A stretch of 64,000 nt of DNA, taken from NCBI RefSeq assembly GCF_963921235.1, contig NC_086097.1, positions 160,706,001 to 160,770,000 on the forward strand, written 5' to 3'. Within the stretch, counting starts at the first letter, position 1, and every line of letters begins with the position of its first letter. A program made the translations under genes and the position numbers. The notes beneath the pieces are model-generated. The model saw nothing but the letters and a program-made list of their open reading frames with translations. It was not told where the DNA came from and made no database searches. The stretch is from Mobula hypostoma. Lineage: Eukaryota. Positions 1 through 64,000 of the stretch are shown here, one piece after another.

Positions 1-2055
1 GCCAGTTTCGGAAACCATAACTCACCAAAATCGTTTCATACTTGGGCATATGAAGGCTGTGATAGTTTTGCAACAACCTTCATATCCAATCTCAAATTAA
101 ATGGAACATTTAAAAATCCAGACTGGCTGTGGGTGGGAATGTTTGGTTTCTGTTGTGGCAGTTCAGAAGTCTCTCACTATTGGAATTTGGGGTTTTTTTT
201 TGAAAGAAAATATTTTATTCTTACCGCTGTCTTTAAGGTCCATAGATAAGATGAGTTTCTGGCCTCAGAAATGCCATCTCCTTGTATGTTTTTCATGTAA
301 CATGCTGAATGTTAAGTGTTACCCTAGCAGACCAGTGGCAATTGTTTTCGACTGTTGAGACTGGAACTTTTCCCCAGTCTAAAATTGTGCATGTAATATA
401 ATATAACATGTTTAATTTCTGATTATTTATATTTAAACCCAAGAATGAATCAAAAGACTACTTTCCATTCCAGCTGAGGCATTTCTGGGGTTTATCAAGG
501 GCAACCTTGTGTTAAAGCTAATTAATTTGCTTGAGTGCTTCTTCATTTGGTGTACTGTAAAGTAATATGAAGGGTTTGCCATACTTCACTGTAATATTCT
601 GCTCATCTATGCATTTCATAGCTGGAAGATTGTGGAGGATTAGCTGCTTAATCTTGACTTGTCAAATACAATATTTAGATTATGGCCGAGCAATCCTTTC
701 CTATGGTTTTTTAAAACTGTATGTCGACATAAACTGAAAGCAATATTCTCAATGAATTATCTCATCAATACATTTCGCTGATCTCAAAATGCTTAAAACA
801 TTGTACTCTGGTTATATATTCTAGTATGCCATTTTACTATATTATAATTGTTCAATCTTAAAAGGGTTGGTCTAGATTCAATTGCATGATTTTTTTCTTT
901 ACTGTATTTTCTTTTATCCCCAGGAATGGAAATGCAGTTGCAATGATTTCTAGGTTGAATTGCACCATTCTGGAAATCCAATCAGCTATTTCTTGTAATG
1001 GATCATATATGTGTAGATCAGCCATTTTCATCTCTAAAATTACATGTAATGATACTCTCTATTCATAACATTTTAGAAATTAGGGGGAGCTTATTTGACA
1101 AAGTTCTGAGATGTTCCTCGAATCCCAACTAGTTTTTAATTACACTCTGTGATCTGCATTGGCACAATTTGAAGGGGAGGCTTTCTAACCAGAACCAACA
1201 CAGCATTTTCGTACCCGACTCAATTGTGTCTCACATAATTTAGCAAATGGCTTTACTTTGGGGCCACCAGTTTCATTTTCTACACCCGACTCAAAGCCCA
1301 CCTTTCCCACTTTTGCCATGCTGAACCAAAATGTGTTCAATCACTATTTGCAGGGCCTTGATTTGCTGCTTGCTGCAAACACCCACTTATTCACAGCAAT
1401 GACACTCTAAATACATCCTTACATTTCTACATGTTGCTTCACAGTTGTCACTTTACTAACAGTCCCATCACATCCATGCTGAAAATTGGGTTCTGAATAA
1501 CTAATCTAGGACTGCGCCGCCGGGTTCCTGAGGATGTGTTGAAGGAATAAGAATATAAGTCATTGGTATTCGGTGTTGAATACAGTCTGGCTAATCTTGG
1601 TGCTGGGAAAATTAGACGTAGTACAGGAGAAGATACTACAGTTAGTTTTCAGTGAGCTCAACTTTATGGAGAATGACACTCAAACAAGATGAATGTTGGA
1701 GTTATTCAGTTTTGAAGTGATTGACACTAAATAATTTAGTTGCAGGTTCAGCTGAAAGCAGAGATGAATGATATGGAATTAAGAGGAGGTTGGTTTTGTT
1801 GTAATGCTTTATGCATTTTAATAAACAAATATAATTATGCTTGAAATTGCCTACCATTGTTTAACATACTGTCCAAAGAATCAATTTAATGGTATCCAGA
1901 GTGTCTTTTTCAGAGGAAGTCAAGATATTTATATTTCCTGGAAATGTAACAACAGTGAGCATTTATGTTAGGTTCTAATACATAAAATAGAGAATTAGAC
2001 CTGAGATTGCACAGGTTAGTATATTTGGGATCATTACCACCTAGCTATCTAATCA

Positions 2056-2446
2056 GGAACAAGCAAAAATCTGCAGATGCTGGAAATCCAAGCAACACAC
2101 CAAGTTCTGGAAGAACTCAGAAGGCCAGGCAGCATCTATGGAAAAGAGTACAGTCGACATTTCAGGCCAAGACCCTTCCGCAGAACTGGAGGGAAAAAAA
2201 AGATGAGGGATAGAGGAAAGGTGGGGAGGGGAGGGAGAAACACAAGGTGATAGGTAAAACCAGGAGGGGGAGGGATGAAGTAAAGAGCTGGAAAGTTGAT
2301 TGACGAAAGAGATACAGGGCTGGAGAAGGGGGAGTCTGATGGGAGAGTACAGAAGGCCATGGAAGAAAACAAAGGGGTTGGAGCAGCAGAGGGAGGCAAC
2401 AGGCAGGCAAGGAGATGAGTTGAGAGAGGGAAAAGGGGATGGAGAA
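2056..2446 (-). mobile_element. Penelope-like element 3' terminal fragment with degenerate hammerhead motif
   Basis: Begins with the family terminus (AACAAGCAAAAATCTGCAGATGCTGGAAATCCAAGCAACACAC) shared with RT/GIY-YIG-bearing copies. Perfect 14-bp TSD TAGCTATCTAATCA at 2042-2055 and 2447-2460. Confidence 0.85.
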
Positions 2447-3244
2447 TAGCTATCTAATCAATGTTTAGTGATGATAGATCTACACTTATCAAATTCCCCT
2501 TTAAGGCATTAATGATTCTTTGCAAGTTACAGTTTGTACTTCTGTCCTTTTGTATAAAGGCTGCAGTACCAATGTGGAAAGCAAAAAAAAACACAAAGTA
2601 ATTTTGTTTGTTGATGATCCTTTGTGAAATACTGGCTACAGTTCTTACTATCAGGATGATGGTCACTTACTTAAACAGAGCACTTAACACAACAGGTTCC
2701 TAACTTGTAAGTGTGTCCCCATACTTCCTGATGTCATTGATTTCACACGTTAATCATCATCTGTATTTACTAATCTATTTCAACCTGTGCCTACTTTTCC
2801 CAAATTCAGTCTTCTGTCAGTTTCAGTCAGCTGCTTCAATTTCTTTGAAATTTGCTGTACCATTTATGAAAAAATGTGAATACATCTGCTCATAAATAAG
2901 ACATAAGTTGCTAAATGCCTTTTGTTTTAACAATATGATTGTTACAAACCAACTTGGTTTTATAGTCCTATACCATACTTTGCTTCTGGGTGTTCTAAAG
3001 TCTTTACCAGTAACCAAGTATTTGTAGTCTTCAATTCAGCTGTTGCCAACTTGGAAAGATATCACCTAGCTTGAGCATAACATAAACCCATAAAAGCAAA
3101 GCAGTTATAATTAAATTATGAGTTCTACCAATATTCTTGAGGAATAAACCTTAATGTTTGGAGACAGGGAAAATGAACCTGTTGTTCTTTGATAATAAAC
3201 TTGGAACTTTGAAGCATCGTAATGCAGATGAGGATGGATGGCAT

Positions 3245-3840
3245 TATTTCAGAGTTCATACTTGTCAACACATACAACCCTAAGATTCCTTTTCTGCGGA
3301 TATACTCAGCAAATCTACAGAACACTAACTGTAAACAGGAACAAACTGCAACTGCAGATATAAATAAATAGCAATAAATAATGGTTATGAAACAAAAAGA
3401 TAAGTGTAGTTATCCCTTTTTCTTCAAGAGCCTGAAGATTGAGGGGTAATAACAGTTCTTGAACCTAGTGCTTTCAAGTCCTGAGCCACTTGTATCATCT
3501 ACCTGATGGTAGCAGTGAGCAAAAACCATGGCCTGGCTGGTGAGGATCTTTGATCATAGGTTTTGCTTTCCTGTGGCAATACTTCATGTAGATGTGCTCA
3601 ATGGTTGGAAGGGTTTTATCCGTGATGTACTGGGCCGAATCCACTTCCTTTTGTAAGATTTTCTGCTCAAAGGCGTTAATATTTCCATCCCAGGTTGTGA
3701 TGCAGCCAGTCAGCACACTTCCCACCACACATCAATAGAAGTTTGCCTAGGCTTTTGATGACGTGCCGAATCTCTGCAGACTTCTGAGGAAGTAGAGGCA
3801 CTGTCGTGCTTTCCTCGCAAATGTATTTACATGATGGGTC
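3245..3840 (-). mobile_element. Rex1/Babar-type LINE 3' fragment
   Basis: ORF 3495-3728(-) reads LTGCITTWDGN...IKDPHQPGHGFCSLLPSGR, typical of the Rex1/Babar RT C-terminus. Boundaries approximate. Confidence 0.75.
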
Positions 3841-4209
3841 TTAACCAATGGTCAACAGATAAGATGTACAACACACAGTCTTGCACTCGACTGTTGAGTT
3901 ACATCTTGCATTGAAGTCTGGGTTTTATAAACTGGGGGTGGTACAGTAGCATAGCAGTTAGTGCATTGCTTTATGGCGCCAGCGATCACTGATCACTGCC
4001 ATTTCCTGCGAGGAGTTTGTATGTTCTCCCCGTGACTGTATGTGTTTCTTCTGGGTGCTCCAGTTTCCTTCCACATTTTAAGAATGTATGATTAGCTTTG
4101 GTGAGTTGTGGCCATGCGATGTTGGCAGCAGAAGCGTGGCTACCCTTGCAGGCTGCTCAGCACTATCCTCACTGATGTCTTTGATACCAAACAATGCCTT
4201 TCACAGTAT

Positions 4210-4728
4210 ATACGAGGAATTCTGCAGATGCTGGAAATTCAAGCAACACACATCAAAGTTGCTGGTGAACGCAGCAGGCCAGGCAGCATCTCTAGAAAGA
4301 GGTACAGTCGACGTTTCGGGCCGAGACCCTTCGTCAGGACTAACTGAAGGAAGAGCTAGTAAGAGATTTGAAAGTGGGAGGGGGAGGGGGAGATCCAAAA
4401 TGATAGGAGAAGACAGGAGGGGGAGGAATGGAGCCAAGAGCTGGACAGGTGATTGGCAAAAGGGATATGAGAGGATCATGGGACAGGAGGCCCAGGGAGA
4501 AGGAAAAGGGTGAGGGGGAAGCCCAGAGGATGGGCAAGGGGTATAGTGAGAGGAACAGAGGGAGAAAAAGGAGAGAGAGAGAGAAAGAATGTATGTATAT
4601 AAATAAATAACGGATGGGGTACCAGGGGGAGGTGGGGCATTAGCGGAAGTTAGAGAAGTCAATGTTCATGCCATCAGGTTGGAGGCTACCCAGACGGAAT
4701 ATAAGGTGTTGTTCCTCCAACCTGAGTG
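4210..4728 (-). mobile_element. Young 5'-truncated Penelope-like element (end of GIY-YIG ORF + 3' terminal repeat)
   Basis: Nearly identical to 20138-20645 and 30645-31125. Encodes ...LGSLQPDGMNIDFSNF on the minus strand. 10-bp TSD TTCACAGTAT at 4200-4209 and 4729-4738. Confidence 0.9.
4306..4341 (-). ncRNA. Minimal type I hammerhead ribozyme motif (PLE-type)
   Basis: Minus strand AGTC-CTGACGA-AGGGTCTCGGCCC-GAAA-CGTC-GACT has both core boxes, stem I AGUC/GACU, stem II GGGU/GCCC, a loopless palindromic stem III (ACGU) and a GUC cleavage triplet. Confidence 0.8.
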
Positions 4729-5849
4729 TTCACAGTATGTTTTGAGTTTTGTTATACTTGTGACAAATAAAACCTAAGCTTTAAATTTTGTCTTCTTCTC
4801 TCTAATTTTTGCCATGTTGTTATTTTATCCACTATATGCTTTCAATTATTTTACATTGAAGATAAAGTGACTTGACAGTAACAGACGTACAATTATAGTC
4901 TACACAAGTATGATGGACTCAGTTGCTCCTGTAATTTTTTTATTCTAAGAAGAATTGTTATCTTTTTAATGTCTTGTCACCAGTCAGGTGACATGTAATA
5001 TGAATAGTCTTTTCTAATCGGTCTTGAAGATTGAGACAATTTTAGTCCAGTTCCAATCCTAGTAGAATATTACTGGGCATCTATAACCTCCATAATTGGC
5101 TGGTATTTAATTAATAGCTTTTTTTATATTAGTGAAACAAGTTTCATGACTCAAGTGCCCAGTATCAGATGTCGCCAATTATATGCCAAAGTTAAATACA
5201 AATTTGGATTTCTTGTATTTGTTGCTGACTTACAACAAATACAAGGCATTTCTCGTTACATGAATTTTGTTAGCAGGTGTCCACGTTGCTAGGGAACTGT
5301 CTGGTGGTTTAGCAATTTTGAATTTATTGATGGACATTCAAGGCCATCAGAATTCCCCAAAAAGGGTGAAGTGTGTGTTTTTAAGTATTTGTATCTTTTC
5401 AGCCTGTAACCATTTTGGGTGTATTCTGTATAGGTGATAGCAAGTTCAGTTTCATTTCAGTGTATTATGATAAACAGTTCTGAAGAAATCTTTAAACATT
5501 GAACTAAAGACAGAATGAAATCTGCTTATCTTCCAGTTGATCTCGCCAACATCAATAAAGAGAAATTATATGTAGGTTACTGTTTGTGGTATTTTGCTTA
5601 GTTGATAATCAGTATTTCAGTTTTCCGCAATGTTTGTCATTTAAGTTTAGCAATCCTGTGCTCTTTAACAAAATAGCATGTGGAATAGCATGGTCTACCA
5701 GGCAACAGTACTGTCTGCCTTCCGATGTGGTTCTAAGACGTGAGCCAGCTACAATAGGCATTCCAAGGCAGAAAAAAATATGCAATCAGTTCTGTCTGCA
5801 TAAAAAACATTATCCAGTTTACTGGAAGGATAATTGAACCAATGTCATT

Positions 5850-6310
5850 GTGCTCTCTCATTCCCGCATTCCTGGTGTTGAGACCCTAATATACTTCGGT
5901 CATCAAGATTGGCAGGTCACATAAAGCCTATGCTCACCCCAGGTTCTTGACACAGGCATCCTATTCCAAGCTTTGTCATGGGAAGTGATTAGCTGGCAGA
6001 TGGAAGAGAAATTCAAGGCTGTACTCAAAGACTGTATGAAGAACTACAACATCGTCACTCATCCCTGAGAATATTTAAACTGTGAATGCTTTAAATGTAG
6101 ATGGAGCAATTGGTATAGTATTAAGAACCTCGACCATTTATTAGCAGCACAGAGGGCTTGCATGAGAAGGAGGAGGAGGAGGAACATTTTCACAAACTAG
6201 CCACTTGCCTCCCTCTGCCACCTTGTGACACATCTATGAAAGAGTTCCCATGTTCTCATTACCCATAAAATCAGAATGGAAGTAAATTCTACTCTGTTGT
6301 GAAGAATCCC
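5850..6310 (+). mobile_element. Degenerate RTE-clade LINE 3' fragment
   Basis: Decayed translation resembles the RTE C-terminus (..ILFQAL.HGK...GRWKRKFKAVLKDCMKNYNI..). Boundaries approximate. Confidence 0.5.
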
Positions 6311-7901
6311 TAAAGAAGGATGCTGCATCTTATAATATATCCAGATGACAAATCAGCACGTAAGAAGTCAATTTACAAACGTAAATGTACCAAAGTAGTT
6401 TAGACTGGTTCAAATTTATCCTATTGGGTGGTTTACTAATTGCATGCAGCTGCAGTTGCATATCAAAGGAAATTAATCCATAAATGAACTGTACAAAAAG
6501 GAGAATGCATTGTTAGCATGGTAAAAATTGCTAAGATTGTGCCTCGAGCCTTTTTTTGGTTCAAATGAATTGGTGGTTTGTGCAAAAATTCCAAGGTTCT
6601 TCTAGTTTTGGCGACTTCTCATCTGTCTAATTTGATAGGGAAGATGATGCAGGCGGGCTAGGAATAAGGCTAATTATTATGGAATGTGGAATAAAGTTTG
6701 CAAGCTACTGTTGTATCTGCCTGTGGAACATTGGATAATGCAATTGAAAGAATGTGTTTTTCTTGCATAAACATCTCAATTTGATCAGCACACACTGAAG
6801 AAAACGGTGGCATCTTGATTATCTCACTGGTCTAGATTGAAAGAAGATGTTAAGTATCACAATGCCAGTTTGAAAAAATGATTTATTTTTATTTTTGAGT
6901 CAGTGATGATGACCATGAAACTTGACTGGTTCATTAACACCCTTTTAAGATTAGACGTTTTCTGTTTTTGCCCTACCTAACTTGTAAATGACTTCATTCA
7001 TACAATGTGCTTACCTTATTAGTGCCTACAAATGCCTTTCAGTTTATAAATGGACTTTCTCAGGATGAATTGTGTTTTTTACCTGCCCCTTTCCAAAATA
7101 AATATTTTAATTTAGGATTTGAAATCTGCAAAAGAATTCACAATTTAACCTGTTTCAATTTGCTAGATTACTGTTAAACCTTTGAGCAACTAATTTCACT
7201 GTCATTTCTAAAGATTCATATGTTCTACATCTTCCAATTAACTCATCTACAATGTCAGAATAAAACAGTTTAACTGAAGGTTACCGGTTTGTTGAAAGAT
7301 TAAATATTAACTTAATTGCGGCTTTAATTGCACTATTAAATAGTTTTGGAATTCTAAAATTAGATTTGCCTCCTTTTTTTCATATAATGATTTCAATTGT
7401 AATGCAATTCAAAATGTACAGTATTTGTTACTTTAGGTTACAATTATTTCCAGTTTTTTTCCATCTTTAAAACTAAATTAATTGATGCTATTTGTTGCTC
7501 ATGTTTGTAGCTTTCTATTGAAAGAAAAATAATGCAGCATATTACCTTCAGAGCACACTCAAGTTTCCTTTTGCTTCCATCCCTACCTACTGCTGTGGTG
7601 GTGGAATTTTACCTGAAAAGGCACATAAGGTTGCAAACATGAATTGTAACTTTAACCACATTTTTGTACGGTTCTGAAAGTAGTAATGCTCCTTGTAGGA
7701 ACTGTTAAATGGTGCTAGTGTTATCAGTAAATAACTTGGCTCAATACGAAAACCATTGGTGTCTCTAATATTAATAATCCTACAATTTAGCCTTACAATT
7801 TTGCCAAAATGATAAACTAGGCAGCTTCATAGTTGATTGACTTCATAACACTGCTTTTAAATTTTAATAGGAAAATATGAATAGCTGCTAGATCTATGTG
7901 A

Positions 7902-10900
7902 CTTTAAACTAGAATGGTTGGGGGGTGGGAATCAAATTAAAGCGGCTAGGTGTGAGGAGGTTAGTTCACAACAGAGGGATGGGAACCAGTGCAGAGAGAC
8001 AGAGGGGTGTAAAGTGAGCGTAGAAGCAAAAACTACAAAGGGGAAAAGTAAAAGTGGCAGGCCGACAAATCCAGGGCAAGCATTAAAAAGGGCTAAGAGA
8101 GTTGTAAAAGAGTGCCTGAAGGCTTTATGTGTCAATGCAAGGAGCATTCGTAATAAGGTGGATGAATTGAAAGTGCAGATTGTTATTAATGATTATGATA
8201 TAGTTGGGATCACAGAGACATGGCTCCAGGGTGACCAGGGATGGGAGCTCAACGTTCAGGGATATTCAATATTCAGGAGGGATAGACACGAAGGAAGGGG
8301 AGGTGGGGTGGCGTTGCTGGTTAAAAAAGAGATTAACGCAATAGAAAGGAAGGACATAAGCCGGGAAGATGTGGAATCGATATGGGTAGAGCTGCGTAAC
8401 ACTAAGGGGCGGAAGACGCTGGTGGGAGTTGTGTACAGGCCACCTAACAGTAGTAGTGAGGTCGGAGATGGTATTAAACAGGAAATTAGAAATGTGTGCA
8501 ATAAAGGAACAGCAGTTATAATGGGTGACTTCAATCTACATGTAGACTGGGTGAACCAAATTGGTAAAGGTGCTGAGGAAGAGGATTTCTTGGAATGTAT
8601 GCGGGATGGTTTTTTGAACCAACATGTCGAGGAACCGACTAGAGAGCAGGCTATTCTGGACTGGGTTTTGAGCAATGAGGAAGGGTTAATTAGCGATCTT
8701 GTCGTGAGAGGCCCCTTGGGTAAGAGTGACCATAATATGGTGGAATTCTTCATTAACATGGAGAGTGACGTAGTTAATTCAGAAACAAAGGTTCTGAACT
8801 TAAAGAGGGGTAACTTTGAAGGTATGAGACATGAATTAGCTAAGATAGACTGGCAAATGACACTTCAAGGATTGACGGTGGATATGCAATGGCAGGCATT
8901 TAAAGGTTGCATGGATGAACTACAACAATTGTTCATCCCAGTTTGGCAAAAGAATAAATCAAGGAAGGTAGTGCACCCGTGGCTGACAAGAGAAATTAGG
9001 GATAGTATCAATTCCAAAGAAGTAGCATACAAATTAGCCAGAGAAAGTGGCTCACCTGAGGACTGGGAGAAATTCAGAGTTCAGCAGAGGAGGACAAAGG
9101 GCTTAATTAGGAAGGGGAAAAAAGATTATGAGAGAAAACTGGCAGAGAACATAAAAACGGACTGTAAAAGCTTTTATAGATATGTAAAAAGGAAAAGACT
9201 GATAAAGACAAATGTAGGTCCCCTGCAAACAGAAACAGGTGAATTGATTATGGGGAGCAAGGACATGGCAGACCAATTGAATAATTACTTTGGTTCTGTC
9301 TTCACTAAGGAGGACATAAATAATCTTCCAGAAATAGTAAGGGACAGAGGGTCCAGTGAGATGGAGGAACTGAGCGAAATACATGTTAGTAGGGAAGTGG
9401 TGTTAGGTAAATTGAAGGGATTGAAGGCAGATAAATCCCCAGGGCCAGATGGTCTGCATCCCAGAGTGCTTAAGGAAGTGGCCCAAGAAATAGTGGATGC
9501 ATTAGTGATAATTTTTCAAAACTCGTTAGATTCTGGACTAGTTCCTGAGGATTGGAGGGTGGCTAATGTAACCCCACTTTTTAAAAAAGGAGGGAGAGAG
9601 AAACCGGGGAATTATAGGCCGGTTAGCCTAACGTCGGTGGTGGGGAAACTGCTGGAGTCAGTTATCAAGGATGTGATAACAGCACATTTGGAAAGCGGTG
9701 AAATGATCGGACAAAGTCAGCATGGATTTGTGAAAGGAAAATCATGTCTGACGAATCTCATAGAATTTTTTGAGGATGTAACTAGTAGAATGGATAGGGG
9801 AGAACCAGTGGATGTGGTATATTTGGATTTTCAAAAGGCTTTTGACAAGGTCCCACATAGGAGATTAGTGTGCAAACTTAAAGCACACGGTATTGGGGGT
9901 AAGGTATTGGTGTGGGTGGAGAATTGGTTAGCAGACAGGAAGCAAAGAGTGGGAATAAACGGGACCTTTTCAGAATGGCAGGCGGTGACTAGTGGGGTAC
10001 CGCAAGGCTCAGTGCTGGGACCCCAGTTGTTTACAATATATATTAATGACTTGGATGAGGGAATTAAATGCAGCATCTCCAAGTTTGCGGATGACACGAA
10101 GCTGGGTGGCAGTGTTAGCAGTGAGGAGGATGCTAAGAGGATGCAGGGTGACTTGGATAGGTTGGGTGAGTGGGCAAACTCATGGCAGATGCAATTTAAT
10201 GTGGATAAATGTGAAGTTATCCACTTTGGTGGCAAAAATAGGAAAACAGATTATTATCTGAATGGTGGCCGATTAGGAAAAGGGGAGGTGCAACGAGACC
10301 TGGGTGTCATTATACACCAGTCATTGAAAGTGGGCATGCAGGTACAGCAGGCGGTGAAAAAGGCGAACGGTATGCTGGCATTTATAGCGAGAGGATTCGA
10401 GTACAGGAGCAGGGAGGTACTACTGCAGTTGTACAAGGCCTTGGTGAGACCACACCTGGAGTATTGTGTGCAGTTTTGGTCCCCTAATCTGAGGAAAGAC
10501 ATCTTTGCCATAGAGGGAGTACAAAGAAGGTTCACCAGATTGATTCCTGGGATGGCAGGTCTTTCATATGAAGAAAGACTGGATGAACTGGGCTTGTACT
10601 CGTTGGAATTTAGAAGATTGAGGGGGGATCTGATTGAAACGTATAAGATCCTAAAGGGATTGGACAGGCTAGATGCAGGAAGATTGTTCCCGATGTTGGG
10701 GAGGTCTAGAACGAGGGGTCACAGTTTGAGGATAGAGGGGAAGCCTTTTAGGACCGAGGTTAGGAAAAACTTCTTCACACAGAGAGTGGTGAATCTGTGG
10801 AATTCTCTGCCACAGCAAACTGTTGAGGCCAGTTCATTAGCTATGTTTAAAAGGAAGTTAGATATGGCCCTTGTGGCTACAGGGGTCAGGGGGTATGGAG

Positions 10901-11002
10901 GGAAGGCTGGGTTCTGAGTTGGATGATCAGCCATGATCATAATAAATGGCGGTGCAGGCTCGAAGGGCCGAATGGCCTACTCCTGCACCTATTTTCTATG
11001 TT
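7902..11002 (+). mobile_element. Young CR1 LINE, 5'-truncated at the ORF1/ORF2 junction
   Basis: Intact ORF2, CR1 3' UTR with stem-loop and (TTTCTATG)n tail. 9-bp TSD TCTATGTGA at 7893-7901 and 11003-11011. Confidence 0.95.
7903..10917 (+). CDS. CR1 ORF2: APE endonuclease + reverse transcriptase (no in-frame ATG until 8521)
   Basis: Uninterrupted ~1000-codon frame with APE motifs (NARS, ITETW, YRPP, GDFN, SDH) and RT motifs (PGPDG, YRPVSL, QHGF, DFQKAFD, GVPQGSVLGP, FADD). The track start at 7918 is TTG. Confidence 0.95.
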   Translation, partial: FKLEWLGGGNQIKAARCEEVSSQQRDGNQCRETEGCKVSVEAKTTKGKSKSGRPTNPGQALKRAKRVVKECLKALCVNARSIRNKVDELKVQIVINDYDIVGITETWLQGDQGWELNVQGYSIFRRDRHEGRGGGVALLVKKEINAIERKDISREDVESIWVELRNTKGRKTLVGVVYRPPNSSSEVGDGIKQEIRNVCNKGTAVIMGDFNLHVDWVNQIGKGAEEEDFLECMRDGFLNQHVEEPTREQAILDWVLSNEEGLISDLVVRGPLGKSDHNMVEFFINMESDVVNSETKVLNLKRGNFEGMRHELAKIDWQMTLQGLTVDMQWQAFKGCMDELQQLFIPVWQKNKSRKVVHPWLTREIRDSINSKEVAYKLARESGSPEDWEKFRVQQRRTKGLIRKGKKDYERKLAENIKTDCKSFYRYVKRKRLIKTNVGPLQTETGELIMGSKDMADQLNNYFGSVFTKEDINNLPEIVRDRGSSEMEELSEIHVSREVVLGKLKGLKADKSPGPDGLHPRVLKEVAQEIVDALVIIFQNSLDSGLVPEDWRVANVTPLFKKGGREKPGNYRPVSLTSVVGKLLESVIKDVITAHLESGEMIGQSQHGFVKGKSCLTNLIEFFEDVTSRMDRGEPVDVVYLDFQKAFDKVPHRRLVCKLKAHGIGGKVLVWVENWLADRKQRVGINGTFSEWQAVTSGVPQGSVLGPQLFTIYINDLDEGIKCSISKFADDTKLGGSVSSEEDAKRMQGDLDRLGEWANSWQMQFNVDKCEVIHFGGKNRKTDYYLNGGRLGKGEVQRDLGVIIHQSLKVGMQVQQAVKKANGMLAFIARGFEYRSREVLLQLYKALVRPHLEYCVQFWSPNLRKDIFAIEGVQRRFTRLIPGMAGLSYEERLDELGLYSLEFRRLRGDLIETYKILKGLDRLDAGRLFPMLGRSRTRGHSLRIEGKPFRTEVRKNFFTQRVVNLWNSLPQQTVEASSLAMFKRKLDMALVATGVRGYGGKAGF

Positions 11003-11699
11003 TCTATGTGATCGTTTAGGTGGCTTTGCATTGAAGAATGTTTGTAAATTTGAAACAATAGGAATTATTACATTGAGTAAGTATGTTGGATATACCCTGC
11101 AGGCTGAAAATATAATTTCTACAATGCTTTTAAAACTGAAGTTGGGAACTGTGCTGCATTATGTTACTGACTTGTGGGATTCGTTCGCGTTCTTTGCTCC
11201 AGGGAAGAATGAAGCAGGAACCAGATGCTTCTGATGTGAAGGAGAATTGAAGGGCATCAGTAAAGTTATTTTCATTTACATGTAGAGGTCAGTCCTGTTG
11301 TTGTCTTGAGAGCTGCGGATAGGTCGTAGGCAAAATTATTAACAGTACATTATAGTTAATAAGTTATGCATAAATTTGGTTTGGTATTCAGCTGTGAAAC
11401 CTCTGGTCTGTATATTTGTAAAAGTTGTTAAGTTGCCACCACATCTTCTGTTTTTTTTAAAAGTCTGATTTGCATTTTATGAATAATGATTGGGATGATT
11501 ACATTGAAGTAGCTTTATATCCATTAGGTGTCATATTATGTGCGGAAGTTAGTTTATCCCATATACCTTATCTGACCTACTGGTTTCCAAGTTGTTGGCA
11601 GTAAAAAGATTTTTTAATTTTCTTGGCAGAAGTGGTGATTCAGCAGGTAAATGACACAATCTATCACGCACTAACCTGCTTTAGAAGTTATTGAATTAT

Positions 11700-11912
11700 G
11701 TATTTATTATTATTATTGTTATTTCTGCACCTTGTGGCACATAGGTGACAACTTTGCCGTTTCTTTAACATTTGTCTAATTTTTATGAGGCCGAGTTGTT
11801 AGCTCAACACACAACCCAGCACAGATGGAAAATGTGCAAAGAGCCGGCCGGATTCAAATCTGGGACCACGCACTTCAAAGTCCACTGTGGATGCCAGTAC
11901 ACCACCAGCCAG
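11700..11912 (-). mobile_element. tRNA-derived SINE with (TAA)n tail
   Basis: Reverse complement has an A/B-box-like head (TGGTGGTGTACTGG...GATTTGAATCC) and aligns along its length with 54494-54700. Confidence 0.65.
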
Positions 11913-12334
11913 CATTAAATTTATTTATGCACTAGATTATTGGAAAGTAGCCAGGTCCAGTTTACTGGAAAAAAATCAACTTGGAAACTATGCATTGCTG
12001 CCCATGAAGATGTACCCCATTTTCCAAAATTTATAGTACAATTAAAACTGAGTATGCACAGCTTCAAAGCTAAAACTACTGCTGGTATTTTTTTTATATT
12101 GTATTTGTCTGGCTTGTTACTTTGAAATTAAAGTGTATTTCATTTGGTGGTTTGATCAAAAAGCTCTATGTCAGCTCTAGAAGTTGGTCATGGATCAATA
12201 ATGTTTAAGAAGGTAATGCCTAGTTAGTTTGCATCAGTTACTGTTTCAATTCTTCACAAGCTTGAACTGCAGAAAAATACAAGATCAATTTATTAAACCT
12301 GTTACCAACTTTGTCAATGTTTTACATTGAGACC

Positions 12335-12425
12335 ATTCCTCCAGTTGAAGGATCTTGACTCAGTACGTTGACTGTATATTCCCCTTTATAGATGCTGTTT
12401 GACCCACTGTGTTCCTCCAGCAGCT
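12335..12425 (+). mobile_element. Highly decayed PLE terminal fragment
   Basis: GAAGGATCTTGACTCAGTACGTTGACTGTA...ATAGATGCTG...GTTCCTCCAGCA matches the HHR-bearing PLE end. Confidence 0.55.
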
Positions 12426-13579
12426 TCAAACAAAGATGTGCTACTGTGTGATTAAATTTGATACAACATAAGTATGGCCTATCAAATTAGATATGTATGA
12501 TGTTTAGTTATGGATGCTAATAAAATTTAACAAAGTTTTAAAAGAGAAAATTGAAGCAGTGAACCATAAAGACAACATAAACAAAATGCGTGCTTTTCTT
12601 AGGGATGAAGTTTGTAAAATAAAGCCTCTTAAAATTAGTTGACTTCAATCCCATGTGTATCTCGGTGATTCTGTTGTTGCTAAGGAAACACTTGTTTCAA
12701 GTATGTTGTTTCCTATAGGGCAGATGAATCGGAAACAGCTGTTGTTGTTTAAGCCTTTAGTATGTTCTGATATGCTTGCAAAGGAAATTGAAATAATTTA
12801 GTTAAAAATCATTGATGGCTCTTAATCTCATGGACTGAACCCTTGAACTTTTCAATGGACTTGGTGTGAACAGCGAGGAAAGCTTGCACAGCTTCATGTG
12901 AGGATATGTTTTCTGTTGCTCTTGTACTTTTACTAATTAGTTCCATGTTTGGAATGTTGTTGTATTTTGAATCCAATTCTTTATCAAGTGCTGAGCCTAA
13001 GAAGCCAGTAATATTTTTAGATAATTATTGAAGTTGTAGCATTCCTTAGATTCATCTGCCTAAGCAAAATACTGAAGCTTAATGATCAAAAATTATTTTG
13101 AAATAAACTTTCAGATAATGTATTTTTTACCATGATTAAAATAGTGAATATTTGATTACTACTGGAACTTATAGATTATTTAAATAGATACAAGGGACAA
13201 TAATAGTATGATCAAGACAAAAACATTTTGGAACTTCAGAGTTTCATTTGCATTATTAGTGTGTTTAAAGTGGTACAGCAGACTTTAATTGAAAATTTTA
13301 TCATGTTATGAAACACAGGCTAGCTCAGCTCTGCTATCTACTTTGTGTACTTGGCAAAATAGATGATCACTTCAGTGTGTTCTGTAGACTTGGCAGCTAA
13401 GAATAGTAGTAAAAATAACAAGATTTAACAATCGGAACTCCTGAATATATGGTACTTTAGAGGCTCAGAAGGGTGGCTAATGTGCCAAGTTGGGAAATTT
13501 CATCGAACATATCCTATTGCAATATTACTTAGTAATGCCCTGTTTTCTATAAAATATACCAAAGCACAGATGAGCTAAG

Positions 13580-15035
13580 AGATCGACCTACTGAAGTCTA
13601 GGACTGCAGAGTTCAAATCAGGTGACCCTGATCTATACTACAAGAAATCAAAGCAACCAGAGATGCCAAGAGAAAGCGCTCGTCCAAAATAGTGTCTCGA
13701 ACCAACCAACCATGACAAGGCTTATGTGCTATAACAGGCTACAAAACAGTCGAGCAACATTGCAGACAACAACATATCTCTTCCCGATGAACTACAAACA
13801 CTGCACATTTTGAACAGAAGGGTTTGTAAATCTTCACCCACAGCAAAAGTGAAATCAATCTTCCAGAAGGCACCTGATCTGGATGATGGCCCTGGATCCT
13901 ATGCAGATCAGCTAGCAGGAGTATTTGATGACATTTTTTACTTCTTCCCTCCTTCAATCTAAGGTTTCCCGCCTGCTTTAAGACTCTTATTCCAGTACCA
14001 TAAAGACAAAGAAGGTATCATGCTTTCATGACTACCCACTAGTAGAAATGACATCCACCATAATGAAGTGCTTCAAGAGGCTGATTATGGTATTCATTGA
14101 TGACAATCTCTCAGATAATCTCGACTCTCTGCAATCTGCCTCTTGATGAAACTAGTCTTTGGTAGATGCTGTCTTAATCATTCTACGCTCATATTTGGGG
14201 CATCTGGACAGTGAAGATATCTATTTTAGACTTGTTTGTTGACTACAGCTCCACCTTCAATACTATAATTCTAAGCAAACTCTTCTGCAAACTCCTAGAC
14301 CAGCACTCCGCACCTCCCTTTGCAAATGGATCCCTGAATTCCTGACCAACAGACTGCGATCAGTAAGGATAGGAAGCAATACTTCTGCTATAGTTATTCT
14401 CAACACTGGCACGACATGAGATTGTGTCCTCAGCCCTTTACTCTTCTCCCTGTACACTCAACTACGTGGCCAGATTGTGCTCTTATTCTATCTCCGTTTG
14501 CAGATGATGCTACCATAGTGGGCTGTATTTTATATAAGGATAAGTTGAAGTACAGGAAGGAGTTAGAGCACAGTGACATTGGTGCCATGACAACAACCTT
14601 TCTCTTGATGTCAGCAAACCAAAAGAGCTGGCCATTGACATCAGGAAAGGGGGTGGGGTGCAGTGTATGTGCTCCTGTTTACATAAACAGTGCAGATGTC
14701 AAGAAGGTTGAGTGTTTCAAGTTCCTATGAGTGAAGATCACTAATAGACTATCCTTGTCCAATCATATTGACACCATAGCCTAGAAAGCTCACCAGCACA
14801 TATGTGTTTGTGAATGAATTTATGTGTATATATAATGTGTGTATATAATATAAGATAGAGCCTTAACCTCTGAATCTACCTCATCATAAACTCACACCCT
14901 ACTGCCTACAGTACACTTTCTCTGTTATGCTTAATTCTTCATTCTATTTTAATTTTTACTACCTCAAAGATTTGATACAATGAATTGATCAGATTAGATG
15001 GTGTGCAAGACAGTTCATGGTACCTCATTACATAG
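13580..15035 (+). mobile_element. Degenerate Rex1/Babar LINE (RT region + 3' end)
   Basis: Remnants of DYPLVEMTSTIMKCFKRL, FVDYSSTFNTI, WILNFLT.R, NTG...CVLSPLL, FADDATIVG and FKFL. Confidence 0.75.
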
Positions 15036-15892
15036 TTGAAGACTACCACAGCACAGAAACAGGCCCTTCAGGCAATCTAGTCCGTGCCAAACTATTACTT
15101 CTAGTTCCATCGGCCTGCACCCAGAGTTAAGCCCTCCATCCATGCACCCATCCAAATTACGGTTAAGTGTTGAAATCAAATCTGTACCAACCACTTACAC
15201 TGGCAGCTTGTCTACACACTTCCAGCCCTCATATTCCCCTTAAACATTTCACCTTTCACTCTTATTGAGGTTCTAATCTCACCCAACCTCAGTGGAAAAA
15301 AGCGTGCTTGCTTTTGCCCTATCTATGCTCTTCATAATTTTATATACCTCTACCAAATATTCTCTCATTTTTCCATGCTTGGAGAATAAAGTCCTAACCT
15401 ATTTAATCTTTCCCTAAACTTGCGTGCTCAAATCCTGGCATCCTTGAAAATTTTTTCTGTACTCTTTTAATCTTGTTAATCTTTCCTGTAGTTACATGCC
15501 CAAAACTGGACATAAATACTCCAACGTAGGCCTCAGCAATGTCTTATACAACTTCAACAGAATATCCCAATACCTGTACATTGTATGAAAGCCACTGTGC
15601 CAGAAGATTGCTTTACATCTCTATCTACCTGTGACACCACTTTCAAGGAATTATGGATCTGTATTCTCAGATCCCTGCATTCTACCACGTTCCTCAGTGT
15701 CCTCATTGACTTTGGTGTCAAAATAGCTGTGGAGATATGTCTAGTGTGGTAGTGTAGTGGGTAGTGCTTGTTGCTCTCACTTTCAGCTTCCAGCACTGGC
15801 TAGCAGTCTTGTGAAAAGGAGAGCTGAATGCATAAGTCTCTCCCTGCCAATACATGGCCTCTCCAACAGCAATTTTCATATTCTGCCCCCTT

Positions 15893-17145
15893 GCTTCATC
15901 AGGACTGGAGAAAAAAGATAAGTCAGTAAGAAGACAGGGGGAGGGGAGGAAGAAATGTAAGGTGATAGGTGAAACTGGGAGGGAGAGGGGTGCTGATGTA
16001 AATTGCTGAGAAGCTGAGAAGTGAAAGAAATACAGGGCTGGAGCAGGGGGAATCTGATGAGAGGGGATGGGAGGCCATGGAAGAAAGAAAAAGTGAGATG
16101 AGAACCAGAGGGCCTCAACTGCATCTTTTCCATTTTGCATACATCTGCCCTTACCCCATTCTCCTGACACCCCGCCAGGGATAGAGTTCCTCGTGTCTTC
16201 ACTTACCACTCGCCTACTACCACACCTGCCTCTGCATCCAGCACTCAATTCTTCATAACTTCCGCCATCTCCAGCAGGATCTCACCACCAAGCACATCTT
16301 TCCTACCCCCGCTTTCTGTTGTCTGCAGAGATCGCTCCCCTTGCGACCACTTTCGTCCTTCCCCACTGATCTCCCTCCTGGATCTTATCCTTGCAAGCAG
16401 ATGAGTTCTACAATTACCCCTACACTTCTTCCCTCACTACCATTCAGGGCCCAAACAATCCTTCCAGGTGAGGTGACACTTCACCTGTGAGTCTGTTCGG
16501 ATCATCTATGGGATCTGGTGCTCTGGTGTGGCCTCCTGTATATCGGTGAGACCCAACATAGATTGGGAGACCGCTTCACTGAGTGCCTATGCTCCATCTG
16601 CCAGGGAAAAAGTGGGAACTCCCAATGGTCACCCATTTTAATTTCACTTCCCATGCCTATTCTGATATGTCTGTCCATGGCCGCCTCTACTGTCACTACT
16701 TCACACTCTGGTTGGAGGAGTAACACTTTGTATTCCGACTGGATAGCCTCCAACCTGATGGCATGAACATTGCTTTCTCAAACTTCTGGTTATGTGCCCT
16801 CATCCCCTTTACCACTCCCCATTCCCATTTCCCTCTCACTTTATCTCCTTACCTGCCCATCACCTCCCTCTGGTGCTCCTCCCCCTTTCTTCCATGGCCT
16901 TCTGTCTTCTCTCAGATTCCCCCTTCTCCAGCCTTGTGTCTCCCACCAATCAACCTTTCAGCTCTTTACTTCACCCCTCCTCTCCCTTCCTGGCTTCACC
17001 TATCACCTTGTGTTTCTTCCTCCTCTCCCTACACCTTCTTGCTCTGACTCCTCATTTTTTTTTCTCCAGTTCTGAGGAAAGGACTTGGCCCAAAAAGTCG
17101 ACTGTACTCTTTCTCATAGATGCTGCCTGGCCTGCTGAGTTTCTC
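15893..17145. mobile_element. Older PLE insertion with inverted arms (minus ~15893-16110, plus ~16115-17145)
   Basis: The plus arm encodes GIY-YIG remnants (CGLLYIGETQHRLGDRF) and ends in a decayed HHR. The left part is the reverse complement of the same 3' region. Confidence 0.75.
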
Positions 17146-17315
17146 TGGGGGGGGGGAGGGGTGGTATCTATAAACACTTTGTGGTTTCTCCTGTGAAGCC
17201 AATGTCCAGTTCAGTTCACTATCCACTGCTGAGTGCCAAGAGACTGAAACTTCTTGACCAACCTTCCATGCAGGACCGTATCAATGGCCTTTTTAAACCC
17301 CATGTAGACAACATT

Positions 17316-17780
17316 CATTCCAGGATTGAATGGCTTGTCATATGAAGAGCATTTGATGGCTCTGGGCTGGTATTCACTAGAATTCAGAAGAATGAGGGTG
17401 ACCTAATTGAAATCTATCGAATGGTGAAAGGCCTTGATAGAGTGGATGTGGAGAGGATGTTTCCTATGCTGGGAAAGTGGAAAACCAGAGGACACAGCCT
17501 CAGGATAAAGGGTGTCCTTTTAGAAAGGAGATGAGGAATTTCTTTAGCCAGAGAGTGGTGTATCTGGAATTATCTGCGGCAAGCAGCTGTGGAGGCTAAG
17601 CCTATTTGTATATTTAAGGCAGAGATTGATAGATCCTTGATTGGTCAGGGCATGAAGGGATATGGGGAGATGGCAGCAGATTAGGGCTGAGAGGAAAATT
17701 GTATCAACAACAATGAAACGGAGGAGCAGAATTGATAGCCAAATGGCCTAATTTTGCTCCTATATTTTATGTTCTTATGG
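17316..17780 (+). mobile_element. CR1 3' fragment
   Basis: PGLNGLSYEE..LYSLEFRRM remnant and CR1 3' UTR ending TTTTATGTTCTTATG. Confidence 0.8.
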
Positions 17781-17955
17781 TTATCCACTGCCTCATCTTC
17801 ATAAATTTTCCTGGTAACTTCCTCATAAAACTTTATAAAATTGATTAGGCACTACCTTCCATGCACAAATCTATGCTGACTATCCCCAATCAATTCTTGT
17901 CTATCGGAGTATGTACTTGTATATCTGGTCCCTTAGAATATTGTCCAATAATTTT

Positions 17956-18250
17956 AGGGGCACCACAATACCATAGTGGTTAGCACAGCGCCATTACATC
18001 TTAGGGCATCAGCGTTTAGCATTCAGTTCTGGTCTCTGTAAGAAAATTTGTGTATTCTTTCCATGAGTTCGTGGGTTGCCTTCGGGGACTCCGGTTCTTC
18101 CTACAGTCCAAAGATTGCACCAGTTAGTAGGTTAACTGGTTATTGTAAATTGTCCTGTGACTAGGCTAGGGTTAAATTGCTGGGTTGCTTGGTGGTGCAA
18201 CTTGTTGGGCTAGAAGGGCCTGTTCTATGCTGTATGTCTAAATAAAAAAT
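17956..18250 (+). mobile_element. V-SINE
   Basis: tRNA-like head plus V-domain-like core (GTGGGTTGCCTTCGGGGACTCCGGTTCTTCCTACAGTCCAAAGA) and a CR1-like tail (GGGCTAGAAGGGCCTGTTCTATGCTGTA). Confidence 0.7.
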
Positions 18251-19064
18251 GAAAGTAAATAATTTACCCACTGTCAGGCTCACGAGCCTATAATTTCCAG
18301 GCTTATTCTTGGATGCCTTTCTTACACACTCCACAACATTAGCTATCTTGCAGCATACAGTATCACCAATTGTTAAGATTGTTTAAACATCTCTGCTAGA
18401 GCCCCTGATATTTCTGCATTAGCCTGATGAAACACATTGTCAGGTCCTGAGGATTTATATAATTACCCTCTACAGAAATGCCTCCTCCTCTTTAATCTGT
18501 ATATGGCCATGACCTCGCTGCTGTTTTGTCTCACTACGATAGACTCTGTGTCTGTCTCCCAAGTAAATGCAGGTGCAAAAAATCCATTTAAGATGTCCCC
18601 CATTTCTTTCAGCTCAATGCATAGGGATTATTCCGATCTTCAGGAGGTCTAGTTTTGTCCCTTGTTATCCATTTGCTCTTAGTATATCTGTAGAAGCCCT
18701 TAGAATTCTCCTTCACCTTGTGTACTAAAGCAACGTCATGCATTCTTTTAGCCCTCCTAATCTCCTTCTTAAGCATTCTTTTGCATTTCTTTTCTCCAAG
18801 TACCTCATTTGTTCCTTCCTGCCTATAGCAACTAGTCACCTTTTTCTTAACCAAGGCCTCACTATTTTTCGAAAACCAAGGTTGCCAGACCTGTAATCCT
18901 TGGCTTTTATTCTGACAGGAACATCAAAACTCTTAATTCTCAAAATTTCGCCTTTGAAGTCCTCACACATACCAAGCACATCTTTGGCAGAAAGCAACTT
19001 GTCCCAATTCACACTTGCCAGATCCTTTCTGATGCCATCTAATTTGGCCCATCTCCAATTTACA

Positions 19065-19574
19065 TTAGATTTTTTAGATTAGATGATGAGGATACTCAAT
19101 CCTCATTTATTGTCATTTAGAAATGCATGTATTAAAAAATGATACAATGTTCCTCCAGAATGATATCACAAGAAACACAGGACAAACCAAGACTAAAACT
19201 GACAAAACCACATAATTATAACATGTAGTTACAACAGTGCAAAGCAATACCGTAATTTGATAAAGAGCAGACCATGGGCACGGTAGAAAAAAAAGTCTCT
19301 CCAAAGTCCCGATAGCCCCATCACCTCACGCAGAAGGTAGAAGGGAAAAACTCACCCTGCCATGAACCTCCAAGCGCCGCAAACTTGCCGATGCAGCACC
19401 ATTGGAAGCACCCGACCGCAGCAGACTCTGAGTCCGTCCGAAAACTTCTTGCCTCTGACCAGCCCTCTGACACTGAGCTCCATCCTCTGTCGCGCCCCAG
19501 CCGCCGAGCAACAAGCAAAGCTGAGAACTCGGGGCCTTCCCCTCCAGAGATTCTGGATCACACAGTAGCAGCAG
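19065..19574 (-). mobile_element. Unclassified non-autonomous retroelement with (TCTAAA)-like tail
   Basis: Interrupts CR1 between ATTTACA and ATTTAGA. The minus strand has a GC-rich body, AATAAA and a short tandem tail. Confidence 0.55.
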
Positions 19575-19920
19575 ATTTAGAATCTCTACCCAAGGACCAC
19601 ACCTATCCTTCTCCATAATTATCATGAATCTAATAGCATTATGATCACTAGTTCCAAAGTGTTCCCCTACACACACTTCTTTCGCCTGCTCGGTCTCATT
19701 CACTAATATCAATCCAGTATCACACTCTCTCCAGTAGGAACCTCTATATATGGATTAGGAAACTTTCCTGAAGACATTTGACAAATTCTCTCCCATCTAG
19801 CCCTTTTACAGTATGAGAGTGCCAGTCAATATGTGAAAAGTTAAAAGCACCTGCTTTTAACACAACCTTATGTTTAGAACATAGAACAGTGCAGCATGGG
19901 AGCAGGCCTTACAACTCACA

Positions 19921-20077
19921 AACACGAGGAAATCTGCAGATGCTGGAATTTCAAGCAACACACATAAAAAATTGCTGGTAAACGCAGCAGGCCAGGCAGC
20001 ATCTATAGGAAGAAGTACAGTCGACATTTCAGGCCGAGACCCTTCACCTTGGCACCAGCAATTTTTATGTGTGTTGC
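19921..20077. mobile_element. Mini PLE insertion: terminus plus short inverted end
   Basis: Tail and HHR on minus, then inverted CACCAGCAATTTTTATGTGTGTTGC. Imperfect TSD TTACAACTCACAA/TGACAACTGACAA. Confidence 0.8.
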
Positions 20078-20556
20078 TGACAACTGACAATGTTGTACTG
20101 AGCCAAGTAAGTTAGTAATTAAATGGCTAACTAAACCCAAACACGAGGAATTCTGCAGATGCTGGAAATTCAAGCAACACACATCAAAGTTGCTGGTGAA
20201 CGCAGCAGGCCAGGCAGCATCTTTAGGAAGAGGTACAGTCGATGTTTCAGGCCGAGACCCTTTGTCAGGACTAACTGAAGAAAGGGCCAGTAAGGGATTT
20301 AAGAGGGGGAGGGGGAGATCCAAAATGATAGGAGAAGACAGGAGGGGGAGGGATGGAGCCAAGAACTGGACAGGTGATTGGCAAAAGGAGTATGAGAGGA
20401 TCATGGGACAGGAGGCCGAGGGAGAAGGAAAAGGGGGGAGGGAAGCCCAGAGGATGGGCAAGGGGTATAGTAAGAGGGACAGAGGGAGAAAAAGGAGAGA
20501 GAGAGAAAGAATGTGTGTATATAAATAACGGATGGGGTACGAGGGGGAGGTGGGGC

Positions 20557-21802
20557 ATTAGCAGAAGTTAGAGAAGTCAATGTTCATGCCATCAGGTTGG
20601 AGGCTCCCCAGACGGAATATAAGGTGTTATTCCTCCAACCTGAGTGTAGCTTCATCTTTACAGTAGAGGAGGCCGTGGATAGACATGTCAGAATGGGAAT
20701 GGGATGTGGAATTAAAATGTGTGGCCACTGGGAGATCCTGCTTTCTCTGGCAGACAGAGCGTAGGTGTTCAGCAAAGCGGTCTCCCAGTCTGCATCGGGT
20801 CTCGCCAATATACAGAAGGCCACATCGGGAGCACCAGACGCAGTATATCGCCCCAGCCGACTCACAGGTGAAGTGTCGCCTCACCTGGAAGGACTATCTG
20901 GGGCCCTGAATGGTGGTAAGGGAGGAAGTGTAAGGACATGTGTAGTACTTGTTCCGCTTACAAGGATAAGTGCCAGGAGGGAGATCAGTGGGGAGGGATA
21001 GGGGGGACGAATAGACAAGGGAGTCGCGTAGGGAGCGATCCTTGCGGAAAGCAGAGAGAGCGGGGGAGGGAAAGATGTGCTTAGTGGTGGGATCCAGTTG
21101 GAGGTGGCGGAAGTTATGGAGAATAATATGTTGGACCCAGAGGCTGGTGGGGTGGTAGGTGAGGACCAGAGTAACCCATTCCTAGTGGGGTGGCGGGAGG
21201 ATGGAGTGAGAGCAGATATGCGTGAAATGGGGGAGATGCGTTTGAGAGCAGAGTTGATGGTGCAGGAAGGGAAGCCCCTTTCTTTAAAAAAGGAGGACAT
21301 TTCCCTCATCCTGGAATGAAAAGCCTCATCCTGCGAGAAGATGCGGCAGAGATGGAGGAATTGCAAGAAGGGGATGGCATTTTTGCAAGAGACAGGGTGA
21401 GAAGAGGAATAGTCCAGATAGCTGTGAGAGTCAGTAGGCTTATAGTAGACATCAGTAGATAAGCTGTCTCCAGAGACAGAGACAGAAAGATCTAGAAAGG
21501 GGAGGGAGGTGTCGGAAATGGACCAGGTAAACTTGAGGGCAGGATGAAAGTTGGAGGCAAAGTTAATAAACTCAACGAGCTCAGCATGCTTGCAGGAAGC
21601 AGCGCCAATAACAAAAAGGCAGGCATAGCTCGGACCCATGCATGTGCCCATAGCTACACCTTTAGTTTGGAGGAAGTGGGAGGAGCCAAAGGAGAAATTA
21701 TTAAGAGTAAGGACTAATTCCGCTAGTCGGAGCAGAGTGGTGGTAGAGGGGAACTGGTTAGGTCTGGAATGCAAAAAGAAGCAGAGAGCTTTGAGACCTT
21801 CC
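20557..21802 (-). pseudogene. PLE RT/GIY-YIG ORF remnant lacking the YIDD segment
   Basis: GVAMGTCMGPSYACLFV|IGAASC, LPFLD, YYKPTD, IYCVWCSRCGLLYIGET. Frameshifts and stops present. Confidence 0.85.
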
Positions 21803-22930
21803 GGCTTTGTGGAGCAATCTATGTTCTGAGCCTATTCTGGTATCTGTCCCCCATTTTTCCTTCGCTACATCGACGACTGCATTGGCGCTGCTTCTTGCAC
21901 GCATGCTGAGCTTGTTGAGTTTATTAACTTTGCCTCCAACTTTCACCCTGCCCTCAAGTTTACCTGGTCCATTTCTGACACCTCCCTCCCCTTTCTAGAT
22001 CTTTCTGTCTCCATCTCTGGAGACAGCTTATCTACTGATGTCTACTATAAGCCTACCGACTCTCACAGCTATCTGGACTATTCCTCTTCTCACCCTGCCT
22101 CTTGCAAAAATGCCATCTCCTTCTCGCAATTCCTCCATCTCCGCCGCATCTGCTCTCAGGATGAGGCTTTTCATTCCAGGACGAGGGAGATGTCCTTTTT
22201 TAAAGAAAGGGGCTTCCCTTCCTCCACCATTAACTCTGCTCTCAAACGCATCTCCCCCATTTCACGCACATCTGCTCTCACTCCATCCTCCCGCTACCCC
22301 ACTAGGAATAGGGTTACCCTGGTCCTCACCTACCACCCCACCAGCCTCTGGGTCCAACATATTATTCTCCATAACTTCCGCCACCTCCAACTGGATCCCA
22401 CCACTAAGCACATCTTTCCCTCCCCCGCTCTCTCTGCTTTCCGCAAGGATCGCTCCCTACGCGACTCCCTTGTCTATTCGTCCCCCCTATCCCTCCCCAC
22501 TGATCTCCCTCCTGGCACTTATCCTTGTAAGCGGAACATGTGCTACACATGCTCTTACACTTCCTCCCTTACCACCATTCAGGGCCCCAGATAGTCCTTC
22601 CAGGTGAGGCGACACTTCACCTGTGAGTCAGCTGGGTTGATATACTGCGTCCGGTGCTCCTGATGTGGCCTTTTATATATTGGCGAGACCTGACGCAGAC
22701 TGGGAGATCGTTTTGCTGAACACCTACGCTCTGTCTGCCAGAGAAAGCAGGATCTCCCAGTGGCCACACATTTTAATTCCACATCCCATTCCCATTCTGA
22801 CATGTCTATCCATGGCCTCCTCTACTGTAAAGATGAAGCTACACTCAGGTTGGAGGAATAACACCTTATATTCCGTCTGGGGAGCCTCCAACCTGATGGC
22901 ATGAACATTGACTTCTCTAACTTCTGCTAA
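21803..22930 (+). pseudogene. PLE RT (YIDD) / Cys linker / GIY-YIG ORF remnant
   Basis: FLRYIDDCIG, LPFLD, YYKPTD, CKRNMCYTC linker (Neptune-like), IYCVRCS..LLYIGET, GMNIDFSNF. Several stops present. Confidence 0.85.
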
Positions 22931-22982
22931 TGCCCCACCTCCCCCTCGTACCCCATCCGTTATTTATATACACACATTCTTT

Positions 22983-22987
22983 CTCTC

Positions 22988-23041
<54 letters not shown>
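22983..23041 (+). repeat. (CT)n microsatellite in the PLE 3' region
   Basis: About 59 nt of near-perfect CT repeats. Confidence 0.95.
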
Positions 23042-23043
<2 letters not shown>

Positions 23044-24288
23044 TTTTCTCACTCTGTCCCTCTGACTATACCCCTTGCCCATTCTCTGGGTTCCCCCCGC
23101 TCCCTTTTCCTTCTCCCTGGGCCTCCTGTCCTATGATCCTCTCATACTCCTTTTGCCAATCACCTGTCCAGCTCTTGGCTGCATCCCTCCCCCTCCTGTC
23201 TTCTCCTATCATTTTGGATCTCCCCCTTCCCCCTCCCACTTTCAAATCTCTTACTAGCTCTTCCTTCAGTTAGTTCTGACGAAGGGTCTTGGCCTGAAAC
23301 ATCGACTGTACCTCTTCCTAGAGATGCTGCCTGGCCTGCTGCCTTCACCAGCAATTTTGATGTGTGTTGCTAACTAAACCTATTCTGCCTGCACAACTCA
23401 AATTCGTCCATTGTTCTCAGATTCCTGTGTCTATTTAAACATCTCTTTGAAGTTTGCCTCTACTAGTGCCCCAGGCAGTGTATTCAAGGCATTCTCCACC
23501 CTTTGTGTGTGTGTGGGGAGAAACGCAACCATCTTGCCTGTCTTGTCCCCTTTTGTAATTACCCTTATCACCTAAATGCATGTCCTCTGATATTTGAAAA
23601 TTCCAACCCTTGGAAAAAGATTTTGTCTGTCTATCTGTGCCTCCATTAATCTTATAAACCTCTGTCAGATCACCTCTCAACCTCTGCTGCTCCAGAGAAA
23701 ACAAACTAAGTTTGTCCAGCCTCTCATCATAGCACATGCCCTTTAATCCAGGCAACATATTGGTAAACCTCTTCTGCACCCTCTCCAAACCCTCGACATC
23801 CTTCAGATAATGGGGTGACCAGAACTGTATGCAATACTTACGATGTAGCCGCACTGGCGTTTCATAACTCTGCAACATAACTCCCTGACTTTTGAACTCT
23901 GTGCCTTGACTAATAAAACGAAGCATGTTGTATGCCTTCATAACTATCCTATCTATCTGTGTAACCACTTTCAAGAAGCATTGTACTATATCCCAAAATC
24001 CCTCTGCTCATCTACACTATTAAGGAACTTGTTTTTAACTGTTTACATTTGACCTATCAAGGTGCAACACTTCAAGTTTGCTGAGTTAAACTCCATTTGT
24101 CTCTGCCCATATCTGCAATTGATCTATATCCTGTTGTATTCTTTGCTGGTGATGTGGAGAGCATAGAAGGTTAGCAATCTTTGCATCATCTGCAAACTTA
24201 CTAACCTACCCATTGACATTTTCATGCAGACCACACAAACACCGGAGGTTCCAGTACAGATCCCTGGAAAACATCACTAATCACAGAA

Positions 24289-24442
24289 AAATGTACAGTT
24301 GTTGTTTCAGGCCAAAACCCTTCAGCAGGACTATTTTTTTTTCCATTGATGTTGCCTGGCCTGTTGAGTTCCACCAGCATTTTGTGTGTGTGTCTGTGTG
24401 TTGCTTGGATTTCCAGCATCTGCAGATTTTCTCTTGTTTGTG
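24289..24442. mobile_element. Mini PLE insertion (inverted HHR piece + plus-strand terminus)
   Basis: Perfect 13-bp TSD ACTAATCACAGAA at 24276-24288 and 24443-24455. Confidence 0.8.
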
Positions 24443-24992
24443 ACTAATCACAGAACTTCAGCCAAAAGAAGTAGCTTTGACCAGTAACCTTTCTTCTATG
24501 GGCTAGCCAGTTCTGAATCCAAGCGGTCAGTCCACCATAGATCCCGTGCATCTTGATCTTCTGAATGAGCCTCCCGTGAGGGACCTGGTCAAACGTCTTA
24601 CTAAAATCCATGTAAACACCACCCATAGCTCTACCTTCATTAATCACCCTTGTTACCTCATCAAAAAAAAACTCAATCAAGTTAGTAAGACACGAGTTGC
24701 TATGCTGGTTGTCCCTAATTAGGCTGTTGTTTTCCAAAACCTCAAATCTTAACCCTGAGAATTTCTCTATAACTTCATAACCACTGGCATGATTCCAAGA
24801 TTATTCCTGGTTCCTTTTCTTGGATAATGGAAGAACTTTACGTACTCACCATTCCTCTGGAACCTCATCTGTGGCTAGGAAGGAGAGCAAACTCTCTCCT
24901 GCCTGTCTCAGTAGCCTGGGATATATACCACCAGGCTCTCGGAACGTAACTAGTTTAATGCTCTTTAAGAGACCCAACATTATCTCTGTGGC

Positions 24993-25480
24993 ACACCTGC
25001 TCCCTCACTACCATTCAGGGCCCCAAACAGTTGTTCCAGGTGAAGCGATACATCACCTGTGAGTCTGTTGGGGTCATCTACTGTATTTGGTGCTCCCAGC
25101 CTGGCCTCCTATACATCAGTGAGACCCAACATAGATTGGAATACTACTTCGCTGAACACCTACGCTCCGTCTGCCAGAAAAAGCAGGATCTCCTGGTGGC
25201 TACCCACTTCAATTCTACTTCCCATTTCCATTCTAACTTGTCAGTCCATGACCTCCTCTACTGTCACGATGAGGCCACACAGGTTGGAGGAGCAGTACCA
25301 GTTTCACCTATCACCTACCTGTTTGTACTACTTCCTCCCCTCCCCCCACCTTCTTCCTCTAAATTCTCATCTCTTTTCCAGTCCTGATGAAAGGTCCTGG
25401 CCCGAAATGTCGACTGTTTACTTTTTTCCATAAATGTCGCCTGGCCTGCTGAGTTCCTCCAGCATTTTGTGTGGGTTACT
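24993..25480 (+). mobile_element. PLE 3' fragment (GIY-YIG + HHR), internally deleted
   Basis: IYCIWCSQPGLLYISETQHRL. Motif CAGTC-CTGATGA-AAGGTCCTGGCCC-GAAA-TGTC-GACTG at about 25379-25417. Confidence 0.8.
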
Positions 25481-25914
25481 TCCTCTTCCTTTACCTTAAA
25501 AATGGCCTAGCATATCAATATATTCAGCTTCCTTCTGCTTGGTAAATACTGATGTAAAGTACTCATTAAGGACCTTCCTTATCCGAGCAAATGTTCTTCC
25601 CACCCTTCCTTGAGTGGCCCAACCCACTCCCTGGTTATCTTCCTTGCCCTTGATTTATGTACAGAATGCTTTGGGATTCTCTTTAATCCTCCTTGCCAAG
25701 GACGTATCATGAAACCTCCTTTGAATTCTGAATTCTCTTCCTGGATTCTTTATAATCCTCAAGGGCTCTGTTTGATTCCAGCTTCCTAAAGTTTTACATA
25801 CTCTTCCTTTTTCCTCTGGTCGAAATTCATCACCTCTCTCACCATCCAAGGTTTTCTTACATTGCCAACATTTTTCTTTACTTACTGGAACATACCTGTC
25901 CTGTACTCTGTGCA

Positions 25915-27675
25915 CAAACAAGAGAAAATCTGCAGATGCTGGAAATCCAAGCAACACACACACAAAATACTGGAGGAACTGAGCAGGCCAGACAGCATCT
26001 ATGAAAACAAATACAGTCAACATTTCAGGCCAAGACCCTTCAGTGGGAATGAAGGAATGGAGAAATAAAGATGAGTAGATTTAAAAGGGGAGGGGAGGGA
26101 GAAACTCAGAGATAGTACAATAGACTTTTTGGGCCAAGCCTCTTCCTCAGAACTGGGGAAAAAAATGACGAGTCAATAAGAAGGTGGAGGAATTAGAGGA
26201 AGAAACACAAGGTGATAGGTGAAACCAGGAGTGGAGGGGTGAAGTAAAGAGCTGAATTTGATTGGTGAGAGACACAGGGCTGGAGAAGTGGGGAGTCTGT
26301 TAGGAAAGGACGGAAGGCCATGGAAGAAAGGGGGAGGAGTACCAAAGGGAGGCGATGGGCAGGTAAGGAGATAAAGTGAGAGGGAAACGGGAATGGTAAA
26401 GGGGGTGAGGACACATAATCGGAAGTTCAAGAAGTTGATGTTCATGCCATCAGGTTGGAGGCTACCCAGATGGAATATAAGGTGTTGTTCCTACCACTTG
26501 AGTGTGGCCTCATTGTGACAGTAGAAGAGGGCATGGATTGGCATGTTGAAATGGGAATGGGAAGTGGAATTAAAAAAGGTGGCCACTGGGAGATCCCGCT
26601 TTTTCTGGCGGATGAAGTGTAGGTGCTCGACGAAGCAATTTCCTAGTCTACGTCAGGTCTCACCAATATATAGAGGCCACACGGAGAGCACCGGACACAT
26701 TTTATGACCAACAGACTCGCAGGTGAAATGTCACCTCACCTGGAAGAACTGTTTGGGTCCCTGAATGGTAGTGAAGAAGGAAGTGTAGGGGCAGTTGTAG
26801 TACTTGCTCCACTTGCAAGAATAAGTGCCAGGAGGGAGATCGATGGGGAGGGATGAGTAGACAAGGGAGTCGTGTAGTGAGCAATCCCTCATGAAAGCAG
26901 AAAGGGGAAGGAGGGAAAGATGTGCGTGGTGGTGGGAACCCGTTGAAGATGGGGGAAGTTACAAAGAATTATGTGCTGGTCTTAGAGGCTGGTAGGGTGG
27001 TAGGTGAGGACAAGAGGAATCGAATCACTGGTGATGTGGCGGGAGGATGGAGTGAGAGCAGACATGTGTGAATGGAAGAAATGCAGTTGAGGGCAGCATT
27101 GATGGTGGAGGTAGGGAAGCCCCCTTCTTTGAAAAGAAGGACATCTTTGTTCTGGAATGAAAAGCCTCAACCTGAGAGCCGATGTGGCGGAGACTGAGGA
27201 ATTGAGAGAAGGGGTGATGTTTTTACAGGTAACGGTGGGAAGAGGTATAGTCCATGTAGCTGTGAAAGTCCATGGGTTTATAATAGACATCAGCACATAG
27301 GCTGACTCCAGAGATAGCGACAGTGAGATTGAGAAAAGGAAGGGCGGTGTCGGAAATGGACCGGGTAAATTTGAGGGCAAGGTAGAAGTTGGAGGCAAAG
27401 TGGATGAAGTTGACAAGTTTAGCATGGATGCAGGAAGCAGTACCAATGTAGTCATCGATGTAGTGTAGGAAAAGTGGGGGATGGACACCAATGCAGTCTT
27501 GGAACATAGACTGTTCCACATAGCTGACAAAAAGGCAGGCATAGCTGTGACCCATGCAAGTGCCCATGGCTACACTATTTTGAGAAGGAAGTAGGAGGAG
27601 CCGTAGGATAAATTATTAAGAGTGAGGGCAAGTTCCACTAGACAGAGGAGAGTAGTGATGGAGGGGAGCTGGTTA
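25915..27675 (-). mobile_element. Older PLE (RT + GIY-YIG) with partially duplicated terminus
   Basis: MGTCMGHSYACLFV, LHYIDDYIG, YYKPMD. Two decayed HHR-like segments at about 26015-26050 and 26115-26155. Confidence 0.85.
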
Positions 27676-30644
27676 CGCTATGTCTGGTTGCACTCAGACA
27701 GTCACAGTTTATATTAGAGAAGTTGACAACAACCTTATTGTTTTTACATCTTTCATTTATCTGCCTGCATATCTGTTCCTCAATGTCCTGGTGGGTATTG
27801 TAGGGTCTGTAATACAATTCCATCAGTGATGGCACCCCTCCTATTTTAGAGTTCTACCCATATTGATTCAGTGGATGAGCCCTCCGTTGTGTCCCCTATG
27901 GGTGAAGCTGTGATGTTATCCCTGATTAGTAGTGCAACTCCCTCTTTTACTTCCCTCTGTCTTTTCTGAAACATCAAGACTGTGGGACATTGAGTGCACA
28001 TTAGTGTCCCTCTCAACTAAGTCTCTGTATTGGCTGCAACATCATAATTCCCTGTATCGATCTTTGCTCTTAAATTCATCACATTTACTCATAAATACTC
28101 AAAGCATTAAAATAGATCAAGCTATCCATCCCATCATATCTGTGACTTTACTCCTGCCTCTTTTTTTTTTACATGCCCTCACATCTACCTTCCTCTCCAT
28201 CCTCCATCATTTCTGATTTCATGTTTGATTCCCATCCCACTGACAAACTAGTTTAAACCCTCCCAACTAGCATGAGCAAACCTCCCAGCCAGGTTCTTGG
28301 TTTCCCTTCCAGTTTAGGTGCAAGCTGTCCCTTTTATACAGGTCAATATTGCCCCAAAAAAGGTTCCAATTATCCAAGAACCTGAAATCCTGCCCCCGCA
28401 TCAGTTCCTCAGCCATTCATTCAAATGTATTATCATCCTACTCCTGCCCTGAATAGCATATGATACTGTGATCCAGGGATTCTTGCAACCGTCTGTGATC
28501 TCTACAAATTTGCTCCTCTAATTCTCGCTGGCTTTTCTGTGGTCTATAATGTAATGCCGTTAATGTAATCATCCCTTTCTTCATCAGTTCCACCCATTTA
28601 GCCTCTCCAGTCTGTCTTGTCTGAGCACTGTTGTGCTGTTTTCCCTGACTAGTTAAACCAACCTTCCTATTTAATCCCTTGCCCTTTATTACATCTAAAA
28701 CAGTTGAACTCCAGAACATTGAGCTGCCAGATCTCCTGCAACCCACTCTCACTAATGGCTACAATGTCATAATTCCACATGCTGATCCATGCCCTAAGCT
28801 TGTCCGCCTTTCCTATAATACTACTTGCATCAAAATACAGTGGAAACTTGTTAATTGGGACACATAAGAACACAAGAACAGAAGGAATAGGAGTAGGAGT
28901 AGGCCATCTGGCTCCTCAAGCCTACTCGGTCATGAGTAATACCATGTCTAATCTGGCCATGGACTCATTTCCACCTACCTGTCTTTTCCCCATAACTCTT
29001 AATTCCCTTACTATGCAAAAATTTGTCCAACCTTGTCTTAAATATATTTACTGAGGTAGCCTTTACTGCTTCATTAGGCAAAGAATTCCACTGATTCAGC
29101 ACTCTCAAGGAAAAGCAGTTCCTCCTCTTCTCCATCCTAAATCTATTGCCCCGAATCTTGAGACTATGTCCCCTAGTTCCAGTCTCGCCTTCCAGTGGAG
29201 ACAACCTTCCTGCCTCTATTTTATCTATCCCTTTCATAATTTCATGTTTCTTTTAGATTTTCTCTCATTCTTCTGAATTCCAGTGAGTACAGTGCCAGGC
29301 GTCTCAATCTCTCCTCATATTCTAACCCCCTCATCTTTGGAATTAACTCCTCTGCACCACCTCCAAAACCAGTATATTCTTCAAGTAAGGAGACCAGAAG
29401 TGCACACAGTACTCTCAAGTACCAGATGCAGCCTCTCAAGTACCCTGTACAGTTGCAGCATAACTTCCCTGCTCTTAAATTCATTTCCTCACACAATGAA
29501 GGCCAGCATTCTATTTGTCTTCCCGATAGCCTGCTGCACCTGTAAACCAACCTTTGGTGATTCATGCACTAGCTCTACCAAGTCCCTCTGCACAGCAGCA
29601 TGCTGAAATATTTTAGTATTTAAATAATAATCTGTTCTTTCATTTTTCCTTCCAAAGTGGATGACCTCATATTTACCAACATTATACTCCATCTGCTAGA
29701 CCCTTGCCCTCTCACTTAACCAACTAATCTCTGCAGACTCTCCGTACTTCTGCACAATTTGCTTTTCCACTCAACTTAGTATCATCAGCAAACTTGGATA
29801 CGCTACACTCTGTCCCCTCTTCTGGATCGTTAATGTATATTGTGAACAGTTGTCATCCTAGCACCAACCCCTGCGGCACACTGCTCACCACTGATTGCCA
29901 ACCAGAGTATCACCCGTGTATCCCAATTCTCTGCATCCTTACCTTATGGGTAAGTCTTTTATGTGGCACCTTATCGACCACCTTCTGGAAATCCAAGAAA
30001 ATAACGTCCGTCTGTTCCCCTCTATCTACTACGCTCGTTATATCCTCAGAGAACTCCTGTAAGTTTGTCAAACAGGACCGGCCTTTGCTGAGTCCATGCT
30101 GTGTCTGCCTGATGGATTCATTTCTTTCCAGATGCCTCGCTACTACTTCTTTGATGATAGCTTCAAGCATTTTCCCAACTGCAGATGTTAAACTGGCCTT
30201 TTGCCTACATCCTTTTTTGAACAGTGGTGTGACATTCGCAATCTTCCAAACTGCTGGGACCTGCCCTGAGTCCAAAGAATTTTGGTAAATCATCATCAAA
30301 GCGTCTATTATAATTTTTTCCATTTCTTTCAGTACCCTGGGATGCATTTCATCAAGACCAGGGGACTTGTCTATCTTCAGGCCCACAAGCTTTCTCAGTA
30401 CTACCTCTTTAGTGGTAGCTATTATATCGAGGTCCTCACCTCCTATTGCATCCATAATATCTCTCTTTGGCATGTTAGATGTGTCCTCCGCCATGAAGAT
30501 CAACACAAAATAGTCATTCAAAGCCTCAGCCATTTCCTCATTATCCAATATCAATTACTCTTTCTTGTCTTCCAAGGAGCCTACATTCACTTTAGCCACC
30601 CTTTTCGGCTTTATATAATTACAAAAACTTGTATTATCCCTTTT

Positions 30645-31921
30645 AACACACATCAAAGTTGCTGGTAGACGCAGCAGGCCAGGCAGCATTTCTAGGAAGA
30701 GGTACAGTCGACATTTCAGGCCGAGACCCTTCGTCAGGACTAACTGAAGGAAGAGCTAGTAAGAGATTTGAAAGTGGGAGGGGGAGGGGGAGATCCAAAA
30801 TGATAGGAGAAGACAGGAGGGGGAGGGATGGAGCCAAGAGCTGGACAGGTGATTGGCAAAAGGGATATGAGAGGATCATGGGACAGGAGGCCCAGGGAGA
30901 AAGACAAGGGGGGGGGTTAACCCAGAGGATGGGCAAGGGGTATAGTCAGAGGGACAGAGTGAGAAAAAGGAGAGTGAGAGAAAGAATGTGTGTATAAAAA
31001 TAAATAACGGATGGAGTACGAGGGGGAGGTGGGGCATTAGCAGAAGTTAGAGAAGTCAATGTTCATGCCATCAGGTTGGAGGCTACCCAGATGAAATATA
31101 AGGTGGTGTTCCTCCAACCTGAGTGTGGCTTCATCTTTACAGTAGAGGAGGCCGTGGATAGACATGTCAGAATGGGAATGGGATGTGGAATTAAAATGTG
31201 TGGCCACTGGGAGATCCTGCTTTCTCTGGCAGTCAGAGCATAGGTGTTCAGCAAAGCGGTCTCCCAGTCTGCGTCGGGTCTTGCCAATATATAGAAGGCC
31301 ACATCGGGAGCACCTGACGCAGTATATCACCCAGCGGACTCACAGGTGAAGTGTCGCCTCACCTGGAAGGACTGTCTGGGGCCCTGAATGGTGGTAAGGG
31401 AGGAAGTGTAAGGGTATGTGTAGCACTTGTTCCGCTTACAAGGATAAGTGCCAGGAAGGAGATCAGTGGGGAGGGATGGGGGGGACGAATGGACAAGGGA
31501 GTCGCATAGGGAGCGATCTTTGCTGAAAGTGGGGGGGGGGAGGGAAAGATGTGCTTAGTGGTGGGATCCCGTTGGAGGTGGCGGAAGTTACGGAGAATAA
31601 TATGTTGGACCCTGCGGCTGGTGGGGTGGTAGGTGAGGACCAGTGGAACCCTATTCCTAGTGGGGTGGCAGGAGGATGGAGTGAGAGCAGATGTGCGTGA
31701 AATGGGGGAGATGCATTTGAGAGCAGAGTTGATGATGGAGGAAGGGAAGCCCCTTTCTTTAAAAAAAGGAGGACTTCTCCCTCGTCCTGGAATGAAAAGT
31801 CTCATCTTGAGAGCAGGTACGGCGGAGGAATTGCGAGAAGGGGATGGCATTTTTGCAAGAGGCAGGGTGAGAAGAGGAATAGTCCAGATAGCTGTGAGAG
31901 TCAGTAGGCTTATAGTAGACA
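30645..31921 (-). mobile_element. 5'-truncated PLE lacking the terminal ~35-nt tail
   Basis: GIY-YIG ORF 31037-31330 and RT thumb. Starts at AACACAC. TSD TATTATCCCTTTT/TATTATCTCTTTT at 30632-30644 and 31922-31934. Confidence 0.9.
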
Positions 31922-34900
31922 TATTATCTCTTTTTATATTTTGTGGTAGTTTATTTTCATAATCTAACTCCCCTTTCTTTATTGCTCACTTAGTGGCACT
32001 GTTGCTTATTAAAATTTTCTCAATCTTCCAGTTTCCCACTACTCTTGGCGACTTTGTATGCACAAGCTTTTAGTTTGGTGCCTTCTTTTATTTCCCTAGT
32101 TATCCAAGGCTGGCTCTCCCCAGCCTTGCAGTCCTTGCTTTTAACTGGAATATACTTCTGTCGAGCACTGAAAAATCTCTTTGAAAATCTTCCACTGTTC
32201 CTCAACTGTCCCACCATATAGCCTGTGTTCCCAATCATCAACACTAGCCAAATCCTCCCAATCCCGTTGTTGTAGTCTCCATTGTTTAGCCATAATACAC
32301 TGGTTTTAGATAGAACTATTGCACCCTCCACTTGTATGAGAAATTCAGTCATACTGTGATCACTCTTTCCAGGAGGATCCCTAACTACAACATCACTAAT
32401 TTTGCCTGTCTCATTGCACAGGGCCAGATCTAAGATAGCACGTCCCCTTTAGGTTCAGTAACATGCTGTTCAAGAAAGCCATCACGGATGCACTCTGAAG
32501 TTCTCCTCAAGACTGCCTCAACCAGCTTGATTCACCCAATCTATGTTCAAGTTAGTCCTTCATGATAATTGCTGTTCCATTCTTACATGCGTCAGATATT
32601 TCTGTGCATCTGGTCAGGGAGAGTGAGGAGGTGATAGAGAGGAGCTATAGGCAGGTAGTCACATCAGGGCCTGGTGAGACAGATAAGGGGGTAACAGTCA
32701 AGAGAGGGAAGGGCAGGAGTCAGAGGCTAGATAGCACCCCTGTGGCTGTACCCCTTGACAATAAGTACTCCTGCTTGAGTACTGTTGGGGGGAACGGCCT
32801 ACCTGGGGGAAGCAACAGTGGCTGCGCCTCTGGCACAGAGTCTAGCCCTGTGGCTCAGAAGGGTAGGGAAAGGAAGAGGACGGCAGCGGTGATAGGAGAC
32901 TCTATAGTTAGGGGGTCATACAGGAGATTCTGTGGATGCAGGAAAGAAACACGGATGGTAGTTTGCCTCTTAGGTGCCATGGTCTGGGATGCTTCTGATC
33001 ATGTCCAAGATGTCCTGAAGTGAGAAGGAGAACAGCCAGAGGTTGTGGTACATATTGGTACCAACGACATGTCGGAAAAGGGAGGAGGTCCTGAAACCAG
33101 ACTACAGGGAGTTAGGAAGGAAGTTAGGAAACAGGACCACAAAAGTAGTCATCCGGGATTACTGCCTGTGCCACATGACAGTGAGTATAAGAATAGAGTG
33201 AGGTGGAGGATAAATGCGTGGCTGAGGGATTGGAGCAGGGGGCAGGGATTCAGATTCCTGGATCATTATGACCTCTTTTGGGGCAGATGTGACCTGTAGA
33301 AAAAGGACGGGTTGTACTTGAATCCCAGGGGGACCAATATCCTGGCAGGGAGGTTTATAAGGCTACTGGGGAGAGTTTAAACTAGGATTGCTGGGGGGGT
33401 GGGCGGTGGGTGGGAACCAAACTGAAGAGATGGTTAGCTCACCAATAGAGAAAGCTTGGAGACAGTGCGAGTGGGAGGATAGGTAGGTGTTAGAGAAGGG
33501 ACATGTTCAGACCGATGGTTTCAGGGGTGTTTATTTTAATGCAAAGAGTATTATGAACAAAGCGGATGAGCTTAGAGCATGGATCGGTACTTGGAGCTAT
33601 GATGTTATGGCCATTACAGAGACTTGGATGGTTCAGGGGCAGGAGTGGTTACTTCAAGTGCCAGGCTATAGGTGTTTCAGAAAGGACAGGTAGGGAGGCA
33701 AAAGAGGTGGGGGCGTGGCACTGTTGATCAGAGATGGTGTGACAGCTGTAGAAAAGAAGGAAGACATGAAGGGATTGTCTACGGAGTCTCTGTGGGTGGA
33801 AGTTAGGAACAGGAAGGAGTCAATAAAAAGCTGTCTGTTTTTATAGACCACCCAATAGTAACAGGGACATTCAGGAGCGGGTAGGGAGACAGATTCTGGA
33901 AAGGTGGGATAATAACAGGGTTGTCGTGGTGGGAGATCTTAATTTCCCAAATATTGATTGGCATGTCCCGAGAGTGACGGGTTTAGATGTGGTGGAGTTT
34001 GTTAGGTGTGTTCAAGAAGGTTTGTCGACACAATATGTAGATAAGTCTACAAGAGGAGATGCTGTACTTCATCTGGTATTGGGAAATAAACCTGGTCAGG
34101 TGTCAGATCTGTCAGTGGGAGAGCATTTTGGAGATGGTGATCGCAACTCTATCTCCTTTACCAGAGCAATAGGAACAGACAAGTTAGGAAAGCGTTTAAT
34201 TGGAGTAAGGGAAAATATGAGGCTATTAGGCAGGAACTTGGAAGCATAAATTGGAAACAGATGTTCTCAGGAAAATGTACGGAAGAAATGTGGCAAATGT
34301 TCACGGGATATTTGCGTGGAGTTCTGCATAGGTATGTTCCAATGAGACAGGGAAAGGATGGTAGGGTACATGAACTGTGGTGTAGAAAAGCTGTTGTAAC
34401 TCTAGTCAAGAAGAAAGGAAGAGCTTACAAAAGGTTCAAAAAGCTAGGTAATGATAGAGATCTAGAAGATTATAAGGCTAGCAGGAAGGAGCTCAAGAAA
34501 GAAATCAGGAGAGCCAGAAGGGGCCATGAGAAGGCCTTGGCGAACAGGATTAAGGAAGACCCCAAGGCATTCTACAAGTATGTTAAGAGCAAGAGGATAA
34601 GACGTGAGAGAAGAGGACCAATCAAGTGTGACAGTGAAAAAGTGTGTATGGAACCGGAGGAGATAGTAGAAGTACTTAATGAATACTTTGCTTCAGTATT
34701 CACTACGGTAAAGGATCTTGGTGATTGTAGAGATGACTTATACCGGACTGAAAAGCTTGAGCATATAGACATTAAGAAAGAGGATTTGCTGGAGCTTTTG
34801 GGAAGCATCAAGTTGGATAAGTCACCAGGACCGGACAAGATGTACCACAGGCTACTGTGGGAAGCGAAGGAGGAGATTGCTGAACCTCTGGCGATGATCT

Positions 34901-35106
34901 TTGCGTCATCAATGGGGATGGGAGAGGTTCCAGAGGATTGGAGGTTTGCGGATGTTGTTCTATTATTCAAGAAAGGGAGTAGAGATAGCCCAGGAAATTA
35001 TAGACCTGTGAGCCTTACTTCAGTGGTTGGTAAGTTGATGGAGAACATCCTGAGAGGCAGGATTTATGAACATTTGGAGAAGCATAATATGATTAGGAAT
35101 AGTCAG

Positions 35107-35391
35107 GCAACACACATCAAAGTTGCTGGTGAACGCAGCAGGCCAGGCAGCATCTGTAGTGACGAAGGGTCTCGGCCTGAAACGTCGACTGCACCTCTTC
35201 CTACAGAAGTCCTGATGAAGGGTCTCGGCCTGAAACGTCGACTGCACCTCTTCCTACAGAGTCCTGACGAAGGGTCTCGGCCTGAAACGTCGACTGCACC
35301 TCTTCCTACAGATGCTGCCTGGCCTGCTGCGTTCTCCAGCAACTTTGATGTGTGTTGCTTGAATTTCCAGCATCTGCAGAATTCCTGTTGT
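35107..35391 (+). mobile_element. PLE-derived mini-element: inverted repeat enclosing three tandem HHR units
   Basis: Perfect 14-bp TSD TTAGGAATAGTCAG at 35093-35106 and 35392-35405. Inverted repeat at 35107-35159 / 35306-35358. Confidence 0.92.
35160..35311 (+). ncRNA. Tandem minimal hammerhead ribozyme array (two complete motifs, one 5'-clipped)
   Basis: GAAA boxes at 35179, 35232 and 35284. CTGATGA at 35212-35218 and CTGACGA at 35264-35270. Each unit has GAAACGTC-GACT. Confidence 0.8.
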
Positions 35392-35427
35392 TTAGGAATA
35401 GTCAGCATGGCTTTGTGAAAGGCAGGT

Positions 35428-36590
35428 CATAGAAACATAGAAAATGGGTGCAGGAGTAGGCCATTCGGCCCTTTGAGCCTGCTCCGCCATTTATTATGAT
35501 CATGGCTGATCATCCAACTCAGAACCCTGCACCAGCCTTCCCTCCATACCCCCTGATCCCCGTAGCCACAAGGGCCATATCTAACTCCCTCTTAAATATA
35601 GCCAATGAACCGGCCTCAACTGTTTCCTGTGGCAGAGAATTCCACAGATTCACCACTCTCTGTGTGAAGAAGTTTTTCCTAATCTCAGTCCTAAAAGGCT
35701 TCCCCTTTATCCTCAAACTGTGACCCCTCGTTCTGGACTTCCCCAACATCGGGAACAATCTTCCTGCATCTAGCCTGTCCAATCCCTTTAGGATTTTATA
35801 CGTTTCAATCAGATCCCCCCTCAATCTTCTAAATTCCAACGAGTACAAGCCTAGTTCATCCAGTCTTTCTTCATATGAAAGTCCTGCCATCCCAGGAATC
35901 AATCTGGTGAACCTTCTTTGTACTCTCTCTATGGCAAGGATGTCTTTCCTCAGATTAGGGGACCAAAACTGCACACAATACTCCAGGTGTGGTCTCACCA
36001 AGGCCTTGTACAACTGCAGTAGTACCTCCCTGCTCCTGTACTCGAATCCTCTTGCTATAAATGCCAGCATACCATTCGCCTTTTTCACTGCCTGCTGTAC
36101 CTGCATGCCCACTTTCAATGACTGGGGTATAATGACACCCAGGTCTCGTGGCACCTCCCCTTTTCCTAATCAGCCACCATTCAGATAATAATTTGTTTTC
36201 CTGTTTTTGCCACCAAAGTGGATAACTTCACATTTATCCACATTAAATTGCATCTGCCATGAATTTGCCCACTCACCCAACCTATCCAAGTCACCCTGCA
36301 TCCTTTTAGCATCCTCCTCACAGCTAACACTGCCGCCCAGCTTCGTGTCATCCGCAAACTTGGAGATGCTGCATTTAATTTCCTCATCCAAGTCATTAAT
36401 ATATATTGTAAACAACTGGGGTCCCAGCACTGAGCCTTGCGGTACCCCGCTAGTCACCGCCTGCCATTCTGAAAAGGTCCTGTTTATTCCCACTCTTTGC
36501 TTCCTGTCTGCTAACCAATTCTCTATCCACATCAATACCCTACCCCCAATACCGTGTGCTTTAAGTTTGCACACTAATCTCCTGTGTGGG
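35428..36590 (-). mobile_element. Young 5'-truncated CR1, same subfamily as 7902-11002
   Basis: Near-identical reverse complement of about 9852-11008, with one frameshift near 36160. Flanked by TCAT at 35427-35430 and 36606-36609. Confidence 0.95.
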
Positions 36591-38458
36591 TTGCTCTCCT
36601 CTCCATCATGCCTTACGAGCCTGATTGAATTTTTTTGAGAATGTGACTAAACACATTAATGAAGGTAGAGCAGTAAGTGTAGTGTATATGAATTTCAGCA
36701 AGGCATTTGAAAAAGTACCCCCTGCAAGGCTTATTGAGAAAGTAAGGAGGCATGGGATCCAAGGGGACATTGCTTTATGGATCCAGAAATCGCTTGCCCA
36801 CAGAAGGCAAAGAGTGGTTGTAGACGGGTCATATTCTGCATGGAGGTCGGTCAACAGTGGTGTACCTCAGGGATCTGTTCTGGGACCCTTACTCTTCGTG
36901 ATTTTCATGTATGACCTGGATGAAGAAGTGGAGGGATGGATTAGTAAGTTTGCTGATGACACAAAGGTTGGGGGTGTTGTGGATAGTGTGAAGGGCTGTC
37001 AGAGGTTACAGCGGGACATTGTTAGGATGCAAAACTGGGCTGAGAAGTAGCAGATGGAGTTCAACCCAGATAAGTGTGAAGTGGTTCGTTTTGGTAGGTC
37101 AAATATTATGACAGAATATAGTATTAATGGTAGGACCCTTGGCAGTGTGGAGGATCAGAGGGATCTTGAGATCCGAGTCCATAGGACATTCAGAGCTGCT
37201 GCTGCTGCTATTGCAGGTTGACTCTGTGGTTAAGAAAGCATACGGTGCATTGTCCTTAATCAATTGTGGGATTGAGTTTGGGAGCCGAGAGGTAATGTTG
37301 CAGCTATATAGGACCCTGGTCAGACCCCACTTGGACTACTGTGCTCAGTTCTGGTCGCCTCACTATAGGAAGGATATGGAAACCATAGAAAGGATGCAGA
37401 GGAGATTTACAAGGATGTTGCCTGGATTAGGGAGCATGCCTTATGAGAATAAGTTGAGTAAACTTGGCCTTTTTTTCTTGGAGTGATGAAGGATGAGAGG
37501 TGACCTGATAGAGGTGTATAAGATGATGAGAGGCATTGATTGTGTGGATAGGCAGAGGCTTTTTCCCGGGGCGGAAATGACTGGCACAAGAGGGCACAGT
37601 TTTAAGGTGCTTGGAAGTATGTACAGAGGAGATAATCGGGGCAAGTTTTTTTATGCAGAGAGTGGTGAGTGCGTGGAATGGGCTGCCGGCAATGGTGGTG
37701 GAGGCGGATATGGTAAGGTCTTTCGGACGCTCCTGGACAGGTACATGGAGCTCAGAAAAATAGAGGGCTTTGAGTAACCTAGGTAATTTCTCAGGTAAGG
37801 ACATGTTCAGCACAGCTTTGTGGACCGAAGGCCTGTATTGTGCTGTAGGTTTTCTATGTTTCTGTTGCCTATGCCACTGTAATGTTATTATTCGGTGGCC
37901 GATAGACAACTCCTATGAGTGATATTTTCCCTTTACTATTCCTAATCTCTACCCAGATGGATTCAACATTCTGCTCCTTAGATCTTATATCGTTTCTCAC
38001 TATCGCCCTGATCTCATCTTTAATTAAGCGTGCTACCCCACCTCCCTTACCTTTCTGATATCCTTGGATTTTTAATTCCCAATCCTCTCCACCCTGCAAC
38101 CATGTCTCTGTAATGCCACTAAATCATACCTCCTTTGTATTGAAGTTCTCTGCCCTTGTTTTGAATACTACGGGTATTCAAATAAAGTCCCCTACACTCA
38201 TTGTGCTTTTAAAATCTTCTAATCTTTTACCCTTTTGCACTTGACTTTATTTCACTCCATTCTTACTTTTCTCTTTTATATCTTTTGTTAGGGACCAGTA
38301 CATCTTAGAGTTTCATGGAAATAATTTTTTGAAAAAGTATTTTAAAAATGGCAAACTACCATTTAACTGAGTAACAAATTATGTATTTAAATGAAATACA
38401 GAACAAATTGGAATGTTACCCATACTACTATGATACTATAAAACTGTGTATTAGTTCA

Positions 38459-38590
38459 TAAACATGAAGTCTGCAGATGCTGGAAATCCAAAGCAAGACA
38501 CAATGCTGGAGCAACTCAGCATGTCAGGCAGCATCCATGGAAATGAGTAAACAGTCAACGCTTCAGGCCGAGACCCTTCTTCAGAACTAT
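38459..38590 (-). mobile_element. PLE terminal fragment
   Basis: TCTGCAGATGCTGGAAATCC...CAGTCAACGCTTCAGGCCGAGACCCTTCTTCAGAACT. Confidence 0.75.
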
Positions 38591-41500
38591 AAGTTTGATA
38601 TTGTTATCAATGGATCAATTCATCCAGTATTCACTTCTGTGTTCTTTTGATTGACTTGCATGAACAAAATCAGTGTAGAGACTTCATGCAGATAGTAGAC
38701 TTCCTTCATTCATTTTCAATTGTTGTGTTTTCCAAATCTTCATTTTCATTGTAAAGTTCAAGATGATTATCAATACCTTCAAGTTCTTTGTGATTCCTAA
38801 CTTGTAGTAATGTAATCGTTTCATTTTCAGTCATGGCTGTTTCTGGTATCTTCAAGCCTAAGTGCTTGAAACTGCAGCTGGGTTGTGTCTCTGCTCATTT
38901 CTCACTAACTCACTGTGACAAAAATCACTGTTTTTTGAGCAGAAACACACATCACTAATGCTATTAAAAAAGAAATTGTTCGCTCTAAGCACAGTGTTGT
39001 CTAATGGCCTCACAAGTGCAAGCAACTAGTGCTAGTTAGAAACTGTCCCAGTTAAGCAAGATAATGTCCCAAATAAACAAAAGGAATTCCAGCTATTTTC
39101 TTGATTGGTTTTTGTTCTTTAAAAGGTGTTCCTAATTTATAGCTGCCCTGATTAACCAATGGCTCAATTAATTGAAATCCACTGTATCGACATTTCAGAA
39201 CATTAGTCCCACCATGCTCTTCCTTTGGATTCTAGATTTTGTAGCCTTAACAATATTTTTCCCCACAACCATTCCATTATCTGCTCTAGTGTCCTGGTTC
39301 CCATCTCCGTGCAACTGTAGTTTAACGCCTTCCCCCACCCCCCAATGCCCATGTAGCACTAGCAAAACTTCCTGCTAGGATATTAGTCCCCCTCCAGCTC
39401 AGGTTCAAACCCCATCCAGTGTGTACAGATCCCACCTTCCTTGGAAGAGCCCAATGATTCAGAAATCTGAAGCCCTCCTTCCTGTACCATCTCCTTATCC
39501 ACACTTGCTATGTCTTGCCTCACTAGAACGTGATATAGATAGCAATCCTGAGATCACAATTCTGATGGTCCTGTCCCTTAAACTAACTCCCAGAACTCAG
39601 TTTGCAGGACCTTATCACCCTTCCTAACCATGTTATTGGGACTGACGTGGACACGACCTGTGGCTGCTCACCCTCCCAATTAAGAATGTTATGCATTCAA
39701 TACCAGATCTCCCTGACCCTGGCACATACCATCTGGGAATTTAATTCTCGTACACAGAACCTTTTGTCTGTTCCCTTAACCATTGCATCCCCATCACTGC
39801 AGCTCACCTCTTCTCTTACGCCCCCCACCCACCCCCCACTCCTCATTTCCCTTCTGAGCCTCAGAGCCAAAGTGTCAGAAACCTGACTGATGTGACTTTC
39901 CTCTGCTAGATTATTTCCCCCACCCTCATCCTCCCAACAGTATCCAAAGCAGTATGTATATGTATACTTGGCGGGGGTGGGGAGGGGAGAAATGACCACA
40001 GAGGTACTCTGCACTGGCTGCCTATCTCCTTTCTCCCCCAATGGTGTGTCAATAATAAACCAGCTAACCAAATTAGATGCTTTTTTTGAGTTCATTTGTA
40101 CGTGCTCCATTTGTACTTGTGTGTTTTAAATTGTTAAGCAATGATTTCTTCACTTAAATTCTAAGATGACGTCAAGCCTGACCCCCTCACCACCCCACTT
40201 CCAAACATAAATTTAAGCATACAAAACAGTATGGAAAGAGCGCTGCTTCTGTAGAAGTATGGTACTCTGGAGAGCTGCTCCAACATAGGTGTGGAGGGAG
40301 AAGTGCTTTGGCAGAGGTTACACCAAACTTGTACCAATGTGCAGTTAAAGTTCCCAGGGTATTCCTTGGGAGGAAAAAAAAAGTAAATATTTATTTTTTT
40401 ATGTCAAGTTACTACTCATTTTCTTGCTTTGAATTTATATAGTTGCAAAGGATGACTTTTGATTCAGCTGTTAAATTTGTTGAATAATTTCAGATCTGAT
40501 GATAGAGTATGAAATCGAGTATATTTTCTAATCTTTATGTAAATCAATATCTTCTGTATTTTCTTTATCAATTGTTATAATTCATGATGTGCTTATATTT
40601 CGTGCACAGACTCGCCCACAATATGTCAAATTTTCTTTTCTCACTGCCGTAACTTGGTAAAAGATGTTTCAAAAGTAGGTCACCTTATAGTATTAAAGTG
40701 ACCATATATTTTTCAGATGCCTCTCTCAAAATGCAGAGATTTTTTGATGAAAGATAGTCAAAGTAAATTTATTATCAAAGTACCTCCACGTCTATCGAAT
40801 AGTGGGAAAACCTGGTTAATGGTATCAATGATGCATGCAATTTTATGCTATGAAGAGAGGTTGAAATTAACAATTGATCACTGCATCCCAGAAATCAAAA
40901 CTCACTTGGCTGAAGTTATTCGTTCATGCTAAAAGACCGTTCTATGAACCAATCTTAAAAAAAATAAAACTTTGGCCTTTAGTCTTAAATTGTAAATGTA
41001 TTCCATATCTTCCAGACTGTTCCTGCATTTTTATCACATTAGTGTACCTTACAGATTGCGAATGCGCCCTCATTTGCTGTGCACCCATTCTAGCTAGTCC
41101 TTGTCCCCTAATCCATTTATGTGTAGAAATAAAAATTTGCATCGTGTACTGTTTTTTAATAAAATGAAATTGTCCTAGACAAAGGAATGCCAAAAATAAT
41201 TGCCTGATTATTTTAGAAGAAAATCTATAGTTCTTCTAACTAGGTATTCACTGTCAATAGTCATCTAAAAATGAGTAAATTATGTTCTACATTTATTGTC
41301 TCTTTTGCTCTGTCTAATATCCACACTTAACCTCACTTATCAACCATGACTTGCTTAACTGTGAGGTAGTTTCAAACCATATCTGAGCACTCTCTGTGCT
41401 GGGTTGTGCAAATTCATGTACTGGTGTCAAAGAATAATAAAAAAATTATTTGGTTGTGCCATTTGTGGAAAAAGTTCTAATATCCAGGAATTGTATTCAG

Positions 41501-43477
41501 ATGGAATTAAGTCTCTCATGAAAAACTGCAGGATAAGTACAAATTCTGTGTAGGGAGTATAGAGAGTTATCATGAATTAGAAATATTTAAATATAGCTCA
41601 GAAGGTGATCTACTTTCTGAAATGTGCACTCAGTCAAGACTAAAAAGAAGTCATTTCACCATTGTTCTTTTAACAACAAAAAATCATTTAAAACCTAGGC
41701 AGGTTGCCAGTGCAATTTTTTTATATTTAAACCTGCACACTAGAACAGTGAGCTTTAGGAATGTGGTATGGGCTTATTGTATAGCAGCCTTTCTCATCCT
41801 TTTTGCTTGGGAGGAACTCGTAAAATAATTTTCAGGTCTCGGAGAACCCCTGTGTTTTTTAAAAATTATATCTGCAGCTTATGGTACGTTAGTGTGATCA
41901 GCAAGTTGTAGATGTTGTAATCCAAAAATTATTGTCAATATTCTTGAGTAGAGAATGAATTTTTAGCCAACCGTTCTTGAGAGGGAAGAAAACAATTAGT
42001 TAAGTGTCTTGAAATTAATCTCTTTCTTTCCCTTTCATAAATTTTTAAAACTTGTAAGGCAAACATAATTTCTGTTAAATATCTGGCTTAAGCCAAAGTG
42101 GTATTTAATTTTTCTGAAGGTAGGCTCGGTAGATTTAATTTAAATGAAGGTTGTAACTCGATTCTATTTACAACATGAAAATTTATTGACAATGCTGAGC
42201 AGTAAAATTACTAAAAACCATAAGCCAAAGCAATTTGAATGAAAATATAGCCTTCAACACAGTTTTATACAAGACTTTGAAAAAACATTTTCATACTAAG
42301 TGACATGATCAGGCTCAAGTATAGGCCTAGCATGTGAAACCGGTGCCTGCTTTTTGCTACACAATTACTCAGTATTGGGTCGAACTTGAGATAAGCACAC
42401 ACAGATTTCACTTTCAACTGAAATGAGATGATCTTGGAAACCGCAGCAAAATGTGCGTTTCTTTCCTATGAATAGGACACTCTTCTTTCACAAAAATCCA
42501 TATCTTCACGTAAATCACTATCTTCTGTATTTTTGCTTATCAATTGTTATAATTCATGATGTGCTTTATATCTGCTCTGGATTTCTGTGAGTGTCCTGCA
42601 ATGTGCATTTTACTGCGGTTTACAGAACTCCAGGGGCAGGTCAGTAAATCTCATCCTGAGTACACGATCAGACTGCATCTCTCAAAGTTCTTCCTCTTCT
42701 CTCAAAGTCAAGTTCTCAGGGTCCCTCACCCAGTCATATACTTGTGTTGAAAGGAAGGAAAAATACTGTTCAATTTTGTTCTGCAGTTCTTCCAAGTGGT
42801 TTTCAATAAGACTCAAGACTTCCTGATCCTTCCTGACTCAAGCCCAAGCAACAGTGGAAACATTTCAAGATTTTCTTTGGCAACATGATTTTTCCAAACA
42901 TTCGGTTTCCTTTTAAATCCAAGAATTTTGTCACTTGCAGGCAAAACATTTTCTCCAGGGCCTTGCAGAGACTTGTTCAACTGATTCATACGAGGGAAAA
43001 ATGTCTGCTAAGTAGGCTAGTTTCTGCAGCCACTCTTCATCCTCAAACAACTCAGCAAAATCTATTTCTTGAAAATACTCCTACAATTCACATTTCAGTC
43101 CAAATACCCTGTTGAGAACTCTTCCTCTGCTAAGCCACTGGATGTCTGTATGTAGTAGGAGATCGGTGTGCTTTTTGTCCAGGTTTTCAGTTTTTTAAAC
43201 ATTCTCTAGTAAACTGGTCTTTGTTTAATAAAGTTCATCATTTTTGTAGTATCATCCAGAACTTCTTTCATTTATCTCCGAGTTTTTGACATCAGAACCT
43301 CTCTGAAGAAAGTAGTGTGTTGTGATACCGTCAGGATTTTCTTTTTTTTACAAGGGGGACAAAACCTGTCATGGAGTGAACCATTGATGGGGCATCATCA
43401 GTACCGATGCCAGCACAGTTCCTCCAAGACAGACCTTTTGTTTCCAGATATGAAAATAAAACAGAGTTATGGGTTTG

Positions 43478-43700
43478 TTTCACACAGAGAATGGTGGGTG
43501 CGTGGAATGCACTGCCGGCGGCGGTGGTGGAAGCGGATACAATAAGGTCTTCTAAGAGCCTCTTAGATAGGTACATGGGGCTTAGAAAAATGGAGGACTA
43601 TGCACGAGGGAAATTCTAGGCAGTCTCTAGAGTAGATTACATGGTCGGCACAACATTGTGGGCCGAAGGGTGTATAATGTGCTGTAAATTTCTATGTTCT
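43478..43700 (+). mobile_element. CR1 3' tip inserted in the hAT element
   Basis: FTQRMVGAWNALP and a TTTCTATGTTCT tail. Confidence 0.85.
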
Positions 43701-43959
43701 AAAACATTAAATATATTTTGGCCTTTGCTTTTTCTCAGGCAGCTTTTTACCACAGAAAAAATTTTCTTGAATTTCGCCATCATTTTCAAATCTTACAAAT
43801 GCTACAACATGACATGTATCGGTGAGATCTGTTGACCTATCAACCTGGATAGAGAAGCTGTTGTTTTTCAGTTTATCACATAAAACCTCTTCAGCATCAT
43901 GTGACATGTCATTAATATGTTGTCTTATTGTACTGTTTGAGAGTGGCTGCCTTCTCACC

Positions 43960-44913
43960 CAAACAAAAACATGCAAGAGCCTATTCTTGAGCTACTATAC
44001 GTGAGTGACTATGCTCTTCTCACGCACACAGAGGACGCACTACAAGTTGCAGTCACAGGTCACCAAGGCTGCTAGGGCTTTCAGGTTAATGGTCAGTCTA
44101 AGGAAAACTATGATCCTCCATCCAAAGCCCATTGGTGCTGTTTACAACCCACCTCAAATCACCATTAATGACCACCCTCTCACAGTTGACCTACCTGGGC
44201 AGCGTCATCTCCAACAATCCTACAGTAGTAAATGGCATTGGAAATAGGCTTGACAGAGCTAGCAGTACCTTCAGGCACCTCCAGAAATGTGTGGAAGAAC
44301 CAGCAGCCGTGTCTGTCCACAAAATTTCAGGTGTACAGGTTTGCTGTCGTCACAACACTGCTATACGGCTCTGAAGCCCGAGTCTTGTATTGCAAGCAAA
44401 TCTGGTTGCTCAAGTGCTTCCATCAGCGCTGCCTCTGCTCCATCATGGGTATCAGCTGGCAGGATCGCATCCTCAACAACAATGTCCTGGACAAGGCTCA
44501 ACTTCCAAGCATTGAAGTCACTTTGCTGCTCAGGTAGCTCCATTGGCCAGGCCACGTGTCTTGCATGGACAACTCCAGGTTACAGAAAGCAATTCTCTAC
44601 AGCTCTCTCAGCAGCTCTCTTGGGCAAATATTGAGGTCGAGGAGTGGCAGCAACTGGCTTCTGACAGAGATCGCTGGAGAACACGGCGTAGCCATAATTT
44701 TTGAGGAATCCAGAGGAGTTACTGCTGAAGAGAAGAGGAGATACAGGAAGGATCCTACTACCCAAGCACCCACATCCAGCTGTTCCCATGTTCCTACTGC
44801 TTCAGAGTCTGCAGATCCAGAATTGGGCTCTACAGTTACCAACGATGGTGCCATCACTCCTGAGGGCTCTTCTTCCTTCCTGATCTTCACAAGAAAAGAA
44901 CCAGCCATCATCA
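43960..44913 (+). mobile_element. RTE-clade LINE 3' fragment inserted in the hAT element
   Basis: TYLGSVIS, VYRFAVVTTLLYGSE, FHQRCLCSIMGISWQD. Ends in (CAT)n. Confidence 0.8.
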
Positions 44914-46399
44914 TTGAGTGTGAAACATTTTCAATTTCTCATACCACATCTTGTCCTCGCACTTTACCCACTATAATTTTACGTGCTGATGTTGTTAGGT
45001 TCTCACCAACAGTGTGAGTTTTCCTTTTCTGGGTAATAAGTTCTGCTACTAAATAACTTGCTTCCTGTACTTTCTACTGACTGTGACCTTGTTAACAAAA
45101 GCTTTACTCTGTTTTGAGATTCCAATAGCCGTTTAAAAATAATCAGCAATTTATGTGTCGTATAGCTGTGTCTTCAATTTTGCTGGAGCTATTGCTGCAT
45201 TTGCAAGTTGTTTGCCACAGATGAGGCACAATGGAATAGGACAACTTGGATCACCAGTCCATGTAAAACCCATTGATTGGTAGCTTTCATGTAAAGACTG
45301 ACTTCCCTAGGTCTATTTTTGCACTAGAACAGTGAAATGACTCAGATGATTATAATTCAAAAATCACCAGATTGGACCATCAGACATGTCTGTAAAACAC
45401 ACTTCACGTTCCTCATCAGCCTACAGTCCTCCCCTCTGTGCAATTAACAACAGCACTCACTGATTATCAACAGCCTTCCCTATCTCGCTTCTAAAACTGA
45501 GAATGGACTCAACCAAATAAACCTGGTCCTCCTGCGCAATGCCATACTGGGTTAGAGAGCTCTAACAAGATTGCTAGCAGGTCTGCTCGGTCACTACCCA
45601 CCACTTCATGCGCTGGCATCGCACATTGCACGTTGTGCAAAATTCAAAATACAATCTTTTTAAAATCACGATCTCTCGTGGAACCCCACTTGAGAAACCC
45701 TGTCCTAAAGAGACAAAGTAAGTAAATGAATTGGGGATCTCTACTGGTGATGTTCCCGGTGCTAGTAATACCCTTTAAATCTGAGATATCCCTTAAATCC
45801 TTCTGTAAACCATATAGTACAGTACAGGGACAGGCCCTTTGGCCCATCATGATGCCAGTCTAACTAATCATATGTGCTTCCATATCCTCCTTATCTCTCT
45901 CTTAGCTGTCTGTCACTGTTTCCTTTAAGCTGCATTGGAGCACGGCTCTCAGTAACTGAAATGCTCCTGTGCACATAGCCTCTGTTGCTGCATAGCTGGA
46001 ACAAGTTTAGGAAGTGTAAAATGTAAGATATGTACTGTATTTCATTATACGCTTCAATTAATAAAATCAAAAGCATGTGATTTTTCTATTTTCATTCTAA
46101 ATATTCATAATATGCATATACAAAAATATGCATTTAACGTGCTGCATAGTTTTCAGGCTGTGTTTTTTTAAAAAAAATTCCTGCTCAGAGCAATGGTTGG
46201 TCCGCACAGCTGTTTTTAAAAAAAACAATTGGAAGGTTGCTGCCTATCATATCTGCTTCTGCTGTTTCCCTTGGCAATGTTATGGAAATCTTGATGTTCT
46301 GAGTGTTCAAAATCCAACACATCAAAACAGAAAGATTTTAAAAGAATATTAATTGTGTAGGGATTGTGTCACCTATGACACAAACAATCCACTCATGTC

Positions 46400-47000
46400 T
46401 TTTCTATTATTTCTGCAGTCTAATTACCAGAATATGATCAATAAGTCTTCTCTTTGGAAAAAAATCTATATGGCTTTGTAGAGGAGAAATCATAGTTGAT
46501 CAATTTATTGGACATCTTTGACAAAATAGCATGCACTGAAAATGTGCAATTTGTATATTTCTGGAAAGCATTTTAAAAGATGGGGCATTAAACATTATTT
46601 AGGAAGAGAAATCATAATATAAAAGATAAATAACAATTTGGGATGGGCTAAAGATATGTAGACACATCAAAGGGTTTTGTTCTGGTTGGCAAGATACAAT
46701 GAGTGATGTGAGTGCTGGCGTAACATTTTACAATTTATGTAAATGACTGGGATGAGTGTGTCAAAGAGACTATTACTAAAGTTTGTTGATAGCACATTGG
46801 CAGGAGGACATAAGGAAGGAAAAAGTGATACAGAAAAGTTAAGTTCACGGACAAAGGAGTAAATGTACTGTAAATTTGCTCACCTTTATGGGGGAGAAAA
46901 AGCATATCATGTAAATGTTGAGAGATTGCAGAACTCGCAGAATCTGAGTGTCCTAATGCATGATTGGAAGAATGCTAGTGAAGAGCACCTGCAGACAATT
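46400..47000 (+). mobile_element. Very old CR1 RT remnant
   Basis: Decayed LVFLESILK, TIYVNDWDE and KFVDST-like segments. Boundaries uncertain. Confidence 0.45.
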
Positions 47001-47745
47001 TGTTGTGAGAGAAAATTGAAGGAAATTAAAGTCCAAGTAAGTTTTAAAATAACAAACTGTCAAATTCTGGCACCTATAGTATCTTGCTTTTAAGAGGTTT
47101 TTTTTAAAACTCTGGTGACACTCTCCAATTGCTAGAATAGACCCCGGCTGCAGAGAGCTGAACAATTTTTTCCTTTTGTTTAGACACACAAATTGTCAAA
47201 GTGTGTGAAAGGAAGGAAATTGTATTTGTTCAGCTAACATTAGGTAAATATAAATAACAATTACATTGTACAATTTAGGGCTTGAATTTTTCACTTCTAT
47301 TCCACAAAAGCTAGAAAAATATTCCCATACGACACATTGGAAGATTTGTTCACTTTTCTGCAGTAATCATCAGCCGCAGAATTCAGAATGCTGCATTTGC
47401 TTCTCAAAAGTTTCATTTAAACTACAGGCAAACTTTGCATTACAGAGCAGTTGTGTTCCTGGAAATCCATCCATATCATGCTTTTCCATAATGTGAAGCC
47501 TAATTTCCTATTGAATCCCATGTTTTAATTGGAGATGAATTTCTACATGATGTTTTTCTCTCAACGGTAATGAAAGTAGTGTAGCTCACTAGACCAAAAG
47601 CAAACTGCAAGTGAATGTGGTAAGTGATATGGAGAGAGGGAATAAGGGGCAGATGGAGCCAGGAGGGTGGAGGTACATGGCACTCTCTTGTGTTTCCATA
47701 TCACCTTCCACCCTTCAGTTTGAAAGGAGATGTGCACTTTTAAAT

Positions 47746-47888
47746 GCATATCAAATATAGATGAGGTGTTTAATGATATAACTCACAACAAGTAATAGTT
47801 AGCATATCAAATATAAGCAAGATAGCTTAGTGATATAACTCACAACAAATAACAGTTGGCATATCAAATATAAGCAAGATTCCTTAGC
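47746..47888 (+). repeat. Tandem repeat, ~56-57-bp unit x2.5
   Basis: GCATATCAAATATA recurs at 47746, 47802 and 47859, and TGATATAACTCACAACAA occurs twice. Confidence 0.85.
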
Positions 47889-48389
47889 AAAATACCTTTG
47901 TGTGGTTGTTTAGATTTACAACTTGAACTTAAACTTGCTTGCTTTGTTTTCAGACATTTTGAGGGTAAATAATATGGAAAACTCTTGGGGGAGGGGAGTG
48001 AGGAAGGAAAACTGCTAGGCAGCAATATGTTCCTACTATGCTAAAACAAAGCGACACTGCTCGTGTCAAGATGTGCATGCTGAAGGTGATGAAAATAAAA
48101 TTAGTTTCATTTGCTTTGTTTACCTTTTCCCTGCACTAAAATATTGCAGGAGCAAATTTTAATTTGTATTTCATATTTTCGGTTAATGATTCAAATCACA
48201 TGCAATTAAATAGTTGAATGTAAAAACTCATATTGTTCAAGTACTTACTTGATTATTGAGATTAAGTTGCTTAATGGTGTGAATTAGTTAATATTTAATC
48301 TGGAAGCCCTGTACAAAATGATGCACTTGAGATGTTATTTGTTTTCTGTAAGGAATATCTTTAATCATTTGAAATGTTTTTAAATTGTA

Positions 48390-48670
48390 AATTAGTTTAT
48401 CATGGCACATGTACTGAGGTACAGTGAAAAATTTTTGTGTGCCATCCATACAGATCATTTCTCATTGCAATCGGTACATTGAGGTAGTGCAAGGCAAACA
48501 ATAACAGAATGTAAAGTGTTACACTTACAAAGTAAGCAGACAATAAGGTGCAAGGCCATAAGGAGGTAGATTATGATGTCAATCTTAATGTACTTATGGG
48601 ACTGTTCAGTAGCCTTATAACAATGGGGTAAAAGCTGTACTTGAGTCTGATGGTGCATACAGCCTTTTAT
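48390..48670 (-). mobile_element. Rex1-type 3' end / related SINE tail
   Basis: Minus strand has CACCATCAGACTCAAGTACAGCTTTTACCCCATTGTTATAAGGCTACTGAAC, resembling the Rex1 C-terminal SF.P..IRLLN. Confidence 0.55.
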
Positions 48671-49427
48671 CTTGTGCTATTGTCAGCATGATAACAAAAC
48701 CAATTATTTTTAAAGCGAAGTTTATAAATGTTTAAGTTAAAATAAAATGCTGCATCTATCAAACTAAATGTTTACACACTTCGTTAAAATTAACTCTATA
48801 ACAAGAAATTGTACTGGTAATGAAAAAGTATGCTCAGGGGTCAAAGAGCATTTTAAAAGTGGAGAGTCACTGAGATGCTTTACAGAATTTCAGCACTGGC
48901 AAAATGAAAAGCATGAATACTCAAACCAGATGTTAGAATACAATAGTTATCAATGGACTTTAAAGTTTGAGATTGGAAAGCCTAATCGAGCATAAGAATG
49001 AAAGTCCTGAACTTTTGGGCTATTGTTGGAACTGGAGATGATAAAGCCATTGATATCATGCTTAATTGGGCTTTGGTGGTGATAATGCAGGGAGCGTGTA
49101 AAGTTTGGAATAACTCTACTTAACAAAATGTTAAATATTTGTTGTCAGTATTTGATTTCCGGCAAAAGATAGGAATGAAGTAGTGGGATCCTTATTGCCA
49201 GTACTATGTGACATCTAGTTCATAACCATGTTCTCAATATGTCAATACCGATGATAACTGTTTTACCTTTTCTAATCCAAATGTTCTAAATAAGATAATT
49301 GTCAAATATTTTCTTTTATTGGACTTCTTCAATTAGTGAGTATACCTATTAAAATATCTAGCCAATGTTGGATATTTTTTAAAGAGCTTTATAGTTGTTT
49401 CCTGTTCATTTTTTATTCTTTCTGAAG

Positions 49428-49516
49428 AATTGCATTTCATTCTCTTGCCAGTTTTCCCTCTTGGCGACAGCCAGAATCTTTACTGTGATAAGTATTTGAA
49501 ATGGATGTTTATATAG
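49428..49516 (+). other. Candidate host exon (unverified)
   Basis: Pyrimidine tract + AAG acceptor at 49427, with an alternative CAG at 49451. Frame reads LHFILLPVFPLGDSQNLYC. No strong donor seen. Confidence 0.25.
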
Positions 49517-49524
49517 AGTCGATA

Positions 49525-51520
49525 GAGCACTACAGTACAAAAGCAGGCTCTTTTGTCCATGTGTTACATGCTGAAATGGTATGCCTAGTTCCATCTACCC
49601 ATGCCTGAACATTAGACCTCAATACCCCTCTCAATCACGTATATAACCATATAACAATTACAGCACTGAAACAGGCCATCTCGGCCCTCCTAGTCCGTGC
49701 CGAACTCTTACTCTCACCTAGTCCCACTGACCTGCACTCAGCCCATAACCCTCCATTCCTTTCTTGTCCATATGGCTGGCCAATTTAACTTTAAACGACA
49801 ACATCAAACCTGCCTCAACCACTTCTGCTGGAAGCTCGTTCCACACAGCTACCTCTCTCTAAGTAAAGAAGTTCCCCCTCATGTTACCCCTAAACTTTTG
49901 CCCTTTAACCCTCAACTCATATCCTCTTGTTTGAACCTCCCCCACTATCACTGGAAAAAGCCTATCCACATCAACTCTATCTATCCCCCTCATAATTTTA
50001 AATACCTCTATCAAGTCCCCCCTCAACCTTCTACGTTCCAAAGAATAAAAGCCCAACTTGTTCAACCTTTCTCTGTAACTTAGGTGATGAAACCCAGGTA
50101 ACATTATAGTAAATCTTCTCTGTATTCTCTCTATTTTGTTGACATCTTTCCTATAATTTGGTGACCAAAACTGTACACAATACTCCAAATTTGGCCTTAC
50201 AATTTGGCCTTGTACAATTTCAACATTACATCCCAACTCCTATACTCAATGCTCTGATTTATAAAAGCCAGCACACCAAAAGCTTTCTTCAGCACCCTAT
50301 CCACATGAGATTCCACCTTCAGGGAACTATGCACCATTATTCCTAGATCCCTCTGTTCTATCGCATTCTTCAATGCCCTACTATTTACCATGTATGTCCT
50401 ATTTTGATTAGTCCTACCAAAATGTAGCACCTCACATTTATCAGCATTAAACTCCATCTGCCATCTTTCAGCCCACTCTTCTAACTGGCCTATATCCCTC
50501 TGCAAGCTTTGAAAACCTACTTCATTATCCACAACTCCACCTATCTTAGTATCACTTGCATACTTACTAATCCAATGACAAATAAATGACTAATCCAATG
50601 GACCCAGTACAGATCCCTGAGGCACACCACTAGTCACCGGCCTCCAATCTGACAAACAGTTATCCACCACCACTCTCTAGCGTCTCCCATCCAGCCACTT
50701 CTGAATCCGTTTTACTACTTCAATATTAATACCTAACGATTGAACCTTCCTAACCAACCTTCCGTGTGGAACCTTGTCAATGGCCTTACTGAAGTCCATA
50801 TAGACAACATCCACCGCTTTACCCTCGTCAACTTTCCTAGTAACCTCTTCAAAAAATTCAATGAGATTTGTCAACATGACCTTCCACGCACAAATCCATG
50901 TTGACTGTTCCTAATCAGACCCTTTCTATCCAGATAATAATATATACCATCTCTAAGAATACTTTCCATCAATTTACCCACCACTGACGTCAAACTCACA
51001 GGCCGATAATTGCTAGATTTACTCTTAGAACCCTTTTAAACAATGGAACAACATGAGCAATACGCCAATCCTCCAGCACCATCCCCGTTTCTAATGACAT
51101 TTGAAATATTTCTGTCAGTGCCCCTGCTATTTCCACACTAACTTCACTCAAGGTCCTAGGGAATATCCTGTCAGGACCCAGAGACTTATCCACTCTTATA
51201 TTCCTTAAAAGCTCCAGTACTTACCTGAACTTCTCTTGAATGTTGCAAAAAAGTCCACATCTACCATTTCTGCTGACAGCTTGTTCCACACTCACACCAC
51301 CCTCTAAGTCAGAGTGAAGAATGTCTCCCTTAGGGTCTCCTTAAGTATTTCACTTTTCACCCTTATTTTATGCCCTCTAGTTCTAGTCTCGCCCAACTCC
51401 ATGGAAAAAGTCTGCTTGTAATTTTTTGTACCCCTCTATCAAATCTCCCCTCATTCTGCTATGTTCTATGGGATAAAGTGCTAACCTATTCAACCTTTTC
51501 CTATAACTCATGTCTCCAGT
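49525..51520 (-). mobile_element. Two nested CR1 3' fragments (younger copy 49641-51222 inside an older 3' end)
   Basis: RT ORFs 49859-51193(-) and (TAACCATA) tail at about 49643. The older CR1 3' UTR at 49525-49640 resumes at 51223. Confidence 0.85.
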
Positions 51521-51589
51521 TAGAAAGGCCATCATCTACCACCACTCTCTGGCTTCTACCCCCTGATCCCATGCCAAAAATCCCAGTTT

Positions 51590-52660
51590 TTGTGGTGGAT
51601 GGAGCAAAGATGCTTGACAAAGTGATCCCCCAAATCTACATTGGGTCTCACCAAGAGCACAAGATATATATAGATGACCCTGATATTCTTACAGGTGCAG
51701 TGTCATATCACCTGGAAGGTCTGTTTGGGAGCTTGAATGTTGATGAGGGAGGAGGTGTAGAGGCAGGTGTAGAACATGCTTGGATAAATGCCAGAAGAGA
51801 GTTCAGTAGGAATGGACAATTGAATAAGAGAGTCGTGTAGAGAGTGATCCATACAGGAAGTGTATGGACAAATGGAGAGATGTATTTAGTGGTGATATCC
51901 CATTGGAAATGGCGGAAGATATGGAGATTGGTTGTGCGATCCCTATCCTTATCATACCAGTGGGAGGGTGGGGTGAAGGAAGATGTGTGGGAAATGGAGG
52001 AGACATGGGTGAGGGCAGCATCCATGATGGTGGGAGGGAAACCCCTTTTTTTTTGAGGGAGGACATCTCAGATGTTCTCGAATGGAAAGCTTCATCCTGA
52101 GAACCTATGTGGTAGGGACGGAGGAACTGAGAAAAGGGAATGGCATTTTTTTTATAAGTGACAAGTGGGAAAAGATATAGTCTAGACAGCTGTGAGAGCC
52201 AGTAAGTTTATAAGAGATATCACAAAAAGTAATAGTCTCCAGGGATGAAGACAGAGATTAAGAAAGGAGAGAGAGGTGTCAGAGATGGCACGAGTAAATT
52301 TGAGGGCACAGTGGAAGTAGGAGGCAAAGTTACTGAAATTGATAAACTCAGCATGGGTGCAAGAAGCAGCACCAGTGCAGTCATCAATGTAACATGGAAA
52401 GAGTTGAGGAGCATTTCCCATGAAGGCTTGGAACAGGGATTGTTCCATGTCTCAACAAAAAGGCGGGCATAGCTGGAGCCCATGCAGGTGCCCATGGATA
52501 CACCTTGGTTTGGAGAACATGGGAAGAGCCAGAAGAGAAATTGTTAGGGTGAAAACCAGTTCCACCAAATGGAGGAGGATGGTTGTGGACAGAAACTGGT
52601 TAGGTCCATTGTCCAGGAGGAAGCGGAGAACTTTAAAGCCTTCTTCGTAGGGGATAGAAA
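51590..52660 (-). mobile_element. Old PLE RT/GIY-YIG fragment
   Basis: MGTCMGSSYARLFV, FPCYIDDCTGAASC. Confidence 0.8.
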
Positions 52661-53304
52661 TGTTATTTTATGATTACAATTTGCAGATCATTGATGGCAA
52701 TTTCAACAACGTCTTAGTTGACATGGGAAAATCTTGACATACAAAACAATATTGAAGTACTATCTTGTATGTTCTAAAGGAACTTCTGGTTGTATTCCTG
52801 ATGAATAATGCTATAGGTTCATCCATCTGAGACAAATAATGTTTTGATGGATCAGACCCTTTCTGGACTAATATATTATTGAAATGCAGTATCTGTCAAC
52901 TTCAGTAGTTACTGTCTATACTCAAGTTTCCTGTTCCTATTGGTCCACCTACAAACAAATCTTTTTGAAGGATGGGCAAGTTAAAATTTATGTTGAAAGT
53001 CTTTTAATCAAGTATAATATCATAAGAAACTGGGACCATGAGCATGGTCACTCAGCTATTCTTGCCTGCTGTGGGTCATGCATGATTTGGAGCATAACTT
53101 TCATTAATTGTGTTAAGGAAAATTTACTACTCCACTCACTTTGCTGGGGAGATCTTTTTACAACACTAAATATCTCTTTGGCCTCTCCATAAGAGCTATA
53201 TTAGAAATAGATTTATTATCACCTGACAAATGTCATGAAATCTTTTTTTTGTGGCAGCAGTGCAGTGTAAGTCATAAGAATTACTATAACTTACAGAAAT
53301 CAAT

Positions 53305-54478
53305 TACTAAACACATTGAAGGTAGAGCAGTAGATGTAGTGTATATGGATTTCAGCAAGGCATTTGACAAGGTACCCCATGCAAGGTTTATTGAGAAAGT
53401 AAGGAGGCATGGGATCCAAGTGGACATTGCTTTGTGGATCCAGAACTTGCTTGCCCACAGAAGGCAAAGAGTGGTTGACGGGTCATATTCTGCATAGAGG
53501 TCGGTCATCAGTGGTGTGCCTCGGGGATCTGTTCTGGGACCCCTGCTCTTCATGATTTTTATAAATGTTCTGGATGAAAGTGTGGAGGGATGAGTTATTA
53601 AATTAGCTGATGACACAAAGGTTGGGGTGTTGTGGATAGTGTGGAGGGCTGTCAGAGGTTACAGCGAGACATATTGATAGAATGCAAAACTGGGCTGAGA
53701 AGTGGCAGATGGAGTTCAACCCAGATAAGTGTGAGGTGGTTCATTTTGGTAGATCAAATATGATGACAGAATATAGTATTAATGGTAAGACTCTTGGCAG
53801 TGTGGAGGATCAGAGGGGTCTTGGGGTCCGAGTCCATAGGACACTCAAAGCTGCTATGCAGGTTGACTCTGTGGTTAAGAAAGCCTACAGTGCATTGGTC
53901 TTCATCAATCGTGGGATTGAGTTTAGGAGCCGAGAGGTGATGTTGCAGCTATATAGGACCCTGGTCAGACCTCACTTGGAGTACTGTGCTCAGTTCCAGT
54001 CACCTCACTACAGGAAGGATGTGGAAACCATAGAAAGGGTGCAGAGGAGAAATACAAGGATGTTGCTTGGATTGGGGAGCATGCCTTATGAGAATAGGTT
54101 GAGTGAATTCGACCTTTTCTCCTTGGAGCGGTGGAGGATGAGAGGTGACCTGATAGAGGTGTACAAGTTGATGAGAGGCATTGATCGTGTGGATAGTCAG
54201 AGACTTTTTCCCGGGGCTCAAACAGCTAGCACGAGAGGGCACAGTTTTAAGGTGCTTGGAAGCAGGTACAGAGGAGATGTCAGGGGTAAGTTTTTTATGC
54301 AGAGAGTGGTGAGTATGTGGAATTGGCTGCCGGCGACGGTGGTGGAAGCGGATACGATAGGGTCTTTAAAGAGACTTCTGGACAGGTAACCCTAGGTAAT
54401 TTCTAAGGTAAGGACATGTTCGGCATAGCTTTGTGGGCCAAAGGGCCTGTATTTTGCTGTAGGTTTTCTATGTTTCTA
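53305..54478 (+). mobile_element. 5'-truncated CR1, same subfamily as 32606-37858
   Basis: VYMDFSKAFDKVPH and ORF 53682-54389. 3' UTR matches 37770-37863. Confidence 0.9.
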
Positions 54479-54493
54479 AATAAAATAAACGCC

Positions 54494-54700
54494 GAGCGGC
54501 GGTGGAGTGGCATCTGCACCAGACTTCAAGGCGAGTGGTCCCAGGTTCAAATCAGGCTGTCTTCTTGCATGCGATCCATTCGTGTTGGTTAAGCATTGAG
54601 CTCATAACTTGGCCTTGTTTAAAAAAAACCGACAGATGCTAAAGAGATGGCGAAGTTGCTACCTGATGCACCACAAGGTGCAGAGGGGAATAACAACAGA
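54494..54700 (+). mobile_element. tRNA-derived SINE (same family as 11700-11912)
   Basis: B-box GGTTCAAATC and shared 3' body ending CCACAAGGTGCAGAGGGAATAACAAC. Confidence 0.65.
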
Positions 54701-54731
54701 AATATATACAAAATGAGGCATTGTTTATGGA

Positions 54732-56212
54732 CCAGGCCCAAAATGCTGGAGGAACTCAGCAGGCATGCAGTATCTGTGGAAAAGAGTACAGTCGACATTT
54801 CAGGCTGAGATCTTTCAGCAGGACTGAAGGTAAAGTAAGATGAGGAGTCGGAGTAAGAAGATGGGGGGAAGGGTGGAAGAAAGAAACACAAGGTGATAGG
54901 TGAAACCAGGGGCTGGAAGGTTTCAGGGTTGGTGACGGATGAAGTAAAGAGCTGGAAAGTTGATTGGTGAAAGAAATACAGGGCTGGAGATGACGGAATG
55001 TGATAGGAGAGGACAGAAGGCCATTGAAGAAAGAAAAGGGGAGGAGCAACAAAGGTAGGTGATGGACAGGTAAGGAAGTAAGCTGATAGAGGGGCATGGG
55101 GAATGGTGACGGGAAGTAAGGGAGAGATTACTGGAAGTTCAAGAAATTTATATTCATGCCATCAGGTTGGAGTCTACCTGGATGGAATAAAAGATGTTGT
55201 TCCTCCAACCTGAGTGTGGCCTCATCGCAGCGGTAGAGGAGAAGAAGGAGCGACATGTCGGATTGGAAATGGGAAGTGGAATTAAAATAGGTGGTCACTG
55301 AAAGATCCTGCTTTTTCTGGCAGATGAAGCATAGGTGCTTGGCAAAGCAGTCTCCTAATTTGCGTCAGATCTCACCAATATATAGGAGGCGACACCAAGA
55401 GTACCTGACACAATATATCACCTCAGCAGACTTACAGGTGAAGAGTTGCCTCACTTGGATGGACTGTTTGGGGCCCTGAATAGTAGTGAACCTGTTAGGG
55501 TCATATACGGTAAGCCTCAAACAGTTCTTTCAGCTGAGATGATACTTCACCCATGAGTCTTTTGGGGTCATCTACTGTACCTTCTCCCTCACTACCAGAA
55601 AAACTGGGATCTCCCAGTGACCACCCATTTTAATTCCACTTCCCATTCCTATTCTGACATGCCTGTCCTTGGCTTCCTCAACTGCCGCGAGGAGGCCACA
55701 CTTAGGTTGGAGGAGCAACACCTTGTATTCCGTCTGGATAGCCACCAACCTGATGGCATAAACATCGATTTCTCAAACTTTTGGTAATGCCTGCCCTCCC
55801 CTTCATCAATCCCCATCCCCTTTTCCCTCTCTCACCTTATCTCCTTACTTGCCCATTGCCTCCCTCTGGTGCTCCTCCCTCTTTTCTTCCATGGCCTTCT
55901 GTCTTCTCCTATCAGATTCCTCCTTCTCCAGCCCTGGAACTCTTTCTCCAATCAACTTTCCAGCTCTTCATTTCACCTTCCCACCCCCTCCTGGTTTCAT
56001 CTATCACCTTGTGTTTCCCCTTCCCCTCTCCTCCCTCCACCTTCTTACTCTGACTTCTCATCTTTTTTTCCTCCAGTCCTGTTGAAAGGTCTCAGCCCAA
56101 AACACCAACTGTTCACTCTTTTCCATAGTTGCTGCCTGGCCTGATGAGTTCCTCCAGCATTTTGTGTGTGTGTTGCCTGGATTTCCAGTGTCTACAGACT
56201 TTCTCTTGTTAA
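54732..56212. mobile_element. Older PLE insertion with inverted arms
   Basis: Minus arm about 54738-55490 and plus arm about 55515-56210, tail on the right only. TSD TGTTTATGGA at 54722-54731 and 56213-56222. Confidence 0.8.
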
Positions 56213-56399
56213 TGTTTATGGATCATTCATGGGTCTTCGGGCTCTTCCATCACCTCCCTGATGGTAGTAATGGAAAGATAGCATTTGCATGTACCAAAGC
56301 CTTGATAGCTTACTCCTACTCTACAGAAACATATTTAAAACCATTATCTTCCTGCTGTTCAGCAGTCTAGAAGTTGGATCAGTCTAGAAATTGTTCAGC

Positions 56400-57450
56400 A
56401 ATTTGAAGAGAAATTTGTCTGATGTACCCGTCATATTTAAAATGAGGAACAAGGACAAACCAGGCCAGTGAGCTTCATATAAGTAGGGAAATTATTGGGG
56501 AGGATTCTTAGGGGCAGGATTTACTTGCATTTGGAAGAGTGTAGACTTGTTAGGGATAGTCATCATGACTTAGTTTGGGGATGGTCCTGTCTCTCAATTT
56601 TTTCGAGGAGGTGATTGAGGGCAGGGCATGATGAATTGGTAAGTTGATACAGATTTAGCTTGCTTGCAAATGACAAGTGTTTGTGGTGCAGGGGTTTTGT
56701 TTTTCTGCTTGTAGGTCTATGTTCAGAGTGTTCCACAAAGATCATTGTTGGGACTTTTTATTTGTGATATATGTATGTAAATGGTTTGGATGAAAACTTA
56801 GGCAATCTAATTAGTACATCTGAAACAACACGATTGAGTTGTGAATGTTAAAAGTTGTCAAAGGATACAGCAGGACATGCATGGGGTTGGGGATGGGGGA
56901 GAAGGAAAATGCACAGTAAATAGCAGGACCCTTGGCAATGATGTCGGAGGGGTCTTGGGTACAAGTCCATAGCTCCCTGAAGGTGACAACACGAGTGGCG
57001 AGGGCGGTAAAGGAGATTTACAATATGCTTACCTTAGTTGTTCTGGGCATTAAAGATTTGATAGGCCATGTTGCAGGTGTATAAAACTTTAATTAAATCA
57101 CATTTGGAATATTGTGTACATTTCTGGTTGCCTCACTGTAGAAAATGAAGGTTTTGGAGAGGCTGCAGAAGAGCTTCACAGGGATATTGCCTGAACTGGA
57201 ATATGTTAGTCACGAGGAGAACTTGGGCAAGCATGTTTTTTTTTGCTGGTATGTCAAAGACTGAGTACATAATGTAAAATTGTGAGAGGTATAGGAAAAA
57301 TTAGTGTGTTTTCCCAGAATAGAAATGTCAAATGTCAGCGGGCATAGATTTAAGATTAAAGGAGATATGCAAGGCAAGTGTTTTTTTTTGTCAGTGTGGT
57401 AGGTGCCTGGAGCACTACTGGAGGTGGTAATGGAAGCAGATATAATAGCA
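56400..57450 (+). mobile_element. Old CR1 RT/3' remnant
   Basis: YKTLIKSHLEYCVHFWLPH and other CR1 remnants. Confidence 0.7.
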
Positions 57451-57653
57451 ATGACTGCCAGAGCCCAAGCAATTTCTTTCCTGGCTATCCCAACGTCCTA
57501 GCATACCTGGTCAGTCCTCGGGAATTTGCTTCAAGATTGTCAACACCTTTTTTATTTGTGTGCATAAGTTTTGACACTTCACTGTTCTCTTCCCTAAACT
57601 CACTAGTGCTTTATGATTTCCTGTCAACTAAAATAATATGAGATCTGCACAAT

Positions 57654-57873
57654 GCATAAACACAAGAGATTCTGCAGATGCTGGAAATCCAGAGTAACAC
57701 ATACAAAATACTGGAGGAGCTCAGCGGGTCAGAGAGTTGAAATGAATTAACAGTCAGAGTTTTGGGCTGAGATCTTTCATCGGGATAGAATCTGACCCAG
57801 AAGCATCAACTGCTTGTCCATTTCCATAAATGCTGCCTGTCCTACTGAGTTCCTCCAGCATTTTTTATGTTAC
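57654..57873. mobile_element. Mini PLE insertion with inverted end
   Basis: Tail and HHR remnant on minus, then the plus-strand copy ending TGTTAC. TSD TCTGCACAAT/TCTGTACAAT. Confidence 0.7.
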
Positions 57874-59814
57874 TCTGTACAATATGTATTGTCTCAAATG
57901 AAATTATCTTTGAAGCTGTTATGATTATGTATAGCTGTTATGATTATAATGCTAAATCTGCAACTTTTGAATTGTTCGTGTGGAAACTATGGAGCACTGC
58001 TGATCAAGTTGCATTTCTTAAAATAAATTCACATCAGTGATTCCAGGATTTCTAGGCAAGTGCTGCATATTTAGTAACCTAAAATGTTCTTGGGTTTCAG
58101 CAGGCCTGACTAATAGTATTAAGGGGCCATTTGTTTCTGACATTAGCAATAACTGCTGTCAGTGTCATATGGCTGATTTATGCAGACTCTGACTGGTTTG
58201 AAGCAGTGATAGCTATTAGAAGCAGTGTTCACAGAATATTCCTTAGAGAACTCGTTTTGAGCTCTATTATTAAGGTAAGATTTTTTTCAACAGAAGGGAA
58301 ATATATGATTATTAAGAATCCTAAAATTCAACGGCAATATTTTTAGGCTTGTAAAAATGTATATAATAAACTAATTATAGTTATACAGGTGACAATGAAT
58401 GAAACCTGATGTTGCTCAAGTTAATGTTTGACAGGCATCTGCCATCTCACTTTCAAATAAGATTCATTGCAGGAGCTGACACTTATAACTGCATGATGTA
58501 GATAGACTGAAGTGCCATTAAATTTTCAAAAGGTCTATTGTTTATCATGTACCTTAATGTGGCTTTTGTCAAATCTAGTCCTCAAGATTGCAAACCAGAT
58601 GGTTGCAAAATTGAGTGAAATGCTGTTTTGTTACAGTACAACTTCTATACGATAACTGGGCTTTAGGTTATAGTGTGCAAGTGTTAATAAAGACCAATGT
58701 CTATTAAATCAGTAGAAAGTACAACTTTGTGTTCCTTTTGATTCTTTTCTTTTAAAATATTAACATCACAGTGTATTTTTATTAACTAAACTGCATCTAC
58801 TGTAGGGTGGAATAGGACATTAAATCATGACTGCCCATTGAAGCACTGAACTAATTTTATTTAAAATAGATAAAATCTATTTGAAGAGCAGGCAAACAGA
58901 AACTACAGCAACAGCTCAATAAAATAGGGTTAATTTCTCCAGCAAAATAAAATTTATGTGGGAAAAAAAATCTTTTTACCTATAGCCCAGCTATGGCTTT
59001 AGCTTTGTTACTACATCAACATTGAAATAATTTTGATGAATTTATACGCAAAAATAGAATATGTCTCAGTATTCAGTGCTACAAATGCAGTGTGCATTTT
59101 ACGATGCTTCAGCTATGTTGTAATATGGGCAATAATTTATGTTTTTCTGTAATGTTTAAGCCTTCTTCGTACATAATTTGCCTATTGATTTCGTGCACAT
59201 CAAAACTACCTGTAACTTTGACCTTTCCACTACCCTCACTATCCCCATCAGTCCTAAGCGCACAGCCAAATTATAAACTGTTCTGTTGATCTCTGTTGAA
59301 GTTCCCTTTTCTGTCAAATCTTCAGGTGCTTTATTTTACTAAATGCCGATACAGGCGACTTATTGATCACCTTATCTGAATCGAAATCTCTTTCGGTGCA
59401 TCACAGAAGCGTAAATAATATTTTACTGACAATTTCTGGAGTGGGAATTTATTCCACAACCTTTTCTTGGTCACCTGGTCTAGCTTTGGCACTGCAAATT
59501 TTCATCGCTCTTCTTTCCCCACTACTCGCACTCAGGAAAAATTTTAATTCTTTCTTTAACTACCTCTATTTTCAAATTTGAATTGGGCAAGCCTTCATTT
59601 GCAGAGCTCCTGTGAAGTTTAGAAATATTTCCTCTGTTTACAAAATATTATCAGTTGTTGAGACACTTATTGATGGCAATTTTAAATAAATTTTATAGAA
59701 CTGATTATCAATTGGAAAGTTCAACTTAACATGTTTTTCAGAAACCTGACCTAGGATGCAATTGTCAAATACTGGAGGGCATAGATTTAAAGTGAGAGGA
59801 GGAATGGTTTAAAG

Positions 59815-59893
59815 CATGGTACCCAATCTGGGGTTCACAGACGCTTTGCTTAATGGTATTGATCCATGGCATAAAAAAGGTTGGGAAATCCTG
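59815..59893. mobile_element. ~79-bp hAT (Charlie-like) MITE within a CR1 3' fragment (about 59740-60050)
   Basis: Ends CATGGTACCCAA / TTGGGAAATCCTG. 8-bp TSD GTTTAAAG/GTTTAAAA. Confidence 0.6.
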
Positions 59894-62800
59894 GTTTAAA
59901 AGATTTATATGAAGCAAGTTTTTTTTTTAAAAGCCCGTAGTTGCCTGAAATCTGCTGCGGTGGAAGTGGATGTGATAGTACATTTAAGATGCATTTAGAG
60001 AGACATATGAACAGACAGGGTGGAGAGGGGATTCATTTACATTAGAAGAAAGGAGATGTAAGCGGAGCAGTCCCTTGTGGGAGTGGTCAGCATTCGTCTC
60101 AACAGGCTTCAGTGTTAACTGGTGGAAACTAAAAGTGCTGAGTCCTTTGGAGTCATTTAGTTGATTGTAGAACTTGAACATAAAAACTTCGAGCCAAAGG
60201 TATAACAAGTGTAGGCAAGATGATAGCTAAGGCAGTGAAATTTTCCCCCTGTAAGATGTGGAATTGCAGGGTACCTAGGGGTCTCCCTGATGACTACATC
60301 TGCAGGAAGTGCACCCAACTTCAGCTCCTGACTAACAAGATTAAGGAACTGGAGGTGGAGATAGATGTACTCAGGACTAACCGTGAGGCTGAGATCCTCA
60401 TAGATGAGACTTTTACAAAGGTGGTTACACCCAAAATGTAGACTTCGTATATAGGTAGGTGGCCCCCCGCCCCCACCTTCCAGGGGAAATAAAGGGAATA
60501 AGCAGGTAGTCAGGTAGTGCAAGATAACTTTGAGGCCTTTCCTCTCAGCAGCAAGTATACCCTTCGGATATTGCTGGGGAGATGGCCTGTCAGGACACAA
60601 CAGCAGCCAGACCTTGTGCACTGTGGCCGGCTCTGAGGCTCATCAGGTAAGGGTAAAGTCAGGTCGTGCAATAGTGATAGGAGACTCAATAGTTAGGGGG
60701 ATGGACAAAAGATTCTGTGGCTTCAGGAAAGATGCCAGGATGGCGTGTCAGTCAAGGATGTCTAACAGCAGCTGCAGAAGATTCTCAAGAGGGATTGTGA
60801 GCAGCCAGAGGTCATGGTGCACAATGGCACCAATGACATAGGTAGAAAAGGTGAGTGAGTAGATGCACAGTGAGAATAGGGAGTTAGGGAAGAGGTTGAA
60901 GAGCAGGATCTCCAAGATAGTAGACTCTGGATTACTCCCAGTACCACATGCTAGTCAGGGAAGAATAAGATGTTTGTACAGATCTGGTGCAAGGGGCAGT
61001 GTTTCAGATTTCTAGATAATTGGGATCCCTTCTCTGTAAGGTATGGCCTGTACAAAAAGGAAGAGTTGCACCCGAACCCAAAAGGGACCAATATCCTTCT
61101 TGCAGCTTTGCTAGAGCAGTCGGGGGAGAAGTTAAACTGATTTTGCAGGGGATGGGAACCGGAGTGATGGGACAGTTGGTATACAAGTAGATGCAGTGTG
61201 TAGTGTGACTGTGATGAAGGGCAGGCAGATGATGGGGCAGAATTGCAGTCAGTGAGATGAGTGGAAGTGTAACGTGGGCAAAATCATAAGTGGCAATGAG
61301 AACAGACCGGAAGGTGCTATATTTCAGTGCACGCAGTATATGGAATAAGGTAAATGATCTTGTAGCGCAGTTAGAGATTGGCAAGAATGACATTGTGGGC
61401 ATCACTGAGTCATGGCTAAAAGAAGATCATAGTTGGGAGCTTAACATTCAAGGAAATGCCTTGTATCGAAATGACAGGCAGGTAGGCAGAGATGATGAGG
61501 TCTTTGTTGGTTTAAAAAATAAAATAAAATCCTTAGAAAGAGGTGACATAGAATGGGAAAGTGTACAATCCTTGTGGATAGAATTAAGAAACTGCAAGGA
61601 TAAATAGACAGTGATCAGAATTATTTACAGACCTCTGAACACCAGTATGTGGGGTACAAATTACAATAGGAGATGGAAAAGGCATGTTAAAAGGACAATG
61701 TTACCATAATTATTGGGGCATTTTAATAGACAGATAGATTGGGAAAATTAAGTTGGTGCTGGATCCCAAAAGATGGAAGTTGTAGAATGCCTACAATACA
61801 GCTTTTTAATTTTGCTTTTTAAAATACAGCTTTGTAGCTTGCAGTTGAGCACACTAGGGGAAAGGTAATTCTGGACTGGATGTTATGTAATGAACCAGAT
61901 TTGATTAAGCAGTTTAAGGTAAAGAAACCTGTAGGAGACAGTGATCATAATATGATAGAATTTACCTTGCAGTTTGAGAGGCAGAAGATAGCTAGGTGTA
62001 CTATATCAGCACAGGGAATTAGAGGCATGGGAGGGGAGCTGGCCAACATTGATTGAAAGGGGACATGAGCAGAGGTGACAGCAGAACAGCAATCACTATG
62101 GTTTTTGGAGGCAATTCAGAAGTCATCGGATAGATACATCCCAGAAATGAAGAAGTACTCTAAGTGGAGGATGAGGCATCCATACCTGACAAGGGAAGTC
62201 AATGCAGCAGAGAAGTAAAGGAGAAGGCATAAATTAGGGGGAACTTTGAGGTTTGGGAAGCTTTTAAAAACCAACAGAATGCAACTAAAAAAGCCATAAG
62301 GAGGGAAAGGAGGAAATATGAAGGTCAGGAAGCCAACAATATCAAGGAGGATATCAAAAGTTTTTTACAGATATAAAGAGTAAATCAGAGGCAAGAGTAG
62401 ATATAGGACCAATAGAAAATGACACTGGTTTGGTAGTAATGGCAGACAAACTCAAGTATTTTGCGTCAGTCAAAAGATACTAGCAAAATGGCAAAAATAC
62501 GAGAGTGTCAGGGGCAGAAGTGAGCGAGGTTACTATTACTAAGGAGCAGATGCTCGGGAGGCTGAAGGATCTGAAGGTAGATTAGTCACCTGGAGCACAT
62601 GGACTAACTCCAGGGTTCTGAAAGGTAGTGGAAGAGACTGTGGAGTCATTAGTTATGCTCTTTCAAGAATCTCTAGATTCTGGAATGGTTCCAAAGGACT
62701 GAAAAATTGCAAGTATCAATTGGTTGGGAAGATGTAAAAGCCTTATTATCAATGAGGTTCCAAGGTATTTAGAGACACATGATAAAGTAGGCCAAAATCA

Positions 62801-62985
62801 GTATGGTTTCTTTAAGGAGGAACTTGCCTGACAAATTCTGAGGAAATAACAAGCGGATAGACGAAGAGTCAGTGGATGATGTTTACTTTTATTTTCAGAA
62901 GGCCTTTGACAAGGTGCCGGACATGAAGCTGCTTAACAAGATAAGAGCCCATGGTGTTGTAGGAAAGATACTAGCATGGATAGAA

Positions 62986-63123
62986 CAAGAAAAAATCTGC
63001 AGATGCTGGAAATCCAAGCAACACACACAGTGCTGGATGAACTCAGCAGCATCTATGGAAAAGAATACAGTCGATGTTTTGGGCTAAGACCCTTCATCAG
63101 GACTAGAGAGAAAAAGATGAGTC
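62986..63123 (-). mobile_element. PLE terminal fragment
   Basis: Family terminus plus HHR remnant. TSD AGCATGGATAGAA/AGCATTGATAGAA at 62973-62985 and 63124-63136. Confidence 0.8.
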
Positions 63124-63535
63124 AGCATTGATAGAAGATCGGCCTACTGGTGGGGAGGAAAGAGTGAGAATAAAGCAGGCCTTTTCTGCCACAGACTAGT
63201 GGTGTTCCACAGGGGTTGGTGTTGGGGCTGCTTCTTTTCACTCATGTCAATGACTTGATGTCAGAATTGAAGTTTTATGGCGAATTTTGAAGATTATACA
63301 AAGATATGTGGAGGGCAGATAGTATTGAGGAAGTAAGGAATCTGAAAAGGACTTGGATTGGGAGAATGGACAAAGAAGTGGCAGATGGAATGTAGTATAG
63401 AGGAAGTATACGGTCATGCACTTTAGTAGTAGGAATAAAGACATAGACCATTTTCTAAATGAGGAGAAAATTCAAAAATCAGCGATGTAGAGTCAGTGGT
63501 AAGGAAGGCAAATGCAATGTTAGCATTCAATCGAA

Positions 63536-63601
63536 TTACAACTACTACTGCTACTACTACTACGTCGACTCAGGCCTAGGGGGCCGGTATCGGGCACTAA
63601 G
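63536..63601 (-). mobile_element. 66-bp retroelement 3' tip with (TAG)n tail
   Basis: Perfect 13-bp TSD GCATTCAATCGAA at 63523-63535 and 63602-63614. Confidence 0.8.
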
Positions 63602-63728
63602 GCATTCAATCGAAAGTGTTAGAATATAAGTTGAAGGATGTAATGCAGAGGCTTTATAAAGCATTGGTCAGATCACACTTAGTGTATTATGAGCAGTTTT
63701 GGGCTCCTTATCTAAGAAAACATGCGCT

Positions 63729-63947
63729 TTTATATCTTACCCCCATACAAAACTCCCCGAACATACCATGGCAGCTAATATATTTACAATACAACACTTA
63801 ACACATACAAGTATGGACATTTCACAGCCATATGAAAGATATAAAAGGTATCTTTTATATAAGATATAAAAGCAAAATGGAGGAAAATGTAATGTATTAC
63901 GTATTCTGTATTGTGTCATTCCTTCAATAAAAATAAAATTTTAAAAA
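63729..63947 (+). mobile_element. Poly(A)-tailed insertion, probably an L1/Tx1 3' end
   Basis: CAATAAAAAT...AAAAAA end. 15-bp TSD AAGAAAACATGCGCT/AAGAAAAGATGTGCT at 63714-63728 and 63948-63962. Confidence 0.6.
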
Positions 63948-64000
63948 AAGAAAAGATGTGCTGGCATTGGAGAGGGTTTGGAGGAGATTCACAAGAATGA

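Follow-up and report, generated by a model that had tools for sequence, protein, structure and literature searches.

How ORF2 of LINE retrotransposons is translated is called an open question in passages of two papers (PMC3894237, PMC3708506), and the worked examples given in the excerpts consulted involve either reinitiation (L1, SART1) or 2A peptides. SART1 uses a UAAUG stop-start and mammalian L1 reinitiates across a 63-nt spacer, according to the relevant passage of PMC5972666. The initial annotation of the locus studied here set its elements apart from L1, taken there to reinitiate. A contrast with LINEs in general is not absolute, since the legend of a review states that a -1 frameshift is needed for ORF2 translation in the Dictyostelium elements TRE5-A and TRE3-A (PMC5911963); the excerpts of PMC5006619 do not state it. 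For Penelope-like elements, a figure legend in PMC8557442 notes that a frameshift, accompanied by a pseudoknot, can set ORF1 apart. The available passages of a 2016 review of frameshifting (PMC5009743) assign L1 to unusual initiation, do not mention CR1, rank U_UUA_AAC with the heptamers at which mammalian ribosomes shift most readily, and give natural use of G-quadruplexes in frameshifting as not known. They also describe PRRSV, where nsp1-beta and PCBP stimulate frameshifting on CCCANCUCC, a motif located 11 nt downstream of the slip site. No other repeat is as common as CR1 in the chicken genome, according to the excerpts consulted, and those of four CR1-related papers (PMC11835228, PMC2734521, PMC8665684, PMC3905857) present two ORFs but do not say how ORF2 is translated. 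We found no report of CR1 frameshifting in the literature searched; the founding papers (Haas 1997, Kajikawa 1997) lie outside this search and may hold an earlier mention.

The window, a stretch of 64,000 nucleotides of the genome of the ray Mobula hypostoma (NC_086097.1, positions 160,706,001 to 160,770,000), contains a CR1-type copy at approximately 7898-11011 on the forward strand. A direct check of the sequence places the heptamer and stop, TTTAAACTAG, at 7903-7912. Upstream of them, the sole remnant of ORF1 is five nucleotides long (7898-7902) and marks the 5'-truncation point of the element in an alignment with 29 sisters. The slippery heptamer U_UUA_AAC (7903-7909) corresponds to the last two ORF1 codons (Leu-Asn) of full-length sisters, and is followed by the ORF1 stop (7910-7912), which is TAG in this copy and TAA in other families, and by a G5-N2-G3 tract (7920-7929), a candidate stimulator 10 nt 3' of the heptamer. 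The ORF2 frame, in -1, is intact over 1004 codons (7903-10917, with the TGA at 10915-10917) and starts as TTT AAA CTA GAA TGG. It opens with a charged, AUG-free linker of 71 codons (7903-8115) that precedes the APE endonuclease (PF03372, ~8173-8733) and the reverse transcriptase (PF00078, ~9592-10245). The 3' UTR, a short-repeat tail and the 3' target-site duplication complete the element (10918-11011). The heptamer, the open ORF2 frame, its first ATG at 8521 (within the endonuclease, at MGDFN) and an in-frame TTG at 7918 had all been reported in the initial annotation and are present as described. An ATG at 7914 is out of frame, opens a frame of only 8 codons and is specific to the family of this copy, and was discarded as a start of ORF2.

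The same annotation placed the heptamer at the stop of ORF1. This is correct for full-length sisters, but not for the window copy, which has no ORF1. The copy shows one difference from the 29 sisters over 208 nt, and the match ends 5 nt above the heptamer, where host DNA begins. It is flanked by identical 9-bp target-site duplications (7893-7901 and 11003-11011), which mark it as a 5'-truncated insertion of the ordinary kind and of recent date. Both junctions show microhomology (7893-7902 and 10991-11011), as the duplication overlaps the 5' end by 4 nt and the repeat tail by 7 nt. Since there is no ORF1 to deliver ribosomes, this copy is unable to use the slip signal, and the signal was assessed on relatives of the copy. 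On the reverse strand, at 35519-36646, the window holds a nearly identical 3' fragment from this young family, located within or next to an older copy.

In full-length sisters, ORF1 encodes a protein of 311 residues with a zinc finger and an SGNH esterase (PF13472; sister L002), which matches the structure of the ZfL2-1 esterase (PDB 4C1B, E 2e-28) and has its closest named homologues in rays and sharks. The upstream frame ends in TLN and a stop (ACT TTA AAC TAG) in 29/29 sisters. A TGA two codons above the TTT closes the -1 frame, and the overlap of the two ORFs ahead of the ORF1 stop is limited to 13 nt; hence, any slip would be confined to the last few codons. The endonuclease is in the -1 phase in 57 of the 58 anchored loci of this family (family A, for which 59 loci were fetched besides the window copy). 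Two linker lengths occur within the family, 27 nt apart and in frame (L047, L049 and L052 vs L002). The features expected of CR1 are present: an ORF2 with APE endonuclease and reverse transcriptase, an esterase ORF1 (in L002), a short-repeat tail that is not poly(A), and 5' truncation. On this architecture, the element is probably CR1 rather than L2.

Other junctions are found in the window. The initial annotation listed the heptamer followed by TAG in two divergent subfamilies, and both copies are exact. The one at 33376-33385 (+) belongs to an older subfamily and follows a decayed esterase ORF1, but a frame break just upstream means that the ORF1 frame there no longer ends in LN. The other, at 28248-28257 (-), belongs to a third, old subfamily and reads AGRFAHASWEGLN followed by the stop. 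Two decayed junctions, also noted before, were confirmed at 61131-61140 (+) and 39317-39326 (-), and the exact heptamer is the commonest form among their relatives (11/30 and 10/29 anchored loci, respectively). More generally, it is the commonest form in four older sets, made of loci chosen by similarity to the other window copies (17/25, 15/29, 11/30 and 10/29 anchored loci), with scattered decay. The 10-mer of heptamer and stop, allowing one mismatch, is not above chance in the window (8 found for 6.8 expected; 36 of 100 shuffles reach 8), and the case therefore rests on the relatives. What is non-random about the 10-mer is its position at the ends of ORF1. The window also holds fragments of a different RT-type protein (20881-22607, 26982-27569 and 31359-31985), with an apparent inverted pair around 21830, which presumably derive from Penelope-like elements.

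To avoid circularity, we searched the Mobula hypostoma genome with a codon-blind pattern, defined at the amino acid level alone as the catalytic DGxHL motif followed by a Gly and by [L/I/F/M/V]-N-stop, at one spacing. This pattern matches 14,232 esterase-ORF1 ends, of which 13,082 (92%) read T-TTA-AAC-stop, these being copy numbers of related families and not independent events. Reversed-pattern controls gave no matches genome-wide. The first 100 of the 14,232 sites were taken as a detailed set; one was removed by a position filter (it also has the heptamer), and the heptamer is exact in 95 of the 99 analysed. These 99 sites fall into 23 sequence groups, 17 of them single-copy, which were weighted equally. 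The four free positions of the heptamer are 0.99-1.00 fixed across the groups, without synonymous variation of the Leu and Asn codons between families, in keeping with the nucleotide-level signal that the initial annotation had proposed. Over the same groups, fixation is just 0.53-0.90 at synonymous sites within the catalytic DGLHL motif, and the codon before the Leu occurs in no fewer than 8 forms, each with a final T. Eight group representatives share 59-83% identity over the final 69 nt of ORF1. The stop after the heptamer is TAA or TAG (group-weighted counts of 14.1 and 8.8), and never TGA. TTTAAAC occurs only once in 114 distinct non-CR1 sequences that fit the amino acid pattern, and their LN codons are varied. 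A scan of prokaryote genomes, used as a control, returned no locus with a CR1 match; its one exact heptamer is that of L368. At the level of the sequence, the heptamer is conserved as nucleotides beyond what the protein needs.

The modal distances between heptamer and endonuclease (129, 132, 144, 144, 213 and 240 nt) are all multiples of three that place the endonuclease in the -1 frame, so that every family has its modal linker length in the phase initially proposed. The median number of stops in the linker is 0 in this frame vs 2-8 in the other frames. Among the 92 copies with an endonuclease match, 68 are in phase; the remaining 24, which include 5 of the 13 single-copy groups, probably reflect decay. 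The -1 frame is closed 2-5 codons upstream of the heptamer in most copies. The linkers are only 12-44% identical between groups, charged, and poor in hydrophobic residues, as would be expected of a flexible tether. One linker (L399) has two endonuclease starts in tandem and is a probable chimera. Groups A, B, 1 and 2 share no in-frame AUG ahead of the endonuclease, and the first AUG of ORF2 in intact copies of families A and 1 is at codons 185-215, deep in the endonuclease. The TTG at 7918, which had been raised as a possible start, is not kept in position among groups and was ruled out as a conserved one. As ORF2 lies one base back and nearly always lacks a start codon, the reverse transcriptase is likely made by ribosomes slipping by -1. 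The layout, the conservation of nucleotides, the constant phase and the absence of a shared start codon, all of them established on the sequence, point to programmed -1 frameshifting as the probable source of a CR1 ORF1-ORF2 fusion, and we hold this reading with good confidence.

Alternatively, ORF2 could be made as a separate protein, by termination and reinitiation at a near-cognate codon a few codons past the stop, the heptamer and the tract serving to retain the ribosome. Such a mechanism was reported for SART1 and proposed, in an AUG-independent form, for L1 (passages of PMC5972666 and PMC3708506). The open -1 frame from the junction fits it equally, and an AUG or near-cognate codon occurs within codons 4-12 of the -1 frame in 14 of the 23 groups. 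However, the candidate start changes in place and identity from group to group, none being common in position across the 23, and it is absent from the other 9. Among the 99 copies, an in-frame AUG at the ORF1 stop itself is restricted to an old family (group 4: L272, L379 and L433). There, stop and start overlap as UAAUG in the ORF2 frame, as in SART1, and either route might be used, but even this family keeps the exact heptamer in two of its three copies. The word UGGGA, which we take to be the TURBS motif of caliciviruses, is found within the tract of most ray families and would also fit reinitiation. Yet TURBS acts upstream of the stop, whereas this word lies downstream of it and is absent from bird-type loci. 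Reinitiation also leaves unexplained why exactly the X XXY YYZ positions stay invariant when the preceding codon does not, and we regard it as improbable. Still less probable is that the block is an RNA or DNA cis-element (for packaging, protein binding, processing or splicing), or that LN serves the fold of the esterase, with ORF2 reached through splicing, a sub-genomic RNA or internal entry: the C-terminal LN is indeed conserved as protein, TTTAAAC-TAG looks like a branch point with an acceptor AG, and IRES-like entry was suggested for non-LTR elements in general (excerpt of PMC3894237), but protein needs cannot fix synonymous bases and the codons of a terminal LN are diverse in non-CR1 genes, a splice acceptor at the ORF1 stop is ruled out by the TAA of ~14 of the 23 groups, which lack the AG, and ORF2 would still require a start other than its deep first AUG.

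The conservation of the junction extends to other animals. From 120 homologues of ORF1, 84 have the catalytic motif and 80 of these a tail of normal length, which ends in LN in 73 cases. The LN-ending homologues include named proteins of sharks, rays, coelacanth, frogs, turtles, squamates and one bird (a hummingbird). The more distant homologues P0115, P0116 and P0119 lack the LN end, and two of them end in EFFR; ends of this type could hide a different, U-rich slip site, but a search for the corresponding DNA returned none. A scan of metagenomes gave at least 75 loci, with 11 CR1-like loci among the matches listed. Six of these 11 have the exact heptamer, and each of the other five has its own, unshared change in it. 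Since 9 of the 11 come from one bird-type data set, they amount to about three independent sources. The -1 frame continues from the junction into the endonuclease in four loci (L184, L188, L205 and L221). No relatives were found in the viral contigs searched. A weak search among four longer homologues revealed no naturally fused single ORF, all four being gene-model chimeras. In a stingray gene model (P0121), the esterase runs straight into FKL, linker and endonuclease, which is probably one copy with an indel. None of the data sets that contain the junction was listed as RNA. In contigs of four sequencing runs, which we guessed to be of RNA, there was no joint at the junction, and no change in heptamer or stop among the differences listed; we give this observation no weight as evidence.

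The heptamers of the window had been described as followed by G-rich tracts at loose distances of about 6-15 nt. The tract is present, but its spacing is tighter: in ray families, as in the most frequent bird-type form, G5-N2-G3 begins 7 nt downstream of the stop. There are 18,101 sites with the tract at this spacing genome-wide (1 in the control), whereas shifts of +3 and -3 nt give 131 and 39 sites, respectively, and most off-spacing sites among the matches listed look like changes in the length of the G-run. Many off-spacing matches come from one family (L445, L446, L450 and L451), in which the G-run starts ~2 nt earlier and is unstable in length. The residues encoded around the glycines of the tract vary, and a role of G-x-G in the peptide is possible. 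The distance between tract and slip site is thus fixed, although the remaining linker varies freely in length.

The idea that the tract forms part of a stimulatory hairpin did not survive folding of the downstream sequence. A conserved local hairpin was rejected on 12 ray representatives, which have z-scores from -3.0 to +1.6 in 50- and 90-nt windows (below -2 in just one of the 12) and no common fold. No long-range pairing partner of the tract was found at a common position in 51 near-full-length loci. For a G-quadruplex, also suggested initially, two-tier patterns just 3' of the site occur in only 7 of 19 representatives and three-tier ones in none; 14 of the 19 have a G-run score in the top 2% of local windows. 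A distant CR1-like element on the metagenome contig L184 keeps the heptamer and stop, and 11-33 nt beyond the heptamer it can form a G+C-rich hairpin of 9 bp (z -2.8). This corresponds to the classic layout of frameshift sites, and the hairpin, lying where the tract is found in vertebrate copies, suggests that the position may be functional.

Under programmed frameshifting, ribosomes on a full-length element would reach U_UUA_AAC directly before the stop of the esterase ORF1. Tandem slippage would then move tRNA-Leu from UUA to UUU and tRNA-Asn from AAC to AAA. A minority of ribosomes, having slipped by -1, would read through the charged linker into the endonuclease and the reverse transcriptase, with a predicted junction peptide ...T-L-N-L-E-W-L-G-G-G-N-Q..., while non-slipping ribosomes would yield ORF1p alone. 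A bare slippery heptamer usually shifts weakly. More tentatively, the tract 10 nt downstream may supply the pause, by means of a bound protein or a structure made of G only, and not by a Watson-Crick hairpin. A broader reading, in which esterase-type CR1 elements from rays to birds produce their reverse transcriptase as a gag-pol-like fusion stimulated by the linear G5-N2-G3 tract and not by a pseudoknot, is possible but doubtful in our judgement. The same doubt covers, jointly, its corollary that the tract would act through a bound protein of the host or the element, or through a minimal G-quadruplex.

The recoding-type signal is real and well conserved, even if it was flagged on a copy that is unable to use it. 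The slip signal is ~30 nt long, and at least 14,000 copies of the CR1 junction are present in the Mobula hypostoma genome. If frameshifting is confirmed, a fixed share of the esterase ORF1p, which binds membranes, would carry the reverse transcriptase as a tethered part, as happens with retroviral Gag-Pol. This would explain why CR1 ORF2 misses a proper start, and would change the annotation of CR1 and the design of retrotransposition assays. The tract, if a stimulator, would be an unusual one, and the broader reading, if it were true, would represent a natural and regulable frameshift stimulated by a G-tract and kept across jawed vertebrates.

The comparison with known systems places the element close to vertebrate CR1 (chicken CR1, turtle PsCR1, and ZfL2-1 for the esterase), with which it shares the esterase ORF1, the APE endonuclease and reverse transcriptase of ORF2, the 5' truncation, the short-repeat tail and the target-site duplication. 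Like SART1 and L1 (passage of PMC5972666), it is a two-ORF LINE on one mRNA, but it has overlapping frames without a spacer, and just 3 of 99 copies carry an in-frame AUG at the stop. Penelope-like elements belong to another class of retroelements, with a GIY-YIG endonuclease, and a pseudoknot is invoked for them in the legend mentioned above. Among APE-type non-LTR elements, TRE5-A and TRE3-A are the closest LINE precedent for a -1 frameshift giving access to ORF2, although they represent another clade and another host and lack the esterase ORF1, and the passage in PMC5911963 gives neither a slip sequence nor an assay. The likeness to coronavirus ORF1a/1b and retroviral gag-pol lies in the in-phase heptamer, which is U_UUA_AAC itself in IBV (passage of PMC5009743) and joins a structural or chaperone ORF to a polymerase. 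In contrast with these, CR1 has a stop directly after the heptamer and a linear G-tract, and no conserved 3' stem-loop or pairing partner; as judged from folding, its signal fails the conserved-structure test of this frameshift class. PRRSV differs in that the CR1 tract is G-rich and not C-rich, and has no known binding protein, so that the parallel is an analogy only: in both, the shift would rely on a short linear motif of low complexity, set at a constant distance of 11 nt in PRRSV (PMC5009743, in part) and 10 nt in CR1. In its working, however, the CR1 signal would resemble the -1 site of retroviruses and coronaviruses.

Follow-up and report, generated by a model that had tools for sequence, protein, structure and literature searches.

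A single head-to-head Penelope-like element (PLE) insertion of 3,231 bp was found at 20138–23368 of the window, the whole 64,000-nt stretch of DNA that was analysed. The insertion probably arose by twin priming on one RNA, after which, still at the time of insertion, the tip of the minus-arm cDNA was transferred to the first uncopied base. The junction suggests that two cDNAs met on one RNA, and it offers a clue to PLE integration that can be tested. The mechanism of tandem and inverted PLE insertions is named an open question by Frangieh et al. 2024 (PMC11167929) and in the available part of Craig et al. 2021 (PMC8557442). The layout and the tail are already in print, and human L1 offers a close analogue.

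Anatomy of the insertion and identity of the element

The window is eukaryotic, repeat-rich DNA with one Penelope-like family present in many copies. The segments of the insertion follow one another on the plus strand as C′ (minus), B (minus), X (plus) and C (plus). The insert consists of three segments (C′, B and X + C), and the stagger of the target ends is 12 nt. The coordinates are given in Table 1. The minus arm is without X, and the plus arm is without B and the tail; the outer RNA site marks the start of one arm, and the other arm begins 35 nt further in. Because each arm holds sequence that the other lacks, neither can have been copied from its partner and both would derive from RNA, provided that X was not lost later. 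Each of the two RT start sites also serves single copies that carry duplications of their own (4212 for the long site, 30645 for the short one).

Table 1. Features of the head-to-head PLE insertion, in window positions
Feature	Position	Strand	Remark
Left target-site duplication (TSD), 12 bp	20126..20137	+	Exact twin at 23369-23380; pair unique within window
3′ tail, 35 nt, on minus arm only; outer RT start site	20138..20172	-	35-38 nt, since 3 nt are common to plus-arm end and right duplication
Minus arm C′, from element 3′ end back to codon after YIDDC	20138..21609	-	55 differences/1,429 columns against plus arm
Zero-substitution run between arms, 189 nt; probable conversion	20486..20674	-	Aligned columns; (CT)n length unequal
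Zero-difference run between arms, 220 nt; probable arm-to-arm conversion	20950..21169	-	P = 0.005
Joint 1, minus-arm tip to 3′ edge of B, X skipped	21609..21610	.	In-register microhomology 0 nt; 5-nt match 3 nt off register
Segment B, 193 nt, inverted RT sequence directly upstream of X; third cDNA segment, hairpin spacer	21610..21802	-	
Joint 2, head-to-head switch of strand between 5′ end of B and start of X	21802..21803	.	Blunt; palindromic arms 2 nt only
Segment X, 78 nt = 26 codons, YIDD at 21866-21877	21803..21880	+	Plus arm only
Plus arm C, rest of RT, linker, GIY-YIG and 3′ UTR; end is inner, tail-less site	21881..23368	+	
Linker Cys motif C-x4-C-x2-C, Neptune/Nematis-type position	22526..22552	+	From translation
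Decayed GIY-YIG endonuclease, CxxC between GIY and YIG	22634..22840	+	Pfam PF01541 E 0.002, 18.7 bits against cut-off of 22.6
Hammerhead-core-like motif (CUGANGA...GAAAC)	23276..23300	+	Minus-arm copy mutated
Right target-site duplication	23369..23380	+	First 3 nt compatible with element too

The copy at this locus is dead and shows no sign of function. A (CT)n expansion at 22980–23041 is present in the plus arm only, where it is 48 nt longer than in the minus arm; the surrounding stretch is otherwise identical. About 35 bp left of the main left duplication, at 19911–20090, the same family has a further head-to-head insertion, 160 bp long, with a duplication of its own.

The plus-arm frame at 21803–22927, a single frame with internal stops, encodes YIDD and then GLIY-CxxC-YIG, with the Pfam match below the cut-off. 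The translation contains YCVRC...EHL...THF, in which two Cys lie between GIY and YIG and two His lie downstream. This is the CCHH arrangement by which the available part of PMC8557442 defines the GIY-YIG domain of endonuclease-bearing (EN+) PLEs, and the Neptune/Nematis linker motif is defined in the same source. The layout was also that of EN+ PLE insertions, with an inverted truncated copy, a one-sided tail of 30–40 nt and a TSD. Clusters of PF26215 were matched at 0.95–0.96 in an Atlas search. Judged from its sequence, the element is an endonuclease-bearing PLE with a Neptune/Nematis-type linker, a motif that does not split Neptune from Nematis. The hammerhead core pattern had four matches in the window against 0.43 expected in a pattern scan covering the core only. 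An Rfam search of 19800–24600 gave no match, and Pfam matched none of four stop-free fragments. Scans of viral contigs and metagenome contigs for the tail motif gave no match.

The junction at base level

The segment boundaries were read on a reference copy at 27.3–27.7 kb, in which B ends at 675, X occupies 676–753 and C starts at 754. The uninterrupted B-X-C order was present in both other window copies that span the site (27.3–27.7 kb, 79% alike, and 52.3–52.6 kb). The overlap and the gap between B and X were both 0 nt, and the inverted B ends exactly where the plus arm starts, at 21803. The chance of exact abutment was 0.1–0.4%, by choice of null. In-register microhomology was 0 nt at both joints, and the palindromic arms were 1 and 2 nt. 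X is 26 codons long, in frame and contains YIDD; that the skip keeps the frame and takes out YIDD looks incidental.

The first-pass annotation had reported that the minus arm omits an in-frame 78-nt YIDD block at 21609/21610. This was confirmed by the window copies and by family contigs. It had also reported that the plus arm opens at 21803 with the first base of the skipped block, which agrees with reference positions 675/676, and that 21610–21802, if flipped, is contiguous with 21803 onward, which the zero gap and overlap bear out. The 78-nt skip as a deletion of the whole subfamily, an objection that the annotation had raised itself, was ruled out: X is kept in both other spanning window copies, and family contigs run into X. 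X as a spliced intron was ruled out by the lack of GT-AG ends on either strand. For microhomology-guided priming, the one match found was 5 nt long and 3 nt out of register, and it was not relied on.

Family contigs were taken from 4 of 23 listed public runs (two organisms, two samples) and aligned to 20046–21880. The runs held 78,062–143,567 contigs each, counts that are dominated by family copies rather than by locus-specific pieces. Behind 21609, at least 6 contigs of run X2 and at least 11 of run X5 have loose ends that lead into the end of X, and at least one contig (X5) passes from 21610 directly into the start of X. Behind 21802, the loose ends (at least 9 contigs in X5 and at least 5 in X6) go on with a base other than that at 21803. 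In three of the four runs the two junction bins were the two lowest of the 29 element bins; in the fourth they ranked first and third from the bottom. Among the contigs listed, none bridges joint 1 or joint 2, and the support for the assembly is indirect, from the unique 12-bp duplication and from arms that differ at 55–59 sites.

The similarity between the two arms was investigated along their length. The arms differ at 55 of 1,429 columns (55–59 sites overall). The 189-nt run is the second-longest run of its kind, and it was matched in 0 of 20,000 permutations (P under 0.00005); the P value of the 220-nt run was 0.005. Control pairs (n = 4) had no such runs and were not patchy. Divergence outside the two runs was 55 in 1,020, or 5.4%, and that of independent young copies was 5.2–6.6%. 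The arms share derived sites at 12 of 1,192 positions, some of them doubtful and two stop codons included, with 5/359 inside the runs vs 7/833 outside (P 0.36). The zero-difference runs are probably the result of arm-to-arm conversion after insertion. The shared stop codons were rejected as proof of a single template, because conversion could produce them. Zero-difference tracts were absent from the older pair at 55 kb.

Similar junctions in the window and in related loci

The window holds seven head-to-head PLE insertions including the main locus, and reading by hand detected a duplication in six. No abutment was seen in three of them (15.9–17.1, 19.9–20.1 and 57.7–57.9 kb). A PLE insertion of 152 bp (24289–24440, within 24274–24455) has a 15-bp duplication and the classical twin-priming layout with an overlap of about 7–16 nt. 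Its inverted piece is target-primed, as in the related locus L013, and has its 3′ edge at the start of the direct piece, which bears the tail. These two layouts, which combine the classical twin-priming geometry with a target duplication, can hardly have been made by later deletion.

The insertion at 54722–56225 is older and has a 13-bp duplication. In its tail-bearing arm about 160 nt are skipped, and the landing point is about 6–10 nt inside the partner's end. The landing piece of 19 nt matched the homologous site at 18/19 positions, and the best of 300 shuffles reached 17; seven other matches of at least 15/19 were all at the homologous site. The landing piece is followed by 64 nt that are out of order and by a filler of 23 nt unmatched elsewhere in the window.

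A young head-to-head insertion at 35090–35403 contains three tandem units of 48–52 nt that span a hammerhead-like motif. Two of the units begin at the base of the first stem of the motif, and the arrangement resembles a miniature retrozyme-like multimer. The tandem units end 6–7 nt from the partner's end; a tandem template may explain this, and the case was excluded from the argument.

Related PLEs were collected by a protein search of metagenome contigs. The search gave 80 loci, with best segments 27–69% identical, and 76 were kept after 4 duplicates were dropped. An automated pass over the 76 loci yielded 27 head-to-head joints with 30 internal 3′ edges, misses and doubtful edges being kept. 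The distance windows were fixed after the data had been seen, and the references were single natural copies about 83–96% alike to the loci. Within −5 to +55 nt of the partner's 5′ end there were 6 of the 30 edges vs 1.31 expected (P 0.0013, post hoc window). Narrowing the window to −5 to +30 nt left 4/30 edges vs 0.75 expected (P 0.006, likewise post hoc), and −5 to +10 nt left 1/30 vs 0.31 expected (P 0.27). Outer target-primed edges were near in 4 of 15 cases (L005 at +18, L013 at +25 with a duplication, L015 at +22 and L025 at +55; P 0.002). Skip-type jumps were not enriched, with 2/15 within 55 nt (L049 at +9 and L069 at +46; 0.72 expected, P 0.16) and 1/15 within 10 nt (P 0.15). An exact 0-nt overlap was found in no other case, and 24 of the 30 edges miss.

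These results leave twin priming in PLEs well supported. The skip-and-land geometry recurs in L049 (5–9 nt) and L069 (46 nt); the subtype exists in distant families, with an enrichment that is not significant.

The 3′ end was longer on one arm in the six related insertions compared, clearly in four (50–64 nt) and less cleanly in L029 and L049. All five window insertions with both element ends (19.9, 20.1–23.4, 35.1, 54.7 and 57.7 kb) carry the tail on one arm, and the other arm stops about 35–50 nt earlier. The tailed arm extends further upstream in all five, but in L001, L009 and L033 the tailed arm is the shorter one. The observation that the tail-bearing arm is always the jumper (3/3: the main locus, the 55-kb copy and L049) was set aside as uninformative, because a visible skip must sit on the longer arm.

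More complex arrangements were also observed. L029:916-4501, a head-to-head PLE, has a duplication of 13 bp; its inverted arm makes at least three jumps, one of them backwards, and none ends at the partner's end. In L049:4848-6595, both arms skip alternately in a leap-frog pattern; this insertion sits in a minisatellite, so its duplication is ambiguous. A different repeat of the window forms inverted copies at 9852–10910 and 35532–36590 (1,059 nt, 96%, 24.6 kb apart), with further related copies near 36.8–37.5 and 53.5–54.2 kb.

Origin of the junction and comparison with known systems

In the preferred reading, both target ends would prime on the same RNA. The inner-primed cDNA, which becomes the plus arm, would run ahead and end at the start of X. 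The tail-primed cDNA, which becomes the minus arm, would trail behind it, either displacing the leader or reading a second RNA, and would detach 78 nt earlier. Its tip would resume at the first uncopied RNA base and copy 193 nt more, giving B. For this transfer, the tip may be handed over to the stalled polymerase, or it may jump end to end onto broken RNA. The cDNA ends would then be joined blunt and the gaps filled in, and patchy sequence exchange between the arms would follow later. Three sub-routes fit the junction equally: a hop or primer hand-over, an RNA break with an end-to-end jump, and invasion by a tip that blocks its partner. A fixed polymerase footprint is argued against because the skip lengths vary (78, ~125, ~160 and ~330 nt). 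The divergence of the arms stands against the preferred reading, since outside the homogenised runs they are as divergent (5.4%) as independent young copies. The small number of derived sites that the arms share, which show no tie to the runs, and the lack of enrichment of skip-type jumps count against it too.

The first-pass annotation had proposed a twin-priming-like origin, with two cDNAs made on one template and one of them jumping past the stalled end of the other. The origin is supported as one insertion event, marked by the TSD and the one-sided tail, by the geometry and by the recurrence of near-abutting edges; an L1-type target-DNA primer and microhomology fall away from it. On the single template, the geometry implies a common one for B and X; C and C′ may or may not come from the same RNA molecule. 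The jump past the stalled end fits the sequence, but only as one of the three sub-mechanisms that yield an identical sequence.

A broader proposal is that twin priming is programmed. A dimeric RT would prime both target ends at points 35 nt apart on one RNA, and the trailing cDNA would displace the leader over hundreds of bases. The stalled polymerase would keep its place on the RNA and swap primers, and the other cDNA would go on at the next base with no homology needed. This one process, common to distant PLE families, would yield nested, classical and skip-and-land copies. This proposal is tentative, and we regard it as possible rather than probable.

The rival readings were weighed against the same evidence. 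A nested head-to-head insertion, with B + X + C′ on the minus arm and X + C on the plus arm, could have been made by twin priming or fold-back and could later have lost 78 nt from the stem-loop edge in a hairpin. Arm conversion keeps such a later deletion of X viable: the arms interacted after insertion, as the 220- and 189-nt zero-difference runs indicate when set beside four controls that are not patchy. The geometry would be automatic, since the loop belongs to the longer arm and the stem begins at the plus-arm start, and end-joining is likewise compatible with the small overlaps in L049, L069 and the 55-kb copy, which have 1–3 nt of microhomology. However, joint 1 is without microhomology, and cruciform extrusion is disfavoured by a 193-nt spacer. 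The 55-kb junction, with its out-of-order 64-nt piece and 23-nt filler, is typical of template jumps, and an insertion-time route is available, since twin-primed PLE inserts with TSD are known (24.3 kb and L013). This reading is the main rival and is considered unlikely.

Coincidence, that is, an unrelated minus-arm deletion or template jump that ended by chance at the first base of the plus arm, gains from the frequency of internal jumps and deletions in PLE arms, with 13/15 jumps landing elsewhere, and from the selection of this case from many windows. Exact abutment has a P of 0.001–0.004, however, and near-abutting edges are enriched in unselected loci, so chance is a very unlikely explanation. 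Still less probable is a later micro-inversion of B alone, in which an original inverted C′ followed by B-X-C had B flipped in place. Flipping 21610–21802 restores a plain nested insertion, and a 5-nt inverted match exists between the minus-arm tip and the B/X boundary, but this match is 3 nt off the register of the real joint, and one breakpoint must still coincide exactly with the original arm junction. Mis-assembly of the repeat-rich inverted region is the least probable of these readings. PLE inverted structures are known to trouble assemblies, according to the available part of PMC8557442, and neither joint was bridged among the contigs listed. Yet the arms differ at 55–59 sites, including opposite decay of one CpG (21477–21478), the whole unit is framed by a unique 12-bp duplication, and similar joints occur in independent assemblies.

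The insertion was compared with published PLE insertions. Head-to-head insertions of endonuclease-bearing PLEs with an inverted pLTR, a one-sided tail and a TSD are known for Pen2a_Av and others from the available parts of Arkhipova et al. 2013 (PMC3846280) and PMC8557442. The main locus resembles the insertions described there in having an inverted 5′-truncated copy beside the main copy, a tail of 30–40 nt on one arm and a short TSD; unlike them, it has a third segment that resumes at the partner's end. Self-priming at junction palindromes was proposed for PLE inverted repeats in the part of PMC3846280 available. At the main locus, self-priming by fold-back is disfavoured: the palindromic arms are 1 and 2 nt, and each arm has sequence that the other lacks. 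Simple fold-back copying cannot have produced the junction unless the junction was altered later.

The Poseidon element of Anolis carolinensis (PAc) was studied in vitro by Frangieh et al. 2024 (PMC11167929), and both target strands were cleaved and extended. Two adjacent RNA start sites bound the tail, primer homology was unnecessary and a dimer was predicted (PMC11167929). The main text of that paper leaves the later steps open and does not discuss inverted insertions, displacement or template switching; strand displacement by a PLE RT is unreported there. Unlike PAc, the main-locus element has a Neptune/Nematis-type linker motif. The question becomes measurable as the distance from an internal cDNA start to the end of the partner arm, in PLE-rich long-read genomes or with PAc in vitro.

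L1 twin priming was reportedly described by Ostertag and Kazazian in 2001. In it, a target end serves as the internal primer, usually with microhomology, according to the available part of PMC2912911. In the proposed mechanism, two DNA ends prime one RNA and a TSD is formed, as in L1 twin priming (available parts of PMC2912911 and of bioRxiv 10.1101/2024.08.27.596794). The inverted 3′ edge abuts the start of the forward segment in both systems; in the L1 cases described in these parts small overlaps or gaps are seen, and the main locus has 0 nt. Unlike the L1 insertions described there, B would be primed by the tip of a 1,472-nt PLE arm, and the target end lies at 20137. The main locus further differs from them in that 1.47 kb of the 3′ end was copied twice, poly(A) is lacking and neither joint has microhomology.

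A closer analogue is the L1 "twin priming and 5′ switching" of Zumalave et al. (bioRxiv 10.1101/2024.08.27.596794), for which the part available gives 20 cases among 3,598 truncated L1 insertions. In these cases, as that part presents them, a growing cDNA moves to RNA further upstream that is still uncopied and goes on from there. The main locus is alike in that the start of B is the first base left uncopied by the plus arm, the transfer itself being inferred. The difference from them is that there the internally primed cDNA switches and adds an internal inversion, and here the tail-primed cDNA would switch, after both arms had covered the same 3′ region. The main locus resembles twin priming with a 5′ switch and is not L1-type by its defining primer. 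In the open-licence PMC and bioRxiv literature (subscription papers being outside the scope), no paper was found that applies twin priming or 5′ switching to PLEs or that reports such a PLE junction.

The main locus has a single strand switch only. Forward, inverted and forward pieces follow one another in L073:3094-3594, and the forward pieces overlap by about 23 nt, an arrangement like the internal inversion of L1 twin priming with switching.

Follow-up and report, generated by a model that had tools for sequence, protein, structure and literature searches.

The locus at 35107 to 35391 of the window (the whole 64,000-nucleotide stretch that was analysed) raises the question of how a 285-bp insert came to carry three head-to-tail hammerhead ribozyme units, and whether the ribozymes themselves or the reverse transcriptase (RT) that inserted them multiplied the units. 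The reading we favor, with a probability of roughly 0.68, is that this is a protein-less, 5′-truncated insertion of a Penelope-like element (PLE), whose three units were produced by an RT that restarted twice at the same template end during one insertion, and not by ribozyme cleavage or circles. This mechanism is the likely one, judging from the scars that such events leave in genomic DNA. Numbering within the element takes the first base of stem I as +0 (35260 in unit 3), and the features are as follows.

34141 to 35427, + strand: host CR1-like LINE reverse-transcriptase fragment, with an open frame from 34141, interrupted by the insert
35093 to 35106, + strand: left target-site duplication (TSD), 14 bp, in the CR1-like RT target
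35107 to 35159, − strand: inverted 5′-truncated pLTR arm, +98 to +46, from the family's shorter 3′ end
35160 to 35207, + strand: unit 1, +5 to +52, hammerhead clipped before the core, predicted cut after 35186
35208 to 35259, + strand: unit 2, 0 to +51, complete minimal hammerhead motif, predicted cut after 35239
35260 to 35358, + strand: unit 3 with the normal pLTR continuation, 0 to +98, predicted cut after 35291
35306 to 35358, + strand: right arm of the 53-bp inverted repeat, within unit 3 and its continuation
35359 to 35391, + strand: 33-nt PLE tail, lying between the family's two 3′ ends
35392 to 35405, + strand: right TSD

The initial annotation had described a perfect 14-bp TSD, a 53-bp inverted repeat with one mismatch, and three head-to-tail units followed by a 33-nt PLE tail, and all of these were borne out. 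Positions 35093 to 35106 are identical to 35392 to 35405 (the first two T of this duplication may also come from the element), 35107 to 35159 is complementary to 35306 to 35358 except at 35130/35335, and the units have periods of 53 and 52 with the tail at 35359 to 35391, ending near +131 to +133. Tandem-repeat detection placed the tandem at 35160 to 35312, with 2.9 copies of period 52 and 96% matches. Units 2 and 3 each hold a complete hammerhead motif by sequence and unit 1 is clipped, as had been observed; at 48 nt, unit 1 lacks the stem I 5′ strand and C3 and keeps the GUC and the stem I 3′ strand, and unit 2 has one private C-to-T change at 35216. In-silico removal of the insert and one TSD copy restored the reading frame of the CR1-like RT, which matched Pfam RVT_1 at E = 0.0014, below the curated cut-off. 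An antisense CR1-like end beginning at about 35428, some 22 bp after the right TSD, is a second insertion in the same host frame. Elsewhere in the window, a 1010-codon open frame at 7885 to 10914 on the + strand resembles a CR1-type LINE ORF.

The insert is a genuine 5′-truncated end of a very abundant PLE. Exact matches to a family 30-mer numbered 96,911 across the 3.48-Gb genome, so that the family is at least that large, and one unit together with its 3′ part matched about 15 other places in the window. Long copies of the same terminal repeat run upstream into an ORF with an RT (YIDD), a CX4CxxC linker and a GIY-YIG domain, and the PLE origin originally proposed was thereby confirmed. The GIY-YIG part of this ORF matched PF01541 at E = 4.5e-05, the RT part had no Pfam match at E ≤ 0.01, and CX4CxxC preceded GIY-YIG in five translated copies. 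The order of RT, CX2-5CxxC linker and C-terminal GIY-YIG is that of endonuclease-positive (EN+) PLEs, in which this linker between RT and EN marks Neptune and Nematis (PMC8557442); as Neptune and Poseidon were the only PLEs found in vertebrates, according to the accessible text of Li et al. 2026 (bioRxiv 10.64898/2026.07.22.740005), we infer that the parent belongs to the Neptune clade. The letters GCAC and CTACAG, shared by the three units, had been read as evidence that the units were amplified from one template, because the copies at about 4306 and 23275 in the window differ. Those two copies do carry other letters, but the shared ones are not private: the haplotype had 9,560 exact matches genome-wide, and as the mark of a subfamily it gives no sign of amplification from one template.

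Insertion by target priming is in line with the TSD, the inverted arm and the tail. Published EN+ PLE insertions of the Neptune/Nematis type show partial tandems, an adjacent inverted 5′-truncated copy, a TSD, a 30- to 40-bp tail at one end, a pLTR hammerhead and two RT start sites (PMC8557442, including the legend of its fig. 2; PMC3846280; PMC11167929). The focal insert differs from them in that its tandem is limited to the initial 52 nt of the pLTR, repeated from one fixed start, and from a full EN+ PLE in that it has no ORF sequence; in the accessible portions of the same three sources, reiterated micro-units of this kind are absent from the descriptions. The protein of an anole PLE carries out cutting and extension on both strands, has two internal start sites, one at either limit of the tail, and uses uncut RNA, ribozyme cleavage being dispensable and the ribozyme itself needing the protein (PMC11167929, as far as its accessible text goes). 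The left inverted arm is likely a second cDNA primed from the nick in the other strand.

Ordinary copies were sampled as 100 consecutive family matches, a sample in which both arms of a two-armed insert are counted. An inverted arm lay within 330 bp upstream in 32 of the 100 and the tail was present in 38; an inverted arm was also found in 63 of 99 parsed tandem arrays. The hairpin is thus an ordinary inverted arm, and the view of the insert as a distinct 285-bp mobile cassette was not supported. Twenty of the 100 matches had 5′ ends at −5 to +5 (p = 3e-6 relative to flanking positions), and there was no pile-up of 5′ ends at the cut site, +29 to +34 (4 of 100, p = 0.35). A candidate ATG was seen near +165, past the tail, in one copy that has a pLTR upstream; a transcript from near +0 primed at +98 or +131 would therefore yield a cDNA of 100 to 130 nt. 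Upstream of +0 in long copies (for example L003, L011 and window positions 23250 to 23272), a branch-point-like word, a pyrimidine tract and a CAG come immediately before stem I, and there are initiator-like words at −4 and 0. In Penelope of D. virilis, an intron end also lies at helix I (PMC4209133, in its accessible part). The window contains another pair of same-strand PLE ends about 100 bp apart, at 19927 to 20045 and 20146 to 20272, with a short inverted piece between them. The near-identical downstream flanks, in opposite orientation, of two PLE copies on contig C50 of G000 (L042 at 216 kb and L043 at 364 kb) suggest a local inverted duplication.

To place the focal junctions among others, we searched the genome with two-core tandem patterns, which gave 256 matches at periods of 35 to 65 and 133 at periods of 66 to 96, many of the latter being double periods or one satellite. 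The sample consisted of the first 100 of the 256 and the first 100 of the 133; sequences were taken for 60 of 66 further loci at the shorter periods and for the first 30 at the longer ones. Of 111 arrays parsed, 97 came from these two listings; statistics were computed for 86 of them, after removal of 11 whose junctions had more than eight unmatched letters and which represent other subfamilies or complex joins. These patterns force unit starts at or before +4, unit ends at or beyond +21 and periods of 35 to 96, and the complete lack of junctions at +32 is likewise forced by the search pattern. An apparent landing fixed at +52 was rejected as an artefact of narrow patterns, since it was gone when wider ones were used. 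Tandem hammerhead arrays amounted to well under 1% of family matches, mostly with 2 to 6 units, and a TSD-like word was found in 61 of 98 arrays, 41 of the 61 words being 13 to 14 bp.

The junctions in these arrays had a narrow start and a broad end. Units started at −5 to +1 in 49 of the 86 arrays, within a full range of −59 to +4, and their ends were spread from +22 to +96. The largest group of ends, 18 arrays, was at +37/38, just past the foot of a predicted 0 to +35 hairpin (35260 to 35297 here), and dimers of 38 to 39 bp were the commonest type; ends at +51/52, as in the focal array, occurred in nine. In 80 of the 86 arrays the first unit began inside the junction start, and in only six did it extend more than 3 nt upstream of it. 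Among the 31 arrays with starts at −7 or further upstream, the 5′ end of the first unit was at most 3 nt from the junction start in 15 cases; the permuted mean was 4.8, and none of 20,000 permutations reached 15. A boundary this hard at the junction start points to repeated return to one physical end, since a rolling circle would be expected to stop anywhere. The initial annotation had offered RT slippage as an alternative origin, and slippage or jumping by the RT is the best-supported one from these fixed-start, variable-end junctions.

Comparisons among the units of single arrays were also informative. Adjacent units had the same haplotype in 52 of 59 informative arrays; by arithmetic from pooled haplotype counts, random pairs of units would mostly differ, although the subfamilies pooled in this way may not have been active at the same time. 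One base distinguishes the two focal junctions, and no derived letter is common to the focal units, a pattern that fits two separate jumps; differing junctions were seen in L078 and L100 as well. The inverted arm differed from the last unit in 12 of 59 arrays, in three of them at two or more sites, which fits the use of two RNAs per event; where they differed, the extra units followed the arm in four arrays and the last unit in three. The unit end showed no general relation to the end of the inverted arm (14 of 62 arrays with an arm end at or beyond +20). A G preceding the unit start, examined as a cap-derived mark of an RNA 5′ end, was present in 8 of 15 cases (p = 0.017) and in 22 of 55 (p = 0.31). 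Jumping onto 3′ ends is a habit of non-LTR RTs.

We propose the following sequence of events. The element's endonuclease would nick both strands about 14 bp apart, and a first cDNA would start at the tail end and run to a strong stop at +0, likely set by the 5′ end of the RNA or by the foot of the 0 to +35 hairpin; a second cDNA, started from the other nick at +98 and stopped at +46, would give the inverted arm. The polymerase would stall first at +52 and next at +51, each time returning to the fixed end at +0, before it finally reads through. The template for this cycling could be RNA or the 3′ end of the first cDNA during second-strand synthesis; we prefer the latter, given that the fixed end found in other arrays varies arbitrarily between −7 and −59.

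An alternative that we consider unlikely, although it fares best among those examined, is that a two-unit insertion came first and gained its third unit afterwards at the DNA level, through slippage or unequal exchange, with a subsequent indel of one base. Such an indel after duplication could mimic the difference between 53 and 52, a single period was found in 13 of 15 multi-unit arrays, and satellite-type growth has been proposed by Li et al. 2026 (bioRxiv 10.64898/2026.07.22.740005, in its accessible part). Derived letters were shared between units, as judged by eye, in 5 of 19 multi-unit arrays (L016, L065, L087, L155 and L165), from which we conclude that some arrays expanded or were homogenised later, and one array made of the pLTR start, L208, has grown to at least 49 units. 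The focal array, however, has differing junctions without a shared derived letter. Moreover, both of its junction types have also arisen independently at other loci (L034; L037 and L064, which are of other haplotypes), so that each is a natural product of a jump, and even on this account the first duplication still requires one jump by the RT. The array L208 itself (G000 C67, about 45.319 to 45.321 Mb) is a satellite with units of 44/45 bp that end before the cleavage site, and it closes in a normal PLE 3′ end. Six other arrays (L155, L165, L089, L198, L209 and L213) have 4 to 12 or more units with periods of 36 to 61 bp; variants alternate in L155, which suggests that this array grew later at the DNA level.

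Restarting of the RT within one insertion would account for the focal array at its birth; its later history is indicated by a sister locus. Junction 1 with its neighbouring letters occurred, with no mismatches, at exactly two loci, the focal one and one 208,350 bp upstream, and when two mismatches were allowed one further, different junction was found genome-wide. Both junctions, in the same order, and the private T of unit 2 are present in the sister (G000 C1, near 160.533 Mb), which differs at 4 of 213 letters. It starts at +26 to +29 of unit 1, its long inverted arm belongs to another haplotype, and its flanks are not those of the focal insert, with no evident TSD. Since its array is a subset of the focal one, it derives from the focal array or from a common source. 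The initial annotation had held that a junction unique in the genome would make the insert a one-off accident: the junction is not unique, as one sister shares both, but a single sister at 208 kb does not make a dispersed family. A segmental duplication was rejected as the source of the sister, because the 20 kb around it shares only repeat matches with the window. The part of the array from +26 to +29 of unit 1 through the tail would later have been copied once, over a distance of 208 kb, either by gene conversion or by an uncut transcript that was retrotransposed locally; if the template was RNA, copying ran through all three predicted cut sites.

Other pairs of arrays with the same junction lie at larger distances. 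The members of one pair on contig C12 of G000 (L179 and L180, at 66.7 and 73.1 Mb) are 6.3 Mb apart and share private letters and a junction with only two matches genome-wide; L180 is a two-armed insert with a 13-bp TSD, and L179/L207 is an internally deleted pLTR-ORF-pLTR copy. Another pair, L177 and L178, is 1.5 Mb apart, and its junction occurs again on another contig in another haplotype (L198), which makes it a weaker case of local copying since the junction arose again there. Local retrotransposition and gene conversion both fit these same-junction pairs.

The reading that drew attention to the locus, and that we now regard as improbable, is a minimal retrozyme, in which adjacent units would act as a double (circularly permuted, type III-like) hammerhead, release monomers or circles of 52 to 53 nt and spread through them. 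The identification of the motif itself as the minimal type I hammerhead of PLEs was upheld by the core boxes, stem I, the extra nucleotide before stem II and the palindromic 15.2-16.2 in units 2 and 3. It resembles the PLE hammerheads of PMC4209133, in the part of that paper accessible, in its core boxes, 4-bp stem I, extra A before stem II, loopless palindromic stem III and predicted need for a partner, and it differs from them in having a 3-bp stem II, a U at 11.1 and natural direct neighbours 16 to 17 nt apart. That U is found in all three units and in most sampled copies of the subfamily, giving G·U or A-U instead of the conserved G10.1-C11.1, and it counts against activity. An Rfam scan of the 64-kb window gave no match at E ≤ 1, which we read as a minimal motif falling under the family thresholds and not as its absence.

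Two active sites can be drawn, since the cores of units 2 and 3 are intact and unit 1 is able to give a substrate strand; in the modelled permuted hammerhead the GUC and stem I 3′ strand of unit n would pair with the core of unit n+1, with stems of 4, 3 and 4 bp. In ViennaRNA predictions, however, this active fold lay 8 kcal/mol (local) to 13 to 15 kcal/mol (in context) above the minimum, and the monomer was predicted to prefer an inactive rod over 0 to +35. The ensemble costs of the two focal junctions, 9.2 and 9.8 kcal/mol, are mid-range among 32 junctions (7.1 to 13.7); tertiary contacts and assistance by protein lie outside the model, which was run without a positive control. Dimer cleavage of PLE hammerheads was reportedly described in a 2017 paper. 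Artificial dimers and trimers of minimal hammerheads cleave at a low level (PMC4209133, accessible part), but only one of nine natural Xenopus dimers did so and eight did not (Li et al. 2026, bioRxiv 10.64898/2026.07.22.740005, accessible part), and the anole PLE manages with uncut RNA.

By composition the focal array does resemble animal non-LTR retrozymes, which are likewise tandem type I hammerhead units of PLE pLTR origin (PMC7229834; Li et al. 2026), and it fits the operational, computational definition given in the accessible text of Li et al. 2026, namely two consecutive complete motifs, in families whose consensus lengths run from 51 bp and include one from a chondrichthyan. Proven, working retrozymes are described there and in the accessible part of PMC7229834 as having canonical hammerheads, monomers of 220 to 400 nt, efficient cleavage, abundant circles and many like copies; the focal array has a minimal motif, differing junctions and a junction 1 at two loci. 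A circular template should give identical monomers, but the periods are 53 and 52, and two differing junctions cannot both have been templated by one circle. Retrozymes form dispersed families that share a monomer, and the two loci with junction 1 do not amount to one. That the array was copied once more, at the sister locus, speaks for mobility of some kind, but the sister spans all three predicted cut sites uncut. Finally, 20 of the 86 arrays end before +35 and are thus without the cleavage site or the stem I partner, and these were multi-unit as often as the others (5 of 20 versus 10 of 66, p = 0.33). With this result, the differing focal junctions and a 52-53 period that is one of many, the proposed 52-nt retrozyme was not supported. 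The structure is a known PLE insertion product and, by the definition of Li et al. 2026, in its accessible text, a short 'retrozyme' of a kind already catalogued.

Support for the trimer among assembled reads was partial: a 105-nt contig of run X1 spans 35180 to 35284 and both unit junctions, gap-free and with three other letters, and a 50-nt contig of run X2 matches 35084 to 35129 exactly (46 letters) across the left junction at a depth of 21.9, both contigs falling below the bar of 31 letters on each side applied for junction support. An assembly artefact is hardly credible: these contigs do extend fewer than 31 letters past a junction on one side, but they cross the junctions at single-copy-like depth, the sister carries the same two junctions in different flanks with its own letter differences, and many analogous arrays have TSDs of their own.

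The element itself is ordinary, and it is the surrounding census that bears on how PLE tandems and short 'retrozymes' are born. Because multimers are as frequent among arrays that lack a cleavage site as among those that have one, computed tandem hammerheads need not be ribozyme-driven replicons. A broader possibility, which we put forward tentatively and at somewhat less than even odds, is that Penelope-like RTs have a latent capacity for repeat addition, in which several returns to the same template end in one integration yield head-to-tail repeats and so seed, without ribozyme or circle, the short hammerhead arrays catalogued as animal retrozymes; the arrays would then be copied nearby on the chromosome, as in the pairs 0.2, 1.5 and 6.3 Mb apart. 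The fixed start within events and the shared haplotypes would fit repeat addition, though later DNA expansion explains part of the arrays. PLE RTs are sister to TERT (PMC8557442, accessible part), and the arrays resemble the products of telomerase and DRT2 (PMC12039810, accessible part) in being head-to-tail repeats of one bounded template segment. They differ in that their boundaries vary between events (a dedicated template would have invariant ones), their repeats number mostly two to six, and no dedicated template RNA or function is evident, as befits a by-product and not a programmed system.

In the literature that we searched, where coverage of subscription papers was thin, we found no description of reiterative synthesis by a PLE RT. 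What gives these scars their remaining interest is that they would point indirectly to such synthesis by a telomerase-related reverse transcriptase. The focal trimer, whose junctions differ and whose units have no derived letter in common, is one of the clearer cases of successive jumps within a single event. On whether PLE RTs add repeats as telomerase does, scars with a fixed start and a variable stop yield a concrete prediction that the in vitro PLE system already available could address. As a separate tandem in the window, a 57-bp AT-rich unit is present in two copies, 90% alike, at 47770 to 47887.
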